A stretch of 64,000 bases of DNA from Candidatus Bruticola sp. (GTDB lineage: Bacteria; Vulcanimicrobiota; Xenobia; Xenobiales; Xenobiaceae): positions 52,216 to 116,215 of the forward strand of contig JBJEGD010000022.1 in assembly GCA_051874735.1 (NCBI GenBank). Reading direction: 5' to 3'. The notes beneath the pieces are model-generated. The model had not been told where the DNA came from. It was given only the letters and a program-made list of their open reading frames with translations, and ran no database searches. Each line of letters begins with the position of its first letter. Positions within the stretch are counted from its first letter, which is position 1. A program made the translations under genes and the position numbers. This document shows positions 1-64,000 of the stretch, one piece after another.

Positions 1-283
1 CAATATAAATCAACAAGGTTAAAAAGGAACCTCACAGCCTGTGTTTTTGCTTTAAACCTGTTTTTTCACACAGTCACTCCTCTTATCCTTTTCTTTTGCG
101 TACATATAGTTATCGTAAACTATATTCATTTTTTACCTTCCCTAAAGAAGTAGGCCAATAAAAATAGATCCACGTCACTATTTTTTCATTAATTTTATAG
201 TTAAATTAGTATAAAGGCCTATGATATAAATTTGCCCAAAATTTTATAAAAAAGTTAACTGCACATTAACTGCCACTTTATTA

Positions 284-1420
284 TTAAACGGATTGGAGCA
301 GGATGCGCAAATGCATCAAGACAAATAAATGGTGAGCTCTTTGGTAAAACCAATTAAGATGGCTGATTTGATGCTCTAAGGCGAATGGCTCAGGTAGAAC
401 TTGAAATTCATTTTCCCAACTTAATAAACTTTCTACAAGAGGATCGCCGCTCTGCAGTTCTTCCCATACATTTTCATTTTCTAAAATATAGCCTAGTTCA
501 TCGGCGACAGAGGCTAACCAGTTTGCACACTGTCTAAATAGCGAATGGTTTTTTATTAACTTTTGTTCTATATTGCGGCCTAAATCTAAGATATAGTGCA
601 AATTGTAACTCGGCAATACACCGCTGCCCCAGCATAAATTCCAAGCTAAATTGGTATTGTGCAATAAATTATCAATATGAGCAGGATATAGGCGTTTTAA
701 ATTAAGATCTTGTACACGTTTTAACTCATTCACTTGCTGAATTAAACAGCGACTATTTTTGGGAAACGGCAAAGGCCATTCGACCATATCGCCAGCCCAA
801 AAAACTTTAAATCGCGGCAACAACACTCCTAACTGACCGGAGGTGTGAGCGTCTGCGCCGATAAATTCCGCTTCTAAACCGCCTAAATCGACTTTATCTC
901 CCTCCTGCCAAATAGTGTCAGGAAGTTCTATAAAACTATTGGAAAAATTTTGACCATTTTTACCGTTTAAAAGTAGTTCTATTTCCTTTTTTTCCACAGC
1001 ACGACACAAAGCATCAATAGTGGCAGACGAAGCACCTATGCGCAATTTATCTTTGAATATACGTTTAAACGGACGATTAGCCCAAGCATGATCCCAATCA
1101 GCATGCGTATTCAATAAATAGAAGTTTTGGGGGGTGAGTCCCTTAGAATGCCAGCGCTTTTTAACTGAAACTATAACTTCCTCAGCTAAATGCTCATCCC
1201 AACCGCTATCGATAAATAGAGCAGATTGTTTAGTAGTCAAAACATATACTAAGACTAAGTTATCCAACAAAAAGGAGCAAAAATCTAGACACCCCTGCTC
1301 CTCTGCCGCTAATGAATCAGTTAGCGAAAACTCTCGACAACGACCGCTCAATGATGGTGTTCCCTTTCTGTTCTGGGAATATTTTTTATGGAACAGATAT
1401 AGCTTCTCCGACCCCTCCAC
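284..1420 (-). CDS. MBL-fold metallo-hydrolase with C-terminal extension
   Basis: Motif NTHADWDHAWAN, an HxDxDH variant of the MBL HxHxDH metal-binding signature. Downstream Asp/His residues consistent with the MBL fold. C-terminal ~150 aa unassigned. Confidence 0.5.
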   Translation of the reverse strand: MEGSEKLYLFHKKYSQNRKGTPSLSGRCREFSLTDSLAAEEQGCLDFCSFLLDNLVLVYVLTTKQSALFIDSGWDEHLAEEVIVSVKKRWHSKGLTPQNFYLLNTHADWDHAWANRPFKRIFKDKLRIGASSATIDALCRAVEKKEIELLLNGKNGQNFSNSFIELPDTIWQEGDKVDLGGLEAEFIGADAHTSGQLGVLLPRFKVFWAGDMVEWPLPFPKNSRCLIQQVNELKRVQDLNLKRLYPAHIDNLLHNTNLAWNLCWGSGVLPSYNLHYILDLGRNIEQKLIKNHSLFRQCANWLASVADELGYILENENVWEELQSGDPLVESLLSWENEFQVLPEPFALEHQISHLNWFYQRAHHLFVLMHLRILLQSV

Positions 1421-2501
1421 CGTTTACATGCAACTCAACATCATCAGCAGCTTCTCTATCACCGTCATTAAGCCCTATATTTACTGATTGTGGTTCAACC
1501 GTTTCATAATCAGCAGCAGGTACTTCGCTACTGTCATCACTAACACTTTCTGCGGCAGAATCAGGGTTGTTATCTTCAAAAGCAGTATCCACTGCAGGCT
1601 TAGAGAGGCTATCCTCATAAACACCGCGGTCTACAGCCGCATTATCCGTATTATTCTCCGCTCCATCACTGTTATTATTATCTGCCGCCCGCACCTCCTC
1701 AACAGCGCTGTCATAAGGTACCGACTTACCATCTAAATTTGAAGAGGGAAGTTTAGGAGATATTTCATACTCCTTTATAAAAACGTTTTTAAAACGCACA
1801 TCTATAATATCAATTTTTTTATTTTTCATTCGAAATTGATCGAGTAAAGTACGAACAATTTCAAGTTTAATATTCAGATTATCCAAATTGCCAATCTTTA
1901 TGAGAGTTTCATGGTCCAAAAAATCTATGCAAATACTTATACTTTGAATACTATCAATAGCATAATAGATAGGCTTTATACTGAGAGCTTTCTCTATTTC
2001 ATGAGCGGCCCTAAGAACGACGCTGATGAGCGCATTGTTCATCTGCCCCAGTTTAGGAATAATGAAGTCGACTTTTAAACGCGGCAGATTGCTGAAACCG
2101 GGGCGTTCTTTGCTCAATATACATCCCTCACTATCGGTCAACAACCAATATATGGGATCATGTTCAGAGCTAACTAGTACTACTGGAGTACGCTCTTTTA
2201 CTTTAATGACTACCAAACCGCGTCTTTCTAACGAAATAGAATTTTCTAAAATGGCCGGATCCTTCAGAGGGTGAGTTCCACTATTCAAAAGTGAAGCCCA
2301 ATAATAAAGCCCCACCTTGTAAGGCGATTGACTAATTATTTCATCGTTACTGAAAAGATTATTGCCTTCAACCCGAATCTGCGAAATTTTGAATACAGGC
2401 GAAAGAAGAAAGACGCCCTGCGCTAAGCAGAAAAAAATGATTAAGATTACCCTCGATACCAGCCGCACAGAATAATTGGAAGGCAAGTGCATAGAAGACA
2501 A
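1386..2501 (-). CDS. ftsQ: Cell division protein FtsQ/DivIB-like (TM anchor + POTRA) with long acidic C-terminal tail
   Basis: N-terminal TM helix, then POTRA-like segment FKISQIRVEGNNLFSNDEIISQ...ERTPVVLV. Sits immediately downstream of murC in the dcw cluster. C-terminal ~110 aa is D/E/N/S-rich low complexity. Confidence 0.6.
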   Translation of the reverse strand: MSSMHLPSNYSVRLVSRVILIIFFCLAQGVFLLSPVFKISQIRVEGNNLFSNDEIISQSPYKVGLYYWASLLNSGTHPLKDPAILENSISLERRGLVVIKVKERTPVVLVSSEHDPIYWLLTDSEGCILSKERPGFSNLPRLKVDFIIPKLGQMNNALISVVLRAAHEIEKALSIKPIYYAIDSIQSISICIDFLDHETLIKIGNLDNLNIKLEIVRTLLDQFRMKNKKIDIIDVRFKNVFIKEYEISPKLPSSNLDGKSVPYDSAVEEVRAADNNNSDGAENNTDNAAVDRGVYEDSLSKPAVDTAFEDNNPDSAAESVSDDSSEVPAADYETVEPQSVNIGLNDGDREAADDVELHVNGGGVGEAISVP

Positions 2502-2611
2502 CGTCTGTTTTCCTCTCTTATTGAAGACTGATAATCAATTTTAGAATAAAAGAGGACATTAACCGCTATAAATTTAGCAGCCAGTCCTCATAGAATTTCC
2601 TAATACTTAAA

Positions 2612-4054
2612 TCAATTAATACAAGAATGTGAAGAAGTAAGACACTCAGCGCAACTAGCCGCACATTTATTGATATCGCCAGCCCCTAAGAAAAGCACAA
2701 TATCTCCCGCCCGACAGTTGCAATTAACATACTTTACGACATCGGCTGGAGATGGAGTATATACAACATCGTGAGGAGAGGTTAATTTCTGTTTTTGTAC
2801 TCCCTCTACAATGTCTTTGGCACTAACTCCGTTAGGCTGCTCACCAGCGGAATAAATATCTGTAACTAGAAGAACATCAGCTCCACCAAAGATCGAGCAG
2901 TACTCCTTCTGAAAAAATTTGGTGCGCGTATAGCGGTGAGGCTGAAATACAGCGATAATCCGCTTAGCTTCACCAGTGCGAGCTGCTTCTATAGCGGCCT
3001 TAATTTTACTAGGATTATGGGCGTAATCGTCAACAAGGGTCACGCCATCGAACTCTCCCAAAACTTGGAACCGACGCTGCACTCCTCTAAAGGCAGCCAT
3101 ATAGCGAGAGATATCCTCAAACTTTAAGCCGATCTCTAAACCGATAGCAATAGCAGCTAAAGCATTTTGAATGTTGTGGCGACCAGGGACTCGCAGAATA
3201 AGCTTTCCTAAAACTTGTCCTCTGCGCACGACCACACATTTGGAAGCGTAATTGGCGAAAGTTATGCTGACAGCTCGCACATCGTTACCTTCATCGAGTC
3301 CATAAGTAACAACTTTGCGCCTAACTTGTGGAATCAGCGAGCGCACTCCCTCATGATCGCCACACATTACGACAAATCCATCTTCAGCTACCCTATGAGC
3401 GAACTGCAAAAATAGCTCTTCCACACGCTGTCCCATTTTATCATGATCGTAACCACAATCGCAGTAAGCTTTAGTTGAAAGATTTACATCCGGATCGATA
3501 CTAGTAATGACCGCAGCATAAGGAGAGAGATCAACAAAAGACGCATCTGATTCATCGGCCTCAGCCACTAAATAGGGGCCTTTTCCCAACTTAGCATTTG
3601 AACCGATATCGTTAATTTCACCGCCTACTACAACAGTAGGATGCAATCCAGCCTCTTCTAGCAGGGTTGCGATCATTGATGTTGTGGTAGTTTTGCCATG
3701 AGTACCTGCAACTGCAATTCCTTTAGTCGGCTTCATGAGCAAACTCAGCATATGACCGCGCTGCACAATTAAAATGTTGCGTTTTTTGGCTTCAACAACT
3801 TCCGGATTATCAGCGGGAACAGCTGAAGAGACAACTACAACGTCTGTCTCGGCAGGAATATTATCAGCACTATGACCGCAGAAAATTTTGGCGCCCAATT
3901 CTTCCAAGCGCTGGGTTATACGCGAAATTTTCAAGTCTGAGCCAGAAACACTATGCCCCATCTGCAGCAAAATACGAGCGATACCGCTCATTCCAATTCC
4001 ACCGATGCCGACAAAATGGGCATGTTTAAAGTCTAACATCACATTATCTATCAT
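2612..4054 (-). CDS. murC: UDP-N-acetylmuramate--L-alanine ligase
   Basis: N-terminal HFVGIGGIGMSGIARIL, Mur-ligase P-loop GTHGKTTTTSMIA. Position in dcw cluster. Confidence 0.9.
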   Translation of the reverse strand: MIDNVMLDFKHAHFVGIGGIGMSGIARILLQMGHSVSGSDLKISRITQRLEELGAKIFCGHSADNIPAETDVVVVSSAVPADNPEVVEAKKRNILIVQRGHMLSLLMKPTKGIAVAGTHGKTTTTSMIATLLEEAGLHPTVVVGGEINDIGSNAKLGKGPYLVAEADESDASFVDLSPYAAVITSIDPDVNLSTKAYCDCGYDHDKMGQRVEELFLQFAHRVAEDGFVVMCGDHEGVRSLIPQVRRKVVTYGLDEGNDVRAVSITFANYASKCVVVRRGQVLGKLILRVPGRHNIQNALAAIAIGLEIGLKFEDISRYMAAFRGVQRRFQVLGEFDGVTLVDDYAHNPSKIKAAIEAARTGEAKRIIAVFQPHRYTRTKFFQKEYCSIFGGADVLLVTDIYSAGEQPNGVSAKDIVEGVQKQKLTSPHDVVYTPSPADVVKYVNCNCRAGDIVLFLGAGDINKCAASCAECLTSSHSCIN

Positions 4055-4160
4055 TTAAGAACAATCCTTTGATTATGGCACCTTCAAATCTTATTCAGAT
4101 AAGGAAGGCACATAAGTATTTTTTACCAGTTTTCAAAACTGCCCTCCCCGTTCCACTTAA

Positions 4161-5690
4161 TCATCGAATTTTGGGCAAAGCTTTTAAACGATTATGAGAG
4201 ATAACCTGTAAAATCTGAGCTATTACAGCCTCAGAGGCTCGCGGCCTACCTAAATTTCCAGAAGCAACGGCCATCTTTTTAAGTTCATCCTCATCATTCA
4301 GGAGCGATAATAAGCTACCTGATAACTCAGATTCAATTTGATTGTCCAAAATCACTTTAGCTGCTCCATTCTTTTCCAGCACGCGAGCATTGGCTTCCTG
4401 ATGATTTTCAGCAGCATAAGGGTAAGGAACTAATATCGAAGGCAACTTTCGAGCCGTAACCTCCGCTAAAGTTGTAGCTCCGGCACGACATATAACTAAA
4501 TCGGCTGCACCGTAAACAGAAGCCATATCATCCGTATAGGCCATTGGTCGATAATCGATACGACGACCTGACACCAAATCGCCGCTGCGCGAGCTTATCT
4601 CATCAATATGTTTCTGTCCCGTTAAATGGATTAATGTCAAATCCATATCGAGTAAAGTTGGCAATAAAGCTAAAACAGCCTTATTCAAACTAGCAGCTCC
4701 CTGGCTGCCTCCAACTACGGCTACACATTTTCTCTCAGCAGGAATATTGAGCGCTTGTCTAGCCTCAGCGCGTCCTTTTAGTAAAATAGAGGTTCGCACC
4801 GGATTGCCAGTCATAACCAATTTTGAAGGTTCAACACCAGTATAATTACCGGGTAGCGAGACACAAACTCTTTGTGCGAAACTGGCAATTAGTTTAGCCG
4901 ATTTCCCCATAAAAGCGTTCTGCTCCATAAGCAAAATGGGTATATCTAAACAAGCAGCCGCCAACGACACTGGAACAGAAACATATCCGCCAGAAGCAAC
5001 TAAAATGTCAGGTTTGAAAACAAGAAGATGGTACAAACTTTCAAAGAAACCAAGGCCCATTTTACAAACAGCTATCAATTTATCTGACCAACTGCCGCTC
5101 AATCCCTGAGCGTGAATATTTCGCAAACGGAAGCCTAACCTTTCCGCTATGCTACGACCGACTCCCTTATAAGCATCGAAAAAGAGCGTCTGAACTCCCC
5201 CACCTCCCCGCATAACTTCCGCTACCGCCAAAGCAGGGTACAGATGTCCACCTGTGCCGCCTCCAGCGAAAGCAACCTTAAGCGGCTTAACTCCAACTTG
5301 AGCTTTAAATGGAAATACTGCTGCAGATGGATTGATAAAACCAGGATGCATAGCAATGCCTGGCCTTATAACAGCCTGGTTAGCCCCGATATAAGCGCTA
5401 TTAGCAACTTTTTGCTGTAAAGGAGTTTGACTACTAAGCGAAGGAGTGTTGACCGGAACAGACACCTCTAAACTAGAGGTGCTCGGTCTATCGGCATTCG
5501 AAGACACAACCTTACTGCCTAGCACCTCTGAAGAAGCAGACAACGCGGCCTGACGAGTACCAAAAGCCTTAGCAATAGTCTTTGCAACTTCCGGAGATAA
5601 CTTCAAAGGACGAACTGACGAACTAATTTTCTCATCGTTACTGAGAATTTGATCATCTTTATCTTTTGGCACAATTATCGCACCCCTCAA
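4161..5690 (-). CDS. murG: UDP-GlcNAc:lipid I GlcNAc transferase MurG (ORF carries ~140 aa S/T/P-rich N-terminal extension)
   Basis: G-loop KVAFAGGGTGGHLYPALAVAEV begins ~residue 140. C-terminal GT28 motifs (ICRAGATTLAE). Possible internal start at MHPGF. Confidence 0.85.
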   Translation of the reverse strand: MRGAIIVPKDKDDQILSNDEKISSSVRPLKLSPEVAKTIAKAFGTRQAALSASSEVLGSKVVSSNADRPSTSSLEVSVPVNTPSLSSQTPLQQKVANSAYIGANQAVIRPGIAMHPGFINPSAAVFPFKAQVGVKPLKVAFAGGGTGGHLYPALAVAEVMRGGGGVQTLFFDAYKGVGRSIAERLGFRLRNIHAQGLSGSWSDKLIAVCKMGLGFFESLYHLLVFKPDILVASGGYVSVPVSLAAACLDIPILLMEQNAFMGKSAKLIASFAQRVCVSLPGNYTGVEPSKLVMTGNPVRTSILLKGRAEARQALNIPAERKCVAVVGGSQGAASLNKAVLALLPTLLDMDLTLIHLTGQKHIDEISSRSGDLVSGRRIDYRPMAYTDDMASVYGAADLVICRAGATTLAEVTARKLPSILVPYPYAAENHQEANARVLEKNGAAKVILDNQIESELSGSLLSLLNDEDELKKMAVASGNLGRPRASEAVIAQILQVISHNRLKALPKIR

Positions 5691-5907
5691 AAAAATTGAA
5701 CTGTGGCCTAGTATTGGTCAAAGCTGAGTCTACTTCCTGGCTAAAGGTTCGCTTTTTACCTCCATGTAAAAAAGAAAAACCGTTTAAGTGCATATTTTTT
5801 ATCTTTATTTGTGTATTCTAATGACAATCATTATTATAAGGCGAGTATTTTACTGCAGGATTGTCTGCTGTGCCAAGCAGATTGATTATTTTTTTAACTT
5901 AATAAAA

Positions 5908-7326
5908 TCAGTTATCCTTTATGTCGGATTCATCTGACAAACTAGGATCGACAACCGGAAGAGGTATACTACTCCGCGGCTCAATACATTTGCTTGAGGC
6001 AATAGCTTCCCACTCTGTAGAACGATGATGTACACTGCTCTGCTGATCTGAAGAAGATAAAGTAGCTCCTTCCCGTATAGCTTTCGGCTTTTTAACTTTA
6101 ATAGGACGAGTTTTTACCTCGGTATTACTATTAGTCGATATATTAAGCATTAGCCCCATGGAGACCATAGTTACTATTAGAGAACTCCCTCCCGCTGAAA
6201 CAAAAGGAAGAGGCAATCCTTTATTGGGAAGCAACCCGGTGACTACTCCTATATTGAAAAGAGTTTGTCCGACAATTTGCAAAGATATACCAAAGGCAAT
6301 TAAAGCTTTGTAAGGATCAGGACAGGTGAAAGATATTTCTATACAGCACATGATCAGCACAAGAAATATAAGCAGAAGCCCCAAAGAGCCTATTAGGCCA
6401 AGTTCCTCACAAATAATTGCATAAATAAAATCGCAATGCATTTCAGGCACAAAATCGAATTTTTGGCGTGAAAACGGAAAACCTACCCCCCAAATACCGC
6501 CTGAACCTATAGCTAAAAATGAGTTACAAGCCTGATATCCTATCCCCTGCGGATCGGACATCGGATCAAGCCAGCTAGACAATCTGGACATACGGTAGGA
6601 TTCTTTAAATATCATCAGCACTCCGCACAAGAAAGCTAATGAAGAAGATCCGACTGTAAATTGCCAAGGCGTACCTACAGCTATGAGCATCATAAATATG
6701 GTAACACCAATCACAACAATAGTACCGAGATCTTTACCCATTTCGATCAGGGCAAGTAGGACAGCACTAACAGCTAAGGCAGGCCACAACACCAGAAAAG
6801 TTTTATAAGCAACGTTGAAATTATATTGTAGCCACTCAAAGCTAAAAGTTCTAACACTGGAAACCTCCTGATCAACGCTCAAAGGAGATTCCTTAGCCTT
6901 AACTATCTCTTCATAATTACGGGCTAAAAAATCAGCCCAAAAAAGAATAATCGCTAGTTTAGCAAACTCTCCCGGCTGAAACTGCACCCCTCCGACAGAA
7001 GCCCAGCGGTTTACTTCGTTAACTGAACTGCTCAATAACGCCCAAATTTGTAAAGCCGCAGTTAAACAAACTAAAGGCAAACTGACAACCTGACGCCATT
7101 TGCTGAAGTCAAACCATTTGTAGATGCAAAACATCAACACGGAGCCTATAATAAAGAAAAGAACCTGACGGTTAAAGAAATGAAGTGAGCTATAATTGTA
7201 ATCAGGAGACAAAGCTCCTAGGCCTATCGAAGCCGAAAGCACAATCAGCAAACCGAAACAAACCAACACAGCAATAACTACGAACAGTGTTGAAGTAATC
7301 GGCTTATTAAAATACTCAAATTTCAT
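5908..7326 (-). CDS. ftsW: SEDS-family peptidoglycan glycosyltransferase FtsW
   Basis: Multi-TM FtsW/RodA/SpoVE-like sequence between murD and murG. ~80 aa hydrophilic C-terminal tail. Confidence 0.85.
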   Translation of the reverse strand: MKFEYFNKPITSTLFVVIAVLVCFGLLIVLSASIGLGALSPDYNYSSLHFFNRQVLFFIIGSVLMFCIYKWFDFSKWRQVVSLPLVCLTAALQIWALLSSSVNEVNRWASVGGVQFQPGEFAKLAIILFWADFLARNYEEIVKAKESPLSVDQEVSSVRTFSFEWLQYNFNVAYKTFLVLWPALAVSAVLLALIEMGKDLGTIVVIGVTIFMMLIAVGTPWQFTVGSSSLAFLCGVLMIFKESYRMSRLSSWLDPMSDPQGIGYQACNSFLAIGSGGIWGVGFPFSRQKFDFVPEMHCDFIYAIICEELGLIGSLGLLLIFLVLIMCCIEISFTCPDPYKALIAFGISLQIVGQTLFNIGVVTGLLPNKGLPLPFVSAGGSSLIVTMVSMGLMLNISTNSNTEVKTRPIKVKKPKAIREGATLSSSDQQSSVHHRSTEWEAIASSKCIEPRSSIPLPVVDPSLSDESDIKDN

Positions 7327-7364
7327 TTACAACAGCCCCCGATCAGTTACGTTATATAATTTAT

Positions 7365-8798
7365 TCATTCGATAACCGAGGCATATTCAGCAAACAGGCG
7401 CCCACGTTCCTCAGCATTGCGGAACATATCAAAACTAGAGCATGCAGGAGAAAGCAACACTACACCTCCACTTTCTCGTACCTGGCTCCATCCTATAGCT
7501 ACAGCTTCCTGCAAAGTTGACGCTCTGTAAATAGGTAGAGTTCCAAACTGACGTACCGTCTCTTCCAATCGGTCTGCAGCTTCACCAATTAAAACTAAAT
7601 AGTTGCAACCTTTAACAATAACCCGCCCCAAAGGAGAAAAATCGAATCCTTTGTCTTTACCACCGGCAATAAGAACTAAAGGAGCCCGCTTAAAAGCTTC
7701 TATAGCCGCTATTACAGAACTAGTATTCGTAGCTTTCGAGTCGTCAATAAAGCGAACACCTTTATAATTTCGCACTAACTCCATACGATAATGAAGAGGA
7801 CGATGGGCTTGCAAAGCAGCTTTTATATTTTCCTGACTGACATGAAGGAAACGAGCCACCACCACAGCAGCTAAAGCATTGGCTAAATTATGGGGGCCAG
7901 GAAGTCCTGGGTATTCATGTTCCTCCCAAGAAACTACTTGTTCGGCGCATGATTCATTTCTGTACCAAATCCAGCCTTTTTCGTACCAGGCGCCTTTAGC
8001 TACAGAATGATCGACAGAAAAAGTCATAACTTGCGGACAGGCGGCAACTTCTGGACGCGGGTAAGATGGCAACCAATTAGGAAGGAGACCTTGGCGCAAT
8101 AAACTAGCCATACGCTTAGCTTCTGGATCATCGTCGCTGAAAATAGCCAAGTCTGCCGGTCCCATTCTAGCGAACAAACGCGCTTTGGCGGCAAAGTATT
8201 CCTCTAAATTGGGATGACGATCTAAATGATCAGGTGTCACATTGGTCAAAACAGCGATGTGGGGGTGAAACAGATCGACACTTTCTAATTGAAAACTAGA
8301 AATTTCAGCCGTCACAAAACCGTCCGCCTCAGCCTTATCGACTTCAGCTACTAACGGATTGCCAATATTGCCGGCCAAAATAGAATGTTTTCCCAGCATA
8401 CGATCAATAAGAGTGACGGAAGTTGATTTGCCATTTGTACCTGTTACGGCAATAAATTGGGCTTTAGAAAGACTCCAAGCTATTTCTACCTCACCCAGAA
8501 CCTTAATTCTGCGGCGCATAGCTTCTTCAATCAGTGGGCTATGTATGGAGACTCCAGGGCTGATAACAATTATGTCACTATTGAAAATTTCATCAGAATG
8601 TCCCCCGCACTCGTAAGCAACTCCCAAGTGCTGCAGGGCGTCTATCGCTTCGGCGAGCTGCTCTGCCTTTCGAGAATCACTAACTAAAACTTCAGCTCCC
8701 CGCCCTTTTAACACCTCAGCTAAAGCTAGGCCACTCTTGCCCATTCCGATTATGGCGATCTTCTTGTTTTTATAAAGGTTATTAATAGTGGAGTTCAT
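7365..8798 (-). CDS. murD: UDP-N-acetylmuramoylalanine--D-glutamate ligase
   Basis: KKIAIIGMGKSGLALAEVL Rossmann N-terminus, GTNGKST P-loop. 4-nt overlap with mraY. Confidence 0.9.
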   Translation of the reverse strand: MNSTINNLYKNKKIAIIGMGKSGLALAEVLKGRGAEVLVSDSRKAEQLAEAIDALQHLGVAYECGGHSDEIFNSDIIVISPGVSIHSPLIEEAMRRRIKVLGEVEIAWSLSKAQFIAVTGTNGKSTSVTLIDRMLGKHSILAGNIGNPLVAEVDKAEADGFVTAEISSFQLESVDLFHPHIAVLTNVTPDHLDRHPNLEEYFAAKARLFARMGPADLAIFSDDDPEAKRMASLLRQGLLPNWLPSYPRPEVAACPQVMTFSVDHSVAKGAWYEKGWIWYRNESCAEQVVSWEEHEYPGLPGPHNLANALAAVVVARFLHVSQENIKAALQAHRPLHYRMELVRNYKGVRFIDDSKATNTSSVIAAIEAFKRAPLVLIAGGKDKGFDFSPLGRVIVKGCNYLVLIGEAADRLEETVRQFGTLPIYRASTLQEAVAIGWSQVRESGGVVLLSPACSSFDMFRNAEERGRLFAEYASVIE

Positions 8799-9772
8799 GA
8801 CAGACCTCCCATAAAATAGAGCACGCCGACTAGAGCCAGTATTACAGAAACAATCACGAAACGAGAAGTTACCTGAACTTCGTGGAGCCCACTTAATTCA
8901 AAGTGATGATGGATTGGACTCATTTTAAAAATCCGCTTGCCGTTAGTTAATTTAAAATAAGAAACCTGCATAATTACGGATAGCGCTTCAACTACAAAAA
9001 CTCCGCCTATAACGACAAGTAGGAATTCTGTGCCAGTAAGCAAAGCCAAAGCGGCTAGCGCTCCCCCTAAAGCTAGCGATCCGGTATCCCCCATAAAGAC
9101 ACGGGCAGGGAATACGTTGTACCACAAAAAACCTACACAAGCTCCAGCCATAGCAGACGCCGCCAAACAAAGTTCCATATGACCAGTATAAGCAGCGACA
9201 GCACTATAAGCTAGCAAAGCCACCGTACAAGTTCCTCCGGCTAGACCGTCGAGACCGTCAGTCAAATTAACAGCATTGACAGTCCCACTAGTCAACAGAA
9301 GAGTTAAACCTAGAAGCAACCAAGTACTGCTGACAAAGCCGAACACAGGCACAGTGACTCCCAGAGGCTCTCTTGTAAAGTATAGATAAACAAATAGAGC
9401 CAATCCCAATCCGAGGAGAGCAGCCATTTTATGGCGTGCTTTCAGACCTAAGCTGCGGTGTTTCATAAGCTTGCTTAAATCATCAGTCATGCCCAAAACA
9501 GCGCAAAATACAGTGACCATGCGAAAAACCCATAGGTCTAACGCATTAGGCGCCCAAAAACTAGCCAGCAGGCCGGCAAAAATAAGGACGATACCGCCCA
9601 TAGTAGGCGTTCCCGCTTTAGATAGATGTGCTTTGGGGCCTTCTTCACGAACTTCTTGTCCCCACCCATGACCTTTAGCCCAACGCAAAAAGATGGGCAT
9701 ACTTACTAATGACAATCCCAAACCTGTAAGAATAGTTAGCCCTATCAAATTCATCCCCGGCAAGTTACTCAT
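8795..9772 (-). CDS. mraY: Phospho-N-acetylmuramoyl-pentapeptide transferase
   Basis: Polytopic membrane protein with KAGTPTMGG motif. dcw position. Confidence 0.9.
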   Translation of the reverse strand: MSNLPGMNLIGLTILTGLGLSLVSMPIFLRWAKGHGWGQEVREEGPKAHLSKAGTPTMGGIVLIFAGLLASFWAPNALDLWVFRMVTVFCAVLGMTDDLSKLMKHRSLGLKARHKMAALLGLGLALFVYLYFTREPLGVTVPVFGFVSSTWLLLGLTLLLTSGTVNAVNLTDGLDGLAGGTCTVALLAYSAVAAYTGHMELCLAASAMAGACVGFLWYNVFPARVFMGDTGSLALGGALAALALLTGTEFLLVVIGGVFVVEALSVIMQVSYFKLTNGKRIFKMSPIHHHFELSGLHEVQVTSRFVIVSVILALVGVLYFMGGLS

Positions 9773-9797
9773 AAAACGCCTCTTTTTCCCAAAAATT

Positions 9798-11315
9798 TTA
9801 CTCTACAGTATAAACATCCCTGATCTTCTGGGCCATAGCAGACAAGTTAACAGAATGTGAAGCTTTAATCAACAAACAGTCACCGGGCTGACGCACTCCG
9901 CTCAACATCTCGTAGGCCTGTTCCCAATTTGAAGCCCACAGAGAATGAAGCCCGCAACTTTGGGCTTCCTTAACAGTATTCACACTTAATTCCCCTACTC
10001 CAATCAACATATCTAGACCACTGTTGGCGCAAAGTTTTCCCAGTTGTCGGTGCAGTTCCTTTTCCTCTGCCCCTAATTCCAGCATGTCTCCTAAAACAGC
10101 TAAACAGCGCCTCTTGTCTCCAGTTTGGCCAGCGCCTAATCCGATTTTGCTTAACAAAGATGGAAGTTTAGGCATTAATTCTAAAGCTGCTTTCACTGAA
10201 CTGGGAGCAGCATTGTACGAATCGTCTATCAAAACTGTGCCATCGGGAGCGGCCTCAATTTGGAGTCTTTTACCGGTAAGCTGACAGGAGGCCAAACCGC
10301 GAGCCCCTTCTTCTAAACTGACTCCAGCTTCAGAGCAGGCAGCCAACGCAGCCAACATATTAGCGCAATTGTGCCTTCCTGGTACTGGTAAAAATACTTT
10401 GTGAATTCCCATAGGAGAGGCAAAATGCACAATTTGTCCCCAAATTAAGCGACACATACCCCTGCTGTGTTCACTCATTTCTGTTGTTTTAAGACATTCT
10501 TCAGTCTCAAGCAAGTGCCAATCTGCCTGGCTATTGAGCACCCCAAAAGACACACACCGCCCTTTAGCATGTTCATGAAGTAGATCATAAAAATCTGAAT
10601 CAGCTGGAAGTATAGATACACCAGTGAAACTGCTCTCGTCCAAAAGTTCTGCTTTGGCCAGAGCTATTTCTCTCCTACTGCCTAACCTTTCCAAATGAGA
10701 CTCACCTATAGTACTTACAATACTAATACTAGGAACAGCTATTTTGGCTAAACGCTCAATCTCACCACGAGCTCGCATTCCCATTTCAGTAACCGCCCAG
10801 TCAGTATCTAAGCGCAACGACAAAAGAGTTTCAGCAAAGCCTATTTCATTATTGTGGTTGGCCACAGTTGCAGTTACCTTATAGCGCTGACTAAGAATAG
10901 AACGCACAAAATCTTTAACAGTTGTTTTTCCAACTGAACCTGTTACCGCCATAACTTTAGAACCACAACACCGCAAATAATAGCCACTTAAAAGAAGATA
11001 AGCCTGAAGACAAGAATCAACGTAAATAAGTTTACCCGCATAATTTGGGGACGGTTTAATCTCTCCAGCCTCTCTTATAGACCATAAAGAAGCAGCAGCC
11101 CCTCCTTTTAAGGCACTCTCCACAAATTTATGGCCATTAAAGCGCTCACCGCGCAAAGGTACAAACAATCCCCCGGCTATAGGACTGCGACTATCAGTAA
11201 AAAGACCAGTTAGAACTAAATCTTTTGATATTTGCTGAGGAAGTTCAGATTGAAGAACTGTAGATATTGTTTCTACTTTCCAAATTTCGGCCATACAGAT
11301 GTTATAACGTTCCAT
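9798..11315 (-). CDS. murF: UDP-MurNAc-tripeptide--D-Ala-D-Ala ligase
   Basis: Mur ligase P-loop TGSVGKTTVKDF. Lies between murE and mraY. Confidence 0.85.
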   Translation of the reverse strand: MERYNICMAEIWKVETISTVLQSELPQQISKDLVLTGLFTDSRSPIAGGLFVPLRGERFNGHKFVESALKGGAAASLWSIREAGEIKPSPNYAGKLIYVDSCLQAYLLLSGYYLRCCGSKVMAVTGSVGKTTVKDFVRSILSQRYKVTATVANHNNEIGFAETLLSLRLDTDWAVTEMGMRARGEIERLAKIAVPSISIVSTIGESHLERLGSRREIALAKAELLDESSFTGVSILPADSDFYDLLHEHAKGRCVSFGVLNSQADWHLLETEECLKTTEMSEHSRGMCRLIWGQIVHFASPMGIHKVFLPVPGRHNCANMLAALAACSEAGVSLEEGARGLASCQLTGKRLQIEAAPDGTVLIDDSYNAAPSSVKAALELMPKLPSLLSKIGLGAGQTGDKRRCLAVLGDMLELGAEEKELHRQLGKLCANSGLDMLIGVGELSVNTVKEAQSCGLHSLWASNWEQAYEMLSGVRQPGDCLLIKASHSVNLSAMAQKIRDVYTVE

Positions 11316-11397
11316 TTCTTAGAAATATAAAATCAAAATAAAATCCTCTTAGTAGAGGCGCACCTCAAACTAAGAGGACCAAAAAATAGCTCTGACC

Positions 11398-13011
11398 TTA
11401 TAGGGCAGCTCGATCTACAACGTAAAGACTGTGATTTATAGCGCGTCGATTCCACTCAGCAGCCATCCGCACGCTAATAGGAGCTAAAGACTCTCGACTA
11501 TTTTCTAGAGCCATTGAGCTTAGAACTTTTTCAGCTTGTTCTACGTCGTCGAAGTGAACGGTTTTATCGCTAAACTTCTGGTACGTTTCATGGCCCTTAC
11601 CGGCAATAACGACTGTATCGCCAGCTTTAGCGCTGTTCAACGCACGAGATATAGCCTCAGCACGACTGAAAACAACTTCGACATACTGCATATATTCTGA
11701 GGATATTCCAGCCAAAATCTGACGTATTATAACTTCAGGATCCTCGTTTCTAGGATTGTCGTTGGTTATATAAATTTTATCAGCCTTTTCAGCAGCTAAA
11801 CGCCCCATTATAGCTCGCTTGCCGTGATCGCGATCTCCTCCACATCCGAAAACCAAAGTCAACTTGCCTTTTGTAATCATACGAGCAGAATCGAGCAAAT
11901 TAGACAAGCCATCTGGAGAATGGGCATAATCTACAATGACAGTAAAGTTTTGGCCTTTACGAACGAGCTGGAAGCGCCCAGGAACGGCAGCGACCGATTC
12001 TAGACCTTTAACAATACACTTTCCATCGATGCGCAAAGCCATACCGACGGCAGCAGCGGCCAAAGCGTTGTGCAAATTAAAGAGTCCAGAAAGTGGCAAA
12101 TTTACCTCGAATTCTCCAACACGAGTCTCGATAGTGAAACTCAGCCCACTTGGGTTTGCTTTGACGTCGTAAGCTCGCACATCAGCTTTGCATGAAGTTC
12201 CGTAAGTTATCACCGGAACGCGCCCCTTGACCATTTCAATTAAACGAACTCCATAAGGGTCATCTAAGTTGATAACAGCGAAAGGCCCAATCTTGCGATC
12301 ACCATAAGTGCCAAGCCGAGTGAAAAGCTTGGCCTTAGATAAGAAATAATTCTCCATGTTTAAATGGAAATCCAGGTGATCTTGAGTCAAATTAGTAAAA
12401 ACGGCGATATCATAGGGAATCCCATAAACTCGATCCAGAGCTAAAGCATGAGATGATACTTCCATGACTAGGCTATCCTGTCCAGCATCGAGCATCTTGG
12501 CGAACATTTTGTGCAAGTCGAAAGATTCAGGAGTTGTATTAGCAAGTTTAAACTTCTCTCCGGCGACATGGGCCTCGATCGTGCCTAGCATTCCGGGATT
12601 GAATCCAGCTTTCTTAAGAATAGCCTCAATCAAATAAGTGGTCGTTGTCTTGCCATTAGTTCCTGTTACGCCAACGTTTACAAGTTTTTTTGCAGGATTA
12701 CCAAAATATGCAGCAGAAAGTTTAGCCAAAGCTCTGCGCGTGTTGTTCGTCTTTATAATGGTAACGCCGGAAGATGGCACCCCATCAGGGATATGCTCCA
12801 CCACCAGAGCAGCCGCTCCCTTCTCTAGAGCGTCAGCTGCGAAAGCGTGACCATCACATTGAAAACCTGTCACGCAAACAAACAGATCTCCTGACTTAAC
12901 TTGCCTAGAATCGCAGCTTAAACCGCTTATTTCCGTACTTAGGTCACCTATAACCTCAGTAGATGTAGATCCTATCAGACGACTCAATTCAGCGACATTA
13001 GTCCTAGTCAT
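11398..13011 (-). CDS. murE: UDP-MurNAc-L-Ala-D-Glu--2,6-diaminopimelate (or Lys) ligase
   Basis: GVTGTNGKTTTTYLIEAIL. C-terminal Mur ligase domain. dcw position. Confidence 0.9.
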   Translation of the reverse strand: MTRTNVAELSRLIGSTSTEVIGDLSTEISGLSCDSRQVKSGDLFVCVTGFQCDGHAFAADALEKGAAALVVEHIPDGVPSSGVTIIKTNNTRRALAKLSAAYFGNPAKKLVNVGVTGTNGKTTTTYLIEAILKKAGFNPGMLGTIEAHVAGEKFKLANTTPESFDLHKMFAKMLDAGQDSLVMEVSSHALALDRVYGIPYDIAVFTNLTQDHLDFHLNMENYFLSKAKLFTRLGTYGDRKIGPFAVINLDDPYGVRLIEMVKGRVPVITYGTSCKADVRAYDVKANPSGLSFTIETRVGEFEVNLPLSGLFNLHNALAAAAVGMALRIDGKCIVKGLESVAAVPGRFQLVRKGQNFTVIVDYAHSPDGLSNLLDSARMITKGKLTLVFGCGGDRDHGKRAIMGRLAAEKADKIYITNDNPRNEDPEVIIRQILAGISSEYMQYVEVVFSRAEAISRALNSAKAGDTVVIAGKGHETYQKFSDKTVHFDDVEQAEKVLSSMALENSRESLAPISVRMAAEWNRRAINHSLYVVDRAAL

Positions 13012-13044
13012 AATTGTTTCCTGGGCAACCTTAACCTTTCGACT

Positions 13045-14952
13045 TTATTTTATATTGCCTGGTTCATATTCTTCCTGGACATATCCGGAAACGGGTGGAA
13101 CTCCCAAAACGGGCAAAATTCTTTTACATATATTACTGAACACAGGAGCGGCTACTCGACCACCGTAGTATTCTTTCGTCGGCCTGTCGATCTTAATAAC
13201 TATAACTACGGCAGGATCTTCTATTGGCGCGATTCCTACAAACCCCGCCGTATATTGGTTTGGAAGATAACCGCGTCCGCCTTCGGCGATTTGCGCAGTG
13301 CCTGTTTTGCCTCCAACCTTATATCCAGGAACCCGTGCTCTCTTTCCAGAACCGACACTAACAACTCCAGCCATGATGCTACGAATTTCCTTGGCTTCTT
13401 CTTTGCTTATTGGACGGCTTAAAACTTCAGGCTTGAGAGAATAAGTAACTTTTTTATCGCAACTAGGATTATCTGGATCTCGCTCGAGTCTTGAGTATTC
13501 TTTAATTTCTTTTCCGTCGGCTGTAACAATAGCTTTAACCAAATGAGGCTTCATGCGAACTCCATCATTAGCAACTCCCTGAACGGCTGAAGCCAACTGC
13601 AAAGGAGTTATGCCCACAGCTTGGCCAAAGGAAATATTCGCCAAAGTTAAATTGCTCCAGTTCTTCCAAGAAGGAAATAAACCGCAAGATTCACCGTAAA
13701 CCTCGATGCCTGTTGTTTGACCGATACCGAACTCTTCCAAACTAGTGCCCAAAGCTTTAGCTCCTAGCGACATAGCCAAACTAACTGTACCAGTATTGAA
13801 CGAATAAGCAATCACATCGGCAATCGTCTCAGTACCCCGAGAATTCAAACCGTCTTCGGCGTTGTGAATTACCTCGCCCCCAACAGGGATAGTGTCGGGG
13901 CAGTAAACTTGGGAAGTTATGCTATAGCCATTTTTGATGGCTGCGCACGCAGTAAGAACCTTAAAAATCGAACCTGGCTCATAAAAATCACAGGCGATCT
14001 TATTTCTATAAGACGAAGCAGGATAATCATAATATTGTTCAGGAGCGAAATCTGGATAAGTGGCCATTGCTAAAACATCTGCGCTGCGAGCATCTAAAAT
14101 AAGCACAGAGCCCCCAGCCGCTCCGAACTGAACAACTTGCTTTTTCAGTTCATCCTCAGCCACAAACTGGACAAATTCGTCGATTGTCAATATAATGCTA
14201 TTGCCGTCAAGTGATTCATTTCCTTCTTGTTGATCTTTATTGAGAACCGGAGCTCCAGGCACAACGTTGCCTTTTGAGTCTACCTGTTCGTCCATAGAAA
14301 AAACCGTTTTCGGAGAGAGCTCCGGATCGAAAAACGCTTCTAGACCTTCTCCCCCATTGTCTTCATCGTGCTCTTCATCGATCTGTACAAAGCCCAAAAC
14401 CTGTGAAGCTAAACGCCCCTTTGGATAATAGCGGAAGCCAGACTTGATTCTATCATCAATTTCGATAGCATTAAGAGAGTATTCGTCGTCTTTAACTTTA
14501 CCATCTTGAACGGCCAAGCTCACATCATCCTTCAGCTTAGTTAGTGCTAGACACATCTCATCAGTCGCATTTTTATTAAGATAGGCAAATGTATCGCTAG
14601 TATCTAAAATTTTAAAAAGCTCCTGCTGCTCCATCTTGAGAATAGGCGCCAGTAAAGCACTAGTTTTGGCGGCATCTTTCACTGAGTCAGGATGGCAATA
14701 TATTATGCGGCGTTTTCTGCTAGCAGCCAACACGTGGTGGTTTCGATCGTAGATTGTTCCTCTGAGACCGCGCTTCTCAACGTCATCGCCCTTAACTGCG
14801 TCTTGTTTTTCTTTTACCTTGGAGGAATACATGATGTTATCAACGCCTTGCATCCATAGCTGCCTAGCCATGATAACAGCAAAGCCGCACACAATGAGGA
14901 TAAAAATTCCTGCAATCCGTTCTCGAAAACAGCTTTGAAAATCTTTCTTCAT
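13045..14952 (-). CDS. ftsI: Class B penicillin-binding protein / peptidoglycan D,D-transpeptidase FtsI
   Basis: N-terminal TM. Transpeptidase motifs SIFK (SxxK), YSFN (SxN) and KTGT. Acidic insertion in the dimerisation domain. Confidence 0.85.
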   Translation of the reverse strand: MKKDFQSCFRERIAGIFILIVCGFAVIMARQLWMQGVDNIMYSSKVKEKQDAVKGDDVEKRGLRGTIYDRNHHVLAASRKRRIIYCHPDSVKDAAKTSALLAPILKMEQQELFKILDTSDTFAYLNKNATDEMCLALTKLKDDVSLAVQDGKVKDDEYSLNAIEIDDRIKSGFRYYPKGRLASQVLGFVQIDEEHDEDNGGEGLEAFFDPELSPKTVFSMDEQVDSKGNVVPGAPVLNKDQQEGNESLDGNSIILTIDEFVQFVAEDELKKQVVQFGAAGGSVLILDARSADVLAMATYPDFAPEQYYDYPASSYRNKIACDFYEPGSIFKVLTACAAIKNGYSITSQVYCPDTIPVGGEVIHNAEDGLNSRGTETIADVIAYSFNTGTVSLAMSLGAKALGTSLEEFGIGQTTGIEVYGESCGLFPSWKNWSNLTLANISFGQAVGITPLQLASAVQGVANDGVRMKPHLVKAIVTADGKEIKEYSRLERDPDNPSCDKKVTYSLKPEVLSRPISKEEAKEIRSIMAGVVSVGSGKRARVPGYKVGGKTGTAQIAEGGRGYLPNQYTAGFVGIAPIEDPAVVIVIKIDRPTKEYYGGRVAAPVFSNICKRILPVLGVPPVSGYVQEEYEPGNIK

Positions 14953-15207
14953 AATTATGCTCTTTTTTCATATGAATTATAGATTCAGCTTTAAACTTAT
15001 ACAAGAGCCATCTACACAAAGAAACCATTAAGCCATGCAGTATAGCACATAATGCAGCTGCAATACACTAGAGAACAAAAGAACTGGAGCCACAGGATGG
15101 AGGGGGATGTGGGAAGGAAGCGACATTGATACGAAGGTGACAGATACACCGGAGGGCCTTAAGCTAACGCTTTACTTTATTATGTGGATACTAACAGTAC
15201 CAGGTGC

Positions 15208-15696
15208 TCAACGAGCAGATAACTTATCTTTTTTAGCCGGAGGATAGTAGAATACGCTTACTTTCTGGCCACTGCCTACTGAACTAAGCTGCACAATGTG
15301 AACTTTATCGGCTTGCGGAGACTCCATACCCAGCAGCTTAGCTTGCTCAGAGATTCTTTTCAGCGAAGACAACTCTTCGACTTGAAGCGCAACTTTATTT
15401 TTCTGTTTATCAAGGGCGGCTAATTTATGCTGAGCTCTGTCCAATTCATATTGAACTTCAACGAGCCCAGCGTATTGGAGTGTCAGTAAAAAGACCAGCA
15501 TCACTACGATAGAGAAAACGCATAAGCACCAAACTTTGGGAAGTACAGCTAATTTGGGGAGGTCATTCTTAACCTGAGCGGAGATTTCACTTAGTTCGTC
15601 TACAGACCGAACAGTTCTTCTCCTAAGCTGCTTAGCCCATTCTGGCGGGGTGGGCAAATGTTCTACCGACCTACGGACACCAAATTGAGACATCAA
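15208..15696 (-). CDS. ftsL: Putative cell division protein FtsL (single TM + coiled coil)
   Basis: Small bitopic protein between rsmH and ftsI. TM VWCLCVFSIVVMLVFLL followed by coiled-coil segment. Confidence 0.5.
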   Translation of the reverse strand: MMSQFGVRRSVEHLPTPPEWAKQLRRRTVRSVDELSEISAQVKNDLPKLAVLPKVWCLCVFSIVVMLVFLLTLQYAGLVEVQYELDRAQHKLAALDKQKNKVALQVEELSSLKRISEQAKLLGMESPQADKVHIVQLSSVGSGQKVSVFYYPPAKKDKLSAR

Positions 15697-15760
15697 CTTT
15701 TCCTTTCTCTATTGCACTAAAAAAAGACTTGCGAAAATCTGCTCTGACTGAAGCTGTTAT

Positions 15761-16750
15761 CTATATCCGCTCAGCAGCACGAAGCTTAGCTGAACGGGAA
15801 CGAGGATTATCTTTTAACTCATCGTCACTTGGAAGCAACGGCTTTTTAGTTATTTCTCGTAGAACAGCCTTGGCGCCGCAAGTGCATATAGGGGCAAGAG
15901 GCGGACAAACACACCGTCCTAATCCGCTTTTAAACGCAGACTTTACAATTCGATCTTCTAAGGAATGGTAACTAATTATGACCGCTCGTCCGCCATGATT
16001 CAGTAGCTCGAGAGCACTCGCAACGCCTCTCTCCAAGACAAAAAGCTCATCATTCACCGCAATTCGCAATGCCTGGAAGGTTCTGGTAGCAGGATGAATT
16101 ATCCTGCCCTTAGGATTTGAAGATTTTGTGGGGTTAGGCACTGTTCTGGAAATGAGATTGGCTAGTTCAAAAGTTGTTTCAATTGGCTTAACAGTGCGTT
16201 CTCTAACGATCGCTGCTGCAATTCGACCAGCGTAACGCTCCTCTCCCCAGCGACTTATGATATTTTTTAGCTCTTCACAAGAGGCGCCATTTACTAAATC
16301 GGCAGCGCTAATCGTCTCTGAATTACTATTCGCCATCCGCATATCAAGTTTTCCGTTGTTTTTAAAAGAAAAACCACGCCAAGGAGCATCTAACTGGTGG
16401 GAAGACACGCCTAAATCCATGAGAATACCATCTATGCTAACTACTCCAACTTGAGCAAGTATCTCCTTTAGATCAGAAAAGTTACCTTGCAAAACGGAAA
16501 AGCTAACTTTCTGACCAGCTTGGCCTTCTAAAACTCCGCTGTCTTTGATGACACGTCCAGCTTCCAACAAAGCCTCAGGATCCTGATCTATAGATAGCAA
16601 CCGACCGCCTCCCAATTCTCTGAGCCGCTTTAAAATAGCCAGAGTATGTCCTCCCCCTCCGAGAGTTGCATCTACATATGTATGACCATTTTTTATATTT
16701 AATAAATCGATAACTTCCGATAAAAGCACCGGAACATGATATTTTTTCAT
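15761..16750 (-). CDS. rsmH: 16S rRNA (cytosine1402-N4)-methyltransferase RsmH/MraW
   Basis: HVPVLLSEV N-terminus, SAM-binding DATLGGGGH, conserved C-terminal region. Confidence 0.9.
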   Translation of the reverse strand: MKKYHVPVLLSEVIDLLNIKNGHTYVDATLGGGGHTLAILKRLRELGGGRLLSIDQDPEALLEAGRVIKDSGVLEGQAGQKVSFSVLQGNFSDLKEILAQVGVVSIDGILMDLGVSSHQLDAPWRGFSFKNNGKLDMRMANSNSETISAADLVNGASCEELKNIISRWGEERYAGRIAAAIVRERTVKPIETTFELANLISRTVPNPTKSSNPKGRIIHPATRTFQALRIAVNDELFVLERGVASALELLNHGGRAVIISYHSLEDRIVKSAFKSGLGRCVCPPLAPICTCGAKAVLREITKKPLLPSDDELKDNPRSRSAKLRAAERI

Positions 16751-17004
16751 AGATCTACAATCGAATTATTCGATAACTCCACAGCACTTTGTTTTATTCT
16801 AGAACTGAACGGAACAAACGATACGGCACAGCCAATAGGGAAGCGAATAGTAACATGAGCTGCCGGTTCAACGTGTTCGCCGCCAAAACGGCGATCTGTA
16901 ACTCGGTGCCACTTATTATTTAGCACTCCCATTTGAGCTAGGATCGGAAACACATTGCTCTTATCATTAAAAAAAAGCTCAACACTCATATCGTTTGCCT
17001 CCAA
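16747..17004 (-). CDS. Small hypothetical protein at MraZ position (possible degenerate/truncated MraZ)
   Basis: Occupies the slot upstream of rsmH and overlaps it by 4 nt. Only ~80 aa; the ATG is at codon 6 and the track start is TTG. Weak G-x-L-N-N-K-W resemblance to the MraZ C-terminal motif. No DxxGR motif seen. Confidence 0.25.
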   Translation of the reverse strand: MEANDMSVELFFNDKSNVFPILAQMGVLNNKWHRVTDRRFGGEHVEPAAHVTIRFPIGCAVSFVPFSSRIKQSAVELSNNSIVDL

Positions 17005-17631
17005 TCTTTATTATCAAGGAGCCTGCCTCGAATTTAAACAACGCTGTGATCGCAACTATTTATTGAATATACAATATTTGTTAACGCGCCCAGAACTTGA
17101 TGTCTTTAAAGATGATTTCATGTTTACGCTGACTTTGATACTATTCATCGAGATAACTTAAGTCAATTTATTAAATATAGTTTTTATCATTTTCTATGAA
17201 TATATCTTTTACAGCATAAAAACTATATACAGATTATTAAATCAAATATTTAGTATAAAAATCTAAATATTTTTGCATTAAAAAAGCACTATTTTTATCC
17301 CAACCTATTAAAAAAATTCTATTTATAAGAAGAAAAAAAACATGGTTACAGACAATAAAATCTTAACGATAACGCACCAGCAAATTATTTTCGTGAATTG
17401 GTAGAAATTTAAAAATTTCAATCAAATTTCGTATGAAATGCAAAAAAAAGCTTTAAAACCCTGAACAAATGGCAGGTTAGCCTTATACTGAAGAAGAACC
17501 CCACCGCCCCCGGCTAAATAGGATAGTTCGCTATGCGCTTCTGCACTCCGAAGAGCAGACCCGGACTGGGAAAGATAAAAAGATCCCGTCAGTTCATAAG
17601 CCGAAGATAATTTTTTTTGGAGTGATCTTCC

Positions 17632-19014
17632 TTGAAGCGCTATGTAATAGTGGGAGGCGGAGCAGCCGGTCTAACCTTAGCTTATTATTTATGTAAAGCT
17701 GGACTGCCTACTGTAGTAATAGAAAGAGAAAGTAATGTAGGCGGTTTATCGCGCACTTTTCATTACGGTGACTGGTCTTTTGACATAGGCCCTCACCGTT
17801 TCTATTCACAAAATCCTAAAGTAAACCGATTTTTAAAAGAAGTTCAGGGAGACGGCTTTGCAGAGATACCCAGATTTTCTCAAGTGTACTTTATGGGTAA
17901 GTACCATGAATGGCCGCTGCGCTTGGAAACTATAGCCAAGCTTCCTCCCAACGTAGCTTTGCAGGCCGGCCTGGACATGTTCTTTAGAACAGGACGAAGT
18001 AACCGCAGTTCCAGCAATACTTTTAAAGATTATGTACTCTGTCGCTACGGCAAGACTTTATACGAAACTTTCTTTAAAGATTACACTGAGAAATTTGTGG
18101 GAATTTCTACAGAGAACACCCACCGCAATTGGGCAAAAATAGGGCTGGAACGAGCAACTATCGACGATAATGTCAACACAGCCTCTCTATTCGAGATATT
18201 CAAACTGATGCTGCTGCCTAAAAAAGCAGAGCTCAATTTTCTTTACCCTAATTCAGGTGGTATTTGTTCGTTTTGGGAAAACTGTCAACGCCGCATAATA
18301 GATATGGGCGGTGAAATTATCACTCAAAGCGAAGTATCCGCCTTAATATATAGCGTAACCGATAATGGCCTGAACGAAATTAGCGAAGTCGTTACCACAA
18401 AAGGAAAAATAGAGTGTCAGGAGTTAGCTTGGAGTGCTTCCATCAATGAACTGGCTAATAAACTTAATTTAACGCCTACACAATTAGATTATAGATCGCA
18501 AATTATATGTTCAGTAATGTTGGATAAGCCCCCTAAACACCGCTCACAGTGGTGTTATTTCGGAGACAAGAATCTATTATTTTCTCGTATATCAAATCCA
18601 TCATGCTTCAGCCCGAGCTGCGCTCCTCAAGGACGAGGGGGGCTGTGCTTGGAAATAACCTGTCAATATCAAGATGATATGTGGCACGACCCGGAAAAAC
18701 TCATTCCCCGTCTCATAGAGGAGCTTCATCAAGTTGGCGTCATTAACGACAGCATCAAAGTTCTGGACGCTCGAGTTGAAAAAATTAGGGATGCTTATCC
18801 TATTTACAGTCTTAATTACATTGACAGACTCAATCTTTTAGACAAAGAGTGCAGTGCTTTCAAAAATTTAGAATTATTAGGACGTACTGGTCGTTTCTGG
18901 TATAACAATTTAGACCATTCTATAGAAAATTCTTTAAGCACAGCTGCCAAATATTTAAAAAAGCTACATAATTTATCAGCGAAGGCGGAATCTGTTATGG
19001 AGGAAGTTTCATAG
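17632..19014 (+). CDS. FAD-dependent oxidoreductase (amine-oxidase / protoporphyrinogen-oxidase-like fold)
   Basis: N-terminal dinucleotide-binding YVIVGGGAAGLTLAYYL...VIERESNVGG. TTG start with GGAG upstream. Confidence 0.7.
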   Translation: MKRYVIVGGGAAGLTLAYYLCKAGLPTVVIERESNVGGLSRTFHYGDWSFDIGPHRFYSQNPKVNRFLKEVQGDGFAEIPRFSQVYFMGKYHEWPLRLETIAKLPPNVALQAGLDMFFRTGRSNRSSSNTFKDYVLCRYGKTLYETFFKDYTEKFVGISTENTHRNWAKIGLERATIDDNVNTASLFEIFKLMLLPKKAELNFLYPNSGGICSFWENCQRRIIDMGGEIITQSEVSALIYSVTDNGLNEISEVVTTKGKIECQELAWSASINELANKLNLTPTQLDYRSQIICSVMLDKPPKHRSQWCYFGDKNLLFSRISNPSCFSPSCAPQGRGGLCLEITCQYQDDMWHDPEKLIPRLIEELHQVGVINDSIKVLDARVEKIRDAYPIYSLNYIDRLNLLDKECSAFKNLELLGRTGRFWYNNLDHSIENSLSTAAKYLKKLHNLSAKAESVMEEVS

Positions 19015-19260
19015 CAGCACCCAAATTGGGCAGCAGGACGGTTCGAGCCGGTTTGGGCGCCGTGGTGTCCTTCGACAGTTCTGAATGCGCTAACAATCAG
19101 CTTTGAACTTCCCGTAGAATTACAATATATCATCAAAGTTGAATTTATCAAATTTAGGAAAGGGGAGTTGGTCTTCCATCAGGGCTGTCTGTCTTCTGAG
19201 AGTAAATAACCAGAGCGGCTGAGCCCACATTGTGGAAGATCAATTTGCAGCGCACGCAGA

Positions 19261-21342
19261 ATGTCTAATATCTTAAAGAACGGATGGCCTATTCCGAGGT
19301 TTGATTTAGCGCTGGGCATTACCGATATTCAGTGGCTCATCGGTGAAATCAGTAATGCTAGAGATAGTGAAATTGAAAAGTTTGAAAACAAGTTTGCCGA
19401 GTTTCTAGGCGTAAAAAAAGCCATTTACATGAACTCTGCCCGCGGAGCTCTCTATTTGATATTGCAATGTCTCAATTTAGCTCCGCATTCTAAAGTAATT
19501 ATCCCTGCTTGGACACATCATTCTATACCTTCGGTTATTATTGCTGCCGGTCTCCAGCCTCATTTGGTCGATATTCGTGAAGGCAGCTGGGTTATGGGGC
19601 CAGAAACTATAAGCGATGAGGACTGGGAAGGCGTTTCTGCCGTTATTATAACTCACATGTACGGATGTCCGGCCCCCGTAGAAGAGCTCACAGCCATTGC
19701 CAGAAGTAAAAACATCGTAGTCATTGAAGATTGCGCCCAAGGTTTTGGGGCCTCCGTAAACGGGAAAAAAGTCGGCACTTTTGGTGATGCAGCTATATTT
19801 TCTTTCGCTCTTACTAAAAACTTCACCACTTTGGGTGGAGGAATGGCAGTTTTTCAAAATCCGCACTTGGCAGAAGTTGCCTCCTTGCGCATGGAAGATT
19901 CGTATATTACCCCCAGTTCTTCCATATATCCTAAAATCTTCAAAGCAGCTGCTATGTGGGCAGGCACCACAACGTTAGGCTTTACTTTAAGCGCTTATGT
20001 TTTCCTTAGTGTCGGTTGGTCGTTTTTAGGTAAAGATACGCTGCATAGCATGTTCGAAGACAGCATTAACACAAATGCTCCTGATATCAGTGCTAAGCCT
20101 TCGCCAGTTCAAGCGGCTCTAGGCAGACGTCTGCTAGAATGGGCTGACGAGCAAAACAAGCAACGCACCCAAAACGGTAAAAAATTAATAGAACTTTTCC
20201 AGCAGGCCAAACTGCCAGGATTAGTAATTCCCAAATATCCTTCCTACGGAGAGTCAGTCTTCACTTCGTTTGTTGTCGGCCACATAGAAAACGAAAAACT
20301 GGCTCGTCAACTTTCAAGTCACAGCGTTGATACTTCTCCGGGATATTTAAAACCAGTTCAGCAAATACCCATGTTTTCTGAGTCGGTGAGTTATACCAGT
20401 AAACTAACAACCAGCAACTTGTTAGCCCGCACTCAACTCCATTTGCCCATATATCCTCGCCTAAAAGACGAAGATCTGGAGCGCATCGTCAAAGGATGTC
20501 GCTATTCACTCGACACCATTCTTCACTATGGAGGGAATAAAGAGTTTAATCTACCTGTAGTGAAAGAAGAGAAACCGCATGACGTACTTTACCATGGCAG
20601 CGATCCGCTTGCTGCCGATTACTCCCCTAAACGCATAAAACCTGAAAAAACTTCGCATTATTTGGGAGCTGACGAATCGTTGTCGACCAGACGCTCTTCG
20701 GCAGAATCTCAAGCGGTGGAACCGGATGCGAGTTCCAATTTACAATCTGACCGTCCATCCACATCTACTTTTTCTGCACATTCTTCTCCAGTTCAGCAAT
20801 CATTTGCGCCCCCATCTAACAATTTAGCCGCTTCTACAGTAACTTCTTTAACAGACAAACAGTCGGCGGCCGTCCCGCCTAAGCATCCAGCGGCTCCGCC
20901 ACTGCCTCCTTCAGCGCTGGGGAAGTCAGCTGCTATCCCGCCCAGTCGCCCAGCAGCTACGCCACTGCCCCCATCAGCGGCCGGAAAGTCCGCTACTGTC
21001 CCGCCCAGCCGTCCGACAGCTCCGCCGCTACCTCCATCAGCAACTGGACGGTCAACTCCACCCCAGCTCAATCGCCCAACAGCTCCTCCTTTGCCTCCTT
21101 CAGCATCCGGACGCCTTGCCACGTTACCTAATTCTGGTGCAGGACGCCCAGTTACACCAACATCATCTGGCACGGATCGTCTTTCAGCTGCTCCTACTCA
21201 CTCTCGCCCGGTGGCCTCTTCAGTAGCTAAAAACATTTTGGCTCTGCGCAAGAGTCCAACCTTCAGCGGTTCGGCCGGTGCTGAGACAGCCAATAAAGCC
21301 CATACCTCGGCTTCAGATGGCAGTGACAATAGAGCAAAGTAA
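19261..21342 (+). CDS. DegT/DnrJ/EryC1/StrS-family PLP-dependent sugar aminotransferase fused to C-terminal Pro-rich tandem-repeat tail
   Basis: Residues 1-~420 align to the DegT family (ITHMYGCPAPVEEL...IEDCAQGFGAS...FSFALTKN). Residues ~470-620 are repeats of the form RPxAPPLPPSAxGKSA. Confidence 0.8.
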   Translation: MSNILKNGWPIPRFDLALGITDIQWLIGEISNARDSEIEKFENKFAEFLGVKKAIYMNSARGALYLILQCLNLAPHSKVIIPAWTHHSIPSVIIAAGLQPHLVDIREGSWVMGPETISDEDWEGVSAVIITHMYGCPAPVEELTAIARSKNIVVIEDCAQGFGASVNGKKVGTFGDAAIFSFALTKNFTTLGGGMAVFQNPHLAEVASLRMEDSYITPSSSIYPKIFKAAAMWAGTTTLGFTLSAYVFLSVGWSFLGKDTLHSMFEDSINTNAPDISAKPSPVQAALGRRLLEWADEQNKQRTQNGKKLIELFQQAKLPGLVIPKYPSYGESVFTSFVVGHIENEKLARQLSSHSVDTSPGYLKPVQQIPMFSESVSYTSKLTTSNLLARTQLHLPIYPRLKDEDLERIVKGCRYSLDTILHYGGNKEFNLPVVKEEKPHDVLYHGSDPLAADYSPKRIKPEKTSHYLGADESLSTRRSSAESQAVEPDASSNLQSDRPSTSTFSAHSSPVQQSFAPPSNNLAASTVTSLTDKQSAAVPPKHPAAPPLPPSALGKSAAIPPSRPAATPLPPSAAGKSATVPPSRPTAPPLPPSATGRSTPPQLNRPTAPPLPPSASGRLATLPNSGAGRPVTPTSSGTDRLSAAPTHSRPVASSVAKNILALRKSPTFSGSAGAETANKAHTSASDGSDNRAK
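20872..21135 (+). repeat. ~63-bp imperfect tandem repeat (about 4 copies) encoding PPSRPxAPPLPPSAxGKSAxx
   Basis: Repeated ccgcc(c)agtcgcccagcagctac/gccgctgcc(t)cc(a)tcagc units, directly visible in the DNA. Confidence 0.7.
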
Positions 21343-21449
21343 GGCAAAAGCTAGCAGAAGCTGTTCGTCGTAACGGCGTTTTTAGGTCTGCTTCAGCTTT
21401 AGCCTAAATTTACTTATAAAGGTTAATTTACAATTAGGCAAAAAACGAT

Positions 21450-22484
21450 ATGAAATTTATAACTATGGCCAAAGCAGGAGCGGCCGTTCTGAAAGGACGA
21501 CTCAGCGGTTCGCCTCGCCCTATTTTCGCTACTATAGCAACCAACAACACTTGCCAGTCTCGCTGTCATTACTGCAAAATTCCGGCCAGGAAACAACCGG
21601 AGTTGACTACAGAACAAATAAAAACCTTAATTAAACAAATGGCGGAATTCGGTATCCAGCGTTTAGGTATCTGGGGAGGCGAACCTCTGCTGCGCAGCGA
21701 TATTGAAGAGCTGGTAGCTCACGCCAAGCATTTCGGTTTATATACAACTTTAGACACAAACGGATATCTTGTTCCTCAGAAAAAGTCTCTGCTAAAAGAA
21801 CTGGATCATATAATAATCTCGTTAGACGGTCCAGAAGAGGCTCACGATGCTAACCGAGAACCTGGATCGTTTCTTAAAGCTATGGCCGCAGTAGAAACTG
21901 CCGCGGCTAGTCAAGTCGCTCTTTGGACAATTACCGTACTTACATCTAATAATATTCACCAAGTAGACTGGATACTAGATCAGGCTGATAAATACAAATT
22001 TACTCCTACATTCCAAGTTCTGCATCACAGCGAATATTTTGGTTTGAACAATCCCCTGCGCCCTTCCGACCAAGAATATAAGCAATGCCTTCTCTATTTG
22101 AAAGAAGCTAAATTAAAAGGACGCAGGATTGGCAACTCTATTCAATGCTTAGATCATTTACTGAATTGGTCCTCTTTCAGCCAAAATACTTCTATAGAAG
22201 GAGGGCTAGGCTGGAGTCATTGCTGGGCCGGGCGTTTTTATTTAAACATAGACGCCGACGGACGGCTCTATCCTTGTTCCCTTCTTATAGGCGACAAATT
22301 GGGGCCGAGTGCTCTAGAACTAGGCTTTGCAGAAGCAGCGGCCCAGGTTAGCCGTTATCCCCTACCTTGCCAAAGTTGTTCAGCAACTTGCTTTACAGAA
22401 TACAATCTGCTCTTCTCTCTTAATCATCATACTATCATGCAGTGGGTCATGGCTATGGGCAGCAAACTGCATAAAAGCAAATAG
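21450..22484 (+). CDS. Radical SAM protein with C-terminal SPASM/twitch-like Cys cluster
   Basis: CQSRCHYC (Cx3Cx2C) near N-terminus, GGEPLL glycine motif, C-terminal CQSCSATC. Confidence 0.75.
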   Translation: MKFITMAKAGAAVLKGRLSGSPRPIFATIATNNTCQSRCHYCKIPARKQPELTTEQIKTLIKQMAEFGIQRLGIWGGEPLLRSDIEELVAHAKHFGLYTTLDTNGYLVPQKKSLLKELDHIIISLDGPEEAHDANREPGSFLKAMAAVETAAASQVALWTITVLTSNNIHQVDWILDQADKYKFTPTFQVLHHSEYFGLNNPLRPSDQEYKQCLLYLKEAKLKGRRIGNSIQCLDHLLNWSSFSQNTSIEGGLGWSHCWAGRFYLNIDADGRLYPCSLLIGDKLGPSALELGFAEAAAQVSRYPLPCQSCSATCFTEYNLLFSLNHHTIMQWVMAMGSKLHKSK

Positions 22485-22546
22485 TTACCTATATATATCT
22501 TGATCAATTATGCTCATTACGGCGATCTTTAATTGTAGGAAATTTT

Positions 22547-24007
22547 ATGAAGGTACTTTTAATTAACCCACCGCGCGATAACAGCATTTCTTCAGAAGTC
22601 CCCACCACAGTCAACGCCGAAACTAATACTATTCCCCCATTAGGATTGATGTATTTAGAGGCTCATTTACACAAGTACTCTAATAATTCAGAAGTGCGCA
22701 TCGTAGATTGTCTGGCTGATCACCTACACATAGATCAGCTGCGCAGAATTGTAGCTGATTATCAGCCCCAAATTGTAGGTGTCACCGGACACACACACGA
22801 TTTAATTGATATGATGCAAACTTCCCAAATGGCTAAAGAAGAACTAGGAAGTAAAGTCAAAATATTTTGGGGAGGGCCACACGTTTCCGACTTTCCTACT
22901 CAATCTATGAAATACAGCTGTGTAGACGGGTGTATTCCTTTTGAAGGTGAAGAGGCTTTTACAGAGGTTGTAACTGCTCATGCTGCGGCTTGGAATGACC
23001 AATCGGGCTACGACAATAAAACTTTGGCTGATTATCTGCAAAAAATAGAAGGCATATATTTTAAAAATGAACAGCAGCAGGTCGTACAGACGCCGACTCG
23101 TCGTCCCATCAGCGATTTAGATCTTCTCCCCTTTCCCCGACGTGAAATTTTAGACTATCGCAAATACAGTTATGTACTTGGCAGTGAAGCAGTGGCAACT
23201 TCTCTACTAACTAGCCGGGGATGTCCCTACAAATGTTCCTTTTGCAACACTCCAGGACGTACAACTTGGAGATGGCGCAGTGCTGGATCGGTAGTTGATG
23301 AGTTAGAAAAATGCGCGGAATTGGGAGTAAGTGAGGTGTACATCGTCGATGACACTTTCAATGTGCGCCAAGATCGAGTATTGGCCATATGCAATGAAAT
23401 TCAGAAACGCTCTATAAAAGTAAACTGGAATATCAGAGCCAGAGCCAACTGCATTACACCTGAAACAGTTAAAGCTATGCGCCGTGCAGGGTGTACCAGA
23501 GTCCATATCGGAGTAGAATCAGGTACCGATGAAGGGATGAAAGCACTTAATAAAAATTTGACAACTGCTAAAGTCCGCCAAGCTTTTAAAATGCTCACAG
23601 ACGAAGGTTTGGCTACTGTCTGCTACTTTATGATAGGCTGCCCTCACGACAGTTCTCTAGATGAAATAAACAAAACTATCAATTTTGCTATCGATCTAGA
23701 TCCAGACTATGCCCTATTTGGCATTTTAACTCCTTATCCCAACACATTAGTTTACAATCAAGGCATAGAAAAAGGCATACTCGATCCTAATCATTGGGAG
23801 CAATTCCTGGCTAATCCTTATCCAGATTTTAAGCCACAGGTTTGGACAGAATTTTTTAGCGCAGCCGAGCTAAGTACTTTATGTGATCAAGCCTTTAAAC
23901 GCTTCTATCTGCGTCCTAAACAGATGTTCCGCAAGCTTCTAGAGCTGAAGAATTTCCACGACATGGCCCGCAAATTAAAAGCAGGCTGGGAGATTTTGAA
24001 ATTATGA
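22547..24007 (+). CDS. B12-binding-domain radical SAM protein
   Basis: N-terminal Rossmann-like B12-binding-type domain, then CPYKCSFC (Cx3Cx2C). Confidence 0.75.
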   Translation: MKVLLINPPRDNSISSEVPTTVNAETNTIPPLGLMYLEAHLHKYSNNSEVRIVDCLADHLHIDQLRRIVADYQPQIVGVTGHTHDLIDMMQTSQMAKEELGSKVKIFWGGPHVSDFPTQSMKYSCVDGCIPFEGEEAFTEVVTAHAAAWNDQSGYDNKTLADYLQKIEGIYFKNEQQQVVQTPTRRPISDLDLLPFPRREILDYRKYSYVLGSEAVATSLLTSRGCPYKCSFCNTPGRTTWRWRSAGSVVDELEKCAELGVSEVYIVDDTFNVRQDRVLAICNEIQKRSIKVNWNIRARANCITPETVKAMRRAGCTRVHIGVESGTDEGMKALNKNLTTAKVRQAFKMLTDEGLATVCYFMIGCPHDSSLDEINKTINFAIDLDPDYALFGILTPYPNTLVYNQGIEKGILDPNHWEQFLANPYPDFKPQVWTEFFSAAELSTLCDQAFKRFYLRPKQMFRKLLELKNFHDMARKLKAGWEILKL

Positions 24008-25182
24008 GAAACCCTTGGCCAGTCCTTAAAGCTATTTTAGGTGGGGATACCCCTATTTACGTACACTTTGGCTTAACTCACCGATGCAACTTAACTTGCG
24101 CCATGTGCGGTTTATGGCAAAAGGGCGATAAAAATGAAGAGCTAAGTTTAGAGCAGATAAAGGCTGCTGCTAACAATTTTCGCAAACTAGGCACTGTAGC
24201 CATATCTTTAGGAGGCGGAGAGCCTTTTTTGCGACCGGATCTACCCAAAATTGTGGCAGCTTTCATACGCAACGGTATTGAAACGCGAGTTCTTACCAAT
24301 GCCTTGGCCGGTTCAACTGATATGCACGAAGCTGTAGCTGCTGCCGGTCTGCGCCATATTTCCATCTCCCTAGATACTCCTAACCCTGCAATACAGAGTG
24401 AGATTTGCCACAAGCCAGAAATTTGGGAAAAAATTATTGACAGAATTCGCTTTTGGTCTTCATACATCCAGAAACGTTCTGGAACAGGCTTAATCAACTG
24501 TGTAGTTTCAGCGCGAAACATAAACGATATTCCTAAAATGGCAGCTATTGCCCAAGCTTATAACTTTTATCTGTCTCTGGTGCCTTTAGAAAGACACAGC
24601 TATCAAGGTGAAATACTCAGCTGTTCTCCTGATTCAGAAGAAATGCGCTTTGCCAGCCAAGATGAAGAAAAACTAAACAGCCTCTGGGAATATTTATATA
24701 AACTAAAGAAGCAGCCTAATTCTCCTATTTTCAACTCCATGCCTTATATAAAGGCCATGATTCAATTTTTAAAATACGGCTGCCGAAACGACTCTTCAGA
24801 GACCTCTAATTTGCTTAGCCATAATTTTTGGGGAACTGGACTTGACTGTCAGACGGGTAGCTTAAGCTTTTCAGTCAGTCCCAGCGGCCGCTATTCTATG
24901 TGCCACTTTCAAGATGAGGCTCCGGAAGAGCATCCCAAAGTTTATGAAGATAGTTTTATAAACTGGTACAAGCATAAGCGCGATCTGTCCAAAATAAAAA
25001 AGTTGCGCCGCAGCTGCCTGGCTTGTTTTCGTCCCTGCTGGTGGGAGATAGCCTTAACTATGCATAAATATCCAGCCTTTATGAATGCTCTTCAATTGAC
25101 CTTTCGCCGCATTCCTAGTCAGAAACGTCCATCGCCTTCAGAATTAGTAGAAACTATAAAAAAGGTTCCCCCACTATGTTAG
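24004..25182 (+). CDS. Radical SAM / SPASM-domain protein
   Basis: CNLTCAMC Cx3Cx2C, GGGEPFL. C-terminal CLACFRPCWW auxiliary cluster motif. 4-nt overlap with the upstream gene. Confidence 0.75.
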   Translation: MRNPWPVLKAILGGDTPIYVHFGLTHRCNLTCAMCGLWQKGDKNEELSLEQIKAAANNFRKLGTVAISLGGGEPFLRPDLPKIVAAFIRNGIETRVLTNALAGSTDMHEAVAAAGLRHISISLDTPNPAIQSEICHKPEIWEKIIDRIRFWSSYIQKRSGTGLINCVVSARNINDIPKMAAIAQAYNFYLSLVPLERHSYQGEILSCSPDSEEMRFASQDEEKLNSLWEYLYKLKKQPNSPIFNSMPYIKAMIQFLKYGCRNDSSETSNLLSHNFWGTGLDCQTGSLSFSVSPSGRYSMCHFQDEAPEEHPKVYEDSFINWYKHKRDLSKIKKLRRSCLACFRPCWWEIALTMHKYPAFMNALQLTFRRIPSQKRPSPSELVETIKKVPPLC

Positions 25183-26882
25183 ATACATCCGTTCAAAATA
25201 TGCAAAATAACTGCAGAGAACAAATAGATTCCGCTCCTGGAGCTTCACCTGGTTCAGCTGAAGCGGTCTTTAATCCAGCCGTCGGTTCCCCGGAGCAGAA
25301 TCTTCATGCCCCTTGGGCGCCCAAATCCGGCTGGTATGGTGAGGCTAAAGATTTCAGTGTCGTCTTAATAGCTATGTACAGCGTAGAGAATGCCGGTCTA
25401 CGCTACTTATCGGCAGCTCTTCGTCGCGCAGGCTTCAAAGTAAATCTAATTTTTTTGCGGGATTGGGTCAACAACAAATTAGAAATGCCTTCCGCTGAAG
25501 AACTTGAACTCGTATTTGATATTATTGCTGAAAAAAAAGCTAATTTTGTAGGTATAGGTTTTATTTCTAGCCTACTTTCTATGGCAGAAAAACTTACCGT
25601 ACGCTTAAGAGAACGTTTTCCCCATCTGCCTATCTGCTGGGGGGGAATTCATGTTACGGCAGTGCCTGAAGGGGCTCTCGATTACGCCGACTATCTCTGT
25701 CTTGGAGAGGGAGAAGCTCCCTTAATTGATCTGTGTGAAGCGCTGTATAATAACCAGTTTACTGGAAATATTTTCAATATTTGGGCAAAGCTTAACGGAA
25801 AAATTTTCAAAAATGAAATGCGTCCGCTCATAGCTAATTTAGACGAGCTTCCTTATCCAGACGTAGACGACTTTAACAAATTTTATATCGAAGATAAAAC
25901 TATACACAACGAAGAACCTTGGAAAAGAACGGCCGAGTATCGAATATATTGTTCTAGAGGCTGCCCTTACAATTGCTCTTACTGTTATGTATCTATCCTA
26001 CGCGAAAAATTTGCTGCGGACAAACAGAAGTTTTACCGTCTTCGTTCAGTTGAGCATATACTTGGTGAACTGGAATATATAAAAGCTCATTTTCCACGCT
26101 TGGCTAGAGTAAAAATAGATGATGATACTGCTTTTGCGGCCCCAGCTGCATGGGTAGATGAGTTCTGTACAAAATATCCACAACGCATTAATTTGCCCTT
26201 TGAATGCATGCTTATACCGCCCATGCTGAAACGTCCTTTCTTAGAAAAACTTCAAAAAGCCGGATTAGTTCGCTTGCAAACTGGCATTGAAAGCGGCTCG
26301 CCTCAAGAAAGTTTATCTGTGCACAATAGAGTGCCAGGCAATAATAATATTTTAGCTTTTTCTAAATTTAATAGAGAATTACGTATAAATGCAGTTTACG
26401 ACCTGATTATCGACAATCCATGGGCTTCAGAATCGATGAAATTAGAAACTGCTCAATTTTTATTAGAACTGGAGCGCCCTTACGACATTTACTTTTATTC
26501 GCTAAATTATTTCCCAGGTACAGCCATTACCAAACGTCTTTTAGCAGAAGGACGCATTGATGCAACTCAAGTAGAAGGTCTTAACAACAAAGCTTGGAAA
26601 CAGTTCCGGGTTTCTATGGACTGGCCGCGCAGTCCCGAAGATCGCTTTTACTTGTCGATCTATTGTTTAGCCTCTAAAACGTTTATACCCAAAGCCTTTA
26701 TCCGCTTTCTGCTCAAACATCGCCAATATTTTAAACACCACTGGCAGGTTCCCTTTATTTTAGCTTGGGCTGCAAATTTCTTAAAAATGGGAGCAGTTGC
26801 CTGGCGTTATCTGATCAACGGCGAATTGACCTGGTTCAAAATCAGACAATACGGCGATTTACGCAAACTAATCAGCCAATAA
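25176..26882 (+). CDS. B12-binding-domain radical SAM protein
   Basis: CPYNCSYC Cx3Cx2C after an N-terminal B12-binding-like domain. Overlaps the upstream gene by 7 nt. Confidence 0.75.
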   Translation: MLDTSVQNMQNNCREQIDSAPGASPGSAEAVFNPAVGSPEQNLHAPWAPKSGWYGEAKDFSVVLIAMYSVENAGLRYLSAALRRAGFKVNLIFLRDWVNNKLEMPSAEELELVFDIIAEKKANFVGIGFISSLLSMAEKLTVRLRERFPHLPICWGGIHVTAVPEGALDYADYLCLGEGEAPLIDLCEALYNNQFTGNIFNIWAKLNGKIFKNEMRPLIANLDELPYPDVDDFNKFYIEDKTIHNEEPWKRTAEYRIYCSRGCPYNCSYCYVSILREKFAADKQKFYRLRSVEHILGELEYIKAHFPRLARVKIDDDTAFAAPAAWVDEFCTKYPQRINLPFECMLIPPMLKRPFLEKLQKAGLVRLQTGIESGSPQESLSVHNRVPGNNNILAFSKFNRELRINAVYDLIIDNPWASESMKLETAQFLLELERPYDIYFYSLNYFPGTAITKRLLAEGRIDATQVEGLNNKAWKQFRVSMDWPRSPEDRFYLSIYCLASKTFIPKAFIRFLLKHRQYFKHHWQVPFILAWAANFLKMGAVAWRYLINGELTWFKIRQYGDLRKLISQ

Positions 26883-27703
26883 AAGTGCTTGCCGACTCAC
26901 TCAATGCTTATAGTACAGAATATGCTTAAACAGTCTAGCTACTGACGGCAAAAAATGTCGAAACGATTTCAACTACAAGTGTTATGCTGAGACAAGCATC
27001 AAGGAACAAAATATCTTATTACTTTTAGCTGGTAGCTGAAACGAATTAAATATTTATGTGATAAAAAAATAAGCTGCTTAAGATAGTTAATAAAATTTGC
27101 ACAAACAAGCCTAAACATACGTTTTTATATAGTTTATTAGTGCAGACTAGGCTAAAATTGACTAAAATAAGCCTTATTTTATTAAATTTTTCTGAACATT
27201 TCGTCAACGTAAGTCCTTGACTACTTTGTATGGCCGTTTTACAATCTCAATGCGAATTGGAATTGAAGCTACGATTTTCTTTGGTGTTAGTTATTTTTTT
27301 AGTGAGTTTGATTATGTTTTGCTTGTAAATCCGGTTTTATGAACTTAATTTATAATATTTTTGTCTCTAATGCTTTTATAAAGTGAGTTCACTTGCATGA
27401 TTATAAGCTCATACCCTGCAATTAACGGATATTTTGGAACCTACAAGTTTTTTATCTGCTTATTCTGAGGTAACAGTACTCAAACAGGAGCAAATTACAG
27501 CACCCATAGGAAAAAGGGCTGGAAATGTATCTAAGTACGCATAGAATTTAGTGCTCTGATGCAAACCATAGGGTTCATACTTAGCCGCGAATTTTTGTTG
27601 GCTTGCATGGCTCCTAAGTTTTCTAAGTTATTCAAACTGTAGGAAATATGTCTTACGAAGCTCGCGTTCCTGTTGACTATATTCCTTATTGGAGGGAATT
27701 TGA

Positions 27704-28009
27704 GTGTTTACTGATCGTACTTTAACCTGCTGCGACTGTGGCAACGATTTTGTTTTTACTGCCGGAGAGCAGGAGTTTTATGCCTCCAAAGGTTTTGCCA
27801 GCGATCCCCGCCGCTGTCCGGAGTGTCGTCGTATCCATAAACGAAACCGAGAAAATGGCGCATTAGGCCGTTCTAATGGTACGCGTGAAATGTTTGAAGT
27901 CATTTGTGCAGAATGCGGCCAAACTGCTAAAGTACCTTTCCGACCTCGCAATGATAAACCTATTTACTGCAGCGATTGTTTCAAAAAACACGGCGGCGCC
28001 CATCGCTAA
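27704..28009 (+). CDS. Small duplicated zinc-ribbon protein (zf-trcl-like)
   Basis: Two repeats of a CxxC...CxxC ribbon: LTCCDCGNDFVFTAGEQEFYASKGF...RCPECR and ICAECGQTAKVPF...YCSDCF. GTG start with GGAGGG RBS 7 nt upstream. Confidence 0.6.
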   Translation: MFTDRTLTCCDCGNDFVFTAGEQEFYASKGFASDPRRCPECRRIHKRNRENGALGRSNGTREMFEVICAECGQTAKVPFRPRNDKPIYCSDCFKKHGGAHR

Positions 28010-28055
28010 TTTCGGTAGTGAGCGCAACTTTAAAAGAGTAAAAATTTGTTTGAAA

Positions 28056-28096
28056 GCCGTTCCCCCCTTATTAGGGGGAACGGCCTTATTTTTTTG
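28056..28096 (+). terminator. Rho-independent terminator
   Basis: gccgttcccccc / ggggggaacggc, 11-12 bp perfect stem, 6-nt loop, followed by a T8 run. Confidence 0.65.
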
Positions 28097-28244
28097 CGAA
28101 AGGGAAAGACCCTAAGACGCTTTGCAGTCAGTTAATTGACGCGAAGCTAGACTTTAATTGCTTACATTTTGCGGAGCGTTCTCCAAAAATATTTAATTGA
28201 AGTCAGCTCCATTTCATGAACTTAACCAGGAAAGATAGAATAAT

Positions 28245-29201
28245 ATGTTGACATCTGAAGATGAACTTATTAAACAAGCAGCTCAAGAATTAAACAGAGG
28301 AGGTATGGTTGCTTTCCCCACAGAAACTGTATACGGATTGGGTGCAGATGCAGCTAACCCGGAAGCGATACGAAAAGTCTATGCTCTCAAGGGGAGACCA
28401 GCCGATCATCCTTCCATAGTCCACCTAGACGAGCTTGATAAATTACAGCTGTGGGCCAGAGAGATACCGAACGCGGCTCGTAAGTTGGCTGAACATTTTT
28501 GGCCTGGACCTATGACCTTAATACTGCCCAAACGACCCGAAGTTCTAACTCAAGTAACTGGCGGTCAAGACAGCGTAGGTCTGCGCATACCAGCTCATCC
28601 TCTGACTCGCAAATTAATCTCAGTCTTCGGACGCGGCTTAATCGGTCCTTCAGCCAACCGCTTCGGCCATATAAGCCCCACCAGTGCAGACCATGTGCGC
28701 GAAGAATTCGGCAGCCAGCTTCGTTTTATTCTAGATGGTGGTCCATGTTCCGTAGGTGTAGAATCAACTATCATTGATTTCTCTAAAGAGCAGCCAGTTA
28801 TAGTGCGTCCAGGTATGCTAAGTGCCTCGGTAATTAGCGATATAGCTGGTATTCCCATTAGCTGCGGTCAAGGCAGCAAAGCTCCTGGAACTTTAAAAAA
28901 GCATTACGCTCCTCATTCTCCAGCGAAATTAGTCACGGCAGAACAACTTATGCAGTTGGCTTCCCAACCGCAAGGATCTACCGTAATTTTAAGCAGGAAT
29001 GAATATATTTATCCTGTCAACAACTTAGTACGCAGCCTTCGTTTACCAAACAATCCGGAAGAATGTGCCCAAGCTCTTTACAATTTGCTGCGTTATGCGG
29101 ATAGTCTTCGTCCGCAAACTATTCTCATTGAGCAGCCCCCACAAAATAACGAACGCTGGTTTGCCCTCTTGGATAGACTGCAGCGGGCCTGTGCCAATTA
29201 A
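28245..29201 (+). CDS. tsaC: L-threonylcarbamoyladenylate synthase (Sua5/YrdC family with Sua5 C-terminal domain)
   Basis: GGMVAFPTETVYGLGADAANPEAIRKVYALKGRPADHP YrdC signature. Length 318 aa implies the Sua5-type C-terminal domain. Confidence 0.85.
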   Translation: MLTSEDELIKQAAQELNRGGMVAFPTETVYGLGADAANPEAIRKVYALKGRPADHPSIVHLDELDKLQLWAREIPNAARKLAEHFWPGPMTLILPKRPEVLTQVTGGQDSVGLRIPAHPLTRKLISVFGRGLIGPSANRFGHISPTSADHVREEFGSQLRFILDGGPCSVGVESTIIDFSKEQPVIVRPGMLSASVISDIAGIPISCGQGSKAPGTLKKHYAPHSPAKLVTAEQLMQLASQPQGSTVILSRNEYIYPVNNLVRSLRLPNNPEECAQALYNLLRYADSLRPQTILIEQPPQNNERWFALLDRLQRACAN

Positions 29202-29244
29202 TTATGCAAGAGGTTAAAGGCTTATAACTGTCGTAAATTCAGCC

Positions 29245-29748
29245 ATGCGTATAGTCACAGCTTTCAAAGCTTTTTTTAAAGCCCTGTTCGATGGTACTTT
29301 TGCTGAAAAGTTGTCCATTTTATTAGGAGAAAAAGCAGAGCAGCCCCAGTCATCAGTTAGCACCCCTTCAATGTATCCTGGTGCAGTCGGACTGCTAGCT
29401 CTGCTGCAGCGTGAAGGGCGGCTCATAGATTTTTTGCAAGAAAACCTAGATAACGTTCCTGAGGCGCAGATAGGCGCAGTCGTCAAATCTACTGTATATA
29501 AAGGATGCCGCAAAGCCCTTAAAGATTATCTGGAGCTAGAGCCAGTGCGCTCAGAAGAAGAAGGCTCCGAGATCACAGTAGATGAAGGTTTTGATCCCAA
29601 CAGCATCCGTTTAGTTGGCAAAGTTGAAGGGAACCCTCCATTTAAAGGCATCTTACGCCACCAAGGCTGGCGTCTTGTTAAAGCAAATCTTCCTCAAAGT
29701 ACCGATGATAATTCCGATATTATTTGTCCAGCCGAAGTAGAACTTTAA
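29245..29748 (+). CDS. DUF2760-like small protein (Hsp70-associated)
   Basis: Immediately upstream of a non-canonical Hsp70, 2-nt gap. Family call is from memory and not from a diagnostic motif. Confidence 0.35.
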   Translation: MRIVTAFKAFFKALFDGTFAEKLSILLGEKAEQPQSSVSTPSMYPGAVGLLALLQREGRLIDFLQENLDNVPEAQIGAVVKSTVYKGCRKALKDYLELEPVRSEEEGSEITVDEGFDPNSIRLVGKVEGNPPFKGILRHQGWRLVKANLPQSTDDNSDIICPAEVEL

Positions 29749-29749
29749 T

Positions 29750-31612
29750 TTGCAGAGGCTATATATTGAAAAAGTATTCCAGGAGAGAGAACATTTTATG
29801 ATTATAGGTATAGACTTAGGAACGACTAACTGCGCCGTAGCCTGGTCCGATCCGGATGCTATTTCATCAGAACAGAAAACCCGCAAAGAGACTCCACCTA
29901 TACACCATTTTGCTATTTCCCAACTGACTTATCCGGCCACCGTTGAACATCGCAGCACTTTGCCATCTTTTTTGTATTTTCCAGGCACTCACGAACTCCC
30001 CCCAGGTAGTCTAGAACTTCCTTGGGATAAAAACATTAACAGTGTTGTAGGCTACTTAGCTCGTGAGCAAGGAGCTAAAGTTCCTCATAGAGTTGTTTCT
30101 TCGGCAAAATCTTGGCTTTCCGGTGATCAGGCTGATCGCAATGCCCCAATTCTTCCCTGGAATGCCCCAGATGAAGTTGAGCACATTTCCCCTATAGACG
30201 CTTCATCTCGATACTTAGAACATTTGCGCTCTGCTTGGGATTTTGAACATCCAGAATGTCCTCTAGCTGAGCAACAAATTGTACTTACCGTCCCTGCTTC
30301 TTTTGATACTATTGCCAGAGAACTTACTGTTCAGGCAGCTCATAAAGCCGGCCTTACCAAACTTACCTTACTCGAAGAACCGCAAGCTGCTTTTTATGCC
30401 TGGTTGGACAACAGTGAAAAAGATTGGCGTTCGCAAGTTGCTGTGGGGGATAAAATATTAGTCTGTGACATCGGAGGAGGCACCACTGACTTTAGCCTTA
30501 TAAGCGTAACCAATCAAGATGGTAATTTATCCTTAGAACGCTCAGCAGTTGGAGACCATATTTTGTTAGGCGGAGACAATATGGATCTCACCCTAGCCGT
30601 CTGCTTGCAGCAAAAGCTTAAAGCTGAACGCAAAATTAAGCTCGACAGCTGGCAAATGCAAATACTAACCCATGCTTGCAGAACTGCCAAAGAGCAACTC
30701 CTACAAGAAGATGGCGAAGAAGAATGGAATGTGACTATTCCCGGACGAGGCAGCAGTCTTATTGCTTCCTCTATAACTGTTCCTCTGTCCAGACAACTTA
30801 CTGAACAGCTTATAGTAGATGGCTTTTTTCCGAAATGTTCCATAGAAGATCAAGCTGTCCGCTCTCGTCAAAGCGGTCTGCGCGAGTTAGGATTGCCCTT
30901 TGAGTCAGACCCAGCCGTCACTAAGCATTTAGCTCGTTTCTTAACAGTTAATAAACCTGAAGACAGTACAGTTCCATTCTTTGCACCTACAGCTATTTTA
31001 TTTAACGGAGGAGTATTGAAAGCTCCAATGTTGAGACGCCGCCTAACGGAAACTTTAAATAGTTGGCTCGCCTCTATTGGAGCACCGCCTGTAAAAGAAC
31101 TAGAAGGAGCTGATTACGATCTAGCCGTAGCCCGCGGCGCTGTACGCAGCGGTCTAGCTAGTCATGGAGCGGGCATAAGGATAAAAGCGGGTACTAACCG
31201 CTCGTACTACCTTGGCATTGAAACTTCTATGCCCGCTGTGCCAGGTCTTACTCCACCCATAAAAGCCCTCTGTACGGCTCCATTCGGCATGGAAGAAGAT
31301 TCTCGTGAGAAACTGCCGGGCAGAAGCTTTGGCCTAGTAGTTGGCGAGCCAGTCGAATTTCGTTTTCTTGCTTCAACCTGCCGTCAGCAAGATCAACTCG
31401 GCGATCTTATCGACGATTGGGAAGATGATATGGAAGAATTACCTCCCCTGCAGGTGACCTTGCCCGCCGAAATGGGTGAAGTTGGTAAAATTATCCCCGT
31501 TACTTTAGAAACTCATGTCACTGAAGTAGGCACTTTAGAAGTATGGTGTTGTCAAGAAAATGTTCCCAAATGGCGCTTAGAATTTGAAGTGCGTTCTTCC
31601 GGACGCTCCTAA
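29750..31612 (+). CDS. Hsp70-family protein (non-canonical, actin-like ATPase NBD)
   Basis: IIGIDLGTTNCAVAW phosphate-1 motif, DIGGGTTDFSLI phosphate-2 motif. C-terminal region not a canonical DnaK substrate-binding domain. Confidence 0.8.
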   Translation: MQRLYIEKVFQEREHFMIIGIDLGTTNCAVAWSDPDAISSEQKTRKETPPIHHFAISQLTYPATVEHRSTLPSFLYFPGTHELPPGSLELPWDKNINSVVGYLAREQGAKVPHRVVSSAKSWLSGDQADRNAPILPWNAPDEVEHISPIDASSRYLEHLRSAWDFEHPECPLAEQQIVLTVPASFDTIARELTVQAAHKAGLTKLTLLEEPQAAFYAWLDNSEKDWRSQVAVGDKILVCDIGGGTTDFSLISVTNQDGNLSLERSAVGDHILLGGDNMDLTLAVCLQQKLKAERKIKLDSWQMQILTHACRTAKEQLLQEDGEEEWNVTIPGRGSSLIASSITVPLSRQLTEQLIVDGFFPKCSIEDQAVRSRQSGLRELGLPFESDPAVTKHLARFLTVNKPEDSTVPFFAPTAILFNGGVLKAPMLRRRLTETLNSWLASIGAPPVKELEGADYDLAVARGAVRSGLASHGAGIRIKAGTNRSYYLGIETSMPAVPGLTPPIKALCTAPFGMEEDSREKLPGRSFGLVVGEPVEFRFLASTCRQQDQLGDLIDDWEDDMEELPPLQVTLPAEMGEVGKIIPVTLETHVTEVGTLEVWCCQENVPKWRLEFEVRSSGRS

Positions 31613-31962
31613 TGTTCAAGGGGCGAGAAGCTAAACATTTATAAAATGTAACTCATTTCAGCAGGGCTTCCCCCCCTTGTTTGGAAAATATTAAGTTGTG
31701 CAGTTTACCTAGCTTATGTTTTTTTGATCGTCTCGGTCAGGTTTCAGCCTGAGTATTCTGCATAAGCGCCCACCAATACAGGAACGAGCTGCAGCTTAAT
31801 TCCAACTATAAAACGTTTTTGGAATAGCCAATAATTGTTTGAGCCCCTTGATTGATGGGTAGGTAACTTATATTTGCCGACGGAAAATTACCTCATAGTT
31901 TTAGGATTTTCTGCCATCAAAGCAGTTCCGCTCCTGATGAACGGATAGAAGGAGACATATTT

Positions 31963-33066
31963 ATGATCCCTATTTTAGAACTTCGCACTCAGTACTCTCA
32001 AATTCAAGATGAATTAGAAGAGGCTGTACTGAAAGTTCTGCGCTCTACGGCCTACGTTCTAGGCCCCGAGGTAAAAGCTTTTGAAGAGGAGTTCGCCGCT
32101 TGGAACGGAGTTAAGCACGGTATCGGCGTAGGAAACGGCACAGATGCTCTACAGTTGGCAGTTAGGGCCCTAGATTTAAAAGCCGAAGATGAAGTAATCG
32201 TACCCTCGTTTACTTTTGTTGCCTCCGCCGGAGCTGTCGCTTTAGCCGGTTCTAAAGTAGTTTTCGCTGATATTGATCCCCATACTTTTTCTTTAGATCC
32301 CGAAAGTCTTAAAAAGGCTATAACTCCTCATACTAAAGCGGTAATCTGCGTTCACCTTTACGGACATGCAGCCGATATCAGTGCCATAAAGTCTATCTGC
32401 CAGGAACACAGCTTGGCTCTCATCGAGGACTGCGCTCAGGCCACAGGTGCTGAAATCAACGGACAAAAAGTTGGTGGATTCGGCGATATGAGCTGTTTTT
32501 CTTTCTTCCCCAGCAAAAATTTAGGTGGCATTGGCGATGGCGGCATGGTTTTGACAAATAGCGACAGCTACTTTGAAAAGATCAACATGTTGCGCGGTCA
32601 CGGCAGCAAAGTACGCTATTATCATGAAATTTTGGGTACTAACAGCCGTTTAGATGAAATTCAGGCTGCGGCTCTGCGCGTCAAACTCAGACACGTAAAC
32701 GAATGGAATATAAAAAGGCGCTCTGTAGCTCAAAAATATACAGAGGCCCTGCAAGGTATTGACGGTTTAATTACTCCTGTAGAGCGCGAGGGTTACCGTC
32801 ACGTTTTCCATCAATATACAATTCGTGCGCCTAAGCGGGACGAGCTCTTTGATTATATGCGTGCTCATGGAGTAGGCCCTGCTATTTACTACCCCGTCTG
32901 TCTCCACCTGCAAAAAACCTTTGCAGCTAGCGGAATGAAGGAGGGCTCTCTCCCCGTTTGTGAGCAGCTTCAAAAAGAAGTACTGTCTCTGCCTATGTTC
33001 CCTGAACTTACCGATGAACAAATCAACGCCGTGGTATCTTCAATTAAGAGTTTTTTCCGCGTATAG
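31963..33066 (+). CDS. DegT/DnrJ/EryC1/StrS-family sugar aminotransferase
   Basis: IPILELRTQYSQIQDEL...LGPEVKAFEEEFAAWNGVKHGIGVGNGTDAL. Lys-containing SFFPSKNLGG PLP motif. Confidence 0.85.
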   Translation: MIPILELRTQYSQIQDELEEAVLKVLRSTAYVLGPEVKAFEEEFAAWNGVKHGIGVGNGTDALQLAVRALDLKAEDEVIVPSFTFVASAGAVALAGSKVVFADIDPHTFSLDPESLKKAITPHTKAVICVHLYGHAADISAIKSICQEHSLALIEDCAQATGAEINGQKVGGFGDMSCFSFFPSKNLGGIGDGGMVLTNSDSYFEKINMLRGHGSKVRYYHEILGTNSRLDEIQAAALRVKLRHVNEWNIKRRSVAQKYTEALQGIDGLITPVEREGYRHVFHQYTIRAPKRDELFDYMRAHGVGPAIYYPVCLHLQKTFAASGMKEGSLPVCEQLQKEVLSLPMFPELTDEQINAVVSSIKSFFRV

Positions 33067-33078
33067 GAGATTATCTTT

Positions 33079-35340
33079 TTGAACAAAATGTTTCCTTGGT
33101 TCCGCAAACGTATTATTGATCCAGTCAGACCTTTTTTTAAATTAGAGGGTCAAGTAGAACTCGCTTATGAAAATGGATCTGAATACAAACTTCAAGACGG
33201 ATATTTGTATGGTCAATTTTCTAACGTGCACGGAATTGAGGAAGCAAAAAGCTACTACCAGAATGAGCAGCCTGAACAGGCTGCTCAAGCTCTTCTCAAG
33301 TATTTTCGCAATCGTAAATCGCCCAAATTTTTTATCCACACTTCAGAGATAGAGTTACTTAAAGAGCGTTTAGCTAATTTTCCGAACGTCATAAAAACAC
33401 TGGATGCTCATGCCTCTCGGGCTATGGAGCACATATTTTACCCTTACGATTCAAGTCAGCCCGTAAATTTAGACAAATATATAAACTGGTTCTACAATTT
33501 CTCTTACGGCAGCTGGCCTATGCTTCATGTAAAAGAACTTCGGAGAATGCTTGCCCCCGACAAGACTGATAAGCTCAGCGAGTCTCCCCTCGATGAACGT
33601 TTATCTTTCGATCGTACCTGGGATTTAAACAAACATTTCGATTTTTTAACCCTGGCACGTTCTTTTTGTCTTACTAACCGGAACAATTTTGCTGCCGAAA
33701 TAATGGTGCAAGCGATTACCTGGGGACAAAGCAACCCTCTCTGGATCGGAGTAAACTGGCTCAACTTCGATGTCGTAGCCATTCGTTTAATGAACTGGAT
33801 GCTGGCTGTAAATATGTGCTTAAGCAGCACGGTTGTAACACCGCAGCTTTTTGCTGAAGTACTAAAATTTATGATTTTGCATGCAGCAGCCTTGAATTGG
33901 CATCTCACTCACGATCAAGTTCTATCGCTCCCTGCCGCTTCTTGTCTGTACATGTTTTCTGCCAATTTTCCTGAACTTAAATTGGCTAATCAATGGCAAA
34001 AATTAGCTCAAGCCAAACTGTCTGCACTTATAGAGCGAGAATTTGATGACTACGGATTCCATCTGAGCAGTTCCATTTACACCCATTGCTCTGCCACGGA
34101 GTGGCTGCTTCTTCCTATTGTACAGCATATGCACAATAGAACTATCCCCCCTAATTTTCTTGCTGAAGCCTGTGTGCGCGCTCTTGATGCTTTGCAAGCT
34201 ATGAATGGTATAGGCAAAGTTGTTCCGCGCATCGGGAATTACAGTACACCAGGATTTTTAGGACGGTTCGTCTCAATTTCTGAATATGCAAGGAGTTTGC
34301 TCTGTTTGGGAGCCGTGGCTTTAAACTGCGGACAATGGTCTTACGCCATTCAAAATATGCCGAGCGAACTTTTATGGTGGTTGGGGCCAGATGCTTCCGA
34401 ACAATTTAAGTCTGTAATCCCTTATGCTCCAACTATAAATCAATTTTACTTTTCAACTGCTGGTATAGGTATTATCAGAGACGGTTGGGAAGAAAATAGC
34501 GCCCAAATTATTGTCAAGGGGTGCCCGCCCAAGAAATACAGCCACGATTTTTATCATCCACCTAATTTGACCACAGTTCCAGAGACAGATCATTGTGACT
34601 TTTTGTCGTTCATTCTGACTATAGGGAAAGAGTCTTTCTTAATAGACGCTGGCTCTCCCAACTGTTCAATTTCTGACCAAGACTACTTCGATAGCTTTAC
34701 GTCTCATTCGGTTCCAATCATAATAGGCGAAGTAGAGCCTTGCAGAATAGCTCGTCTAGAAGATCTAGAAAAAAAAGAGCTGCCTCTATGTCCCAATTAT
34801 ATAGAAAATATAAATAAAGGGGAGCGTTTATTCTGCTCACCTCTCTACAAAAGTACACTTGGCCAAGATGTTATTTTTACAGCTAAGAGACAAGCAAAAC
34901 TAAACAATGGCACGATGGTAATAATTGAACGCAAACTGCGCGTTAAAGCAGGCGAGCAAAGGATTTTCATCAGAGATATAATCAGCGGGACCTCACCTAA
35001 TACTCAAATTACATTAGCTAACAGACTGTTGTTTGCCCCTAAACTGCGCAGTTTTATAAGAAGAGGCAGCATGGGATGTAAGGCTATAGGCGAAAATTTC
35101 AGCGCAATAGTGGTACCTTATTTCCCCGTAGGAGCTCGCGATAAGGAAAAAAGAGCCAATACTTATTCTAAAGGATACTACTACGACAATGAACGCAATA
35201 AAGTTATCACTACTAAACTGATACGAATACGCTACAGCGGAGAGACAGAACAACCTATTAGTAGCTACTTTGTCATAGACTGGACTGGTTATGAACCGCC
35301 TAAATTTACTATGGCTGAGCTCGATTTAATGTTTGATTAA
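33079..35340 (+). CDS. Heparinase II/III-like family protein
   Basis: C-terminal segment FLIDAGSPN...YFDSFTSHSVPII resembles the Hepar_II_III domain. N-terminal part has alpha/alpha-toroid-like W/N-rich helices. Typical partner of DegT genes in glycan loci. Confidence 0.5.
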   Translation: MNKMFPWFRKRIIDPVRPFFKLEGQVELAYENGSEYKLQDGYLYGQFSNVHGIEEAKSYYQNEQPEQAAQALLKYFRNRKSPKFFIHTSEIELLKERLANFPNVIKTLDAHASRAMEHIFYPYDSSQPVNLDKYINWFYNFSYGSWPMLHVKELRRMLAPDKTDKLSESPLDERLSFDRTWDLNKHFDFLTLARSFCLTNRNNFAAEIMVQAITWGQSNPLWIGVNWLNFDVVAIRLMNWMLAVNMCLSSTVVTPQLFAEVLKFMILHAAALNWHLTHDQVLSLPAASCLYMFSANFPELKLANQWQKLAQAKLSALIEREFDDYGFHLSSSIYTHCSATEWLLLPIVQHMHNRTIPPNFLAEACVRALDALQAMNGIGKVVPRIGNYSTPGFLGRFVSISEYARSLLCLGAVALNCGQWSYAIQNMPSELLWWLGPDASEQFKSVIPYAPTINQFYFSTAGIGIIRDGWEENSAQIIVKGCPPKKYSHDFYHPPNLTTVPETDHCDFLSFILTIGKESFLIDAGSPNCSISDQDYFDSFTSHSVPIIIGEVEPCRIARLEDLEKKELPLCPNYIENINKGERLFCSPLYKSTLGQDVIFTAKRQAKLNNGTMVIIERKLRVKAGEQRIFIRDIISGTSPNTQITLANRLLFAPKLRSFIRRGSMGCKAIGENFSAIVVPYFPVGARDKEKRANTYSKGYYYDNERNKVITTKLIRIRYSGETEQPISSYFVIDWTGYEPPKFTMAELDLMFD

Positions 35341-35386
35341 ATTGTATCCAGTCAAAAATTATAATAAAAGTAAATAAAGACAGATA

Positions 35387-35420
35387 GGCCCCCGCTCAAG
35401 CATAATAGAAAGCGGGGGCC
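35387..35420. terminator. Bidirectional terminator hairpin between convergent genes
   Basis: ggcccccgct / agcgggggcc, 10-bp perfect stem, 14-nt loop. T-rich on the minus-strand side. Confidence 0.5.
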
Positions 35421-35471
35421 TCTTATGTTGTCTCAAAGCCGACCCATATAAAATGGGACGGCCGCCTCAAT

Positions 35472-36461
35472 CTACTTCTGAGCAGCGCAATTAATATAGC
35501 CCATTACATTGGCGCTGTTTAAACTATAACTTCTTCTGGCCACTGAATCGGAAGAGTTGCCTTCAATAGTATAAACCTTACCGTTGGCAACTTTTTCTAC
35601 GATGCCAATATGATCGGAAGTACCATCACCCTGCCAATCGAAGAGAATAGCATCGCCGGGTTGAGGAGTGTAAGAACCACGTCCAGCCCAAATATTTTCC
35701 TTCTTGGCCCAATTGACAATAGTAGGGCAATAGTTTACGTTAGAGCAGGAAGAAGTATCGAGCACGCCATGATCTTTGAGCATATTCATGGCCCAAGCAG
35801 CACACCACGGAGTGGTCTGACAATTAATACCACTCTTCTTAGTAATAGCATTGATTGAAGAAGCATTGGACTTTTCAGTCATACCGACCATAGCTCCAGC
35901 ATCGGATAACAATCCGCTGACACCTGTGTTAGCACCATAGTTACCGTTATTGCCTACACTGCTGGTACCCAGGCCGGAGGATCCTACAACACTGGCGGCC
36001 ACAGAGCTAAGATCCATACCCTGAAGCATATCCCCATACTGAGATATCATAGACTTGCACAGTACATCAATAGTAGAATCGCTCATGCCGGGGAAGTAAG
36101 TTTTGAGATACTGAGTAAGCATCTTGGTGGCTTCTTTAGTTGTCTCATTATCTACCTTAGGGTTAGTGTCCATACTTCCAACAATTGCCTGCAGGAAATC
36201 TTCAAAACTTCCACCAGAGTAAAATGATTTCAGGCAGGCAGCCATCGTTTTGCCTTCACTGCCAGCAGCTTCAAGCCCCTTAATCTGAGAATCGATCAAA
36301 TCTTGGGACAATCCCATCATGCCTTGATTGCCACCAAACACAGAAGTGGCGGATACACCGGTATTAGCCATACTAGAATACATTGCTTGAGAATTGGCAA
36401 GATCTTGACCAATCATGTTGTTCATGCCAGACATGGTAGATGTGTTCAATAGCGCGTTCAT
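35472..36461 (-). CDS. CHAP-domain amidase/peptidase with low-complexity N-terminal region, no signal peptide
   Basis: C-terminal CHAP signature: CAAWAMNML (catalytic Cys), PQPGDAILFDW, DHIGIV (His), IEGN. Start moved to internal M31 (MNALLNTS), which has an AGAGAGG RBS upstream. N-terminal ~200 aa G/S/M/N-rich. Confidence 0.7.
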   Translation of the reverse strand: MNALLNTSTMSGMNNMIGQDLANSQAMYSSMANTGVSATSVFGGNQGMMGLSQDLIDSQIKGLEAAGSEGKTMAACLKSFYSGGSFEDFLQAIVGSMDTNPKVDNETTKEATKMLTQYLKTYFPGMSDSTIDVLCKSMISQYGDMLQGMDLSSVAASVVGSSGLGTSSVGNNGNYGANTGVSGLLSDAGAMVGMTEKSNASSINAITKKSGINCQTTPWCAAWAMNMLKDHGVLDTSSCSNVNYCPTIVNWAKKENIWAGRGSYTPQPGDAILFDWQGDGTSDHIGIVEKVANGKVYTIEGNSSDSVARRSYSLNSANVMGYINCAAQK

Positions 36462-36631
36462 AAGAAAGACCTCTCTTTTAAAACTAGACTTGTCTATATT
36501 TTCAATACATTCTACATTAAAGTAAAGGCCTATTGGCAGACAACTAGACAAAAAATAAAAAATGCCTCTTACCCTGACCGTTACTAAAGTGTAATGCTCA
36601 AAGAAAAGGCACTGTAAAAGAAGCTAATGCA

Positions 36632-37828
36632 CTAACTCATACTGCTCACTTGACGAGTTTGCTCTACTCCTTCAACCATATTCTCTAATGCGGCATCCAA
36701 CTCTTCATCGGTAACTTCTCCGCCATTTTGCATATGTTCGCATACATAATAGGCATTTTCAAGTTTAGTCAAACCTTCTTCAATCGCTTCACGTGATAGA
36801 ATTAAAGCTTCCCCCATAGGAGCAGAAGTATTAAAGGCACTCTCTGGTAGAGAAGTATATTTGGACTTCAAATCTTCAACAAAAGCAGCATATTCGCTCA
36901 ACCCCTCAGAAAAAGCCCCCCAGCAATCGTTGCCATCTCTTAGGCCGCTTATGCAGTCCAATATAGTTTGCACACAGCTAGGCAAGTTGGTGCAACCACA
37001 GCATTCACTGTCATTTTCTTCCATAACAAGACGGTCTGGTAAGCGCAAACCGCAATTAGGACAACGCTTATCCCATTCTCCCAATTTAACTCCGCACTTA
37101 GGACAACTCCAGTTCAAAGAGCATTCCTTAGCCTGCTTTTTAGCTTTAATTTCTTTATATTTGGTAATCATTACCTCGCTGGCCGTTTTAAACGAATCTA
37201 AAGCTGCCGAAAGTTCCTCTTGCTTTCGCTGTTCACAAACTTTGAATAACCAATCCAAAGCTTCACAATAATCCTCTATGTGATCCGGAAGCGAATTACA
37301 AGCTACTAAACGCTCAAAAGCCGAACGAAGCGAGTCTAGGCAAGTTTCTAACATATCCCAATCGCGTCGGCCCTCAAGTACCGCTATCCCAGCTTTCAAC
37401 ACACTATCAATGCCCATAAACTCAGACATTTTAGTTTTAGCTTTCTTCAACTCTTCTAATTTGGCCAAGCTCTTTTCAGTTTCATGCAACTGACTTACTA
37501 ACGCATTGACGTCACGTACAGCCCCTTCGGCATCTTCACCTTTTAAATCGCAAATGAGAGATGACAAAACGCCGGCCACACCTTCAAAGTCGGTATACAC
37601 CTGAGCGATATGAGGCAATTCCTCTTCATTATAATCGTAACCGCGCACACTGTACTTAAAGGCCAATATAAAAGCAGACATCACCACATCACATTGATGC
37701 AGTTCATCACGTAACTGCATCAATGGTTCTTTATTAGCGATACAATGTTCTAAACCGCTTACAAAAGCGCGCAAATGGGGGATTAATTTAGGAAAAGAAT
37801 CATCCAGCTTAGGCAATGTATCCAGCAT
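36632..37828 (-). CDS. Hypothetical protein, paralogue A, with internal zinc-ribbon
   Basis: CPKCGVKLGEWDKRCPNCG ribbon. Clear paralogy with 37880-39094: LPKLDDSFPKLIP vs FPLLDDNFPRIIP, DSVLKAGIAVLE vs DSLLRAGNFVLE. Confidence 0.5.
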   Translation of the reverse strand: MLDTLPKLDDSFPKLIPHLRAFVSGLEHCIANKEPLMQLRDELHQCDVVMSAFILAFKYSVRGYDYNEEELPHIAQVYTDFEGVAGVLSSLICDLKGEDAEGAVRDVNALVSQLHETEKSLAKLEELKKAKTKMSEFMGIDSVLKAGIAVLEGRRDWDMLETCLDSLRSAFERLVACNSLPDHIEDYCEALDWLFKVCEQRKQEELSAALDSFKTASEVMITKYKEIKAKKQAKECSLNWSCPKCGVKLGEWDKRCPNCGLRLPDRLVMEENDSECCGCTNLPSCVQTILDCISGLRDGNDCWGAFSEGLSEYAAFVEDLKSKYTSLPESAFNTSAPMGEALILSREAIEEGLTKLENAYYVCEHMQNGGEVTDEELDAALENMVEGVEQTRQVSSMS

Positions 37829-37879
37829 GGGACCTCCGAAAAATTGTCTTGTCGTACAGATAAAAAACAGAAAAGATAA

Positions 37880-39094
37880 TTATTTTTTAGAATTGCGATA
37901 TTTTTGAGCTAAACCACCTATACTGCGCATCTCATTTACAGCTTCAGCCATAACTTCTAGAGCACACTGCATATGAAACCGATCTACAGGAGGTTCAAAT
38001 TCTTCTAAAAGCTCTACTGCCTTAGAGAAGTTATCTATGCAAGTATTAGCAAGGTCTATAATACCATCAATATTTTCACGTTCTTCTGGAGTTGTTTTCA
38101 ACTTAGAAGAAGACATTTTATTAAGGCGTGAAGAAGCGTCAGCGACACGGCGTCGCAGCTCACCTACAGCCCTCTTGAAGGGACGTATCATTTTAGGATT
38201 GTTGGGAAGTTCTTTGGCTACATCGAAAATACGCTGTACATACTCAGGCATTCCGCTAATTGCCTCGCTCTTATCAGCATCTTTGCCTAGTGAGCTACCT
38301 CGCTCAAACTCTTCGGGCATTCTGGCTCCACAAGCGAAACATTTCTTGCTTCCTCCCAGCATAGGCTTACCGCAATAAGGGCACAGCCCTACAGATGAAG
38401 TTTCGACATCAATCTGACTGTCCTGGAAATTGACAAGTTCTTCTCCACTCGACTTAACTTCTTCCAGGACCTCAGGTAATGCTTCCAAATTTCTTTCGTT
38501 GAGTACTTCAACTAAGCGCTCTAAAGCGTGATCGTGACGGATCAACTCTTCAGGCAGTCCACTGCCAGAAACTATCTCATTCCATTGGGGAATAAGCGCC
38601 TCTAAACGGGCACTCAGAGCATCCCACTCAGCCCCGTTAGTTTCTAACACAAAATTGCCAGCGCGCAGCAAACTATCTACGACTGGCACCTCAGAATAAA
38701 TATGGCTATCACCTACAGCGGCTTTCAAGTCCATATTTAATTCTTCCAAATCTTTTAAATGTTCGTATATGCTGGCCACACAATTAACCGCCGCTGCTGT
38801 AGCATCCATACTCAAAGCGGTTTCTAATTTTGCCATTTCCGAACTCATACGCGTAAAAAGAAGCACTATTTCGTTGATCGCTTCATTCCTCTCGGGAGGA
38901 AGTTCTTTCAAACGTAACACTTCCATAAAGTTGCCCAAAGCTGTCCCGAGAGCTATATCGCACTGGCGAAATTCAAAGGCTGTACAGCCCAAACTTACTC
39001 CACCAGCTACACATTCAGACATAATTTTTACCAACTGTCTGAAAGAAGGAATTATACGAGGAAAATTGTCATCTAGAAGAGGGAATTTAGCCAT
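37880..39094 (-). CDS. Hypothetical protein, paralogue B, with internal zinc-ribbon
   Basis: CPYCGKPMLGGSKKCFACG. Tandem paralogue of 36632-37828. Confidence 0.5.
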   Translation of the reverse strand: MAKFPLLDDNFPRIIPSFRQLVKIMSECVAGGVSLGCTAFEFRQCDIALGTALGNFMEVLRLKELPPERNEAINEIVLLFTRMSSEMAKLETALSMDATAAAVNCVASIYEHLKDLEELNMDLKAAVGDSHIYSEVPVVDSLLRAGNFVLETNGAEWDALSARLEALIPQWNEIVSGSGLPEELIRHDHALERLVEVLNERNLEALPEVLEEVKSSGEELVNFQDSQIDVETSSVGLCPYCGKPMLGGSKKCFACGARMPEEFERGSSLGKDADKSEAISGMPEYVQRIFDVAKELPNNPKMIRPFKRAVGELRRRVADASSRLNKMSSSKLKTTPEERENIDGIIDLANTCIDNFSKAVELLEEFEPPVDRFHMQCALEVMAEAVNEMRSIGGLAQKYRNSKK

Positions 39095-39247
39095 TGTAGG
39101 TGTGAAGTTCTAGCGCTCTGCAGCCCTTCCTGTATTTTTTACCGGCAATAAAACATAAAATTTAACTTGATACCCCAGGCAAAGCGCAGATAAAAGCGGC
39201 ACCCCAAGCGTTTATCTGCGCTTCTATAGTGTAAAAAATGTTATAAA

Positions 39248-40234
39248 CTATTTTGCAGTAACAACAGAGGGCAAGTCATTTTTATCTGAAGAGAATTTGG
39301 AACTAACAGTGCGGACAGGAATTTGTCCTAAAACAGCAGCAGTCCCCAAACTAGAAAGTGAACTACAGCCTCTGCGGGGAACAATCATACTGAGACCGCG
39401 TTTTTGCCCTTCCTGAGCTACACAATTCATACTTTTTTCCGCAATAGCCTCCATTTCTTTAATTTGGCGATACAAATATTCCAACTTTTGCCAAGACTTC
39501 GCTATTTTTTGCAACTGCTGAGAAGCAGAAGTAGCTAATTTTAAGCCAGAATTAAGCAAACTTTGGGCTCCTAAGCTTAGTTTTTTACCCTCTTGTTGCA
39601 TAGCCATCCCTTGCTGCTTTAAAGCTTTGCCTTTACTTATCATAGCTAAGCCTGCAGCTTTAGAAAAAGGGCAAGCAGCCAAAGCTCGTCCCGCCGCCTC
39701 TAAAGCTGCTCCAGAAGCATAAAGAGCAACTCCGGAAGTTATTTGAGCTAAAGCACACTGTCTCATCTGGGTAGCACTCTGTTTTAGTTTAAGGCTCAGA
39801 GCATTTAATTGTGAGGCAGCACTTTGGCTTTGAGTTAAAGCGGTCGACTGCAGAAGATACTTTTGTTCCTCAGTCTGAGCTTGACGAGAGATTTGCAAAT
39901 TGCGCCTATACTCGGACTGCAGCTGCTCATTAGAGAGAGATTCCGCTTCATTAGCTTCTAAGCCACTGAGCCTCAGCCAGGAAACTGCACCATTATAGGA
40001 GTTAGTTTCCAACTGTCCCGAATTTATCGAAGACGCGTCCACACCACTATTAGTAGATTCTGCCGTTAAAATTTTCACTCTACTATCAGAAGCGGAATAA
40101 AGGTCGCCGCTATGGCCCAGTAAAGACTGCGTTTTTAGATAGTCGGCATTAGAATAAGGTGCTGAAAAGGCGGCTAAATTACTACGGCAACAAGTGAAAC
40201 TACCATCGCATGAACCTAATATAGTATTGTTCAC
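39248..40234 (-). CDS. Hypothetical A/Q/L/S-rich coiled-coil protein
   Basis: Long low-complexity helical/coiled-coil region. First gene of the minus-strand operon, after a long AT-rich promoter region at 40235-40472. Confidence 0.45.
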   Translation of the reverse strand: MNNTILGSCDGSFTCCRSNLAAFSAPYSNADYLKTQSLLGHSGDLYSASDSRVKILTAESTNSGVDASSINSGQLETNSYNGAVSWLRLSGLEANEAESLSNEQLQSEYRRNLQISRQAQTEEQKYLLQSTALTQSQSAASQLNALSLKLKQSATQMRQCALAQITSGVALYASGAALEAAGRALAACPFSKAAGLAMISKGKALKQQGMAMQQEGKKLSLGAQSLLNSGLKLATSASQQLQKIAKSWQKLEYLYRQIKEMEAIAEKSMNCVAQEGQKRGLSMIVPRRGCSSLSSLGTAAVLGQIPVRTVSSKFSSDKNDLPSVVTAK

Positions 40235-40472
40235 AAAAAATTTCCCCCCTTAATATTTTTATAGGCTGTAGTAAACAGCTCCCTGCACATTTTAACATAA
40301 ACCAACAAAATAAGCCAAAATAATATCTTAAACTTAGAAGTTTACCTTTACTTAAAAATAATATCGAATTATATAATAGAATTTTAACGTTCTAAAATTA
40401 ATAAAAAAAGTCCCAGGCACAACTTAAATATAAGCGGTCGGGACTCCAAAGCTCAATTACTCCATATTAAAA

Positions 40473-42161
40473 CTAATACTGATAAATACTACCACCTAAA
40501 AATTCGCGCAATACAGAATTTTTAGGTACCCACTCCGAATCCATGGGCACAACTTTTGTTAAGAAGCGCAGCATATCTCTAGCCATAGTATAAGCAGGGC
40601 TGTCTTCGGGGACTTCCAACAAATATGGCCAAGCATAATGGCGGAACACAGCTAATTCATAAGCTAAAGCTGAATTGAACATGGCGTCTGAACGACTTTG
40701 ATAAGGGAAAATATATTTATTTTCTCCTCGGCGAACACTAGGCCAACGCATAATTGTACTTACGGCTGAGATACCTCGATAGCGCCGGTCTCTAATAATG
40801 CGACGCAGCAATCGGGCATAAGTAGTAGGCACCCTGTTGGCCTTATCCATGTTTAACTGTGGCAAAGCACTGACAAAAAGCGCATAGCGGTTCTCTTTAG
40901 CAACAGCATCTGTAATAGCAGGGTTTAAGCCGTGAATCCCCTCAATCAGCAAAATTTGCTCATCAGCCAAGCAAACAGCTTTCTCATTTTCAGCTGGGCC
41001 AGGACGCTGGCTAACAAAATCGTAGTGAGGGATTTTAGTGGATTTGCCTTCAACTAACGACTGCAGATCGCTCTGAATGCGCTTTAAATTAAGCGCTTCT
41101 ATGGCCTCGAAATCATAATCTCCTTTTTCATCGCGCGGACACAACTCACAAGGGAGATAATAATCGTCAAGACCGACATAAACTGTGCGCCTGCCCATAG
41201 CTTGTAAATGGGTAGAGAGCCGACGTACAGTACTAGTCTTTCCTGAACTAGAAGGGCCGGAAATAAAGACAACTTTAACCTTAGGGCGAGAAATAATATC
41301 GCGAACGATTTGACCAATGCGCAACTCGTGTAAAGTTTCGCTTACCTGAACTAAATTCTGTCCCTCACCATTTAGGATCATCTTGTTCAGTTTGCCCACA
41401 GTATCGATGTTCATGCGTTTATTCCACTCTTTAGCCTGCATCGCGGCTCCCAACATAAACTCTTTAAGTTCCTTAGACGGAAGTTGCACAGGTTCTTGAG
41501 CTAAAAGCAAACCTTCTTCCATACCTACAACCTTTATAGAACGCAAGAAACCAGCATCAGGTACAAATGGACCGTAAGCTAAGTCGGTATAATTGCCGAT
41601 ATTAACGATACCAAAGCTGGGGCCGACCCAACAGTTAACGACATAACGACGATCGCCATCGGGATCATCAATCATGTTCAAAGCTGCCGAAGGAGCAACC
41701 GAACTAGTTTTAAAAGGCGTATTTTTAGCGCAGAGATAAGTAAATTTTTTGTTTACTTCTTCTCCGAAAGCCTCAATATCACTGACATTTTTTACATTGA
41801 AGAAAAGCTGACTATGCAAAGATTGCCCGATTTCCAGAACAGCTTCAGAATTAACCAACTTAGCCGCATAGACCAACAAATGAGCGGAGCTGCGCATAAT
41901 AATATGACGACCAAAATAATCATCTTGAGTCAGAGGAGTTACAGTGCAATTAGAAGTTATACGCGACTTTAAATCGACAATTTCCCCATCAACCTGAGCG
42001 CCCACGCAGCCGACTTCGCGCAAATGTTTCATACATAGCACAAACTTCAAGGCCTGCTCTGTACTGTCAATTCCAAGTAGATCACGACAAAGGACGTCAC
42101 AAACAAAAGTATCATTGGAAACTTCTTGAACGCCATGAGGCAACACAACTTTACATAACAT
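40473..42161 (-). CDS. TGS-like N-terminal domain fused to uridine kinase-family P-loop kinase
   Basis: Walker A VFISGPSSSGKTSTVRRL and a Udk/PRK-like core. ~290 aa N-terminal region with ThrRS/TGS-like beta-grasp start. Confidence 0.55.
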   Translation of the reverse strand: MLCKVVLPHGVQEVSNDTFVCDVLCRDLLGIDSTEQALKFVLCMKHLREVGCVGAQVDGEIVDLKSRITSNCTVTPLTQDDYFGRHIIMRSSAHLLVYAAKLVNSEAVLEIGQSLHSQLFFNVKNVSDIEAFGEEVNKKFTYLCAKNTPFKTSSVAPSAALNMIDDPDGDRRYVVNCWVGPSFGIVNIGNYTDLAYGPFVPDAGFLRSIKVVGMEEGLLLAQEPVQLPSKELKEFMLGAAMQAKEWNKRMNIDTVGKLNKMILNGEGQNLVQVSETLHELRIGQIVRDIISRPKVKVVFISGPSSSGKTSTVRRLSTHLQAMGRRTVYVGLDDYYLPCELCPRDEKGDYDFEAIEALNLKRIQSDLQSLVEGKSTKIPHYDFVSQRPGPAENEKAVCLADEQILLIEGIHGLNPAITDAVAKENRYALFVSALPQLNMDKANRVPTTYARLLRRIIRDRRYRGISAVSTIMRWPSVRRGENKYIFPYQSRSDAMFNSALAYELAVFRHYAWPYLLEVPEDSPAYTMARDMLRFLTKVVPMDSEWVPKNSVLREFLGGSIYQY

Positions 42162-42187
42162 GAAATATGTCTCTCCCCTGATCTCAA

Positions 42188-44080
42188 CTAACGTTTGGTA
42201 CTTCTGCGCCTACCTTTGCCTCCCCTATTGAAAGTTTCTTTTTTAAATCTGGACGAAGGATGCTTCTCATGGATGCCGCGTCGCTCAGATAATTTACTAA
42301 TACTACTTCGCCGAGCTTCCTGATCTTGACGTTCCTTTTTCTTTGACCGCCGTACCTCACTACAGCGGCTGTGGCCTTTGCTACTAACAGATTTTTTATG
42401 TTTTCCAAATTTTAATTCCTGAGGCGGCAGCAGAGCCTTTAATTTTTCTGGAGTAATCAGGCGAGCCCGTATACGCACGACTCCGAAATCAAAATTATTA
42501 AGTGCTTCTAAAACAGATGCAGCTTCAGAACTGGGTAATTCGATAAATGAAGTATGAGACCTTAACTCAATATCACCAACCTCTGCTTTAGATACAGCAG
42601 CAGCCTCCCCTAGCATGCGCAGCACAGCCGGTACGCTTATGCCATCGCTGCGTCCTAAATTTATTTGTATAAAGCTCATACCATCAGCAGCAGCGACGCT
42701 GGCTTTTTTAGCGGCTCTCTCAACTAAACTATTCTTTTCAGCTCGATTTGTTTTACTTCCTCGATCTAGCTCTTGCACTGACACGTTGTAACCAGCTTTA
42801 AAAATAGCTCTAGCTCTAGGCAGCATACTCAAAACGGCTGCTAAACTGTCAGCTGGGCTCAAGTAGCATAACAATTCTGCAGCCAGCAAACGGTAATTTT
42901 CATCCACCTCAGAACTGAGTTTTTCTGCAATTTCTTTGTGAAAATCACTTTTTATGCGGCGGCGCACTTCCTCAGCTTGGGGCAGCTTACCTAACTCTAA
43001 GTCAATATTGGCTTTGCCTGTCAAGCGCTTAAAGCGGTTGAATTCATGTCTGGCGGCAAAAGTAATAGCCGTTCCCCTTTTGCCTGCTCGGCCTGTGCGT
43101 CCAACGCGATGGATATATGTCTCGGTATTCTGAGGCGGAGCCATATTAATGACATGAGTTACTCCCTCTACATCGAGTCCTCGAGCAGCCACATCAGTAG
43201 CCACTAAATATTTAGCGGCGCCGCTGCGGAAACTGCTTAAAGTGCGCGTACGTTCAGCTTGAGCCATGTCGCCGTGCAACGATAGAACATTTAATCCCGA
43301 CTTGATCAAAGTCTGCGTCAGTTCGTCAGTTTCAATCTTAGTATGACAGAAAATAATAGCCAACTGAGGAGATTCCGCATGTAAAATATTACTTAAAGCC
43401 TTGGGACGATGTTCCTTAGCTACCAAATATACTTCATGTCTAATATCGTGAGCAGCCGTCAAGCCAATACTGATAGAGATACGACGACAGCCTTCATGTA
43501 GCGTTTTTTTAGCTAATTCTTCCATTTCACTGGGCATAGTTGCTGAAAAAAGCAAAGTCTGACGCTGAGAAGGTAAAGCAGCCAAAATTTTATCCAGTTC
43601 CTCAGCAAAACCCATGTCCAGAATTTCATCAGCTTCATCGAGGACTAAAGCACGACAATCAGACAAGTTTAAAGAACCGCGTTCCAAGTGATCGATTAAA
43701 CGCCCAGGAGTACCAACAATCACAGGGGCCCCCTGTTTAAGAGCTCGCATCTGTTCATGGTAGCTTCCCCCACCGTACAGTAAAGCGGCCTTACTGCCTA
43801 AGGAAGTAATCACCCTAGCTACCTGCATAGCCAACTCGCGCGTAGGCAGCACAACGAGTATGGAGGAAGGACGCGCATTCTTCGGATCGTTGAGCAAAGG
43901 GAGAGCAAAAGCTAAAGTTTTTCCAGTACCTGTGCAGGATTGCACTAGAAGATCGGCTCCTGACAAAATATCATCCCAACAGGCCTGTTGCACTTCTGTC
44001 GGATTAACAAAACCAGATTGCTGCAAACTTTCCTGCAAAGTACTGTTAAGCGACCACTTAGTGAAGGGAGTTAATTCCAT
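42188..44080 (-). CDS. DEAD-box ATP-dependent RNA helicase (DeaD/CsdA-like) with C-terminal DbpA-type domain and basic tail
   Basis: Motifs TGTGKTLAF (I), PTRELA, DEADEILDMGF (II), SAT (III), HRVGRTGRAG (VI). Start taken at internal M24 (MELTPF). R/K-rich C-terminus. Confidence 0.85.
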   Translation of the reverse strand: MELTPFTKWSLNSTLQESLQQSGFVNPTEVQQACWDDILSGADLLVQSCTGTGKTLAFALPLLNDPKNARPSSILVVLPTRELAMQVARVITSLGSKAALLYGGGSYHEQMRALKQGAPVIVGTPGRLIDHLERGSLNLSDCRALVLDEADEILDMGFAEELDKILAALPSQRQTLLFSATMPSEMEELAKKTLHEGCRRISISIGLTAAHDIRHEVYLVAKEHRPKALSNILHAESPQLAIIFCHTKIETDELTQTLIKSGLNVLSLHGDMAQAERTRTLSSFRSGAAKYLVATDVAARGLDVEGVTHVINMAPPQNTETYIHRVGRTGRAGKRGTAITFAARHEFNRFKRLTGKANIDLELGKLPQAEEVRRRIKSDFHKEIAEKLSSEVDENYRLLAAELLCYLSPADSLAAVLSMLPRARAIFKAGYNVSVQELDRGSKTNRAEKNSLVERAAKKASVAAADGMSFIQINLGRSDGISVPAVLRMLGEAAAVSKAEVGDIELRSHTSFIELPSSEAASVLEALNNFDFGVVRIRARLITPEKLKALLPPQELKFGKHKKSVSSKGHSRCSEVRRSKKKERQDQEARRSSISKLSERRGIHEKHPSSRFKKETFNRGGKGRRRSTKR

Positions 44081-44201
44081 GTTATACCTTTCAAAATGAT
44101 TTATATAAAAGAATAAGCGCCTCGAGAACGGCTTAAGTTTTCTTCCCAAGACGCTTTTGCTGTAAAATAGATGCGCAATTTAAATTACATGAGCAGCAAA
44201 C

Positions 44202-45083
44202 TTATTTTTTTTCAATATGTGCCGCCGACGCATCCTTTTTTTCTATATTAGTAATATTTGAAGTAGTCTTTTTATCGGCCTGCTCAGCTCCAGTATTTTC
44301 AGCCCCACCGATAAAGAGGCCTTTATCAGAGTCGTACTTTATGGATCCTAAACCATGCCGACGCGGTTCAGGACATTCGATGGTATATCCACCACGTCTG
44401 AAAGTATAAATATAAGGTTTAGACGATGCAGGACAGCGCAGTTCGCGAAACATGTACTGAGGACGCAAAGACTCAAGTTTAGCTGGAAAAGCTTTATTAT
44501 GATCTTTAGCATAAATTTCACAAGCTGTAGCCAATTCATTGATGCTTCTAGTACAATCTGAAAGAAGACGCTCTATGCGCTTGCCTTCAGCAGCTAGCAT
44601 CAACCAGCCCCAATCTATAGTCTCTAAAGCAGGCCAATCAGCTCCGTACTTGTCAGGCTCTGGTACAGATAAGGTATAATGATGGCGATCTTTACTGACT
44701 TGATAAACAAAGGGTTTACCGGAAACAGGATCGTCACCGATGATGACCTTGGGAGCGTCAGTTGGCAGACCTGTATTAAAACTGCGCTCCAAAGCCTTCA
44801 AACTGACCGGATAGAGACCACTTTCCATAAAGTAATACTCGATAAGCACTTGCAAACGAGCGTAAGCTCGTAAACCTTTAGCTTTAGGACTAAGCTTAAC
44901 TGATAGATCTGAAGCCGTCTTAGAACTATCTTGCTTAACTGAAGAAGCTAAACTAGCCGCCTGAGAGGTAGAGGACGATGGAGCTTTAACGTTATTGCCA
45001 TTAGCTTTATTTTCGGATGCTATACCCCAACTAAAGCACAAAATGCACCCCAACAGGCTTAAAAACGCTATCTTAAGCCCCAT
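44202..45083 (-). CDS. Hypothetical secreted protein (signal peptide, possible lipoprotein)
   Basis: Internal start MGLKIAFLSLLGCILCFSWGIASE gives a signal peptide (LLGC possible lipobox). No recognisable domain. Confidence 0.4.
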   Translation of the reverse strand: MGLKIAFLSLLGCILCFSWGIASENKANGNNVKAPSSSTSQAASLASSVKQDSSKTASDLSVKLSPKAKGLRAYARLQVLIEYYFMESGLYPVSLKALERSFNTGLPTDAPKVIIGDDPVSGKPFVYQVSKDRHHYTLSVPEPDKYGADWPALETIDWGWLMLAAEGKRIERLLSDCTRSINELATACEIYAKDHNKAFPAKLESLRPQYMFRELRCPASSKPYIYTFRRGGYTIECPEPRRHGLGSIKYDSDKGLFIGGAENTGAEQADKKTTSNITNIEKKDASAAHIEKK

Positions 45084-45176
45084 GCCTAAGTTATGTAGAC
45101 AAATTGTTATAAATTTATACATACACACTACTGTCCTATACCTCTGATAAGTCAAAGCAGACCATTGTGTCCAAGC

Positions 45177-46943
45177 CTATCCATTAGTGTCCCAATAATC
45201 CTCCAGATACTTGCGCGGTCCTGGCTGACGTAACTTGCGCAGAGCTTTAGCTTCAATCTGTCTTATACGCTCACGAGTGACTTTAAATATGGCTCCAACC
45301 TCTTCTAAAGTTCTTGTGTGACCATCCCGCAGACCGAAACGCAGTTCCAAAACTTCCCGCTCACGAGTAGAAAGATCGTGAAGCACCGATTTGATGCGTT
45401 CTCTAAGCCACACTCTAGACGCAGCATCGGCAGGAGCTACAGCTCCTTCGTCTTCAAGGAAATCTCCTAAGTGAGAGTCTTCCTCCTCTCCGATAGGAGT
45501 TTCTAAGGATATGGGCTCTTGAGCAATCTTTTGGATATCTCTAACTTTAGCCTCAGCACTCTGCTTCCTTTCAGCAGCTTTTTCCTTATAACGCTTATCA
45601 TCGGGAGTGATTTCAGTTTTATAAAGTTCACTTAACTCTTTGCACAAAGCATCTTCGTCGATGGGATACATGCGCATAGCTATTTCCTCTACCGTTGGAT
45701 CACGCCCATTTTCCTGCAGCAGCAGCCTAGTAACTCTAGTCAATCGGTTAATAGTTTCAACCATATGGACGGGAATTCTGATAGTGCGCGCCTGATCTGC
45801 CAAAGCGCGAGTAATTGCTTGGCGTATCCACCAAGTGGCATAAGTGCTGAACTTATACCCTTTGTGATAGTTAAATTTTTCTACCGCACGAATCAAGCCT
45901 AAGTTGCCTTCTTGAATTAAATCTAAAAACAACATGCCCCGGCTGATATATTTTTTGGCGATACTGACTACTAAGCGCAGGTTAGCTTGAGTAAGATCGT
46001 TTTTGGCCTCACTGCCTTTCCGAACTAAGCGATCCAATTCTTCGAAACGTTTCAAACGCTCAGCCGCTCCTGCGACCATATTGTAAGTCTGTCTCTGCAA
46101 GTCGGAGTGATACTCACACTTTGCCTGCTCAAAACAGCCCCCTACTAATTCTTTCTGACGCTCAATTAACTCCCGGAACTTAATTCTCCAAACATTAGAA
46201 TCGCAAGTCCTGAGCCGTTTAACAACTTCACTAAGTGTACAGTGAGAAGAAGCAGTATCATCATTTGTATAATCATCTTTGACTATATCAGCTTTGATAT
46301 CAGAATCTGTTTCCTCCAAATTCAAAGAGAAGCCAGGGATATCGCGTGAATCAGCAACTTGGCTAAGAATATCTAAAACTAACTCTCGGAAGCCAGGCTC
46401 TAAAAGAAGCTCTTCTGCAGCTTCATTTCCCTTCTCAATGCTCTCAGCCAACCTACACTCTCTCTCAGAAGTCAGCAAAGCTACGTCGCCTATTTCTTTT
46501 AAATACTGGCGCACAGGATCGTCGACAGTAACGGCATCTGCTGAACTACTAGACTTTTTCTTAGCTTTAGCAGATTTAGAAACTGACTTGGAGGAGGATT
46601 TTATTTTGAGGAGCCCCTCTTTTTCCAGCTGTTTTTTAGCTTCCTCCAGTTTAAGCTCACGCTCAGCCTGACGAGCAGCCTCAGCTCTTCTCTTCTGAAC
46701 CAACTCAGGAGCAATAACTTCGGGGGGAGTATCAAAACTCGATGACGACGGCGACTCTTCTATTAAATCTAAATTTTCGCACTCATATGTTCCATAGTCC
46801 GCAGACAAATCTATGTTACCAAGTCCAAGGTCATCACTCGAGCTGAGATCGGCTCCAAGACAGCAGTCAGATATAGATGAACCTAGATCTAACTCTGAAA
46901 TATTCTTGGCAGACTCTTCTCCTCTAATATTTTTCATTTTCAA
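45177..46943 (-). CDS. rpoD: RNA polymerase primary sigma factor (sigma-70)
   Basis: Region 2 [40 protein letters not shown]. Regions 3 and 4 present. Acidic/lysine-rich N-terminal extension. Follows dnaG. Confidence 0.9.
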
Positions 46944-47357
46944 CCTTTACCTTAATGCTGCTAAAAGAAACAAAAACTTACAAAAGGATGTCACTGGTAT
47001 AAGCAGCTTAAACACGCTGTATTCGGATGCGGCTCTCTCTTAAAATGAGAGCTAAATCATAGGCCCGAAGCTGCAATAAAAACTCGGCTGAAGCCGATTA
47101 ATTAACGGAAAAATCTAAAGACTCAGGCTATGCAAAAAAAACTGCAAAGCCCCTTTACATCCCGCTTATAAACGTATATATAAGAATTAAAGACCGCCTG
47201 TTTAAAGAGCAGTCGGCCCTTATGCTGCCTGAGCAGACAGCTGTCTGAGTGTGGCTGGGCAGTTTTAGAGTTTTCCTCAACACAATAGACAGCTTTAAGC
47301 AATACGCAAAAAAAATGTTTTTTCCTCCTTATACATGAGAGTATACCGCCAAGCAGA

Positions 47358-49100
47358 CTACAGAATTTCAGTTCTCAGTTTCTTTTGTAAGTCAATATAT
47401 TCTATATACAGCGGATCACTATTAGACAGCGTTCCTGCTTCTAACCTGGCTAATACTTGACATTTTAAACTTTCCAGACGTCGCTTTAGATAGTTATTTC
47501 TTATGTCAGTAGCCAACTTAAGCACATCCTCAGCGTTGCTACTTAAGCGATCGTAAGCCATCAGTTCGCTAATTTTTTCCGCTTCAGCCGGACTGGATTC
47601 CTTGTCGAGCAATTCAGTAATAGTAACAGGATGGGTACGCTCCTTCATATTCCACAACTTAACAAACAATAAACGCAACTCATAATTATCTATATATTCC
47701 GGATTTATCAGAGTTTTCGCTTCCTTAATCCACTCCGGATGTGAAGTGCACAGACTGAATAATTTCTCTGCAGAAGTCAAAACACGATCCTTAGCTTTAT
47801 AGCTGGAAGTATTAGCCACGCCACGTCGACTGCGATTGAGATAAATTAGCAGCTTGTTTTCCGAAAATCCGCTGTAATAGGCTAATTCACTAACATAAGC
47901 GTTACGCCTAACCGGATCCTGAATGCGCATAATAAAGGGCAACACATTTTTCACCAAATCTTCTTTGCCCTCTGGTGTAGTTGTATCTAGCGTTTTCAAC
48001 AGCTGATCTATCTTAAACTTAACTATCCCCACCTTTTTGTTTAATATATCATCGACCGCCTGCCTCCCCTTAGCAGCCATAGAATCAGGGTCTTCCCCTT
48101 CCGGCCAAACTACAGCCATAACTTGCAGGCCGGCTTCTTCTAAAACGGCACTGCCGTTAATAATGGCCTTAACTCCTGCCTTATCTCCATCATAGGCCAA
48201 AATAACCTGTTTGGTGTAGCGCTTCAGCAACTTGGCCTGCTCTGCTGTGAAAGCTGTGCCCAGAGAAGCTACGCAACACTCTATACCAATCTGATGCATA
48301 GCAATAACATCTAGGTATCCTTCTGTAAGTATAGCCAGGTTTTCTCTAGTGATAGCTCCCCTAGCCAGATTTAATCCATATAGATGGAAACGCTTAGAGT
48401 ACAATTCCGTTTCAGGAGAATTAATATATTTTGGCAACCCTTCCCCTAAAATGCGACCTCCCATAGCCACGATACGCCCCTGAAAATCGGCAATCGGAAA
48501 AATTAAACGACCATTCAGTAGTTCACGGATACCGCGCTCTTTTTTTATGAAAACACCACTGCGCAGCAAATCATCTTCAGAAAAACCGGCCTGATGCACC
48601 ACTTGCAGAAGACGTATGGAATTAGTCGGGGCGAATCCTAAACGAAATTTTTGAGCTATTTTTTTGGATATACGCCTCTTTTTCAGATAATCACGTCCAG
48701 CCTGTCCTTCTTTACTTTCAAAAAGTATGCGACTGTAATAATTGGTAATCCGCTCTAAAAGCTGTAAACTTCGCTGGCGAGAAGTGACAGCTTCATTTTC
48801 GTCAGACTTAAATTTAATTTCCACTCCAGCCTCAGCAGCCAACTTTCTAACGGCTTCTGGAAATCCCATGCCTTCTATTTTCATAAGAAATTGAAAAACA
48901 TTACCACCCTGACGGCAGCCGAAGCAGTACCAAAAGCCGCGCTCAGGATCGACACTAAACGAGGGAGTCTTTTCATTGTGGAACGGACATAAGCCTAAGT
49001 ATTTGCTGCCAGATCTTTTAAGTTGCATATATCTGCCGATAACGGACGATATATCGATGCGACTACCTATTTCATTAATGATTTCTTCAGGAATTTTCAT
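47358..49100 (-). CDS. dnaG: DNA primase
   Basis: Zinc ribbon CPFHNEKTPSFSVDPERGFWYCFGCRQGG. TOPRIM domain (EGYLDV...DGDKAG). Confidence 0.9.
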   Translation of the reverse strand: MKIPEEIINEIGSRIDISSVIGRYMQLKRSGSKYLGLCPFHNEKTPSFSVDPERGFWYCFGCRQGGNVFQFLMKIEGMGFPEAVRKLAAEAGVEIKFKSDENEAVTSRQRSLQLLERITNYYSRILFESKEGQAGRDYLKKRRISKKIAQKFRLGFAPTNSIRLLQVVHQAGFSEDDLLRSGVFIKKERGIRELLNGRLIFPIADFQGRIVAMGGRILGEGLPKYINSPETELYSKRFHLYGLNLARGAITRENLAILTEGYLDVIAMHQIGIECCVASLGTAFTAEQAKLLKRYTKQVILAYDGDKAGVKAIINGSAVLEEAGLQVMAVVWPEGEDPDSMAAKGRQAVDDILNKKVGIVKFKIDQLLKTLDTTTPEGKEDLVKNVLPFIMRIQDPVRRNAYVSELAYYSGFSENKLLIYLNRSRRGVANTSSYKAKDRVLTSAEKLFSLCTSHPEWIKEAKTLINPEYIDNYELRLLFVKLWNMKERTHPVTITELLDKESSPAEAEKISELMAYDRLSSNAEDVLKLATDIRNNYLKRRLESLKCQVLARLEAGTLSNSDPLYIEYIDLQKKLRTEIL

Positions 49101-49208
49101 ATTTTTAGCTTAAATACAACAGATATACCAAAATAATACTAAATTGTGAGAGTTTTTTTGATATAAAACAGACAGGAACTAAAGTCCTGTTTAGATAAGT
49201 TTCCCCGC

Positions 49209-49793
49209 GTGAGCGAAGAAGATAACATTAAAGAAGGAAGTAATCTCTCTAGCGACTCCTCCACAAAAGAAGCCGCTACTACCGAAAAGCAAACTACGGA
49301 AGAAAAGAAAACTGATGTCCTCGACAAAAGGATTGTTTATGAATCTTCCATGAGAAACTTTTATATAGCCTCTCTGCTGCTTTTATTGCTATCAGGCGCA
49401 CTGATAAAAACGGGAATATCTATGATGAGCGGTCGAGGCGGCAGTCTCGACGCCGAAGTTATCATAATGGGTTCCCTGCCTATTCTGCTGGCAATATTTT
49501 GTTTTGTTGTAATTATTATGGCCCATTCAAGCTTTCGCGGCAGAACTATAATTCTTACCCCTACTCACCTAATTTATGACGACGGCCGCAAAAGGATCAT
49601 TAATATGGCCTGGAAAAATTTTCAAACAGCCACAGAGATAAAACCAACAAAAAGTATATTAGACCACACTACCATAAGCGATGGGCAGAATAGTTTTGTA
49701 ATAGAACGCTTTTTCTTCCCCAACTACGATAAACTCTGCACAGACATAAAAACGGTGCGACGCCTAGCCAAAAAACAGGACATTTTCCTATAA
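49209..49793 (+). CDS. Hypothetical membrane protein (acidic N-terminus, 2 TM)
   Basis: GTG start. Hydrophobic hairpin LLLLLLSGALI / LPILLAIFCFVVIIM. No assignable family. Confidence 0.35.
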   Translation: MSEEDNIKEGSNLSSDSSTKEAATTEKQTTEEKKTDVLDKRIVYESSMRNFYIASLLLLLLSGALIKTGISMMSGRGGSLDAEVIIMGSLPILLAIFCFVVIIMAHSSFRGRTIILTPTHLIYDDGRKRIINMAWKNFQTATEIKPTKSILDHTTISDGQNSFVIERFFFPNYDKLCTDIKTVRRLAKKQDIFL

Positions 49794-49920
49794 ATATTTT
49801 GGAATGAAGAATCACACTGTGAATAACACTGCTTAAGCGAAAAGAAATTCTCGCTTAACAGGGGACAAACATTCAGCAGAGCCTACGTTAACTTAAAAAT
49901 AAACAAACAGCATAAAAAAA

Positions 49921-49947
49921 GCTCCCTTGAAGGAAGGGAGCTTTTTT
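49921..49947. terminator. Bidirectional rho-independent terminator
   Basis: gctccctt-gaagg-aagggagc, 8-bp perfect stem, flanked by A7 upstream and T6 downstream. Confidence 0.65.
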
Positions 49948-49960
49948 ATGCTAACCTTTT

Positions 49961-50668
49961 TTAAAGCTCCTTAAGAGCTCTGACTTCACTGTCACTTAAA
50001 TGCCGATACTTGCCACGAGGCAAATTGCCTATACAAATAGGTCCTAACTTTACTCTCTCTAGCCTCTTAACTTTGCAGCCTACAGCTGCCAGCATACGGC
50101 GAACTTGACGCTTACGCCCTTCATGAATCGTAAGCTGAACCTTATCCTCCGCCAAAATTTTCACCTTAGCAGGAGCAGTCCAACCATCGTCGAGGCAAAC
50201 TCCCTCCTCAAGGAAACGCATCTCGCGCTCCCCTGGAAGCACATCGACACATGCAACATATACTTTATCAACAAAACTGCTCGGGTGAAGCAGTTTATTA
50301 GTCAGAGCACCGTCATTGGTAAAAATAAGCAGTCCCTCAGTATCACGATCGAGCCTGCCTACAGGGTAAATACGAACAGGAATATCCTGCACAAATTCCA
50401 TGACGGTAGGACGATTAGCCTGATCTTTGACAGTAGAAACGAAGCCGCGGGGCTTATTGAGAACTATATAAATTCTCTTAGAACCAACCTTATTTATTTT
50501 TCCCCAACCAAGGACTTCAATATCATCGCAGTCAAGATCAGCCTTACTGCCTAAAGAAGCAGTCTGACCATTTACTTTGACTTGACCTCCGGAAATAAGG
50601 GACTCACAATGTCTACGAGATCCGACTCCGCCATCGGCCATAATCTTCTGTAAGCGTTCTGCGGTCAT
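49961..50668 (-). CDS. RNA pseudouridine synthase, RsuA/RluB family (S4 domain + catalytic domain)
   Basis: S4-like N-terminus (RLQKIMADGGVGSRRHCESLI). Catalytic GRLDRDTEGLLIFTNDG motif. Confidence 0.85.
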   Translation of the reverse strand: MTAERLQKIMADGGVGSRRHCESLISGGQVKVNGQTASLGSKADLDCDDIEVLGWGKINKVGSKRIYIVLNKPRGFVSTVKDQANRPTVMEFVQDIPVRIYPVGRLDRDTEGLLIFTNDGALTNKLLHPSSFVDKVYVACVDVLPGEREMRFLEEGVCLDDGWTAPAKVKILAEDKVQLTIHEGRKRQVRRMLAAVGCKVKRLERVKLGPICIGNLPRGKYRHLSDSEVRALKEL

Positions 50669-50702
50669 AAGAGGATGCGCCTACCAAAAAATTGGCAATA
50701 CT

Positions 50703-51128
50703 CTATTCCCAAACAGAAACGCGTATTTTACGAGCATTGGGATGATTACGATGCTCCCAGAGATAGATTCCCTGCCACTGTCCCATAGCCAGTTTGCCGT
50801 CGATGACGGGAATAGTTAAACAGACATTGGTTATAGCGGCTTTTATGTGAGAAGGCATGTCATCTTCGCCTTCTTCAACGTGTTTAAACCAATCGGCAAA
50901 GGGAACAGAACGCATCATCCACTCTTCGAGATCATGACGAGCGTTAGGGTCATGATTTTCCTGAATGCACAAACTGCAGGAGGTATGTAAAACGAATAAG
51001 TTGCACATACCATTTTCGATATTGCTGTGCTTGACAACATCGTTAATCTGCTGAGTAATGTTATAAAGCCCCTGGGCAGAGGCCTGATAAGAAACGACTT
51101 CTGAAAACATGATTGCTGCGCTTTCCAT
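50703..51128 (-). CDS. yjbQ: YjbQ/UPF0047-family secondary thiamine-phosphate synthase-like protein
   Basis: LFVLHTSCSL, DDMPSHIKAA, GQWQGIYLWEHR closely match the YjbQ family consensus. Confidence 0.8.
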   Translation of the reverse strand: MESAAIMFSEVVSYQASAQGLYNITQQINDVVKHSNIENGMCNLFVLHTSCSLCIQENHDPNARHDLEEWMMRSVPFADWFKHVEEGEDDMPSHIKAAITNVCLTIPVIDGKLAMGQWQGIYLWEHRNHPNARKIRVSVWE

Positions 51129-51330
51129 TAAAATAACCTTAATCCTTCAAGTGATACAAAATTTTATCTAACAGTTTGTGAGTTATTTAGTCTAAATAGC
51201 CTTACAATAGAGCGATAATAAGCAAGTATGATCTTCAATTATCAGTAAAACCTTCATAAAATCCGCTAGGATATAGAGGCAAGTTATAGAAAAGTCGTAA
51301 GCTAATTTTTAGAATTGGATATTAGATTCT

Positions 51331-52584
51331 ATGGCCATTGCTCCTAATAATAGGCTCCATTTAAACTCTCAAGATATTACCCGCTGGGATCTTTTTGCTT
51401 GCGTGGCGGGACGTCCGGAAGGAATTGCTTTAACTAGGCTAGCCCACATACTACACGTAGATCGCGAACGATCCCTCATAGTTCCTCTAGGAGCTCTAGA
51501 AGATGAAGGTTTAATTGTATGCGATAGCCGCGATCATTACATATTAAACAATAAATCTCAGATAGCTAAAAACCTGCGTCAAACCTTGGCTTTCGCTTTA
51601 GCTTCTGATTGCGACTACAACGTTTATTTTTCAGATAAAATGATTGCTTTCTTGAAAAAGGCCTATCGCAGTGACTATTTCAATAACAGAGATGTCCCTC
51701 CTGAGCTTATGGATCCAGAACTTCTCTGCCGTTTAGTGGACAATGCTTTGTTGCTCATATACAGTTACGAGCCTTTTACAGGTCGCATGGTAGAAAATAT
51801 TTTCCTAGACGGGCTTTGCGATTACCTAAAGATTAAACGAGTTAAGTCATTCTTCTTTAGACGCAAAGTGCCCTTAGAGCAGTTTCTAGAGGGACGAACC
51901 GAAAATTTTCAAGATCCCAACAGCCCGCAGCTAAAAGCAGCCATGGAACTTTTCCATAACAAAAATTTAATCGGCCGTAATTGGGGTTTGCCCACTCTTG
52001 GCAAAGAAATTCGCGAGAGCGTAGAAAAAGAAGATTCAGAGATGTTCGATCCTTCTTCTAAAGCCTGTTACGAACACTCTTGGGAAAAGATGCATGAGTA
52101 CAGCAGAGAAGGACGCCAACTAACCGTCGATATGCTGCGCGAATACCATCAGTTATCTATGGCTAACACTGATTTCGGTGGCATTTATCGAGATCACGAA
52201 GTTATGATTGCCAATAATCCTAACTTTAAACCGGCCCCCATTAATGAAATTCCCCAGCGTTTGGAACAGTTGGTCGATTATTTAGCTCAAAGCTCTCCTT
52301 CCACATTTGAAGAGGCTCTTGATCTGTGTGCTTACGCCTATAATGAATTTGTACATATTCATCCTTTCCAAGACGGAAATAGCCGCACTGCCAGAGTAGT
52401 GCTAGGTCATATGCTCAATTTACTACATATGCCATTTGAAGAGATTCCTAGCAGTTTTTCTGCTCGTTTTCTCATCGTCACGAAAGGTTTAGAAAAGCGC
52501 AACGATAAAGAAGTAAAATATGTGTTGGAAGAAATTTACTTAAACTGTATGAATCGCAAAGAACTCAGCCAAGTAATAAATTAG
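51331..52584 (+). CDS. Fic-domain protein (variant Fic motif) with large N-terminal domain
   Basis: HPFQDGNSRTAR matches HxFx(D/E)GNGRxxR except GNSR in place of GNGR. ~330 aa upstream region unassigned. Confidence 0.7.
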   Translation: MAIAPNNRLHLNSQDITRWDLFACVAGRPEGIALTRLAHILHVDRERSLIVPLGALEDEGLIVCDSRDHYILNNKSQIAKNLRQTLAFALASDCDYNVYFSDKMIAFLKKAYRSDYFNNRDVPPELMDPELLCRLVDNALLLIYSYEPFTGRMVENIFLDGLCDYLKIKRVKSFFFRRKVPLEQFLEGRTENFQDPNSPQLKAAMELFHNKNLIGRNWGLPTLGKEIRESVEKEDSEMFDPSSKACYEHSWEKMHEYSREGRQLTVDMLREYHQLSMANTDFGGIYRDHEVMIANNPNFKPAPINEIPQRLEQLVDYLAQSSPSTFEEALDLCAYAYNEFVHIHPFQDGNSRTARVVLGHMLNLLHMPFEEIPSSFSARFLIVTKGLEKRNDKEVKYVLEEIYLNCMNRKELSQVIN

Positions 52585-52949
52585 CTTGGGCTTTTTAACT
52601 CACGATTACGTATACTTCACTGTAAAATTTGGGCCTATGAATTGCGGTTCAATTCACAGGCCCAAATTTATTATCTTCAGCGACCATAATTGGCTCCAAA
52701 GCGGCAGCTTAGTATAAATTTAGATATAATGCCAACGTACGCGCCAGTGTAAGCACTGAATATGACTAACCGTACAAAATATCACTGCGGTTAAACAAAT
52801 CTTCATTTGTTATAATTGAGTCCGCAGTAATTATTTTCTAAAAGCTTAAGCGTATTATACTTTGTGAGAAAACAACCTAAATTATAGAAATTTAAGGATA
52901 ATAGCAAAAAAACTTTATTCTTAATCATATTTAATTCCTAACATAAAAC

Positions 52950-53969
52950 TTATTGATAGGCAAAAAATATGGTATGACGATCACAATTAACGGAACCTAA
53001 AACTGAAGGAACTGTCAAAGCCCGACAGACGAATCCTAAATGCTGCAATCTCCCAATAAAGCTGCTATCTTGACCTACAGACCACACAGATAAAACGCCT
53101 CCAGGATTCAGGTGCTCACCTATTTCCTTTAAACCTGTTTCACTATACAAAGTATGGTTAGCCATTTGGGTAGTAGGCTCCGGACCGTTATCAACATCGA
53201 GCATAATTACATCCCAATTTTGCGAACGTACCGCTTCTCTGACGTCACCTATAAACAAATGGGCTCTAGGATCACGCAAAGGGAAGTCGGCTAATTTTCC
53301 CAATATTCCTCTATTCCAATCGGCCACACAATTCATAAGTTCAGCCACCACAACCTGACTGGCTTGGGGAAAAGCTCTCAAAGCAGCTTTCAAAGTATAA
53401 CCCAGCCCCAACCCGCCGATCAAAACATTTAAAGAGTCAAAACTCTTTTCTATAAAATCGTCATGCCAGCCATCCTGAAAGGCTAGTTTAGATAAACGAT
53501 CAAGCCCGCCATTATTCATATTTTGCAAATCGTTATGCAACAACGCACACAGATAAGCCATAAGCTCTTCAGAACCGTGCTGTCCACTAGCCATCAGCTC
53601 TATTCCATCTACAAAAATAGCTAATTCCTCGCCGCAGCGCAATAACTCCATAGTAGTATATTCTGGAGTAATTGCTCTATCTAGACAGTCCCAACAGTCA
53701 GCAGCAGGTCTATTTGTCCTAATAGAAGATTGAGAGGACAATTTTTTAGGCTCTTTTTCTAAAACAATTCTTGCAGAGCTAGGCAGCGCTCTCTCCACAA
53801 AATCGGTGCCAGCAGCTTGCTTATTCAGCCATTGCTGAGCTTCCGTACTCAACTCATCGTACAAGGCAGCATTAGGTTGAACGCAGTGCTTATGATTTTC
53901 CTCTTTTCGACGATGTTCTAACTCAGCTGCACTAAAACTATAATCATCAAAATGACGGTGCTTACTCAT
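52950..53969 (-). CDS. Spermidine/spermine synthase-like (PABS-family) protein with N-terminal extension
   Basis: VLIGGLGLGYTLKAALRAF Rossmann glycine loop. DVIMLDVDNGPE resembles the PABS/polyamine aminopropyltransferase acidic motif. Confidence 0.5.
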   Translation of the reverse strand: MSKHRHFDDYSFSAAELEHRRKEENHKHCVQPNAALYDELSTEAQQWLNKQAAGTDFVERALPSSARIVLEKEPKKLSSQSSIRTNRPAADCWDCLDRAITPEYTTMELLRCGEELAIFVDGIELMASGQHGSEELMAYLCALLHNDLQNMNNGGLDRLSKLAFQDGWHDDFIEKSFDSLNVLIGGLGLGYTLKAALRAFPQASQVVVAELMNCVADWNRGILGKLADFPLRDPRAHLFIGDVREAVRSQNWDVIMLDVDNGPEPTTQMANHTLYSETGLKEIGEHLNPGGVLSVWSVGQDSSFIGRLQHLGFVCRALTVPSVLGSVNCDRHTIFFAYQ

Positions 53970-53972
53970 TAC

Positions 53973-56039
53973 TTAAATACGATGGAACAGACGTTCCAGC
54001 ATCTTTTCTTCTAAGATAATCCTGGTAGGGCGTCCATGAGGACAATAAAGTGAATGCTCTACCTGAAGCATACTGTTTACTAACCCCTCCATAGCTTCTG
54101 AGCTTAAGATGTCGCCAGCTTTGACAGCCGCTTTGCAGCTAGCCATAGCTCTAATTTTTTCTCGCAACAATTCTGCAGTACTGCTGCGCACAGATATCAA
54201 TTCGTGGGCTAGTTCCTCTACTAATTCAGCAAAAGTCGCTGCAGCCTGGCTAGCTGGTAAAGAAGAAGGGACTCCGCGCAAAGCAAAACTATTGGGGCCA
54301 AAATTGTCTACTTCGTAGCCGTACTCACGAAAACTATCCAGACTATTCTGCAAAAATTGACTGACATCGGGAGAGAAATCAACAATTTCGGGAATGAGCA
54401 ACCCTTGAGAGCGTTCGCTTAAAACTTTTATATGGGCTAAATTTTCGTAATTTACACGTTCTTGAGCCGTATGCTGGTCTACCAACCAAAGTTTTCCTTC
54501 ATAGACGCCAACTATAAAAGTTTTGTAAACCTGACCTAAAACTTTAAACTTACTGACACTTGAAGAGCCTTTCCAAAATTCAGCCTGTGCTACTTGCTTA
54601 AAATTTTCATTGCGTGCAGAACTATCACAGATAGAGTTAACTGGCTCAGCTTCAGACTTAAAGCCCCCGCTTTGACCTTCATATGCTACCTCTTCATTCT
54701 GAGGCTCTTCTGCTTTATAAGGAGCGTAAAGTTCTAAGGCTGCTCCAGACTCGGCAGCAGAAAGACGCATATTAAGCAAGCGTTTATCGGCCACGCGGCT
54801 AAGCTCACGCACAGGCAAAGAAGGCCTGGAACCAGATGCGCCCGCAAGAGCAACTGGACCATAGTTACAAGCGGAGTTGAATTGGCTATTGCTGCCTCCT
54901 GGCGATGCAGAAACAGCAGCTGCTGGAACATCCTTTTCAGTTTCAGTCGGCAATAATGACGATCCACTTGCAGGAGAAGGGCTTTGCTTATTAACTTGAC
55001 GCGCTAAAAAATTAAAATGTTTCGGCAACACACTGTCGGCTTTATAATTTTCCAAGGCCTGACTGACAGCACGGTAAATAAGGGAAAAGACAGGTCGCGG
55101 ATCGGCAAAGCGCACTTCCAATTTAGCGGGATGAACATTTACGTCTACAAAAGCTGGATCTACACTTAAACGAATCATACCAACTGGGAATTTGCCCTTC
55201 TCAATAAGAGGACCGAATCCCTCAGTTAGTGCTTGAGACAAACTTTGAGAGCGTATAATTCTGCCATTCATAACAAAAAGTTGGCAGGTACGGTTATTCT
55301 TAGCAGTGCTGGGCTTAGCGATAAACCCATCTAAACTTATGCCCTCATTATTGGCGAATACTTGTATAAAATCGTTTTTATCCAGCTTCCATAGCTTAGT
55401 AAGCCGCTTGTCGCTGCTCATATCAGCAGAGAACGAAAAAACTTCTTTTCCATTGGAAGTTAAAGAAAAAGCTACTTCAGGCCAAGCAGCAGCTAAACGG
55501 CCTAAAAGATCGGTAATCTGAGCACTTTCCGCGCTAGCTGACCGCAAAAATTTTAGACGAGCCGGCGTATTAAAAAAAAGATCACGCACCGTAATGCGGG
55601 TCCCAGGAACGGCAGCACAAACACTAATTTCGGGTTCAGAAGCCCCTTCCATAGTCAAAAGAGTGCCTTCTAAATCGCCCGATTGGCAGGTGCGTATTTC
55701 TAAGCGGGACACAGCCGCAATGCTGGGTAGAGCTTCTCCTCTAAACCCTAAAGTATATAAATTATCAAGATCTTCCCAATCTTTTATTTTAGAAGTAGCA
55801 AAACGCTGCACTGATAAACGGACATCTTCGGAGTTCATGCCGCATCCGTCGTCGACAACCTGCATCAACTCTCGACCGCCGCCTCTTATATTGACACTAA
55901 CCCTACTTGACGAAGCGTCTAGAGCATTCTCCACTAACTCCTTAATTACAGAGGCCGGACGGTCTACAACCTCGCCGGCAGCAATGCGCTCATAAACGCT
56001 TTTTTCCAAAAGACGTACTCTAGGCTGCCTATCATCCAT
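53973..56039 (-). CDS. mutL: DNA mismatch repair protein MutL
   Basis: GHKL ATPase N-terminus YERIAAGEVVDRPASVIKELVENALDA. Conserved C-terminal dimerisation domain. Confidence 0.9.
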   Translation of the reverse strand: MDDRQPRVRLLEKSVYERIAAGEVVDRPASVIKELVENALDASSSRVSVNIRGGGRELMQVVDDGCGMNSEDVRLSVQRFATSKIKDWEDLDNLYTLGFRGEALPSIAAVSRLEIRTCQSGDLEGTLLTMEGASEPEISVCAAVPGTRITVRDLFFNTPARLKFLRSASAESAQITDLLGRLAAAWPEVAFSLTSNGKEVFSFSADMSSDKRLTKLWKLDKNDFIQVFANNEGISLDGFIAKPSTAKNNRTCQLFVMNGRIIRSQSLSQALTEGFGPLIEKGKFPVGMIRLSVDPAFVDVNVHPAKLEVRFADPRPVFSLIYRAVSQALENYKADSVLPKHFNFLARQVNKQSPSPASGSSLLPTETEKDVPAAAVSASPGGSNSQFNSACNYGPVALAGASGSRPSLPVRELSRVADKRLLNMRLSAAESGAALELYAPYKAEEPQNEEVAYEGQSGGFKSEAEPVNSICDSSARNENFKQVAQAEFWKGSSSVSKFKVLGQVYKTFIVGVYEGKLWLVDQHTAQERVNYENLAHIKVLSERSQGLLIPEIVDFSPDVSQFLQNSLDSFREYGYEVDNFGPNSFALRGVPSSLPASQAAATFAELVEELAHELISVRSSTAELLREKIRAMASCKAAVKAGDILSSEAMEGLVNSMLQVEHSLYCPHGRPTRIILEEKMLERLFHRI

Positions 56040-56138
56040 AGATTCAAAACAGACTCTTCTTTCCTAATTTTGCTATTTTTCTAATTAAAAAAATACAGGC
56101 ACTACAGCCACACTTTGTACAAGCGCCTAAATAAAATA

Positions 56139-56945
56139 TTATAGCAGCTGATCTACTCTCACTAATTGGAAGCCACGCTGACGCAATCCCCTAATAATCG
56201 CGGGCAAAGCAGCCACCGTTTGACTGCGATCCCCTCCTCCATCGTGAAGAAGAACTATATCTCCTGACTGAGCTTGAGAAATAACTCTTTGAGCAATTAC
56301 TTCTGCACCGGGAAGCTGCCAATCGCGAGGGCAGTTAGACCAAAGAACCGCTAATTGACGCAAATCATATCCATCTTTTAAGTTCCAAGGGTAACGCATA
56401 CCGTAAGGGGGACGGTAATAGCGATTCTTTTCACCTAAAACGGCTTCTAAGGCTAATCCCCCTTCAAGAATTTCCTGACGGGCCCGGCTGGGAGTGCATC
56501 CCAAAAAATTACAGTGAGAAAAACTATGCGATCCCAATAAATGACCGCCTTCTTTAATTTTTTTAACTAAATCTGGATATTCAAGCACATGAGTACCAAC
56601 ACAAAAGAAAGAAGCTTCTGCTTTTTCTTGAGCCAGCACGTCGAGAATTTGGGGAGTATTTAACGGATGAGGTCCGTCATCGAATGTCAAGGCTATTTTG
56701 CGGCTGTCACGCAATCCACAAGAAAACACTTCTCCGTAAAGAGAAGAACTAACATTGACACAAGGTTCAAGTAAAGCCCCTAAAGTAAGCACTGCACTAT
56801 AAGTGCCCCAAAAAAGCGAGGCTTTCCTAATTTTTTTAGGACACAGAGCCCACGCTCCAAGTGTCAGCAGCCCGGTGCCTATACAATAGGCAGCTTGATA
56901 ATTATCGTATATCCAATCGCGTATGTCGTCACTACAAAAATTCAT
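56139..56945 (-). CDS. Polysaccharide deacetylase (NodB-homology, CE4) with N-terminal TM
   Basis: TFDDGP (Asp motif), HSFSH (His motif), LLHDGG. Confidence 0.8.
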   Translation of the reverse strand: MNFCSDDIRDWIYDNYQAAYCIGTGLLTLGAWALCPKKIRKASLFWGTYSAVLTLGALLEPCVNVSSSLYGEVFSCGLRDSRKIALTFDDGPHPLNTPQILDVLAQEKAEASFFCVGTHVLEYPDLVKKIKEGGHLLGSHSFSHCNFLGCTPSRARQEILEGGLALEAVLGEKNRYYRPPYGMRYPWNLKDGYDLRQLAVLWSNCPRDWQLPGAEVIAQRVISQAQSGDIVLLHDGGGDRSQTVAALPAIIRGLRQRGFQLVRVDQLL

Positions 56946-57171
56946 CTCTATTGCTACCCTGTGCAGACTATTACTTTACTGTCGAAATCGTTATTTAAAA
57001 ATGAACTAGATGAACAAAACAGCGGCTAAAAGTTTTATACTTTTTAGCCGCCTCCTGCTCAGCTAATAGTTCTTCTTGGCAATTGTCCACAGGGGGAAAT
57101 ACTTTTTGGAATAGCGAAGAACAGGGCGGGATCATCGGCAAAGCTTCGAATGGGAGGTAGAACTAACGCAT

Positions 57172-57558
57172 ATGAGTAATGATGATCGTTTCGCCTCTAG
57201 GGGCAAAACTCAGGAGCAACTAGCTGGAAAGAGCAGCGATCTTAAAATTAAAGGCGTAGAAGAGCACGAGAGAAAACTGCTAGAGCAGATGCGCAATAAA
57301 AGAAAGCAACAGGAAGCGCATAAAGCCAGTCTGGAGCAAGGCGGCCCCAGTCCTGAGACAGCGGCCAACGTTCACTATATGAAGTGCCCTGAATGTGGTT
57401 TTGATCTTAAACCGAGCAATATCGAAGAATTAGGCATGTCCCTGCCCAAATGTGCTAATTGTGGCGGTGTATTCGTAAGCAAAGAAAAAATCGCTTCTAT
57501 GAAAGAAAGATCTGGCGTTTTAGGACGTCTGAGTAAAATATTTGGCAGCAGCAAATAA
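57172..57558 (+). CDS. Small zinc-ribbon protein with N-terminal coiled coil
   Basis: CPECGFDLKP...CANCGGVFV C4 ribbon. Charged helical N-terminus. Confidence 0.4.
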   Translation: MSNDDRFASRGKTQEQLAGKSSDLKIKGVEEHERKLLEQMRNKRKQQEAHKASLEQGGPSPETAANVHYMKCPECGFDLKPSNIEELGMSLPKCANCGGVFVSKEKIASMKERSGVLGRLSKIFGSSK

Positions 57559-57567
57559 AGCCTAAGA

Positions 57568-57630
57568 GAACCGACGCCGGATACATGTCAATAAGTCATT
57601 TATTTGACGGCGTCGGTTCTTTTTATTTTT
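57568..57630 (+). terminator. Rho-independent terminator
   Basis: gaaccgacgccg ... cggcgtcggttc, 12-bp perfect stem, ~28-nt loop, followed by tttttattttt. Confidence 0.55.
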
Positions 57631-57653
57631 GTTACAGAAAACAGCCGTTGCCT

Positions 57654-58724
57654 TTATATCCAAACTTGACGAAATATCTCCTGTAAGTCTGGCTCACTTG
57701 CAGCAGCCAAAAACTTTAGTTCTGCTTCCGCTTCAGCTAGGCAAAATTTACGAGACAAATATCTTTGACGTTCCAAGCAGCGACGACTTGCATAATCAAT
57801 TTTTAGACCGTTCAGAGGTAAAGCCAACCGACTGCAAGCCCAATGCACTAATCTAGCCTGAGCAGCCAAATGAAAGCAACTAAATTTTACCTCCTGACTA
57901 CGCAAACGTTCATAAAATCGACTAAATTTAATCGGATCTAGTCTAGGACCGAACCCGTCTCCTTCTCCAACAGAAATATACTGCCCCTGTATACCTCTCT
58001 CAAGCTTGCTTTTCAACATAGTGTAATGAAACTTCAACGCCGCGCTCTCGATGTCTGCCCCACCTTTAACAAGTAAATAATGGCGTTCCAAAAATTCCAA
58101 ATAATTCCACAGCTTCAATGCAGATCGGTAACAAGAAAACTTAGACAAACAAAAATTGTAAGCAGCCTTCAATGTCATGAGGCGTTCATCTTCTAGTTCT
58201 TTAAGATATGAGTGACGCCATATTGTCTTTACAATGTCCAGTCCAGCTTTTAGATATTGGACGACACTGGATATTTTTGACTGACATAATTGCTCCAACC
58301 GACTAACCACGTAATTAGGAGTATTAAGCTTGACACCGTGAAATCCGAGTAACAGATTTGAGGCCATATCTCTGAGTTGTCCAACTTTAAAGGGTTTAAA
58401 AATTAGGCCGTCTAGTTGGGCTTCTTTAAATTGCTCCAGATAGCCTTCGAAGACGGCTGTCAGCAAGATCTGCTTCTGGTTGGGATATTTTGCTTTACAG
58501 CAGCGCATAATATGAAGAAGCTCGCCAACTTGAGCATTGCCATTTACAACTAACAAATCTGCGCGACAGTCCAATAAATAAGAGGCTAGCTGTGAGGAAC
58601 GCCCTTTAAGACGAATTATTTTTCCGGCCAAGTTTTGCAAAGTGCAAAAAAGCAAATCTCCTATAGCAGAATCTTGATCGCAAAGAACAATGACAGATGT
58701 ATTAGACACGCACTTTTCCCCCAC
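57654..58724 (-). CDS. Pseudo-receiver (CheY-like) domain protein with unassigned C-terminal domain
   Basis: Receiver-like fold: acidic pair CDQDS, conserved Thr (LLTAV), Lys (IFKPF). The phospho-acceptor position reads LLVVNGN, with Asn where Asp is expected. Confidence 0.45.
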   Translation of the reverse strand: MGEKCVSNTSVIVLCDQDSAIGDLLFCTLQNLAGKIIRLKGRSSQLASYLLDCRADLLVVNGNAQVGELLHIMRCCKAKYPNQKQILLTAVFEGYLEQFKEAQLDGLIFKPFKVGQLRDMASNLLLGFHGVKLNTPNYVVSRLEQLCQSKISSVVQYLKAGLDIVKTIWRHSYLKELEDERLMTLKAAYNFCLSKFSCYRSALKLWNYLEFLERHYLLVKGGADIESAALKFHYTMLKSKLERGIQGQYISVGEGDGFGPRLDPIKFSRFYERLRSQEVKFSCFHLAAQARLVHWACSRLALPLNGLKIDYASRRCLERQRYLSRKFCLAEAEAELKFLAAASEPDLQEIFRQVWI

Positions 58725-58738
58725 ATTTTAAATCGTAG

Positions 58739-59797
58739 TTAAACTAATTGATAAATAAATTCATAAAGCGGTGCAAACATAGCAAAAAGCACTGCGGCGG
58801 TAATTCCTCCCATCAAGGCCAACAGTATAGGTTCAATTAAGACTGACAATTTATCAATATCGAATTTAATCTGATCATTATAAAAATGGCTGAGCCGATC
58901 TAAAACATTATCAAGACAGCTAGACTCAGTTCCTACATTCAAAGCGCTTATAAAAGATGAAGAGAAGTAACCTCCTGACTGCAACGCTCGGCGTAATTCT
59001 GCCCCCTCCTCAATTTCTAAAGCAGCCAGTTCTAAAGCCGCTGCCAACGGATAATTATCTAAAGACAAGCCCACAAGCTGCAAAGAACTATTCAAAGGTA
59101 AACCGCTGCGTACCAGCATAGCCATAGTATGACAAAAACGAGCTGTGACAATATTTTTAACTATTTTACCTAATAGTGGAATATGCAAAACCAAAATTTG
59201 TCCTTGACGTTTGGCTAATGCTGACCAGCGGCACAATTTAAAAAGAGCGGATATTCCCAAAAAACATACTCCAAAAAATATCCAAAACAGCGAGTTTTGC
59301 AACATATTCAACCCAAATAGTAATACAGACGTAGGCCAAGGCAAACTAGTTATAGACGAAAAGATGGGAGAAAATGAAGGCATAATGTAAACTGACATTA
59401 CAATACTGAGCGCCACAAAAATGCAGCAGACAGTACAAGGATACTGAAGAGCTCCTTTGAGCCGACGCTTCATATATAGTTCGAATGAAAAAAACTCAGA
59501 AATATATAAACAAATTTCGGCTACAGAGCAAGAAGCCTCTCCAGCTCTGATAAGTCCAGTCTCTATCATTTCAAAATAACTGGGATGAGAACTCCAAATT
59601 TGAGTTAAACTTTCTCCACGGCTAACCGCTTCAGCAGCCTCATACCAAACCTGCTTATCCTTGTAATATTTACAACAGTCGGCTGCTGATTCAAAAGCTT
59701 TTACAATTGGCACCCCAGAGCCCAACATAACTCCTAATTGACGGTATAGAAAGATTTTTTCCATAATTATTACCTCCAGCTTATTTTGCTGAAACAA
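58739..59797 (-). CDS. Type II secretion / type IV pilus platform protein (GspF/PilC family)
   Basis: Two T2SSF-type repeats: LYRQLGVMLGSGVPIVKAFE, MLVRSGLPLNSSL, EPILLALMGGITAAVLFAMFAPL. Confidence 0.7.
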   Translation of the reverse strand: MFQQNKLEVIIMEKIFLYRQLGVMLGSGVPIVKAFESAADCCKYYKDKQVWYEAAEAVSRGESLTQIWSSHPSYFEMIETGLIRAGEASCSVAEICLYISEFFSFELYMKRRLKGALQYPCTVCCIFVALSIVMSVYIMPSFSPIFSSITSLPWPTSVLLFGLNMLQNSLFWIFFGVCFLGISALFKLCRWSALAKRQGQILVLHIPLLGKIVKNIVTARFCHTMAMLVRSGLPLNSSLQLVGLSLDNYPLAAALELAALEIEEGAELRRALQSGGYFSSSFISALNVGTESSCLDNVLDRLSHFYNDQIKFDIDKLSVLIEPILLALMGGITAAVLFAMFAPLYEFIYQLV

Positions 59798-61035
59798 GAT
59801 GGAGAAATAGAACCATCAGCTGAAGGCCTAGCCAACCACTGGCCTCCATACAAAGTGTTAATATAAATAATGCTGCTACCTGGATCTACCCACAAAGCTC
59901 TGGGACCAGATCGGCACAATTCTTCAGGCATCGCCGCTTTTATCCATTGGCCCGCACCACTACATTCTTGAAAGATCAATCCATACATAAACTTGTTGTC
60001 AATAGTATATACGGCCGATCCCCAACTATTCACAGCCACACTGTGAAGTCGTCCTGCGCCAGAAAATGGCACTTTAAAACAGCTGCCCCAGGCCGCATAA
60101 TTGTTAATTTTTTCCTCAATTTTTTGCGGCAGACTGCCCCAATAAAATTGACGAAGACGTCGAAGACTGCCCTCGCAAATCCACACAGAAGTGCCATATT
60201 GATCACAAGTGATAGAACGTAAATCCTGAATAGGATTTGATCGGCTAGTTAAGCACATACCATTGTTCCATGAAGACTGAGCTTGATTCTGAGAATCATC
60301 TAAAACCCAAATAGATTGATTAGCTCTATCGGCACAAAATACAAAACACCCCATTTGGTCAGAAGCTATATCTACAATATTAGCTTCATACTCGTAAGTA
60401 AGTTTAGGTATAGCGATATTTTTAGTGCCGATATGCTTGCCCTCGCTATCAAATATCAGCCGGCATAACTTAGGAAGGCGCAGATAAGCTAACCAAACGA
60501 TACCTTGGGCAGGATAACCACACACAGCCCCTATATCGTCCTTGGGAAGGTTACCGAAAAGTTCCTGTTCACACGATGAAGGCAGCCACAAATTATACTT
60601 GCCAAAAGGAGTGCTAAAATTTCGATCTGTAAAGGCTACTTCACTAGCGTAAGTGTGAGCAGAAATTGAAGCCAAACGGTCCTTGCCCAACAGGCGGCGC
60701 AAAGTACACAAGGGAGCACCTTTGTGACCAGTATAAAGAGTTAACAAAGCAAAATCTTGGCTAAACTCAGAAACCTCGACGCTCCAGCTGTAATCTTGAT
60801 AAGGTGCGGAAAATTTGCCTTGCATTCTGGCAGACAGAGAGGCCCAAGGACGATTTTGCAGTTCTTCCATTTTCGCTTGGCCCAAATTTATAGCTGTAGT
60901 AAAACGATCAGTACCTAAATTAGCTCTACTGCCGAATGCATAAGTGCTGAATAGACAACTTGCAGCGGCAAAAATTAAAAATAATCCCATCAGCAGCTCT
61001 ATAAGCGTATAAGCGAACTGACGTTGTCTTTTCAT
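59770..61035 (-). CDS. Oversized prepilin-type N-terminal cleavage/methylation domain protein (pseudopilin-like, 421 aa)
   Basis: N-terminus FAYTLIELLMGLFLIF is a class III signal / N-methylation motif. Large W/G/Y-rich C-terminal beta-rich domain. Confidence 0.6.
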   Translation of the reverse strand: MKRQRQFAYTLIELLMGLFLIFAAASCLFSTYAFGSRANLGTDRFTTAINLGQAKMEELQNRPWASLSARMQGKFSAPYQDYSWSVEVSEFSQDFALLTLYTGHKGAPLCTLRRLLGKDRLASISAHTYASEVAFTDRNFSTPFGKYNLWLPSSCEQELFGNLPKDDIGAVCGYPAQGIVWLAYLRLPKLCRLIFDSEGKHIGTKNIAIPKLTYEYEANIVDIASDQMGCFVFCADRANQSIWVLDDSQNQAQSSWNNGMCLTSRSNPIQDLRSITCDQYGTSVWICEGSLRRLRQFYWGSLPQKIEEKINNYAAWGSCFKVPFSGAGRLHSVAVNSWGSAVYTIDNKFMYGLIFQECSGAGQWIKAAMPEELCRSGPRALWVDPGSSIIYINTLYGGQWLARPSADGSISPSCFSKISWR

Positions 61036-61709
61036 AGAAATGTGTCCCCCCTTATTTCTAACTGTGTGTAAATACTTTTATCAAGTTTAGGCCGCTTAAT
61101 TGAAAACTTTCCCCCCTGGCGCAGCCCTCGCTCAAGTTCGTTAAAAGAAACGGTTAAACTTAATTCCAAAAATTGTGCTCCGCCGCGCATGCGACAATTT
61201 ACTGAATTAATGGAAATGGCAGACAAATCGCGGGCTAAAATTCTTTGAGATAGCATCTGATCGGCATCATCTAAATTGTTAGCCTGAGGAATAAAATTGG
61301 AGCGGTAAACACATTTAGTAAGTTCCCGACTAACGGAGTCCCAATGATAGCCGATTATTGATGAGGTTCCTCCTGCTGGAGGAGATTGACGAAAGATAAA
61401 CTTGAAAACGGTCTGTTCATCACCTTTGACCGAGTAGCCGTCACGCCACTTTTCCGCACTAACTTTAGGCCAAAGAATACTTTGACATGATCGCAAATCA
61501 CGACTAATATTGTCGATACTTAAAGCGGCGGATCGCATAGCCCTCATGCCTTTTTCACTGTGCTTGCAGCTATTAGCTGCTGCAGAAGCTAACCGCCCTA
61601 CTAAACTTAAAAAAGTAACAATCAAAGCGCAGCAAATCAGCAATTCAATAATAGTGACTCCGCGTTGATTATTTTTAGTTTTCTTCCACGCATTTATCGT
61701 AAAAAGCAT
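61032..61709 (-). CDS. Pseudopilin (GspH/I/J-like) with prepilin-type N-terminus
   Basis: QRGVTIIELLICCALIVTFLSL. 4-nt overlap with the downstream gene. Confidence 0.6.
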   Translation of the reverse strand: MLFTINAWKKTKNNQRGVTIIELLICCALIVTFLSLVGRLASAAANSCKHSEKGMRAMRSAALSIDNISRDLRSCQSILWPKVSAEKWRDGYSVKGDEQTVFKFIFRQSPPAGGTSSIIGYHWDSVSRELTKCVYRSNFIPQANNLDDADQMLSQRILARDLSAISINSVNCRMRGGAQFLELSLTVSFNELERGLRQGGKFSIKRPKLDKSIYTQLEIRGDTFL

Positions 61710-62175
61710 TTCCCCACCCCTTTGAGAAACTACCAGTCAGATAGATCTTTTTATCTAAGCAGGAAGGCAGACCGCTGCTACTCAGCGTATCGTAAGCGAC
61801 TCCCCGCACACAAATTAAAGTTGGCTTAAGTAAGGATATTTCAAAATAATAATTATTAGAATAATCTGGTACGTTGACCCTGGCTAAAAGCAACTGGCCA
61901 TTTTCTCCAGATTGAACTGCTTTCAGAGTATTGCCTGGCGCCTTTATTAAGGTATTCTCAGAACCGGTGCTGCAATAATTCAGAAAATAGTCGCGTCCCG
62001 ATTCAGCTAAATACCAGGCTTGCAAACTGCGCTCCTGAACCGCCGAGAAATGACGTTCTGTTTGCAAAGAAAGCAAATAGGCGGCCGCCAAAATCATAAT
62101 AATGACCATAACAAACATCGACATAATAATGGCACTGCCGCGACACTTTTTGGGAGTGAAAGTAAGACCTTTCAT
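61675..62175 (-). CDS. Possible minor pseudopilin (GspK-like N-terminus)
   Basis: Internal start MKGLTF...RGSAIIMSMFVMVIIMILAAAY resembles the GspK-type hydrophobic N-terminus. The first 37 codons of the track ORF are probably not translated. Start coordinate approximate. Confidence 0.35.
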   Translation of the reverse strand: MKGLTFTPKKCRGSAIIMSMFVMVIIMILAAAYLLSLQTERHFSAVQERSLQAWYLAESGRDYFLNYCSTGSENTLIKAPGNTLKAVQSGENGQLLLARVNVPDYSNNYYFEISLLKPTLICVRGVAYDTLSSSGLPSCLDKKIYLTGSFSKGWGNAFYDKCVEEN

Positions 62176-62313
62176 TTCAGGTTCTGTTAATTTACAGCTG
62201 ATTATCTGGCAGAATAAGAGTGATGAAAAATTCTTCCAACACGCTTCTAAATGATTGTTCAATTCTTGGCCCCCCAATAATCGCATTTGCGTATACTAAC
62301 CAACAGTTAACTT

Positions 62314-62694
62314 TTAATGAATAAACTCGCCTTCCCAAACGGCTTTTAACGCTTTCACTCGTTTGGTACAAAGCTTTTCAACTACAGCAAAAGACTCTTG
62401 GGCCTGCAGTAAATAGGCTGTGCCTCCACTGCGTTCTAACCAATTCTCTATACAAAAGACAACTAATTGCCAATATTCTATTTCTTTTTCACTCACTTTC
62501 CGCAAAATGCGATCTACCCGCCCTTTAGATACACGACCGGAAGCACGCTGCCTCATTTCTTCGAATTCACGTTTAACACAAGCACATCGTTCATCTATAC
62601 CCCTGCGTATAGAGTGCCAGCTCTTAGAGAATTCATGCGGCGACATTGTACGAGTTCGAGCCTTTTCCAAAAAAATAGGCAAAAAATTCAGCAT
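62314..62694 (-). CDS. Hypothetical basic protein, first gene of pilus/T2SS-like operon
   Basis: ORF only. No motif recognised. Position suggests co-transcription with the pseudopilin genes. Confidence 0.3.
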   Translation of the reverse strand: MLNFLPIFLEKARTRTMSPHEFSKSWHSIRRGIDERCACVKREFEEMRQRASGRVSKGRVDRILRKVSEKEIEYWQLVVFCIENWLERSGGTAYLLQAQESFAVVEKLCTKRVKALKAVWEGEFIH

Positions 62695-62821
62695 AATTTT
62701 CCCCCCTAAAAAACAATTTGCTGTACAAATTGTTTATACAGCATGATGCTGAAATAAATTGGAAATTAAATTGATAACTGTTAGCAGGAAAAAATTACAG
62801 CCCCCATCTAATTATTAAACT

Positions 62822-64000
62822 GTGATCAAGACAGCACGAATCCTGGTGCTTGAAGATGACGCCTCCCTGAGAGGTATTCTCAGCCGCGCTCTTCAAGACG
62901 AGGGGTTTGAAGTGACGGCTGCGTCAAGGGGGGAATACGCTGTCGTGATCTCCTCGCGCAAATTATTCGATCTAATAGTGTTAGATACTTGTACTGTAAG
63001 TTTTGAAGCTTTGCTGCCAATCTTGACAGTACATAGTCATCTCCGAGAGGCGGCTGTTCTGGCCTTAACCAGATGCGCCAGTGAGGAAGATTCGATCAGA
63101 TCCCTCCGTTCAGGCACGACAGATTGCTTGCGTCAACCCTTCGAATTAGAAACTTTTTTAAATGTAGCTTTATGCCTAATTAGGCAAAATATTCGCTACC
63201 GACAGAATTGCGAATATAACCTGCGCTTGCAGGCTTTGCACTCGTGGTCTATACATACTCTGCTTAGCAGCTTTTCCAAGGGCAAATTCTCGAGCCAAGT
63301 TATAAAGACGGCTCAGCATATTAGTTCTGTGGCTAAAAACTTAGCTCTGCAGGCCGGGCTTGAGGCCCCCACAGTCCAAGAAATTGAGATTCACGCCGTT
63401 TTGCACCTTCTTAAGCAAGGACTTAAGCCTGATTACGCGCCATCGAATACGGAGCTTTGGGAAGATAGCTTTACACAAAATTACTCTCATCCCAAATTTG
63501 CCTTAGCTCGCCAGATCATAAGCTCATCTATTTCAGCTGCAGAAGCAGCACCTAACTCTCAGGAGCAGGAAATTCCTAAACTTGAGTTATTTTTACTGGG
63601 TCAATGCAGCATCTGCTTAAATGGCCAGTTAATAGATGATAGAGTTTGGGTAACCCAAAAAATTAAGTATCTCTTTCTGCGCCTAATAAGTAGCAACACA
63701 GATTTAACCTCTGATCAGCTTATCGAAGAATTTTGGCCAGATAGCAGCGGTCAAACTAACTTATGGAAAGCGCTCTCTGTCATAAAAAAAATTTTTCGCC
63801 AAATTTGTCCTAATTTTATACCAATAATGCGCAACTCAGCCTCTATAACATTTAACTCTAAACTTCATATAGAAGCAGACTGGCGCTTATTAGAATATCA
63901 TTGGTCAGAATACCGATCACAAAAGCTACTTCAGCATCTTATTTCTATTAAGAAACTAAGCCGTGGCCACTTTTTGCCTCAATGTTCTATGGAATGGGCG
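62822..64000 (+). CDS. Response regulator (REC + linker + OmpR/SARP-type winged-helix trans_reg_C), 3' end beyond window
   Basis: Not in the ORF track, which lists closed ORFs only. Reading frame open from GTG 62822 to the window end. ILVLEDDASLRGILSRAL...FDLIVLDTC is a receiver with DD pair and phospho-Asp. KIKYLFLRLISSNTDLTSDQLIEEFWPD...KALSVIKKIF is a trans_reg_C-like domain. Confidence 0.65.
   Translation, partial: MIKTARILVLEDDASLRGILSRALQDEGFEVTAASRGEYAVVISSRKLFDLIVLDTCTVSFEALLPILTVHSHLREAAVLALTRCASEEDSIRSLRSGTTDCLRQPFELETFLNVALCLIRQNIRYRQNCEYNLRLQALHSWSIHTLLSSFSKGKFSSQVIKTAQHISSVAKNLALQAGLEAPTVQEIEIHAVLHLLKQGLKPDYAPSNTELWEDSFTQNYSHPKFALARQIISSSISAAEAAPNSQEQEIPKLELFLLGQCSICLNGQLIDDRVWVTQKIKYLFLRLISSNTDLTSDQLIEEFWPDSSGQTNLWKALSVIKKIFRQICPNFIPIMRNSASITFNSKLHIEADWRLLEYHWSEYRSQKLLQHLISIKKLSRGHFLPQCSMEWA

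Follow-up and report, generated by a model that had tools for sequence, protein, structure and literature searches.

The BtrS/BtrN pair of the butirosin (2-deoxystreptamine) pathway combines a DegT aminotransferase with a small, twitch-type radical SAM enzyme bearing an auxiliary Fe-S cluster. The latter can oxidize a hydroxyl to a ketone, which the aminotransferase then aminates, and no oxygen is needed. Other radical SAM enzymes, such as AprD4 (an aminoglycoside diol dehydratase), GenK/GenD1, BlsE, and DesII, act on sugar rings by radical dehydration, C-methylation, decarboxylation, or deamination. In the hopanoid head-group pathway (HpnI/HpnK/HpnJ), the proposed role of HpnJ is to turn a lipid-bound amino sugar into a cyclitol by ring contraction. 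In the Arn pathway (L-Ara4N; ArnB, ArnC, ArnT), a sugar is aminated, loaded onto polyprenyl phosphate, and transferred outside the membrane. Here, we analyzed a 64,000-nucleotide stretch of DNA (the window) from a Candidatus Bruticola-like genome, a gut bacterium of the uncultured class Xenobia (Vulcanimicrobiota). We put at about even the chance that a six-gene operon in this window tailors a nucleotide- or lipid-linked sugar without oxygen, giving an amino sugar that may also be C-branched or ring-contracted.

Six co-directional plus-strand ORFs occupy positions 17632-26882, exactly where a sequence-only reading of this DNA had placed them:

17005-17631, no strand assigned: divergent intergenic region between the dcw cluster (minus strand) and the operon; presumed promoter region, judged by position only
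17632-19014, plus strand: gene 1, UDP-galactopyranose mutase (UGM)-homologous flavoprotein (460 aa, TTG start)
19261-21342, plus strand: gene 2, DegT-family PLP aminotransferase with a lineage-specific Pro/Ser-rich tail (693 aa)
20887-21041, plus strand: 63-bp tandem repeat (Tandem Repeats Finder), present in 2.5 copies; codes for the tail's 21-aa Pro-rich repeat
21450-22484, plus strand: gene 3, radical SAM enzyme with a C-terminal auxiliary-cluster domain (344 aa)
22547-24007, plus strand: gene 4, B12-binding-domain radical SAM enzyme (486 aa)
24004-25182, plus strand: gene 5, second radical SAM enzyme with the five-Cys C-terminal pattern (392 aa)
25176-26882, plus strand: gene 6, second B12-binding-domain radical SAM enzyme (568 aa)

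By these coordinates, genes 4 and 5 share 4 nt (24004-24007), while genes 5 and 6 share 7 nt (25176-25182). The same six genes recur in unchanged order in other Xenobia and in UBP9-type MAGs (about ten other genomes, 40-97% identity); the block is thus real and not a chance arrangement, and the operon is inherited across class Xenobia. Housekeeping genes surround it here, as they do in several phyla. The upstream intergenic region gave no Rfam match at E ≤ 1, and its promoter-like matches are consensus hits, nothing more. All six proteins fall short of every curated NCBIfam cut-off, and the source-database names of their homologs are generic throughout. These results agree with the earlier view of a conserved, functionally unassigned biosynthetic operon, and the block did not prove to be a widespread pathway with functions assigned to all four radical SAM genes. 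Given that no family cut-off is reached, all reactions proposed below are assigned by analogy.

Gene 1, previously read as a generic FAD oxidoreductase, is a UGM homolog with conserved mutase active-site residues. Its Pfam matches are NAD_binding_8 and Amino_oxidase, and PRK07208-type NCBIfam models match with scores under their cut-offs. The best PDB folds for its AF2 model (pLDDT 87) are eukaryote-type UGMs (TM 0.80-0.81), with PPO as the second-best fold class (TM 0.68-0.75) and the lipid desaturase CrtI far lower (TM 0.53). The gene 1 family profile aligns along its entire length with the Trypanosoma cruzi UGM (E 4e-31). Residues H55, R174, R319, Y389, and Y424, all invariant in 25 family members, align with five UGM (Glf) residues: the His on the flavin side and the two Arg and two Tyr that bind the diphosphate. 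Gene 1 differs from UGM in its low identity (16-18%) and in belonging to an unassigned PRK07208-type group. It scores 34.8 bits against the UGM equivalog TIGR00031 (cut-off 303.75), which counts against a sugar substrate.

Gene 2 matches DegT (PF01041) at 214 bits over a core of about aa 1-430, in which the PLP lysine K186 is invariant. Its best PDB match is glutamine:scyllo-inositol transaminase (2e-35), followed by BtrR/BtrS-type enzymes; all of its nearest solved relatives act on keto-sugars or inososes. Of the substrates suggested earlier, the sugar or glycolipid option is the one strengthened here. All cluster-type DegTs share a moderately hydrophobic insertion of ~55 aa (KD19 maximum 1.44), which is missing from the canonical DegT encoded at 31963-33066. 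From about aa 430 to 693 runs the Pro/Ser-rich tail, whose existence was borne out by a proline scan (up to 36% proline per 50-aa window, the sole such protein among 43 ORFs) and by the tandem repeat. The suggestion that this tail is a cis-encoded substrate did not hold up. The tail is limited to gut Xenobia and therefore is not a conserved substrate; orthologous operons in UBP9-type, Chloroflexota, Planctomycetota, and Omnitrophota genomes lack it, and its length and sequence vary where it does occur.

On profile search, all four proteins called radical SAM enzymes by the sequence-only reading exceed the PF04055 cut-off of 29.5 bits (gene 3, 71.8; gene 4, 86.2; gene 5, 81.0; gene 6, 42.3), and each carries a CxxxCxxC motif. 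The attribution of the 344- and 392-aa proteins to the SPASM/twitch kind requires qualification, as a Pfam search gave no match to the SPASM model PF13186 at E ≤ 0.01. The label is still broadly right, since alignments of genes 3 and 5 each reveal five invariant C-terminal Cys (C-x17-C...CxxCxxxC) and a 90%-identical ortholog is named "radical SAM/SPASM domain-containing protein" by NCBI. The invariant residues of gene 5 are C28/C32/C35 together with C282, C300, C338, C341, and C345, and its nearest PDB sequences are PqqE, GDGT-MAS, MoaA, and BlsE. Gene 3 is the hub gene in every related cluster, and its best fold match is BlsE. The peptide-modifying SkfB, SuiB, and anSME follow closely, which counts against sugar tailoring, and ChlB is also among the fold relatives. 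NCBIfam hits of gene 3 include BlsE (53.6 bits, cut-off 400), NirJ, and AhbD, the last two with scores far below their cut-offs (515 and 500). The earlier statement that the locus matches no nameable architecture is fair for the cluster as a whole, but the DegT/twitch-type radical SAM pairing mirrors the logic of BtrS/BtrN.

The B12-binding domains assigned to genes 4 and 6 were likewise recovered (57.1 and 50.6 bits against PF02310, cut-off 32.1). The best NCBIfam models for gene 4 are the tetrapyrrole enzyme BchE (178.7 bits, cut-off 481) and the hopanoid head-group enzyme HpnJ (177.8 bits, cut-off 577.6), a ranking that counts against a sugar pathway; the "lipid biosynthesis B12-binding/radical SAM" model TIGR04072 scores 131.8 bits (cut-off 360). 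The nearest PDB sequence to gene 4 is AprD4 (1e-29), which aligns with the radical SAM half only. HpnJ is also the best model for gene 6 (85.1 bits against the same 577.6), and both proteins weakly match the RiPP methyltransferase models ApyD and rSAM_ocin_1. The likeness to antibiotic enzymes, by sequence to AprD4 for gene 4 and by fold to BlsE for gene 3, has its limits: gene 4 reaches 121 bits of the 500 set for AprD4, gene 3 falls similarly short for BlsE, and the operon lies in a housekeeping setting rather than an antibiotic cluster. As with HpnJ, genes 4 and 6 are B12-domain radical SAM enzymes; however, their HpnJ scores are far below cut-off, and hopanoid genes are missing, including any HpnI-like glycosyltransferase or HpnK deacetylase.

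Related clusters are present in several uncultured phyla, and extended versions are found in Chloroflexota, Planctomycetota, and Omnitrophota MAGs. The order of genes 1-2-3 is retained from Xenobia to Planctomycetota and Omnitrophota (L025, L070, and L088), and the DegT, gene 3, and gene 5 triad is free-standing in Myxococcota-type MAGs. Partners in the extended clusters include GNAT, carbamoyltransferase, GT2 plus PMT_2 (GT-C) transferase, and NDP-sugar epimerase/dehydratase, all typical sugar-tailoring and transfer enzymes. In the Omnitrophota locus L070, the DegT gene has a small GT2 and a PMT_2/GT-C transferase as neighbors, recalling Arn. The Xenobia operon differs in lacking the GT2 and GT-C genes, and the Arn pathway itself has neither a radical SAM enzyme nor a mutase.

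For the operon, which we read as self-contained, the likeliest substrate is a UDP/NDP-hexose or a sugar preloaded on a lipid carrier. Gene 1 would bind the sugar diphosphate in the manner of UGM and use its reduced flavin on the anomeric carbon, changing the ring as in a pyranose-to-furanose conversion. BlsE/BtrN-like gene 3, gene 5, or both may abstract hydrogen from a sugar carbon to give a keto group; alternatively, AprD4-like gene 4 could dehydrate a diol by a radical route, leaving a deoxy-keto group. The DegT enzyme would convert the keto group to an amine, and genes 4 and 6 might add carbon, remove oxygen, or contract the ring. The product would be an amino sugar and would probably carry a C-branch, lack an oxygen, or have a contracted ring; it would end up in a cell-envelope glycoconjugate or in the head group of a glycolipid. 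In this scheme the substrate, the sequence of steps, each single reaction, and where the product goes are inferred, whereas family membership, conserved residues, and the structure, conservation, and distribution of the operon are direct results of the analysis. Counting for a sugar are the UGM fold and residues, the DegT relatives, AprD4 as the nearest solved sequence to gene 4, the kept 1-2-3 order, the triad, and the sugar-type partners of the extended clusters. A sugar is further favored over the alternatives by the absence of FAS, PKS, and NRPS genes with the operon and of any precursor ORF, peptidase, or transporter. Counting against a sugar, the block contains no nucleotidyltransferase, glycosyltransferase, or flippase, so neither where the substrate comes from nor where the product goes can be seen there.

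Lipid, cofactor, and peptide readings are weaker. It is unlikely that the operon acts on a membrane lipid (hopanoid, isoprenoid, fatty-acyl chain, or membrane-spanning lipid) instead of on a free activated sugar, with the B12 radical SAM enzymes methylating or cyclizing the hydrocarbon and the aminotransferase aminating the oxidized lipid. The HpnJ and TIGR04072 matches of gene 4 and the HpnJ match of gene 6 would fit, but all are far under cut-off. The same holds for the MJ0619-type Zn-ribbon radical SAM enzyme of the extended clusters, a distant relative of tetraether synthase, which reaches only 121 bits against Tes (cut-off 450) and is missing from the Xenobia operon. A PEMT/ICMT-like membrane methyltransferase in the extended clusters and the hydrophobic DegT insertion also point toward lipids; the insertion, however, is under the usual transmembrane-helix threshold, gene 1 is much nearer UGM than CrtI, and no FAS, isoprenoid, or acyl-carrier genes lie nearby.

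Similarly improbable is a diffusible aminocyclitol or pseudo-sugar (aminoglycoside-like or signaling), made from a common sugar phosphate or inositol and not an envelope component. The scyllo-inositol transaminase and BtrR/BtrS-type relatives of gene 2, the BtrS/BtrN-like pairing, the proximity of gene 4 to AprD4, and the carbamoyltransferase and GNAT of the extended clusters argue for such a product. Against it, no cyclase (2-deoxy-scyllo-inosose or inositol-phosphate synthase), resistance gene, or exporter was found, and it is uncommon for an antibiotic cluster to lie among housekeeping genes and persist throughout a class of bacteria, as this operon does.

Quite improbable is the synthesis or modification of a cofactor such as a tetrapyrrole by a PPO-like flavoprotein, NirJ/AhbD-like radical SAM enzymes, and BchE-like B12 radical SAM enzymes. 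JGI labels gene 1 homologs "protoporphyrinogen oxidase," PPO is the runner-up fold, BchE tops the gene 4 list, NirJ and AhbD match gene 3, and the housekeeping location in several phyla is compatible. Yet the conserved Arg and Tyr motifs of gene 1 are UGM-specific, the BchE, NirJ, and AhbD scores are far under cut-off, the window holds no other tetrapyrrole genes, and we know of no tetrapyrrole pathway with a DegT enzyme.

The sequence-only reading had noted the absence of a transporter, peptidase, or precursor ORF, and none was found within or adjoining the 17632-26882 block. Short precursor ORFs had been proposed for 19015-19260 and 26883-27703; neither stretch holds a conserved ORF, and locus L015 lacks the downstream spacer altogether. 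RiPP-type maturation, in which the SPASM-type and B12 radical SAM enzymes modify a small precursor or the Pro-rich tail of gene 2, is the least probable reading, as the repetitive tail, the SkfB, SuiB, anSME, and ChlB folds, and the ApyD and rSAM_ocin_1 matches are set against these absences, the lack of a separate RiPP recognition-element protein among the six genes, the unconserved tail, and UGM-like and DegT enzymes that, to our knowledge, play no role in known RiPP pathways.

Some members of the extended clusters do not fit a simple sugar pathway, namely a U32 protein, an MJ0619/TrsS-like radical SAM enzyme, PaaK-like ligases, the PEMT/ICMT-like methyltransferase, and the IorA/B-like oxidoreductase of L057, where the DegT gene is located elsewhere. 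Gene 6, which has orthologs of 64-69% identity in the UBP9-type operons, belongs to a large, uncharacterized family with 1568 50%-cluster representatives at E ≤ 1e-30.

Six open reading frames on the plus strand occupy positions 17632-26882 of the window, at exactly the coordinates that the sequence-only reading had assigned to them. The co-directional, overlapping arrangement that it described is borne out by overlaps of 4 nt between genes 4 and 5 and 7 nt between genes 5 and 6; the remaining gaps measure 246, 107 and 62 nt.

Features of the operon and its upstream flank.
Upstream, opposite strand: dcw cell-division/peptidoglycan cluster (mraW, ftsL-like, PBP, murE, murF, mraY, murD, ftsW, murG, murC)
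17632-19014, +: gene 1, flavoprotein, 460 aa
19261-21342, +: gene 2, DegT protein, 693 aa
20887-21041, within gene 2: 63-bp tandem repeat underlying a proline-rich segment
21450-22484, +: gene 3, radical SAM enzyme, 344 aa
22547-24007, +: gene 4, radical SAM enzyme of the B12 type, 486 aa
24004-25182, +: gene 5, radical SAM enzyme, 392 aa
25176-26882, +: gene 6, radical SAM enzyme of the B12 type, 568 aa

Gene 1 is 100% identical to a protein in NCBI MAGs named Candidatus Bruticola sp., a taxon placed in Vulcanimicrobiota (Eremiobacterota), class Xenobia; genes 3 and 4 reach 90-91%. Downstream of the operon lie an 820-bp AT-rich spacer, a double treble-clef zinc-finger protein, Sua5 and a DUF2760/Hsp70-like pair, followed by a canonical DegT protein with a heparinase II/III-like protein and then other housekeeping genes. 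No tRNA gene was detected across the window. A riboswitch or other RNA element was rejected, since the whole window was without an Rfam match at the gathering threshold and the two intergenic regions flanking the operon matched no RNA family even at E ≤ 1.

Family assignments were judged by NCBIfam cut-offs (June 2026 release) and Pfam gathering scores. None of the six proteins exceeded any curated NCBIfam cut-off. The best sub-threshold scores were to a PRK07208-type "hypothetical protein" (gene 1), PseC (gene 2) and the PTO1314 family (gene 3), and to BchE and HpnJ (gene 4), PqqE (gene 5) and HpnJ (gene 6), all of the six far under their cut-offs. Profile search places genes 3-6 in the radical SAM superfamily, with PF04055 scores of 71.8, 86.2, 81.0 and 42.3 bits against a gathering score of 29.5, as had been proposed from the sequence. 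The CxxxCxxC cysteines are invariant in the gene 3 and gene 5 families and visible in genes 4 and 6. The two N-terminal B12-binding-type domains that had also been claimed were recovered with PF02310 (cut-off 32.1) in gene 4 (57.1 bits, residues 27-141) and gene 6 (50.6 bits, residues 68-183), giving both proteins a class B architecture, with the predicted B12-binding domain N-terminal to the radical SAM domain.

The auxiliary cysteine clusters of the SPASM/twitch kind held up in part. No PF13186 (SPASM) match was reported at E ≤ 0.01 in the operon proteins, but alignments of the gene 3 and gene 5 families revealed five invariant C-terminal cysteines in each, in the common pattern C-x17-C...CxxCxxxC. 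Both proteins therefore probably carry a twitch/SPASM-type domain for auxiliary Fe-S binding. The best fold matches in the SPASM/twitch comparison were BlsE, SkfB, SuiB and anSME; the cut-off of 450 for NF045702 (Tes/GDGT-MAS) was not reached by gene 3 (47 bits) or gene 5 (51 bits). Gene 4 likewise fell short of HpnJ (177.8 bits, cut-off 577.6), BchE (178.7, cut-off 481.35), AprD4 (121.1, cut-off 500) and PhpK (137, cut-off 600), and gene 6 of HpnJ (85.1, cut-off 577.6). The closest solved sequence to gene 4 is AprD4, an aminoglycoside 1,2-diol dehydratase, which matches over the radical SAM half only (1e-29). Gene 6 has nearly no solved relative (AprD4 at 7.5e-5); its family is diverse and very large, comprising 1568 clusters at 50% identity (E ≤ 1e-30). 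For both B12-type proteins, such relatives fix the predicted superfamily and not the reaction.

Gene 1 had been read as an FAD oxidoreductase, a label that its predicted fold and conserved residues replace with that of a homologue of UDP-galactopyranose mutase (UGM). Pfam annotation gives an FAD/NAD(P) Rossmann domain and an amine-oxidase-like region, and sequence search alone matched solved UGMs over no more than the N-terminal third. An AlphaFold2 model built from 25 homologues (pLDDT 87, pTM 0.89) aligned in Foldseek with the eukaryote-type UGMs of Aspergillus fumigatus and Trypanosoma cruzi at TM 0.80-0.81 (E ~1e-28), compared with 0.68-0.75 for protoporphyrinogen oxidases and 0.53 for the carotenoid desaturase CrtI. 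A full-length alignment of the family profile to T. cruzi UGM was obtained (4dsg; E 4e-31). Five residues invariant in the 25 family sequences fall opposite UGM residues in this alignment, with numbering counted along it and a three-residue offset of the deposited chain allowed for.

Invariant gene 1 residues and their T. cruzi UGM counterparts by profile alignment.
H55: His62
R174: Arg176
R319: Arg327
Y389: Tyr395
Y424: Tyr429

We take the aligned histidine to be the flavin-side residue of UGMs, and the two Arg and two Tyr to be those that bind the diphosphate of UDP. The fold matches include PDB entries for the A. fumigatus UGM mutants H63A, R182K and R327A/K. The poorly predicted parts of the model are confined to residues 176-187 and 196-199, shortly past R174, where UGMs have a mobile active-site loop. 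By predicted fold and alignment, gene 1 thus carries the three-domain UGM fold together with the flavin-side His and the diphosphate-binding set, and the conservation of that set argues for a nucleotide-sugar-like substrate. With 34.8 bits against the TIGR00031 UGM equivalog (cut-off 303.75), gene 1 is a remote member of the superfamily and no orthologue of Glf.

Gene 2 matches PF01041 (DegT/DnrJ/EryC1/StrS) at 214 bits, and its PLP-binding K186 is invariant in the alignment. The specific equivalogs were not reached (PseC 122, cut-off 423.5; ArnB 107, cut-off 631), and its solved relatives, found by sequence search against the PDB, all act on keto-sugars or inososes. DegT proteins of the cluster type have in common a moderately hydrophobic insertion of ~55 residues after K186, which the canonical DegT at 31963-33066 lacks. 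The hydropathy of this insertion stays under the level of a transmembrane helix, and a Kyte-Doolittle scan of the operon enzymes found no clear helix (maximum 1.44), so membrane anchoring was rejected.

Among 43 ORFs of the window, gene 2 alone is locally rich in proline, at 36% within a 50-residue stretch, and its proline-rich tail had been put forward as a candidate substrate. The tail is confined to gut Xenobia, where its length and sequence differ, and is missing from the gene 2 orthologues of UBP9-type, Chloroflexota, Planctomycetota and Omnitrophota clusters; the four radical SAM enzymes therefore cannot have it as their conserved substrate. We also compared all ORFs of at least 20 aa from 19015-19260 and 26883-27703 with the orthologous loci, and neither region held a conserved short ORF. 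The gap between genes 1 and 2, aligned over six loci, contained nothing conserved, and two gut Xenobia loci differ in the spacer 3' of gene 6 (26883-27703), which L015 lacks and which is shorter in L011. Pfam annotation of all neighbours gave no leader peptidase or exporter. The reported absence of a transporter, peptidase or precursor gene was thus upheld.

A profile of the gene 3 family, run over 185,579 species with one genome each, retrieved 149 relatives, all from uncultured MAGs, and gene order was surveyed by tblastn in 89 loci. This neighborhood comparison, which the sequence-only reading had suggested, found the full order 1-2-3-4-5-6 in five gut Xenobia loci (L003, L011, L013, L014, L015; 55-97% identity) and in UBP9-type genomes (L016-L020, L090-L092; 40-69% identity). 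UBP9 is, we assume, an older GTDB name of the Xenobia lineage, in which case the operon is class-wide and vertically kept. In gut Xenobia the operon always adjoins the dcw cluster. In UBP9-type genomes it lies elsewhere, 3' of a transglutaminase-core protein, and in the loci inspected on the downstream side (L020, L090-L092) a small secreted protein of 97-99 aa and a TPR protein come next. The window holds no homologue of these UBP9-type flank proteins. One UBP9-type operon carries gene 3 as a tandem duplicate of two 337-aa copies (L092:593-2767).

Flank genes of UBP9-type operons.
L090:5494-7185 and L090:15604-16779: homologues in L016, L018, L019 and L092

Larger clusters occur in Chloroflexota (L006), Planctomycetota (L025, L088) and Omnitrophota (L034, L037, L057, L070). 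Genes 2 and 3 are mostly kept (L057 is without gene 2), gene 1 is present in L025, L057, L070 and L088, and gene 5 is accompanied by one to six B12 radical SAM genes.

Additions in the extended clusters.
Zn-ribbon radical SAM enzyme of the MJ0619/TrsS type
U32-family protein
261-aa protein without a Pfam or NCBIfam match
GNAT
Carbamoyltransferase
Aldo-keto reductase with Fe-S clusters
PEMT/ICMT-like methyltransferase
PaaK-like ligases
GT2 and PMT_2 (GT-C) transferase, in L070

Sub-modules were also observed: DegT with genes 3 and 5, alone amid housekeeping genes in Myxococcota-type MAGs; gene 3 with gene 1; and gene 3 with the Zn-ribbon enzyme and U32. Gene 3 is the hub common to extended clusters and sub-modules. 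A Zn_ribbon_HMPTM radical SAM enzyme is carried by Chloroflexota and Eremiobacterota relatives; a Tes homologue (tetraether/brGDGT) was rejected as a basis for function, since the Zn-ribbon enzyme reaches 121 bits (cut-off 450), is closer to TrsS and is absent from the window. At L057:5819-9701, an IorA/B-like 2-oxoacid:ferredoxin oxidoreductase and a 499-aa protein without a Pfam match stand at the usual position of DegT, and an IS66 transposase lies at the cluster edge. Fermentibacteria-type relatives of gene 3 have an unrelated context (DUF362, ATP-grasp, CoA ligase) and were left out of the functional reading. In Fermentibacteria/Aegiribacteria (L027:8910-12585, L031:4660-5634), a paralogous gene 3 branch belongs to a conserved block in which DUF362 and the radical SAM gene are joined by a 498-aa SucC-like ATP-grasp protein and a CoA-binding/ligase protein, a distinct and likewise unassigned system.

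That the operon carries out anoxic carbohydrate tailoring is, in our estimate, an even call. This reading draws on the UGM-like gene 1 with its conserved diphosphate site, the keto-sugar and inosose relatives of the DegT protein, a BlsE-like radical SAM protein, an AprD4-like enzyme with a B12 domain, and the sugar decoration and transfer genes of the extended clusters. The nearest precedent in logic is BtrS/BtrN, in which a twitch radical SAM dehydrogenase makes a ketone that a DegT enzyme aminates. In one inferred scheme, gene 1 would form a furanose, whose exocyclic vicinal diol could become a deoxy-ketone through AprD4-like radical dehydration; gene 2 might then aminate the ketone, and the remaining radical SAM enzymes might add carbon or rearrange the ring. 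Given that the operon encodes no nucleotidyltransferase, glycosyltransferase or transporter, the precursor would have to be a common metabolite, and enzymes encoded elsewhere would have to use the product. More tentatively, and with clearly less assurance, we propose that the operon and its extended relatives constitute an undescribed O2-independent route to an unusual furanose-derived sugar (amino, C-branched or carbocyclic), common to Xenobia, Omnitrophota, Planctomycetota, Chloroflexota and further anaerobes that have not been cultured. Two twitch/SPASM-like and two B12-type families of radical SAM enzymes would then perform uncharacterised reactions on nucleotide- or lipid-linked sugars, with the UGM-like flavoenzyme supplying the furanose and the exocyclic diol serving as radical substrate. 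The U32 protein, the Zn-ribbon radical SAM enzyme, the PaaK-like ligases and the IorA/B-like oxidoreductase that replaces DegT in L057 do not fit a simple sugar pathway.

The HpnJ-type and lipid-type profile matches, together with the membrane methyltransferase of the extended clusters, hint at action on a lipid substrate, which we consider improbable; the UGM-like gene 1 and the missing lipid-synthesis genes weaken it. Lipid pathways, that for ladderanes among them, were rejected: a review of lipid-modifying radical SAM enzymes (2026) and the Mss/Ger paper describe no similar cluster, and FAS genes are absent. Equally unlikely is a diffusible aminocyclitol-like product; most of the evidence for the carbohydrate reading applies to it too, but no gene for a cyclase, for export or for resistance is present. 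A cofactor or tetrapyrrole pathway is contradicted by specific tests and is very improbable. Least credible is a RiPP system, which specific tests again contradict: no precursor gene, peptidase or exporter was found with the operon.

Literature searches on DegT, B12 radical SAM, U32 and UGM-like proteins, Xenobia, and cobalamin radical SAM enzymes with nucleotide sugars yielded no account of this gene combination, and database names of the homologues are all generic. The enzyme superfamilies are already known, and pairing of radical SAM with DegT has precedent; what is unassigned is the particular combination, its conservation over uncultured phyla and each of the four subfamilies of radical SAM enzymes. 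Of the original interpretation, an uncharacterised, probably sugar-related locus stands, with a mutase homologue as its flavoprotein and without the tail as substrate. The hosts are all uncultured lineages, gut-associated Xenobia included. If the carbohydrate reading is right, the six soluble enzymes offer a compact entry point, which could bring to light new radical SAM chemistry on carbohydrates and an envelope component peculiar to the host bacteria. Functions would follow for the large, so far unassigned PRK07208-type branch of the UGM superfamily and for two families of B12 radical SAM enzymes with >1000 50%-identity clusters. Were the substrate a lipid or cofactor instead, the operon would even so point to an uncharacterised anaerobic pathway kept across phyla.

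Several other features of the window were recorded. The canonical DegT/heparinase pair lies ~5 kb away from the operon and may form a further module for surface sugars; it is syntenic in L003 and L015, and L011 stops inside the DegT gene.

Other features of the window.
27704-28009, +: 101-aa protein with two treble-clef zinc-finger domains (zf_Tbcl, zf_Tbcl_2)
28056-28084: strong terminator-like hairpin 3' of the 101-aa protein (11 pairs, 9 G-C, then a T run)
29245-31612, +: DUF2760 protein, directly followed by a divergent Hsp70/MreB-like ATPase (620 aa), a pair kept in related Xenobia loci
31963-35340, +: second, canonical DegT (367 aa, 401 bits), then 753-aa heparinase II/III-like protein
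35472-36551: CHAP-domain protein, adjoining the next feature
36632-39094, -: two tandem ORFs of ~400 aa, each with a short zinc-ribbon match only
40473-42161, -: 562-aa PRK/uridine-kinase-like protein with an AAA-type P-loop

The last of these shares 41% identity (E 3e-74) with a 550-aa protein at L027:15811-17463, a type encoded ~5 kb from a gene-3-like radical SAM gene in 19 Fermentibacteria-type loci.

Follow-up and report, generated by a model that had tools for sequence, protein, structure and literature searches.

A repetitive, predicted disordered tail on a DegT-fold protein of gut Xenobia and its probable role as a docking arm

What does a long, repetitive proline-rich tail do on a protein with the fold of a sugar aminotransferase? 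The question is raised by a gene in a 64,000-nt stretch of DNA from Candidatus Bruticola sp. (hereafter the window), in which the initial annotation had noticed C-terminal repeats on a DegT aminotransferase. The gene (19261..21342, + strand) encodes a 693-aa product, identical in sequence to a Candidatus Bruticola MAG protein at NCBI, and comprises a DegT-fold core and a predicted disordered tail.

The core and the architecture of the tail

Pfam, AlphaFold and Foldseek all place the core (aa 1-432; 19261..20556, + strand) in the DegT/DnrJ/EryC1/StrS sugar-aminotransferase fold. The N-terminal part matched PF01041 (DegT_DnrJ_EryC1) with 214 bits (cut-off 19.8; E 4.9e-63), and in the AlphaFold model the block-mean pLDDT was 80 over the first ten residues and at least 84 up to aa ~420, mostly above 90. 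Foldseek searches with the core gave E values of about 1e-25 and target-normalised TM scores of 0.8-0.86 to WecE, DesV, PerA, and ArnB. No equivalog-level assignment was obtained from NCBIfam, where every match was far below the family cut-off. The core is thus like the known sugar aminotransferases of this family (WecE, DesV, PerA, ArnB, BtrR-type) in fold and in the PLP-site motifs EDCAQ and SFxxxK; it has D157, the Asp of EDxAQ, and the Schiff-base lysine, Lys186 (codon AAA, 19816..19818, + strand), which lies within SFALTKNFTTLGGG. It is, however, ~60 aa longer, owing to a hydrophobic helical insertion (aa 222-257; 19924..20031, + strand) common to the whole cassette-type DegT clade. The Kyte-Doolittle maximum of this insertion (1.44) is under the usual transmembrane threshold, and it is possible that it forms a membrane- or lipid-facing patch. 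The protein also differs from known DegT sugar aminotransferases in that its gene shares a cassette with those of four radical SAM enzymes, it carries a tail of 150-290 aa, and in several species its catalytic lysine is gone.

The tail comprises the last ~261 aa (aa 433-693) and begins at ~20557, so that the start proposed in the initial annotation (20650) falls within it. It is composed of 16% P, 17% S, 15% A, and 8% T (the core has 5% P), and both Cys and Trp are absent. AlphaFold pLDDT is below 50 across nearly all of aa 447-693, in agreement with a flexible tether, which had been suggested as an alternative in that annotation. The densest segment reaches 35% Pro per 40 aa, vs. at most 17% elsewhere among the 43 ORFs of the window, and in related loci (~260 open frames) the segments with at least 25% Pro were DegT tails, save for two marginal ones. 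From its N-terminal side the tail starts with a conserved proximal island, KEFNLPVVKEEKPHDVLY (aa 427-444; 20539..20592, + strand; orthologue comparison), followed by a second, semi-conserved acidic island, SHYLGADES (20653..20679, + strand; read from the sequences), which has the counterpart TYDI[DN]SDS in sister species. Four tandem repeats come next (20866..21117, + strand), then a 16-residue peptide, RPVASSVAKNILALRK (aa 649-664; 21205..21252, + strand; identified by orthologue alignment and AlphaFold), and a variable polar, Ser-rich C-terminal end of 29 aa (21253..21339, + strand). Two further resemblances were discarded: a sortase-like LPNSG in the tail lacks conservation among orthologues and is followed by no anchor, as read from the sequences, and a motif common to the tail and the S-rich N-terminal extension of MurG (DRPSTS) scored at chance level (BLASTP E 0.14).

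The repeats reported initially proved to be genuine and in frame. Each unit spans 63 bp (21 aa), and its conserved core, R-P-x-A-P-P-L-P, precedes a variable spacer of Ala, Ser, Thr, and Gly: AAVPPKHPAAPPLPPSALGKS (20866-20928), AAIPPSRPAATPLPPSAAGKS (20929-20991), ATVPPSRPTAPPLPPSATGRS (20992-21054), and TPPQLNRPTAPPLPPSASGRL (21055-21117), all on the + strand. Tandem Repeats Finder detected the 63-bp period at 20887-21041 (2.5 copies, 79% matches). The four units are in register and share 56-75% nucleotide identity, with mismatches mainly at third codon positions. PPLP occurs three times in the tail vs. 0.08 expected from composition-preserving shuffles of the tail.

Homology searches with the tail were empty. 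No Pfam family, WH2 included, matched any of three tail fragments at E<=10, a PDB sequence search with the tail gave no match at E<=10, and a word-indexed search with the tail motif alignment returned 224 candidates, of which 0 scored E<=10. In an exhaustive phmmer search, aa 488-693 had 0 matches among 1.84 billion representatives; the orthologues were missed too, probably due to composition filtering, and this null result says only that the tail is not a widespread module. No function can therefore be transferred to the tail by homology, and literature searches on the cassette and on Xenobia turned up nothing bearing on it.

Conservation of the tail and loss of the catalytic lysine

The tail is in frame in every close orthologue, i.e., in Candidatus Bruticola and its relatives among gut Xenobia. 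It is present in all orthologues with at least 51% core identity and absent from more distant homologues; more than 100 other homologues are tail-less proteins of 380-450 aa, and the fusion to a DegT-type PLP-dependent enzyme, judged unusual at the outset, is indeed so and is lineage-specific. As the initial annotation had advised, presence and copy number were compared across orthologues: the tail is kept, while close orthologues carry 1-7 copies of the RPxAPPLP unit with free spacers. Across 35 units from eight species the core positions are conserved as R (0.93), P (0.97), x, A (0.97), P (0.94), P (1.0), L (1.0), and P (0.78), and the spacers are variable. Inside 90%-identity clusters the proteins fall into length classes separated by steps of 18 or 17 aa (563 to 653 and 545 to 630, respectively), and the arrays of sister species have units of 51 or 54 bp and are 95% homogeneous. 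These copy numbers rest on short-read assemblies, and such assemblers can mis-size arrays.

The consensus of the 16-residue peptide is RPVASSΦAKNILALRK, with only conservative changes at three positions. Its AKNILALRK part has identical residues in eight species despite many synonymous codon differences. Exact AKNILALRK was found in the genomes of seven GTDB species, once apiece and always in the DegT tail; the remaining 32 pattern matches lie in unrelated chance contexts. AlphaFold predicts, with low confidence, a short helix at aa 655-660, and the peptide is not docked on the core in the model. We considered a beta-clamp motif (QLxLF), for which the spacing is unsuitable, and a membrane-targeting amphipathic helix; here, the invariance on all helix faces speaks against lipid binding. 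Outside the repeats, dN/dS of the tail segments was 0.07-0.37, and that of the core 0.005-0.05.

The gene is the second of a six-gene cassette on the + strand. It is preceded by an FAD/amine-oxidase-type oxidoreductase gene (17632..19014) and followed by four radical SAM genes (21450..26882), namely radical SAM 1 (21450-22484), radical SAM 2 (B12-binding, 22547-24007), radical SAM 3 (24004-25182), and radical SAM 4 (B12-binding, 25176-26882). A weak terminator-like hairpin (5-bp stem, T5; 21366..21383, + strand) follows the DegT stop, ahead of radical SAM 1; we do not regard it as a terminator, as the hairpin is weak and such sites are no more numerous than in shuffles of the region. The biosynthetic cassette stands beside a dcw cell-wall/division cluster, and this position is constant. 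A Hanks-type kinase gene is located ~15 kb from the DegT gene.

Comparison of the loci showed that the lysine is lost where the cassette is missing from the locus. K186 is present in 58 of 62 family members and is replaced by S in P0010 and P0015, by Q in P0011/12, and by N in P0017/29; further changes in the PLP pocket of these proteins include A159T/S (three times) and F182L (twice). The cassette was present at all nine K186-retaining loci. At the loci which have lost K186 (L004, L008/L019, L010, L052), no radical SAM genes or remnants were found within the ~±8 kb examined, and in three of these four lineages the FAD oxidoreductase is also absent from the locus; the cassette may still lie in another part of these genomes. 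A replaced Schiff-base lysine in a conserved fold is known from the PMP-dependent 3-dehydratases ColD and E1, both of which were among the PDB matches, and from PLP-fold pseudoenzymes. ColD and E1 have His at this position, whereas the orthologues in question carry S, Q or N, coinciding with pathway-gene loss, which suggests a loss and not a change of chemistry.

All four lineages have kept both the tail and the DegT core. In the two measured, P0010 and P0011, branch dN/dS was about 0.05-0.07 with no relaxation, and tail constraint was the same as elsewhere. The tails of P0015 and P0017, the most distant, have composition alone in common with the others and lack the motifs; the conserved property may thus be partly that of a non-specific spacer or solubility element rather than docking. 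Taken together, the probable, although by no means firm, explanation of the tail is, in our view, a selectively maintained, disordered C-terminal arm for docking or tethering, whose role does not depend wholly on transamination.

Alternative explanations

The distribution of gene arrangements could also speak for a function inside the pathway, namely that the arm tethers DegT to radical SAM 1, to other cassette enzymes or to a membrane complex, replacing the fusion or translational coupling of its relatives. In P0023/P0027, DegT is covalently fused to an orthologue of the next gene, radical SAM 1 (63% identity over full length), and the proximal island KEFNLPVVKEEKPHDVLY begins where these proteins are joined directly to it. 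Moreover, in tail-less relatives the DegT and radical SAM genes are adjacent or overlapping, and the hydrophobic helical insertion of the core would suit a membrane-associated complex. Yet, the four lineages described above keep the tail and its repeats, two of them with the invariant peptide, with no radical SAM genes or remnants at the locus and, in three cases, no FAD oxidoreductase either, and tail constraint is unchanged in the two lineages measured. We consider this explanation unlikely.

Similarly improbable, in our judgement, is a disordered region with no partner at all, acting as an entropic spacer, a solubility tag or an autoregulator of the folded DegT dimer, with Ser/Thr phosphorylation as a possible means of tuning. 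Its appeal is that bulk properties are broadly kept where sequence and length drift: the tails have 14-33% P, a pI of 8.2-11.4, predicted disorder, and, in most lineages, a positive net charge (+1 to +12) on an acidic core. Ser and Thr make up 13-26% of the tail in most lineages (8% in P0017), and the Hanks-type kinase gene is in the neighbourhood. There is also a precedent, as the FtsZ linker is described as a disordered region with an autoregulatory role (bioRxiv 10.1101/2022.06.29.498098; PMC9586301). On the other hand, a run of nine residues, distributed over every face of the helix, does not vary, and the repeats keep an 8-residue core across species in which dS is saturated, which points to specific recognition over bulk properties.

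The proline-rich repeats had initially been compared with ligands of eukaryotic SH3, EVH1, WW, and profilin modules, and in such a scheme the tail would be a host-directed mimic, with PPLP as a WW, SH3 or profilin ligand and the LRK helix as a WH2-like element, as in actin-recruiting effectors. Gut metagenomes of primates and humans are indeed the source of these organisms, and the PPLP core occurs 1-5 times in all close orthologues. The arrangement of the tail, a poly-Pro array followed by a short helix and LRK, is superficially similar to FH1/WH2 layouts. Like formin FH1, the WASP/VASP-binding repeats of ActA, and PPLP ligands of group II WW domains and Abl SH3, the tail has tandem short Pro-rich units, flexible spacers, and a literal PPLP. 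Unlike these arrays, it has no canonical flanks: SH3 class I ([RK]xxPxxP) and class II (PxxPx[RK]) motifs, EVH1 ligands of the FPPPP type ([FWYL]PxΦP), PPxY, and runs of at least five prolines all numbered 0 in the window tail. The other close orthologues tested likewise had no SH3 class I or II match, except one of class I in L008, and no profilin-grade proline run. PxxP is present only as the low-information PPLP/generic core. Of the proposed WW resemblance there remains only the three PPLP cores, a match to group II ligands at the motif level, and PPLP is missing from the Pro-rich tails of distant orthologues. No profile match to WH2 (PF02205) or to any other Pfam family was obtained at E<=10, and only one residue separates LRKS from the hydrophobic residues before it, a spacing far below that of WH2, in which an amphipathic helix is followed by a linker and LKKV. 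Nor did the suggested likeness to bacterial surface anchors hold: no hydrophobic signal-like segment could be seen by eye at the N-terminus (MSNILKNGWPIPRFDL), and the C-terminus, as read from the sequence, has no LPXTG with a transmembrane segment, in contrast to Gram-positive surface proteins with Pro-rich regions that span the wall (of the PspA, M protein, and ActA type), which have an N-terminal signal peptide and an LPXTG, choline-binding or transmembrane anchor. A core dN/dS of 0.005-0.05 is not that of a mere carrier, and the context is that of a cytoplasmic enzyme in biosynthetic and cell-wall-related surroundings. The case for host mimicry is thus weak, and we hold it to be highly improbable; PxxP-rich bacterial sequence should not by itself be taken as evidence of it.

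Neutral low-complexity expansion by slippage, or an assembly artefact, would fit the varying repeat number, the highly homogeneous arrays of sister species, and the mis-sizing of arrays by short-read assemblers. This explanation is largely refuted, and its probability is very small: the in-frame tail recurs in dozens of independent contigs from many samples, its dN/dS is below 0.4, the core of the 16-mer is invariant despite synonymous variation, and the repeat units of the window differ chiefly at third codon positions. Least probable of all is the earlier suggestion that the tail is a cis-encoded substrate, in the manner of a RiPP peptide, on which the neighbouring radical SAM/SPASM-type enzymes act: four such genes do lie directly downstream and radical SAM 1 and 3 have weak scores against peptide-maturase families, but all these NCBIfam matches are far under the family cut-offs, the tail has neither Cys nor Trp, relatives have the same cassette and no tail, and lineages L004, L008/L019, L010, and L052 keep the tail with no radical SAM genes at the locus.

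A putative docking arm

The docking arm that we favour would have a single origin, in the lineage of gut-associated Xenobia, where it was added to the DegT-type protein encoded by the six-gene cassette. From N to C it consists of the conserved proximal segment, the acidic island, 1-7 basic RPxAPPLP units, presumably of PPII type, the 16-mer, and the variable polar end. We propose that it is an intracellular tether of the bacterium, flexible and multivalent. Its repeats would determine how far it reaches and with what valency, and they may also attach to a partner or to an anionic surface; RPVASSΦAKNILALRK would serve as a specific docking site. Such a docking or scaffolding role would be at least partly independent of transamination.

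A known protein of comparable design is FtsZ with its tail (CTL and CT17/CTC). In both proteins a folded enzyme core is followed by a disordered linker that is little conserved and differs in length, and the linker leads to a short conserved peptide, which in FtsZ serves for docking; for the FtsZ linker, length and composition matter, not sequence (PMC9586301). The DegT tail resembles this CTL/CTC type in its predicted disorder, variable length, and invariant peptide; docking of a partner by this peptide is putative. The DegT gene also adjoins the dcw cluster, a constant position that we take as only a hint of its role. There is no sequence homology between the two, and NILALRK recalls IPxFLRK loosely, in a comparison of our own; in addition, a conserved motif recurs within the DegT linker, and the peptide is not terminal but has some 30-40 further residues behind it. 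Mimicry of the FtsZ peptide was considered and set aside: ftsZ and ftsA were not found by the dcw cluster in a search extending to ~7 kb past the window start, which left no FtsZ C-terminus of the same organism for comparison. The second comparison is with bacterial SSB, in which a disordered linker with PxxP motifs and a conserved C-terminal tip recruits many partners. Both proteins have a Pro-rich disordered linker bearing a short conserved peptide. In SSB this peptide is an acidic tip at the very C-terminus, whereas the DegT tail has a basic, repetitive sequence and is joined to a protein of the PLP fold.

More tentatively, and with considerable doubt, a sugar aminotransferase may have been exapted into a largely non-catalytic scaffold, in which the exceptionally conserved DegT dimer, with its length-polymorphic, basic (RPxAPPLP)n arm and docking peptide, would recruit or space an envelope or division component. 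If true, this scaffold would be a bacterial intracellular counterpart of the multivalent tethers of the FH1 and FtsZ-tail type, and would explain the survival of the gene after the loss of the catalytic lysine and of the whole cassette.

Disordered tails with docking motifs are well known on hubs such as FtsZ and SSB and are rarely documented on metabolic enzymes. Comparative genomics offers here a natural experiment, with a single origin, purifying selection on the motifs, and a repeat number that is polymorphic within species, and supplies two defined bait peptides, RPxAPPLP and RPVASSΦAKNILALRK. In this uncultured primate-gut branch of Vulcanimicrobiota (Eremiobacterota), the tailed protein has outlasted its catalytic lysine and its operon partners in several species, which points to a second, non-enzymatic function.

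The conserved DegT core and its proline-rich tail

The ORF at 19261-21342 (+) encodes a 693-aa protein, the N-terminal ~430 aa of which form a DegT/DnrJ/EryC1/StrS-type PLP enzyme (Pfam DegT/DnrJ/EryC1/StrS, 214 bits, E 4.9e-63). Its PDB sequence matches are sugar and inositol aminotransferases. AlphaFold gave pLDDT >90 over most of this core, and Foldseek returned target-normalised TM values of 0.8-0.86 to WecE, DesV, PerA, and ArnB. Both motifs of the PLP site are preserved: IEDCAQ and SFALTK186NFTTLGGG, the latter carrying the Schiff-base lysine (K186; codon at 19816-19818, +). A hydrophobic helical insertion (aa 222-257; 19924-20031, +), possibly a patch that faces membrane or lipid, is kept in all cassette-type DegT proteins and missing from solved DegT structures (~360-400 aa). 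The core ranks among the most conserved genes of the locus (dN/dS 0.005-0.05, with dS at or close to saturation). A second DegT aminotransferase of the window (31963-33066, +; E 4e-120), adjoining a heparinase II/III-like protein (33079-35340, +), is canonical and tail-less, so only one paralogue bears the tail.

The last ~260 aa are rich in Pro, Ser, Ala, and Thr and are disordered, with AlphaFold pLDDT <50 across nearly all of residues 447-693 and a single short helix, predicted at low confidence, at 655-660 (VAKNIL). Within this tail lie four 21-aa units derived from 63-bp repeats (20866-21117, +). The proline-rich tandem repeats reported in the initial annotation are real, in frame, and under selection. 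DNA identity between the units is 56-75% and mismatches fall mostly at third codon positions; the array is therefore of long standing and under constraint as protein, rather than the outcome of recent slippage. Among the 43 window ORFs compared, the tail is the sole strongly Pro-rich stretch, and ~260 open frames in ~240 kb of related loci contained just two marginal exceptions besides the DegT tails. Opposite the repeats, a Gly-rich antisense ORF of 126 aa (20793-21173, -), in which the Pro codons are mirrored, very probably does not represent a gene. MurG (4161-5690, -) also has a low-complexity segment, a Ser-rich N-terminal extension of ~135 aa preceding the GT28 domain; kinship with the DegT tail was rejected, as the DRPSTS hexamer common to both falls short of significance (E 0.14). 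Large protein libraries gave no usable match to the tail in motif or profile searches, and nothing relevant to the cassette or the tail was found in the literature.

A MAG protein with exactly the window sequence is annotated as Candidatus Bruticola, a genus of class Xenobia in Vulcanimicrobiota (formerly Eremiobacterota). Human gut metagenomes, Hadza and Nepali ones among them, are the source of related contigs, and one species of the genus is baboon-derived. All homologues with core identity of at least 51% carry an in-frame C-terminal extension of 150-290 aa, while more than 100 remoter homologues (380-450 aa) are tail-less. In a close group of eight species the tail layout is fixed: first a conserved segment next to the core (KEFxLPxVKxEKPHxVxY), then an acidic island (TYDI[DN]SDS; SHYLGADES in the window protein), an array of 1-7 units with the core R-P-x-A-P-P-L-P, the peptide RPVASSΦAKNILALRK (Φ, hydrophobic), and a variable polar end. 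Across 35 units the repeat core is 78-100% conserved per position, with species-specific spacers giving units of 17, 18, or 21 aa. We searched for AKNILALRK with a degenerate DNA pattern in one genome per GTDB species. It occurred in a Pro-rich context in seven genomes, in one copy each and always in the tailed DegT gene; the remaining 32 matches lay in unrelated chance contexts. Its codons vary synonymously among species and its amino acids are unchanged.

In all tailed orthologues, even those with unalignable tails, Pro content stays at 14-33%, and in most lineages the tails are basic (pI 8.2-11.4, net charge +1 to +12), on acidic cores (pI 6.1-6.8). Alignable non-repeat tail segments gave dN/dS of 0.07-0.37. 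Within 90%-identity clusters with nearly identical cores, protein lengths step by 18 aa (563, 581, ... 653) or 17 aa (545 ... 630); judging from these short-read assemblies, species therefore vary internally in repeat number, with the frame always kept. The 51- and 54-bp arrays of sister species show 95% identity.

The six-gene cassette and the loss of K186

DegT is the second gene of a six-gene cassette (17632-26882, +) conserved in several phyla: an FAD/amine-oxidase-type oxidoreductase, DegT, and four radical SAM (rSAM) genes in the order rSAM, B12-rSAM, rSAM, B12-rSAM. Two of these are SPASM/MoaA-like and two B12-binding; NCBIfam matches (HpnJ, BchE, AprD4, PTO1314-type) were all far under the cut-offs. 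In other bacteria the same cassette lies away from the dcw cluster with a tail-less DegT, and DegT and the first rSAM gene abut or overlap. Two 757-aa proteins (P0023/P0027) are natural fusions of DegT directly to an orthologue of this rSAM (63% identity over the full length to the window protein, 21450-22484), which from sequence indicates that the two are physical partners in the cassette. The fusion junction, at DegT residue ~420, is the exact start point of the Xenobia tail. In the window, the 107-bp gap 3′ of the DegT stop contains a weak hairpin that resembles a terminator and carries a T5 run (21366-21383, +); such sites do not exceed the chance count.

In Xenobia the cassette always stands divergent beside the dcw cluster (mraZ/mraW, ftsL, PBP, murE, murF, mraY and onward); a search around the locus did not turn up FtsZ. 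Downstream of DegT, a DUF2760 protein (29245-29748, +) and an atypical Hsp70/MreB-like protein (29750-31612, +) recur in every related locus long enough to show them. A small double CxxC zinc-ribbon protein (27704-28009, +; Pfam zf_Tbcl in related loci), located between the cassette and Sua5, comes directly after the tailed DegT at three loci that have lost the cassette (L004, L008, L052).

K186, kept in 58 of 62 aligned family members, is replaced in four orthologue lineages (P0010, K→S; P0011/12, K→Q; P0015, K→S; P0017/29, K→N), and the substitutions are fixed in the sampled clusters. In these proteins, PLP-pocket residues that the family conserves have changed as well: A159T/S in three cases and F182L in two, with additional ones in P0017. 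All four lineages also lack the four rSAM genes at the locus, and three lack the oxidoreductase; tblastn detected no remnants of the missing genes there. The full cassette is present at 9/9 K-retaining loci. By three-taxon decomposition of pairwise core values for two of the lineages, branch dN/dS was about 0.05 for P0010 vs. about 0.04 for its K-retaining sister, and about 0.07 for P0011 vs. about 0.03 for its K-retaining relatives. The two proteins measured are not decaying. As their tail segments are under the same constraint as elsewhere, fold and tail are maintained even after both the chemistry that needs the lysine and the pathway genes at the locus were lost. In some species the DegT-fold protein appears to be turning into a pseudoenzyme.

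A putative docking arm

Of the roles initially proposed for the tail, a flexible tether fares best: it is backed in general by the disorder and multivalency of the tail and by its conserved terminal peptide. A tether solely to cassette partners does not explain why the tail outlasts their loss. A ligand mimic directed at host SH3, EVH1, WW, or profilin modules is very improbable. PPLP is present in three copies beside generic PxxP, yet the likeness is real only as this four-residue core; SH3 consensus sequences of class I or II, EVH1 motifs, PPxY, and Pro runs of at least five are all missing from the tail, in which a Pfam search found neither WH2 nor any other family. No signal-peptide-like N-terminus was seen by eye, the strong conservation of the core speaks against such a role, and the Pro-rich tails of distant orthologues lack PPLP. 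That the tail is a cis-encoded substrate of the rSAM enzymes is contradicted by its retention where their genes are missing from the locus, by tail-less cassettes elsewhere, and by the absence of Cys and Trp from the tail.

The disorder of the tail, its pattern of conservation, its specificity, and its survival of K186 and cassette loss are shown here; what we infer is that this basic, polyproline-II-rich tail of polymorphic length is an arm with a specific docking peptide at its end. Such an arm would act inside the bacterium, where it would cluster the dimeric DegT fold or position it against a partner, perhaps a protein, perhaps an anionic surface contacted by the repeats, in a role probably at least partly independent of transamination. 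The constant dcw neighbourhood gives only a hint of this function. A Ser/Thr kinase of the Hanks type that carries a fused periplasmic-binding-protein domain, encoded downstream of dcw in a related locus (L051, 15327-17777; ~13-16 kb beyond the window start), possibly regulates the Ser/Thr-rich tails.

SSB has a linker-and-tip architecture, which the tail resembles without sequence homology. Together with SSB, the closest architectural precedent is FtsZ, with its C-terminal linker and conserved peptide (PMC9586301; bioRxiv 10.1101/2022.06.29.498098); it, too, has no sequence homology to the tail. Disordered tethers with short linear motifs are a known kind; new here is that one is borne by a PLP-fold protein. 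The interest of the case lies not in PxxP content but in the joint loss of catalytic lysine and cassette with retention of the tail.

Follow-up and report, generated by a model that had tools for sequence, protein, structure and literature searches.

A zinc-ribbon protein family of Eremiobacterota is encoded next to signal-less Met-rich proteins, often putative wall hydrolases, and may supply their cytoplasmic partners

The stretch of DNA analyzed here (the window, 64,000 nucleotides) belongs to Candidatus Bruticola, a gut bacterium of the class Xenobia in the phylum Eremiobacterota. As listed in a preliminary description of the sequence, it contains four open reading frames (ORFs) on the minus strand, at 39248-40234, 37880-39094, 36632-37828, and 35472-36551; all features located below lie on this strand. 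The genes encode, in the order of reading, a coiled-coil (CC) protein, two zinc-ribbon (ZnR) proteins, B and A, and a CHAP domain protein. The surrounding order is that of a core chromosomal region, with dnaG, rpoD, DEAD helicase, and PRK genes, then the module, and then heparinase-like, DegT, and HSP70-like genes, and the locus is vertically inherited in this context. The preliminary description had suggested a self-contained, undescribed module. The gene set is indeed kept together across gut Xenobia (the window, L001, L002, L003, L007 to L012, and L042), but it is not self-contained, since the CC gene is confined to gut loci and the CHAP domain or the whole fourth gene can be lost. The ZnR genes are retained in L001, where the fourth gene lacks the CHAP domain, and in L091, where the whole fourth gene is absent. 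Conversely, L013 has no ZnR genes but retains a CHAP gene in the syntenic position.

Transcription of the four genes as one operon had been proposed to start from an AT-rich region 5' of the CC gene (40235-40472). The AT-richness was confirmed (27.7% GC, versus 42.7% for the window). This region, in which the sequence GGAGTCCC...GGGACTTTTTTT was read, holds a hairpin with a T-run after the PRK-like kinase gene and a promoter-like element, identified by promoter scan as TTTAGA and TATAAT separated by 17 nucleotides (40396-40368). A Shine-Dalgarno sequence, AAGGGGGG, precedes the GTG start codon of the CC gene at 40234. Analysis of the downstream intergenic regions did not support transcription through all four genes. 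The inverted repeat noted 3' of the CC gene, described as 13 bp and perfect at 39183-39225, is real, but its arms are 16 nucleotides long (39182-39197 and 39208-39223) and 94% complementary. The resulting hairpin (39182-39223; dG of -23.6 kcal/mol, z = -4.4) is best explained as an intrinsic terminator or attenuator. Hairpins of differing sequence occupy the equivalent position in L007 to L012 and L042, and in most cases a T-run comes next; the T-run of the window itself comprises only three T residues. Between this hairpin and paralogue B, an alignment of eight loci (A6) revealed a conserved block (39095-39170; 73% mean column identity) in which AAATTTTAT, AGGAAG, and TAGAA are invariant. This block is a putative promoter or leader, and no Shine-Dalgarno sequence was found close to the ATG of paralogue B.

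A second hairpin (36561-36613) with a T-run (36548-36560) follows paralogue A (together 36548-36613; dG of -23.3, z of -4.1) and has the form of an intrinsic terminator. Hairpins with a T-run and a differing sequence were found at the equivalent site in L007, L008, L011, and L002. The fourth gene is preceded by a promoter-like block of its own (36498-36526), consisting of TTTACT (36521-36526), a spacer of 17 nucleotides, and GAAAAT (36498-36503). An AGAGAGG Shine-Dalgarno sequence lies 3' of this block, and both TTTACTTT and the Shine-Dalgarno sequence are invariant in the alignment of six loci (A7). Two GC-rich hairpins (35386-35463; repeat I8, 11-nucleotide perfect arms, dG of -46.9, z of -5.5) separate the convergent CHAP and heparinase-like genes and are likely terminators. 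The terminator-like hairpins after CC and A and the promoter-like blocks before B and the fourth gene argue against a single operon. Judged from these elements, the locus probably comprises three adjacent transcription units, CC, B-A, and the effector-like fourth gene, so that coexpression is not guaranteed.

The CC gene (39248-40234) encodes a protein of 328 amino acids (aa) that is helical and rich in S, A, L, and Q. Alignment of its homologues (A5) revealed a conserved core of roughly residues 92 to 282, with invariant Gly and Pro residues spaced seven positions apart around a CPF(S/T)KAAG turn. Of the four proteins, CC evolves fastest (55, 41, 47, and 26% identity to relatives), and jackhmmer searches found its homologues solely in gut Xenobia loci. 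As the preliminary description had anticipated, neither the CC protein nor the ZnR paralogues matched a described family. The CC protein had no family or PDB match, and the ZnR family had none in Pfam, NCBIfam, PDB, PHROG, or PADLOC; ZnR proteins were also absent from phage records and IMG/VR.

Paralogues B (37880-39094; 404 aa) and A (36632-37828; 398 aa, 19 Cys) align over their full length with 24% identity (E = 2e-29), which bears out their presumed paralogy. Both carry the N-terminal motif L-D-D-x-F-P-x-x-I-P (LDDNFPRIIP at 39047-39076 in B and LDDSFPKLIP at 37778-37807 in A) and a ribbon of the form C-P-x-C-G-x8-9-C-x-x-C-G...P (C238 to P260 at 38315-38383 in B; 37049-37105 in A). The N-terminal and ribbon motifs are invariant in 21 family members, and the four ribbon Cys residues are invariant across 79 sequences. 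The zinc ribbon profiles PF13240 and PF13248 scored 19.7 to 20.1 bits, under the Pfam cutoff of 25. The ZnR proteins form a coherent, undescribed family that extends across Eremiobacterota. It comprises 73 representative clusters of proteins of about 400 to 450 aa with a single central ribbon that are mutually detectable by BLASTP, and one member is named as from Ca. Eremiobacterota. The absence of signal peptides and transmembrane segments, together with 10 to 19 Cys residues and a zinc ribbon, fits a cytoplasmic location. Each paralogue is predicted to fold into three helical bundles around one zinc ribbon. The model resembles a string of 4-helix bundles, and its nearest structures are the FAT domain (which binds paxillin LD motifs), the talin rod, and the alpha-catenin M domain. 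These eukaryotic modules, which bind amphipathic helices, lack a zinc ribbon, and the likeness (Foldseek E > 0.04) is not significant as homology and is a generic analogy only. Paralogue A evolves faster than B (85, 71, 69, and 44% identity to relatives).

The fourth ORF (35472-36551) is a real gene, but its most probable start codon is the ATG at 36461, giving a protein of 329 aa, and not the TTG at 36551, because this ATG and the AGAGAGG Shine-Dalgarno sequence are conserved in relatives and the longer ORF would enclose the conserved promoter-like block. The CHAP cysteine amidase/peptidase domain (aa 176 to 329; 35472-35936, stop codon included) is genuine, matching PF05257 of the NlpC/P60 superfamily with 50.1 bits (Pfam cutoff, 26), and all 16 aligned homologues also match this profile. 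The catalytic signature was likewise confirmed: C220 (35802-35804), H284 (35610-35612), E300, and N302 (35556-35558) are invariant in the 16 homologues (alignment A4, 329-aa numbering). No PDB chain was detectable by sequence; the fold is papain-like alpha+beta, similar to solved wall hydrolases and nearest to autolysins and endolysins. These features indicate an active-site-intact CHAP amidase/endopeptidase that putatively cleaves peptidoglycan. All four proteins lack transmembrane segments (top 19-residue Kyte-Doolittle mean, 1.34) and signal peptides, the latter as had been stated for the CHAP protein, which without a Sec signal would need a non-Sec route. Its N-terminal region (aa 1 to 175; 35937-36461) is rich in Met, Ser, Gly, and Asn (S 14%, G 13%, M 8%). 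The composition agrees with the disordered N terminus of about 200 aa described earlier, but the region is about 175 aa long and only partly disordered. AF2 placed helices at residues 52 to 145 (pLDDT of about 70 to 75), followed by a Gly/Ser linker. The region is weakly Met/Gln-rich, falling below the Met/Gln threshold used in this analysis, and evolves fast (66, 47, and 44% identity to relatives).

Several known types of CHAP or amidase system were compared with the locus. Likeness to glutathionylspermidine (Gsp) amidase was weaker than that to wall hydrolases, and a synthetase domain is absent. T6SS Tae amidase effectors are defined by linkage to Hcp, VgrG, or PAAR and by an adjacent periplasmic Tai immunity gene, neither of which was found here, and the CHAP domain is closer to autolysins and endolysins than to Tae effectors. 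A phage endolysin-holin cassette does not agree with the housekeeping flanks and the lack of transmembrane segments, and CHAP domains in IMG/VR showed at most 38% identity over full length. The T6SS, T3SS, or holin-like export suggested previously found no counterpart among the window ORFs scanned against Pfam. Neither the window nor the inspected flanks showed T3SS, T6SS, or T7SS genes, and no secretion apparatus linked to the locus was found. In comparison with the autolysins Acd24020 of C. difficile and LytE and CwlO of B. subtilis and with the phage endolysins LysIME-EF1 and LysGH15, the window protein has no signal peptide, cell-wall-binding domain, or phage/holin context, and it carries a Met/Ser/Gly-rich N-terminal region common to other hydrolase classes.

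Outside gut Xenobia, ZnR genes were located in L004 (×2), L006, L017, L021 and L025 (×2 each, in the same arrangement), L085 (×2), L087 (partial), L089, L178, and L179. All 12 ZnR genes with readable flanks, from nine independent non-gut loci, adjoin a gene for a signal-less Met/Gln/Gly-rich protein; only about three other Met-rich ORFs occur in all fetched loci, the queried CHAP proteins excluded. In most cases the Met-rich region is joined to a domain that degrades peptidoglycan, namely, CHAP, NlpC/P60, or SLT, which are wall-degrading types, or the papain-fold, C39-like Peptidase_C39_2. Sometimes no such domain is present, and some partners are nonenzymatic Gly-zipper proteins. Next to homologous ZnR genes, the enzymatic domain thus changes from one protein to another. 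What these proteins have in common is the Met-rich region and not a catalytic domain, which argues for ZnR as a partner of that region. A search for co-occurrence, as the preliminary description had advised, found a full-length ZnR gene upstream, no more than about 2 kb away, in 10 of 44 Eremiobacterota-type CHAP loci, versus 0 of 34 control CHAP loci from other phyla, but most CHAP loci have none, and about three-quarters of the Met-rich CHAP loci lack ZnR within 10 kb. We tentatively favor, at somewhat less than an even chance, the explanation that ZnR proteins act in the cytoplasm as binding partners of the Met-rich region in a family of wall-hydrolase effectors that use a non-Sec route.

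The four genes might instead be mere neighbors, the CHAP protein being a cytoplasmic amidase (Gsp-like or muropeptide recycling) that has nothing to do with ZnR. The three separate transcription units, the occurrence of CHAP and ZnR genes each alone, and the missing signal peptide agree with this, but nine independent loci show the adjacency, in differing orientations, the N-terminal module occurs fused to SLT as well, and the Gsp amidase comparison given above speaks for a wall hydrolase. A lack of joint function is thus quite improbable. The orientations also bear on whether ZnR proteins are transcription or anti-sigma-type regulators, adjacency then reflecting control of the neighboring hydrolase or effector genes. 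Divergent pairs in L004, L006, and L085, the separate conserved promoter-like blocks 5' of the fourth gene, and a zinc ribbon that could contact RNA polymerase or nucleic acid would suit such a role. It is nevertheless improbable, since the pairs are same-strand or convergent-overlapping elsewhere (L017, L021, L085, and L178), no DNA-binding or sigma-binding family was detected, three-bundle proteins of about 400 to 640 aa are large for such regulators, and a match to Rsd was one among hundreds of generic helical-bundle matches.

Tight adjacency to antibacterial-type enzymes could also mean that ZnR neutralizes the adjacent hydrolase within the producer cell as an immunity protein. Typical immunity proteins are small and variable, whereas ZnR proteins are large and one is highly conserved. 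Moreover, most hydrolase copies have no adjacent ZnR, and the partners of a single homologous ZnR family include four unrelated catalytic folds as well as the Gly-zipper proteins, so that a domain-specific immunity protein is not what the constant Met-rich region argues for. Peptidoglycan hydrolases are also not known to have a target in the cytoplasm. An immunity function is therefore very unlikely.

Conservation of the proteins raises a further explanation, in which ZnR is a cytoplasmic scaffold or regulator of growth or division that times the release or activation of the cell's own autolysins. Paralogue B is as slow as the neighboring housekeeping genes and diverges no faster than the adjacent PRK-like kinase, inheritance is vertical in a core context, the CHAP domain is 60 to 65% identical across the phylum with a fold nearest LytE, CwlO, and Acd24020, and ZnR persists without CHAP in L001 and L091. 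The analogues would be helical-partner autolysin systems, FtsEX-PcsB/RipC and NlpI-MepS, but acting from the cytoplasmic side: those comprise membrane or periplasmic partners and hydrolases with signal peptides, whereas here a cytoplasmic partner is paired with a signal-less hydrolase. A connection to division genes did not emerge; the dcw cluster lies 20 kb from the module in the window and is absent from the fetched ±10-kb flanks of relatives. The CHAP subfamily is multicopy, mostly without ZnR genes, and its swapped catalytic domains, fast N termini, and one copy that carries RTX repeats and an M91 effector domain fit effectors better. Housekeeping wall remodeling is unlikely, though less so than the other alternatives.

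Under the favored explanation, the ZnR paralogues would be chaperones, adaptors, or holding factors for the Met/Gln/Gly-rich signal-less region, and the enzyme at 35472-36461 would be one such peptidoglycan-degrading effector, exported independently of Sec. The module of gut Xenobia would have become fixed in its core chromosomal position and have expanded to a pair of ZnR paralogues, which plausibly form a heteromer of slow B and fast A, and a fast-evolving helical-hairpin protein, CC. Assignment of ZnR to a secretion chaperone/adaptor class follows from adjacency and domain logic and is provisional. The housekeeping-like conservation of paralogue B, unusual for effector-specific chaperones, counts against a partner role, as do ZnR without CHAP, CHAP without ZnR (L013), the lack of a linked secretion apparatus, the weakly Met/Gln-rich window N terminus, the terminators between genes, and the generic structural likeness.

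Cytoplasmic accessory proteins encoded beside their effectors are known: T6SS Eag (DUF1795) proteins with prePAAR effectors, DUF4123 adaptors, T7SSb Lap/LXG targeting factors, and T3SS class I chaperones. As in those pairs, a constant N-terminal region is combined here with swapped C-terminal enzymes. Unlike those accessories, ZnR proteins are much larger and have a zinc ribbon, no sequence or fold relationship connects them, and most effectors have no adjacent ZnR. The conserved N-terminal module with interchangeable C-terminal CHAP, NlpC/P60, C39-like, or SLT domains also resembles polymorphic toxins. The same logic of polymorphic effectors appears in L013, where two tandem genes share the N-domain and differ in the C-domain, one being papain-like and distinct from CHAP. 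The proteins differ from polymorphic toxins in that Pfam detected no LXG, PAAR, RHS, MIX, or other known trafficking domain and no small downstream immunity genes were identified; 3' of the window CHAP gene none is evident, the next gene being the convergent heparinase-like one.

Eremiobacterota is a widespread, little-studied phylum, for which only one cultivated representative was found in the literature searched (PMC9758169). A broader proposal, which we consider rather doubtful, is Sec-independent delivery of wall hydrolases and small glycine-zipper proteins in this phylum, with the Met/Gln/Gly-rich amphipathic region as targeting signal and the three-bundle ZnR as dedicated cytoplasmic receptor or chaperone. 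In this proposal, the CC protein of gut Xenobia might be another substrate or a component that acts on membranes. If signal and receptor are so matched, this would be a new route moving wall hydrolases out of the diderm cytoplasm. Two families that are nameless at present, one of at least 73 ZnR clusters (50% identity) and one of more than 1,700 CHAP relatives, would gain names and functions open to testing, and lineages of gut and soil would become a source of candidate antibacterial enzymes. The pairing of ZnR with signal-less hydrolases recurs across the phylum and points to a helper, so far undescribed, in the handling or export of these enzymes. On a modest reading, too, the operon model is corrected and the CHAP enzyme is placed in a phylum-wide, multicopy, effector-like family.

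Inspection of the locus (35472-40234, minus strand) verified the four open reading frames that a preliminary description had proposed: a coiled-coil gene (39248-40234), two zinc-ribbon (ZnR) paralogues, ZnR_B (37880-39094) and ZnR_A (36632-37828), and a CHAP gene. The paralogy claimed for the two proteins of about 400 aa was confirmed and extends over their full length (24% identity, E=2e-29); among 21 aligned members, their LDDxFPxxIP motif and CPxCG...CxxCG...P ribbon show no or almost no variation. The CHAP domain of the fourth protein scored 50 bits (cut-off, 26), and residues C220, H284, E300, and N302 of this protein are invariant across 16 homologues. The absence of a signal peptide from the CHAP protein was confirmed; none of the four proteins of the locus carries a signal peptide or transmembrane segment (highest 19-residue hydropathy mean, 1.34). 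The start of the CHAP gene is most likely the ATG at 36461 instead of the TTG at 36551, because the former codon and an AGAGAGG Shine-Dalgarno sequence are kept in relatives and because a conserved promoter-like block sits within the longer reading frame. The N-terminal region, described earlier as about 200 aa and disordered, comprises about 175 aa and is disordered in part.

As previously stated, neither the ZnR paralogues nor the coiled-coil protein could be placed in a known family: searches of Pfam, NCBIfam, PADLOC, and PHROGs returned nothing for them except weak Zn-ribbon matches. Profile searches of the PDB with ZnR, the coiled-coil protein, and CHAP gave no meaningful match; the best match of the ZnR profile was a designed coiled coil, and that of the N-terminal region of the CHAP alignment was a Gly/Ser-linker artefact. 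The conserved core of the coiled-coil protein covers approximately residues 92 to 282. Alignment of its homologues, which are confined to the gut-Xenobia loci, revealed invariant Gly/Pro residues at 7-residue spacing (G168, G175, G182, and P189, then G195, G202, G209, G216, and G230). Because these residues flank a CPF(S/T)KAAG turn on either side, the alignment suggests that the core forms a tight helical hairpin.

The four genes had been described as one operon, but hairpins and promoter-like blocks were found between them instead. The gene order PRK-like kinase, coiled-coil gene, ZnR_B, ZnR_A, fourth gene, and convergent heparinase-like gene also occurs in the related loci L001, L002/L003, L007 to L012, and L042. 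In the distant relative L001, an MmeI-type restriction-modification gene (4861-7266) is inserted between the kinase and the coiled-coil gene. The spacer between the coiled-coil gene and ZnR_B of these relatives contains a stable hairpin whose position and form are kept while its sequence varies by lineage; it is followed by a T-run in most of them. The inverted repeat reported from this spacer of the window is genuine (16-nt arms, 94% complementary) and out-folds shuffled sequence by far (z = -4.4). Since its T-run consists of only 3 T, this hairpin may be an attenuator more than a full terminator. A second hairpin (36561-36613, minus strand; dG -23.3, z -4.1), followed by 6 to 8 T, lies in the spacer between ZnR_A and the fourth gene, likewise in L007, L008, L011, and L002. 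Conserved blocks were detected 3' of each of the two hairpins. The block before ZnR_B (39095-39170, minus strand) extends over about 75 nt, is strongly conserved in 8 loci, and contains invariant AAATTTTAT, AGGAAG, and TAGAA. No Shine-Dalgarno sequence was found in it near the ZnR_B ATG; this block could represent an atypical promoter, an mRNA with a short leader, or a leader with a regulatory function. The block before the fourth gene (minus strand) consists of an invariant TTTACT, 17 nt, and GAAAAT plus a Shine-Dalgarno sequence. The simplest reading of these sequence features is three putative transcription units, the coiled-coil gene, ZnR_B-ZnR_A, and the fourth gene.

The ZnR_A protein is identical to one annotated from a Candidatus Bruticola sp. 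MAG, a genus of the class Xenobia in the phylum Vulcanimicrobiota/Eremiobacterota. The window is ordinary chromosome with a flat GC content of about 43%. The dcw cell-wall cluster (284-16750) is positioned on one side of the locus, together with radical-SAM genes, Sua5, a DUF2760/HSP70-like pair, DegT, and a heparinase-II/III-like gene. The opposite side carries a PRK/uridine-kinase-like gene, a DEAD/DbpA helicase, rpoD, dnaG, and mutL. A tRNA scan and an Rfam search at gathering thresholds found no tRNA genes or Rfam families in the window. The DUF2760 gene and the following gene for an HSP70-like/MreB-like ATPase (29245-31612, plus strand) adjoin the locus in all relatives examined. At 19261-26882 (plus strand), a gene whose 693-aa product matches DegT twice precedes four radical-SAM genes, of which two have B12-binding domains; the region resembles a cluster for modification of a sugar or cofactor. 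A 128-aa protein (57172-57558, plus strand) has a C-terminal CPECG...CANCG Zn ribbon and, by eye, is no kin of the ZnR family.

An exhaustive ZnR profile search yielded 103 proteins at E<1e-10. Among the best 150 matches, 73 clusters of 370 to 470 aa have one central ribbon and are all mutually detectable by BLASTP; the remainder are multi-ribbon proteins with similarity via the ribbon alone. One family member is annotated from Ca. Eremiobacterota. A ZnR_B-only alignment recovered 6 near-identical loci from metagenomes, and ZnR was not found in phage records, plasmid records, or IMG/VR.

The CHAP subfamily is highly conserved (1,745 matches, about 60 to 65% identity over 145 aa) and occurs in several copies per MAG. 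Its source names are Eremiobacteraeota, Vulcanimicrobiota, or Xenobia, and Armatimonadetes once. Nearly all copies have a Met/Gln-rich helix followed by a Gly-rich linker (e.g., DPMFQMLEMQNQMLTSMIGLLLNLMQ), and none has a Sec signal. The CHAP enzyme is a predicted wall hydrolase of a phylum-wide, multicopy, signal-less family. Several MAGs with Eremiobacterota-type CHAP genes are titled Burkholderiales or Selenomonadaceae (among L017, L018, L026, L027, L029, L030, L032, L034, and L047) or Riflebacteria (L009); these titles probably assign Eremiobacterota bins to the wrong taxon. A Myxococcota-labelled MAG (L080, 9539-10807) encodes a CHAP protein with the Met/Gln-rich helix DPLSDMVVQLQMQMIMQLFMQQAFQMLAQ, so the motif may be wider than Eremiobacterota or this MAG may be mislabelled. 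Locus L013 contains tandem genes (9815-10750 and 10911-11822) with a common Xenobia-type N-terminal domain; the C-terminal domain is a conserved CHAP in one and a weak-CHAP papain-like domain (GGWCYKYV...HGHICVSLG) in the other, and ZnR genes are absent up to 10 kb from the pair. In a gut MAG (L019, 69-6035), a frame of 1,989 aa free of stop codons combines four matches to CHAP with RTX Ca-binding repeats and a Peptidase_M91 effector domain. The L013 pair and this giant frame fit an effector family.

All non-gut ZnR genes with readable flanks adjoin a gene for a signal-less Met/Gln/Gly-rich (Met-rich) protein. A CHAP and a Peptidase_C39_2 gene are each divergent from their own ZnR gene in L004, and a CHAP gene lies 54 to 69 bp downstream of ZnR in L017, L021, and L025. 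L021 and L025 have a second, longer ZnR gene beside that of a Gly-zipper/Met-rich small protein. The partner is NlpC/P60 in L006, an amidase-like protein without assigned family in L089, SLT in L178, and a (GM)n/Gly-zipper protein in L179; genes for one weak-CHAP and one SLT protein flank two ZnR genes in L085, and a partial Met-rich ORF is found at the contig end in L087. Co-occurrence of ZnR with CHAP proteins and with secretion-system genes had been suggested for examination. The former was observed, with a full-length ZnR gene upstream of a CHAP gene in 10 of 44 Eremiobacterota-type loci but in none of the 34 controls taken from other phyla; the latter was not, since no T3SS, T6SS, T7SS, or holin genes were present in the window ORFs scanned or the flanks examined. 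A ZnR gene is missing from the vicinity of most Met-rich CHAP genes, and the conserved neighbours of CHAP genes that lack ZnR proved to be unrelated genes of housekeeping or signalling function.

The Met-rich hydrolases should leave the cytoplasm by a non-Sec route, because the domains fused to the Met-rich region are predicted to be wall degrading. These include SLT, for which we know of no cytoplasmic substrate. A pseudopilus/T2SS-T4P-like cluster (57654-62286, minus strand) is located about 17 kb from the locus. It encodes a GspF/PilC-like protein (PF00482; 58739-59797). Two further products have prepilin-type N termini, FAYTLIELL (59770-61035) and GVTIIELL (61032-61709); all three genes are on the minus strand. 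This cluster is not a known exporter of signal-less proteins, and no evidence tied it to the CHAP/ZnR locus. The Met-rich helix was also considered as a SAR or noncanonical signal peptide. This reading was rejected: the helix is amphipathic with Gln every 3 to 4 residues, the hydropathy of two examples, computed by hand as about 1.2 and 1.5, does not reach the customary transmembrane threshold of about 1.6, and other proteins of L004 carry canonical signal peptides. FlgJ-like rod-cap export via a flagellar T3SS was rejected as well, as there was no Rod-binding match and the cultivated phylum member is nonflagellate (PMC9758169). This organism, the sole cultivated member found in the literature, is a diderm with thin peptidoglycan, type IV pili, and no flagella (PMC9758169).

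A single homologous ZnR family is thus paired with four wall-degrading folds and with nonenzymatic Met/Gly-rich proteins. Given this variety of partners, the Met-rich region is their constant feature, which favours a ZnR protein that would bind this region, be it as a chaperone, an adaptor, or a holding factor; an immunity protein specific to one domain fits less well. We infer this mechanism from gene adjacency and domain logic. A housekeeping role in wall remodelling is a serious rival, since ZnR_B diverges as slowly as the neighbouring core genes (95/88/86/67% identity to relatives versus 93/85/83/69% for the PRK-like kinase) and since each partner occurs without the other. The ZnR genes are retained in L001, where the fourth gene (11271-11867) has no CHAP domain, and in L091, where the fourth gene is absent; L013 has a CHAP gene at the syntenic site and no ZnR genes. 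The locus is therefore not the self-contained module proposed earlier. ZnR_A (85/71/69/44%), the CHAP N-terminal domain (66/47/44%), and the coiled-coil protein (55/41/47/26%) evolve fast. A regulatory role is a lesser rival than the housekeeping one.

Neither hydrolases with a Met/Gln-rich N terminus nor the ZnR family was described in the literature searched. The finding is real and the families at this locus are uncharacterised, the model of one self-contained operon needs revision, and the informative unit is the recurring pair of a ZnR and a Met-rich protein.

Follow-up and report, generated by a model that had tools for sequence, protein, structure and literature searches.

What is the function of a pilus gene cassette that encodes an inner-membrane platform protein and three pilins, with no gene for an ATPase, prepilin peptidase or secretin beside it? 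We analyzed such a cassette in a 64-kb stretch of DNA (the window) from Candidatus Bruticola, an uncultured gut bacterium of the phylum Vulcanimicrobiota (Eremiobacterota), class Xenobia. The Xenobia are uncultured and largely gut-associated, and next to nothing is known of their contact with surfaces or with a host. A single member of the phylum is in culture, and it is a piliated diderm with pilMDTC genes (PMC9758169). Our reading is that the six genes probably form one operon, whose products are lineage-specific components of the machine that builds a type IV filament (pilus or pseudopilus) in Xenobia.

Layout of the locus and its missing partners

The features of the locus, beginning with the cassette genes in the order of their transcription, are as follows.

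62314..62694, minus strand: 126-aa soluble helical protein at the head of the cassette (ORF; no family match)
61675..62175, minus strand: PilX_N-type minor pilin, precursor of ~166 aa (the ORF extends to 62286, 203 aa; likely start ATG 62175)
61032..61709, minus strand: 225-aa prepilin with the class III signal QRG/VTIIELLI (N_methyl and motif)
59770..61035, minus strand: 421-aa bimodular pilin (alignment, motif scan, AF2, Foldseek)
58739..59764, minus strand: 341-aa PilC/GspF-family inner-membrane platform protein (PF00482; a 352-aa ORF starts at 59797)
57654..58724, minus strand: 356-aa cytoplasmic protein, a predicted pseudo-receiver with an all-helical domain (profile, AF2, Foldseek)
62695..62821, no strand: divergent control region, 127 bp (four-lineage intergenic alignment; inverted repeats)
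62822..64000, plus strand, ending ~300 bases past the window: divergent response regulator with REC and BTAD, 492 aa in full (Response_reg, BTAD)

A preliminary description of this DNA had read the locus as a six-gene minus-strand operon of the type IV filament or T2SS kind, in a window without GspE/PilB, secretin, prepilin peptidase or major pilin. All six open reading frames are indeed present, co-directional on the minus strand within 57654–62694, and they include a T2SSF platform protein and three prepilin-type proteins. A motif scan of the 64-kb window found class III signals at two sites only, and both are inside this operon. The absences also stood up. In six-frame motif scans of the window, neither the Walker A of T2SSE nor the motifs of A24 peptidases (GxGDxK) and secretins turned up, and no ATPase, peptidase or secretin was seen on inspection of the window ORFs of at least 120–150 aa. 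Furthermore, the window together with ~7 kb past each end (~78 kb) yielded neither an ATPase nor a prepilin peptidase, a secretin or an obvious major pilin, the sequence extended past both window ends contains no pilus genes, and in seven lineages all four were likewise absent from the 10-kb flanks of the cassette. Because these parts are missing near the cassette, its dependence on partners encoded in trans is assumed.

The platform protein, the pilins and the alternative machines

The platform protein, proposed previously as a member of the GspF/PilC family, matches PF00482 (T2SSF) with E = 8e-46 in two domains, which places it among the polytopic platform proteins of this family. Public gene calls start it at ATG 59764, giving 341 aa, while the ORF of 352 aa begins at 59797. 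It aligns to positions 64–396 of the 401 positions of the GspF profile. Its orthologues, of 341–353 aa, are found in Xenobia/UBP9 only, and the next-best matches are canonical PilC, MshG and GspF proteins with 28% identity.

The first gene of the cassette encodes the 126-aa protein, which has no homologue in Pfam, NCBIfam or the PDB sequences; in the alignments, an orthologue heads the cassette in every lineage compared. The second gene has similarity to known families in residues 46–100 of its 203-aa ORF only (PilX_N, E = 0.05; GspK, 8e-4; ComGG, 7e-3). The alignment of orthologues shows conservation starting at the hydrophobic helix, and translation from 62175 opens with MKGLTF and would give a mature protein of ~150 aa. 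The N-terminus, RG/SAIIM, has no Glu at +5, as in GspK, PilX and ComGG. Thus, the earlier assignment as a GspK-like minor pseudopilin stands for the N-terminal ~50 residues, with their lack of Glu5, and not for the rest of the protein. GspK (NF037980) is a protein of ~300 aa with an inserted α-domain, whereas the second gene aligns to profile positions 2–53 only and scores 19 bits, compared with a cut-off of 130.

The 225-aa protein matches N_methyl with E = 3.7e-4 and 20.4 bits, just under the cut-off of 21.2, and its family profile has a weak match to geopilin over the N-terminal helix. The pilin Pfam scores are all under the gathering threshold. Profile searches of the PDB with the 126-aa, PilX_N-type and 225-aa families gave no significant match. 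The class III signals that mark type IV filament subunits, typically a short basic leader with Gly at −1, then a hydrophobic helix with Glu at +5, are present in the 225-aa protein (G/VTIIE) and, in a class III-like form, in the 421-aa protein (A/YTLIE), and both are kept in all orthologues. Across the 421-aa family the residue at −1 is only Ala or Gly, with Gly in one lineage (L013). Ala at −1 is atypical.

The AF2 model of the 421-aa protein was made with 11 sequences and is of moderate confidence (pLDDT 67). It has a helix at residues 3–60 and a four-stranded sheet at 70–117, which together form a pilin module (3–117), followed at 130–421 by a β-propeller with 23 strands in about six blades. 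The large β-rich domain that had been described for this protein is thus modeled as a propeller. The best Foldseek matches of the model are 6/7-bladed propellers, with E = 1e-8 to 1e-6, and the family profile matches the Pizza6 designer propeller with E = 6.8e-5. Four Cys residues are invariant in the propeller in the eleven-sequence alignment, which fits an exported domain. The protein therefore has the make-up of a modular type IV pilin, an N-terminal pilin module with an extra folded module, at the moderate confidence of the model. Pilins of this modular type that carry a grafted adhesive module are documented as widespread (PMC8179133). It is reasonable to infer that the 421-aa pilin is a tip adhesin.

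Could these proteins instead belong to a T2SS-like pseudopilus? In that case the three pilins and the platform would act as a short piston in the periplasm, with the propeller pilin recognizing cargo and not an external ligand. In NCBIfam the platform scores best with GspF (171 bits), the Glu5-less subunit matches GspK, and the phylum is diderm (PMC9758169). However, PilC and HofC score nearly as well as GspF, and every NCBIfam equivalog score of the platform is far under its cut-off. The match to GspK is limited to 50 residues. In addition, neither the secretin GspD nor GspC, GspL or GspM, which define a T2SS, was found at the locus by ORF inspection and motif scan of the window and flanks, and no secretin, GspC, GspL, GspM or GspE is present in the ~78 kb or in the flanks of the relatives. 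A T2SS-like piston is thus unlikely.

A module of a competence (Com-type) pilus for DNA uptake is a good deal less probable than the T2SS-like piston. The platform has the length of ComGB, and its alignment to the ComGB profile runs from end to end (positions 3–331 of 332), and the second gene matches ComGG (E = 7e-3). Nevertheless, the ComGB score of 108 bits is lower than those for GspF and PilC and lower than its own cut-off of 240, and there is no ComGA, ComEA or ComEC nearby. Com pili are characteristic of monoderms, and to our knowledge no Com pilin carries a propeller, as the 421-aa pilin does. The phylum studied here, in contrast, is diderm (PMC9758169).

The cassette is kept as a unit under purifying selection. 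The same six-gene order is found in at least seven lineages (L003, L004-6, L007-9, L010/L012, L013/L014, L015 and L023/L024), and in L023/L024 the cassette is placed in an unrelated neighborhood. The dN/dS values for the cassette are 0.04–0.13 (0.04 for the 126-aa gene compared with L003), with dS near saturation at 1.1–2.1, compared with 0.096 for MutL. A metagenome scan for distant cassettes in other contexts returned only close relatives, on short contigs. Since dN/dS is 0.04–0.13, the cassette is not decayed, and together with the gene order this excludes the outcome that the preliminary description had set against its own reading, that the genes are decayed duplicates.

These data bear on two further possibilities. 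The cassette relocates as a six-gene unit without an ATPase, and none is near it in any lineage, so one might imagine a self-sufficient, non-canonical apparatus with no ATPase, in which the two cytoplasmic proteins replace the missing parts. This we consider very improbable: the six proteins all lack a Walker A motif, no characterized type IV filament that we know of works without a hexameric ATPase and a prepilin peptidase, and scattered pilus genes are common. Least probable of all is that a pilus or T2SS locus is decaying here and no longer functions, as might be suggested by the incomplete gene set, the degenerate receiver site, the lost kinase and the change of Lys109 to Gln in the regulator, since at least seven lineages, diverged down to ~25% identity, have all six ORFs intact and dN/dS (0.04–0.125) equals that of housekeeping neighbors.

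The receiver-like protein and the divergent regulator

The last gene of the cassette encodes the 356-aa protein, with a REC fold at residues 10–126 and an all-helical domain at 137–355. Its family profile matches receiver domains in the PDB with E = 5e-9. The AF2 model, of moderate confidence (pLDDT 73, 7 sequences), has the secondary structure of a (βα)5 fold and matches CheY and Spo0F in Foldseek with TM ~0.8 on the target. A CheY-like domain with Asn at the phospho-site had been proposed previously from the motif LLVVNGN, which is present. A MAFFT alignment with Escherichia coli CheY and Bacillus subtilis Spo0F, which might have placed a true Asp there, put Asn61 at the position of Asp57. 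In CheY numbering the quintet is D-Q-N-T-K (Asp12, Gln13 and Asn57, with Thr87 and Lys109 kept), so the phospho-acceptor and the complete Asp12/Asp13 pocket are both lacking; the full acidic triad is present in none of the orthologues. Because of Asn61 at the phospho-acceptor position and the incomplete acidic pocket, the 356-aa protein is, as judged from its sequence, a pseudo-receiver.

The helical domain gave nothing in profile searches of PDB sequences and NCBIfam, and full-length family members had no Pfam match on it. A word-indexed homologue search with the 356-aa protein returned itself and one relative only, and HMMER, run exhaustively against 1.84 billion representatives, found six orthologues and two ordinary tandem-REC proteins, eight hits in all. 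The 126-aa protein and this helical domain are thus, in the searches performed, two families without homologues outside Xenobia. The conserved motif LEFLERxYLLxxGG...AL of the helical domain was considered for a resemblance to the c-di-GMP-binding motif of MshEN/T2SSE_N, and this was dropped, since the likeness was by eye with no profile support.

The residue at position 57 varies with the neighboring kinase, in a correlation that covers few lineages and was drawn outside any phylogeny. Where an intact GAF-HisKA-HATPase kinase adjoins the gene (L010/L012 and L013), the orthologue keeps Asp57. Next to a GAF-only kinase remnant (L007) there is Glu57. Asn57 occurs with no adjoining kinase, wherever the context is known (the window, L003, L004 and L023/24). 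This provides a natural series from receiver to pseudo-receiver.

The divergent regulator starts at GTG 62822, and its full length of 492 aa, with REC and BTAD, is seen in an identical Logan contig. It consists of REC, a linker, a putative SARP-type DNA-binding region and then BTAD. Response_reg matches with E = 3e-9, and BTAD (PF03704) with E = 6e-12 on the full-length 492-aa copy in L015. The receiver has Gln at the position of CheY Lys109. The regulator had been described as divergently transcribed with REC and SARP/OmpR-like Trans_reg_C domains. The start, the REC and a SARP-type BTAD are confirmed. For the winged helix the support is weak: the Trans_reg_C profile gave no hit, and the family profile matches the EmbR N-terminal domain in register with E = 0.35. 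In the control region, the motifs TTCCTGC, ATTTCC and ATTTC are conserved among four aligned lineages, and an inverted-repeat search gives overlapping palindromes at 62711–62743. A promoter consensus scan found no consensus sigma-70 site in 62695–62821.

Proposed mechanism and comparison with known systems

In the proposed mechanism, the cassette supplies parts of a type IV filament. The three pilins would form the priming or tip complex, capped by the Glu5-less subunit, and the propeller of the 421-aa pilin would be exposed at the tip to bind a ligand, as an adhesin. Other parts of the genome would supply the platform with an extension ATPase, a prepilin peptidase and, probably, a major pilin. 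On the cytoplasmic side of the platform, the 356-aa protein, perhaps together with the 126-aa protein, may serve as adaptor or gate. The 356-aa orthologue of ancestral lineages would be a true receiver fed by the neighboring GAF histidine kinase; in Bruticola the kinase would be gone and the phospho-site fixed as Asn. The divergent REC-SARP/BTAD regulator would drive transcription from the 127-bp intergenic region.

A more specific scheme is possible, if rather doubtful. The GAF histidine kinase of ancestral Xenobia may have phosphorylated both the SARP-type regulator and the 356-aa protein, the latter gating filament assembly at the platform, and in the Asn57 lineages, with the kinase lost, the change of Asp to Asn would have locked the switch. 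If true, a post-translational two-component input would be wired directly to a type IV filament platform through a new helical domain. The cassette does not challenge the current understanding of type IV filaments. It is a conserved and selected candidate for the interface of Xenobia with surfaces and hosts, with the propeller-tipped subunit as a likely adhesin.

How do these proteins compare with known ones? The platform resembles GspF, PilC and ComGB (PF00482) in its two T2SSF domains and full-length profile alignment. At 341 aa, it is without the first ~60 residues of the canonical ~405-aa GspF/PilC proteins, it is at most 28% identical to anything outside Xenobia, and it has no adjoining ATPase gene, unlike known members.

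Pseudo-receivers of pilus systems include the N-terminal domain of CpaE/TadZ (PDB 4n0p and 4dn6) and FrzS of Myxococcus. The 356-aa protein shares with them a CheY fold without a working phospho pocket, a second domain and a tie to a type IV pilus machine. It differs from CpaE/TadZ in having no ParA/MinD ATPase domain. As in FrzS, its second part is helical, although without detectable similarity to FrzS or anything else. Unlike either, some of its orthologues still carry Asp57.

The SARP regulators EmbR, AfsR and DnrI consist of a winged helix and BTAD. The regulator found here likewise has BTAD preceded by a region with the sequence pattern of SARP DNA-binding domains, is divergent from its putative target operon, and has short repeats in the promoter region. 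It differs in its N-terminal receiver, which in Bruticola is without Lys109 and without an adjoining kinase, and in a TPR-containing insert in some lineages.

The closest parallels to the 421-aa protein are the modular pilins PilB (vWA module) and PilC (lectin module) of Streptococcus sanguinis (Raynaud et al. 2021, PMC8179133). In both cases a small class III pilin module is followed by a bulky functional module, the gene is among pilus genes, and tip display with ligand binding is the expected role. In contrast to PilB and PilC, the graft here is an NHL/YncE-like propeller of about six blades with no Pfam signature, the family has mostly Ala at −1, and the organism, from an uncultured class, is diderm.

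The tip complex of the T4aP of Pseudomonas and Neisseria is composed of FimU-PilV-PilW-PilX and the non-pilin adhesin PilY1, which has a C-terminal β-propeller. The cassette has three pilins rather than four or five, with the platform gene in the same operon, and its propeller does not match the PilY1 propeller family in sequence and is fused to a pilin, whereas PilY1 is separate. Nevertheless, both have a minor pilin set that includes a Glu5-less, PilX-type subunit, and in both a propeller would be presented at the tip.

Gene content, conservation and surroundings of the cassette

Six closely spaced minus-strand genes (57654-62694) make up the cassette, a lineage-specific type IV filament module. 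The six ORFs were found exactly where the preliminary description had placed them, and the T2SSF platform protein and prepilin-type N-termini bear out its proposal of a T2SS/T4P-like operon. The finding is real, and that reading was essentially right. A Candidatus Bruticola sp. MAG (class Xenobia, phylum Vulcanimicrobiota, formerly Eremiobacterota) has hypothetical proteins 100% identical to those encoded here. In public gene calls, the platform gene starts at ATG 59764, giving 341 aa, and the sixth gene encodes 351 aa, five codons less than the mechanical ORF (356 aa).

Genes of the cassette in order, with the results of family searches
First gene (-): 126-aa protein; no match
Second gene (-): PilX_N-type pilin; PilX_N, GspK and ComGG matches, N-terminal ~50 residues only
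Third gene (-): 225-aa prepilin; N_methyl match slightly below threshold
Fourth gene (-): 421-aa pilin; sub-threshold N_methyl match
Fifth gene (-): platform protein; T2SSF, 8e-46, two domains
Sixth gene (-): 356-aa protein; no match

At least seven lineages have the six genes in identical order, at pairwise identities that go down to about 25-40%; the relatives are from metagenomes, including those of human (Hadza) gut. In one lineage, that of loci L023 (5148-11053) and L024 (5142-11053), the whole cassette lies in an unrelated neighbourhood: AnmK and HIT precede it, an M23 peptidase and ClpP follow it, and neither regulator nor kinase is adjacent. The cassette thus behaves as a transferable unit, which suggests that it relocates as a whole. 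Between the window and the Bruticola locus L003, pS far exceeds pN, and dN/dS is 0.04-0.125 across all six genes, like that of MutL (0.096; deacetylase, 0.044), these ratios being approximate because dS is near saturation. The low ratios and the conserved gene order therefore rule out decayed duplicates, which the preliminary description had named as a possible refutation.

Motif scans and ORF inspection of the window, ~7 kb past each end and the relatives' 10-kb flanks gave no T2SSE-type Walker A or Asp box, no A24 peptidase motif, no secretin motif and no class III signal beyond the operon's own, in agreement with the earlier statement that the window lacks a GspE/PilB ATPase, secretin and prepilin peptidase. 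A Walker A motif is present in none of the six cassette proteins. Pilus genes are often scattered. For this reason, and because the phylum's sole cultured representative is a piliated diderm with pilMDTC genes (PMC9758169), the trans-encoded partners assumed in our main model (ATPase, prepilin peptidase and probably the major pilin) are plausible.

Otherwise the window carries ordinary chromosomal genes, among them a dcw cell-wall cluster, rpoD, dnaG, mutL and radical-SAM genes.

Other features of the window and of L025, past window position 1
1386-7326 (-): several dcw-cluster proteins with long low-complexity extensions, namely an acidic ~120-aa C-terminal tail (FtsQ-like protein), an additional Ser-rich N-terminus of ~130 aa (MurG) and a ~70-aa C-terminal tail (FtsW)
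L025 14039-17777, directly outside the window by the dcw cluster: 427-aa histidine kinase, then an 816-aa fusion of a Ser/Thr protein kinase with a periplasmic-binding-protein domain; the pair has no relation to the pilus cassette
19261-26882 (+): by eye, a DegT-like aminotransferase with a ~250-residue repetitive Pro/Ser/Ala-rich tail (19261-21342), then four consecutive radical-SAM or B12-binding radical-SAM-like genes; the cluster may serve sugar or lipid modification
35472-40234 (-): a pair of paralogous helical proteins of ~400 aa (36632-37828, 37880-39094), both with a zinc ribbon at the centre; on one side is a CHAP-domain protein (35472-36551), on the other a 328-aa protein rich in Ser, Ala and Gln without a family match (39248-40234)
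44202-45155 (-): 317-aa protein with a signal-like N-terminus and two internal repeats (...YP.SL..L...KP[FY].Y...), which by eye recall the GspG-type pseudopilin globular domain, a resemblance unconfirmed and without a Pfam match
57172-57558 (+): 128-aa protein, convergent with the operon end, that has a zinc ribbon at its C-terminus (Zn_ribbon_TFIIB, 4.8e-5); orthologue in the same place in relatives' loci L003, L004 and L007, not in L010, L013 or L023

The pilins and the platform protein

All lineages share a canonical class III signal in the 225-aa family, G/V[TS][IL][IV]E (the slash marks the cleavage site). In the 421-aa family the signal is [AG]/Y[TS][LI][LI]E, with only Ala or Gly at -1, both tolerable at a cleavage site. 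In the second gene, conservation begins at RG/SAIIM, followed by a hydrophobic helix without Glu5, a hallmark common to GspK, PilX and ComGG. The label "GspK-like" fits this N-terminal stretch and not the rest; it overstates the match because the mature protein has only about 150 aa.

For the 421-aa protein, AF2 (11 sequences, pLDDT 67) predicts an N-terminal helix of 58 residues plus a sheet of four strands, together a pilin module, and then about 23 strands, as expected from the large beta-rich domain first described. The best Foldseek matches of this model are six- and seven-bladed propellers (YncE, 6-phosphogluconolactonase-like, NHL, WD40; E 1e-8 to 1e-6), and the family profile matches the Pizza6 designer six-blade propeller at 6.8e-5. 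Four Cys are invariant in the propeller, compatible with an exported domain. The modelled architecture corresponds to that of modular pilins, a widespread and diverse class (PMC8179133).

The assignment of the platform protein to GspF/PilC holds. Its alignment covers GspF profile positions 64-396 and the entire ComGB profile, and it scores far under all equivalog cut-offs; by its profile scores it is therefore judged to be a divergent PilC/GspF-family protein with a short N-terminus, and these scores assign it to no subtype. Its orthologues (341-353 aa) form a closed group seen only in Xenobia/UBP9 genomes, and the next matches are canonical ~405-aa PilC, MshG and GspF proteins, at identities of 28% or less.

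The pseudo-receiver and the divergent regulator

A profile of seven to nine orthologues of the 356-aa protein matches PDB receiver domains (E 5e-9, residues 1-134). In the AF2 model (pLDDT 73), residues 10-126 form a clean (beta-alpha)5 domain; its superpositions on CheY and Spo0F score close to 0.8 (target TM-score). Alignment with these two gives the quintet Asp-Gln-Asn-Thr-Lys, with an incomplete metal-binding pair and Asn61 at the phospho-acceptor position, where the preliminary description had put the Asn. The other 220 residues are all-helical, with one helix of about 57 residues, and have no detectable relatives in Pfam, NCBIfam or PDB sequences. An exhaustive search of 1.84 billion representatives for homologues of the protein returned eight proteins only, six orthologues and two of generic tandem-REC type.

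The divergent regulator starts at GTG 62822 (+) and has 492 aa with REC and BTAD in an identical Logan contig. REC and a SARP-type affiliation thus stand; the proposed OmpR-like winged helix before BTAD is visible as a sequence pattern, with an in-register EmbR match at E 0.35 only. The 127-bp intergenic region (62695-62821) contains TTCCTGC, ATTTCC and ATTTC motifs invariant in four lineages, and two overlapping near-perfect palindromes, AAACAATTTG/CAAATTGTTT and TGCTGTACAAA/TTTATACAGCA (62711-62743), immediately upstream of the operon's first gene. These are candidate operators for the regulator. No sigma-70 consensus was found in this region.

Kinase beside the regulator, regulator REC, and residue at position 57 of the REC-like protein (regions compared: window 62822-64000, regulator; L010 1286-3709; L013 1160-3862; L007 4109-5935)
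L010/L012, L013: GAF-HisKA-HATPase_c kinase; regulator REC canonical; Asp
L007: GAF-only remnant; regulator REC degenerate; Glu
L004: no adjacent kinase; regulator with canonical Lys109; Asn
Window and L003 (Bruticola): no adjacent kinase; regulator with Gln at Lys109; Asn
L023/L024: no adjacent kinase or regulator; regulator REC not applicable; Asn

The state of the adjacent GAF histidine kinase runs parallel to the phospho-site (intact with Asp, GAF-only with Glu, absent with Asn), and the Bruticola regulator receiver has Gln at the CheY Lys109 position. From these few lineages, we suggest an ancestral branched two-component system in which one kinase would have fed both the regulator and the REC-like protein; afterwards the kinase would have been lost and the pseudo-receiver fixed. 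A direct kinase-to-platform switch, acting via the new helical domain of the 356-aa protein, seems unlikely.

Comparison with known systems

The distinctive parts of the cassette are the propeller-bearing modular pilin, the short platform, two new cytoplasmic partners, one of them the pseudo-receiver, and the REC-SARP regulator. All the ingredients have precedents. Partners outside the locus have one in scattered pilus genes, and the propeller-bearing pilin has them in modular pilins and PilY1 propellers. Among the matches of the 356-aa protein's receiver domain are also receiver-like domains at the N-terminus of CpaE pilus-assembly proteins; CpaE/TadZ and FrzS are the precedents for the pseudo-receiver.
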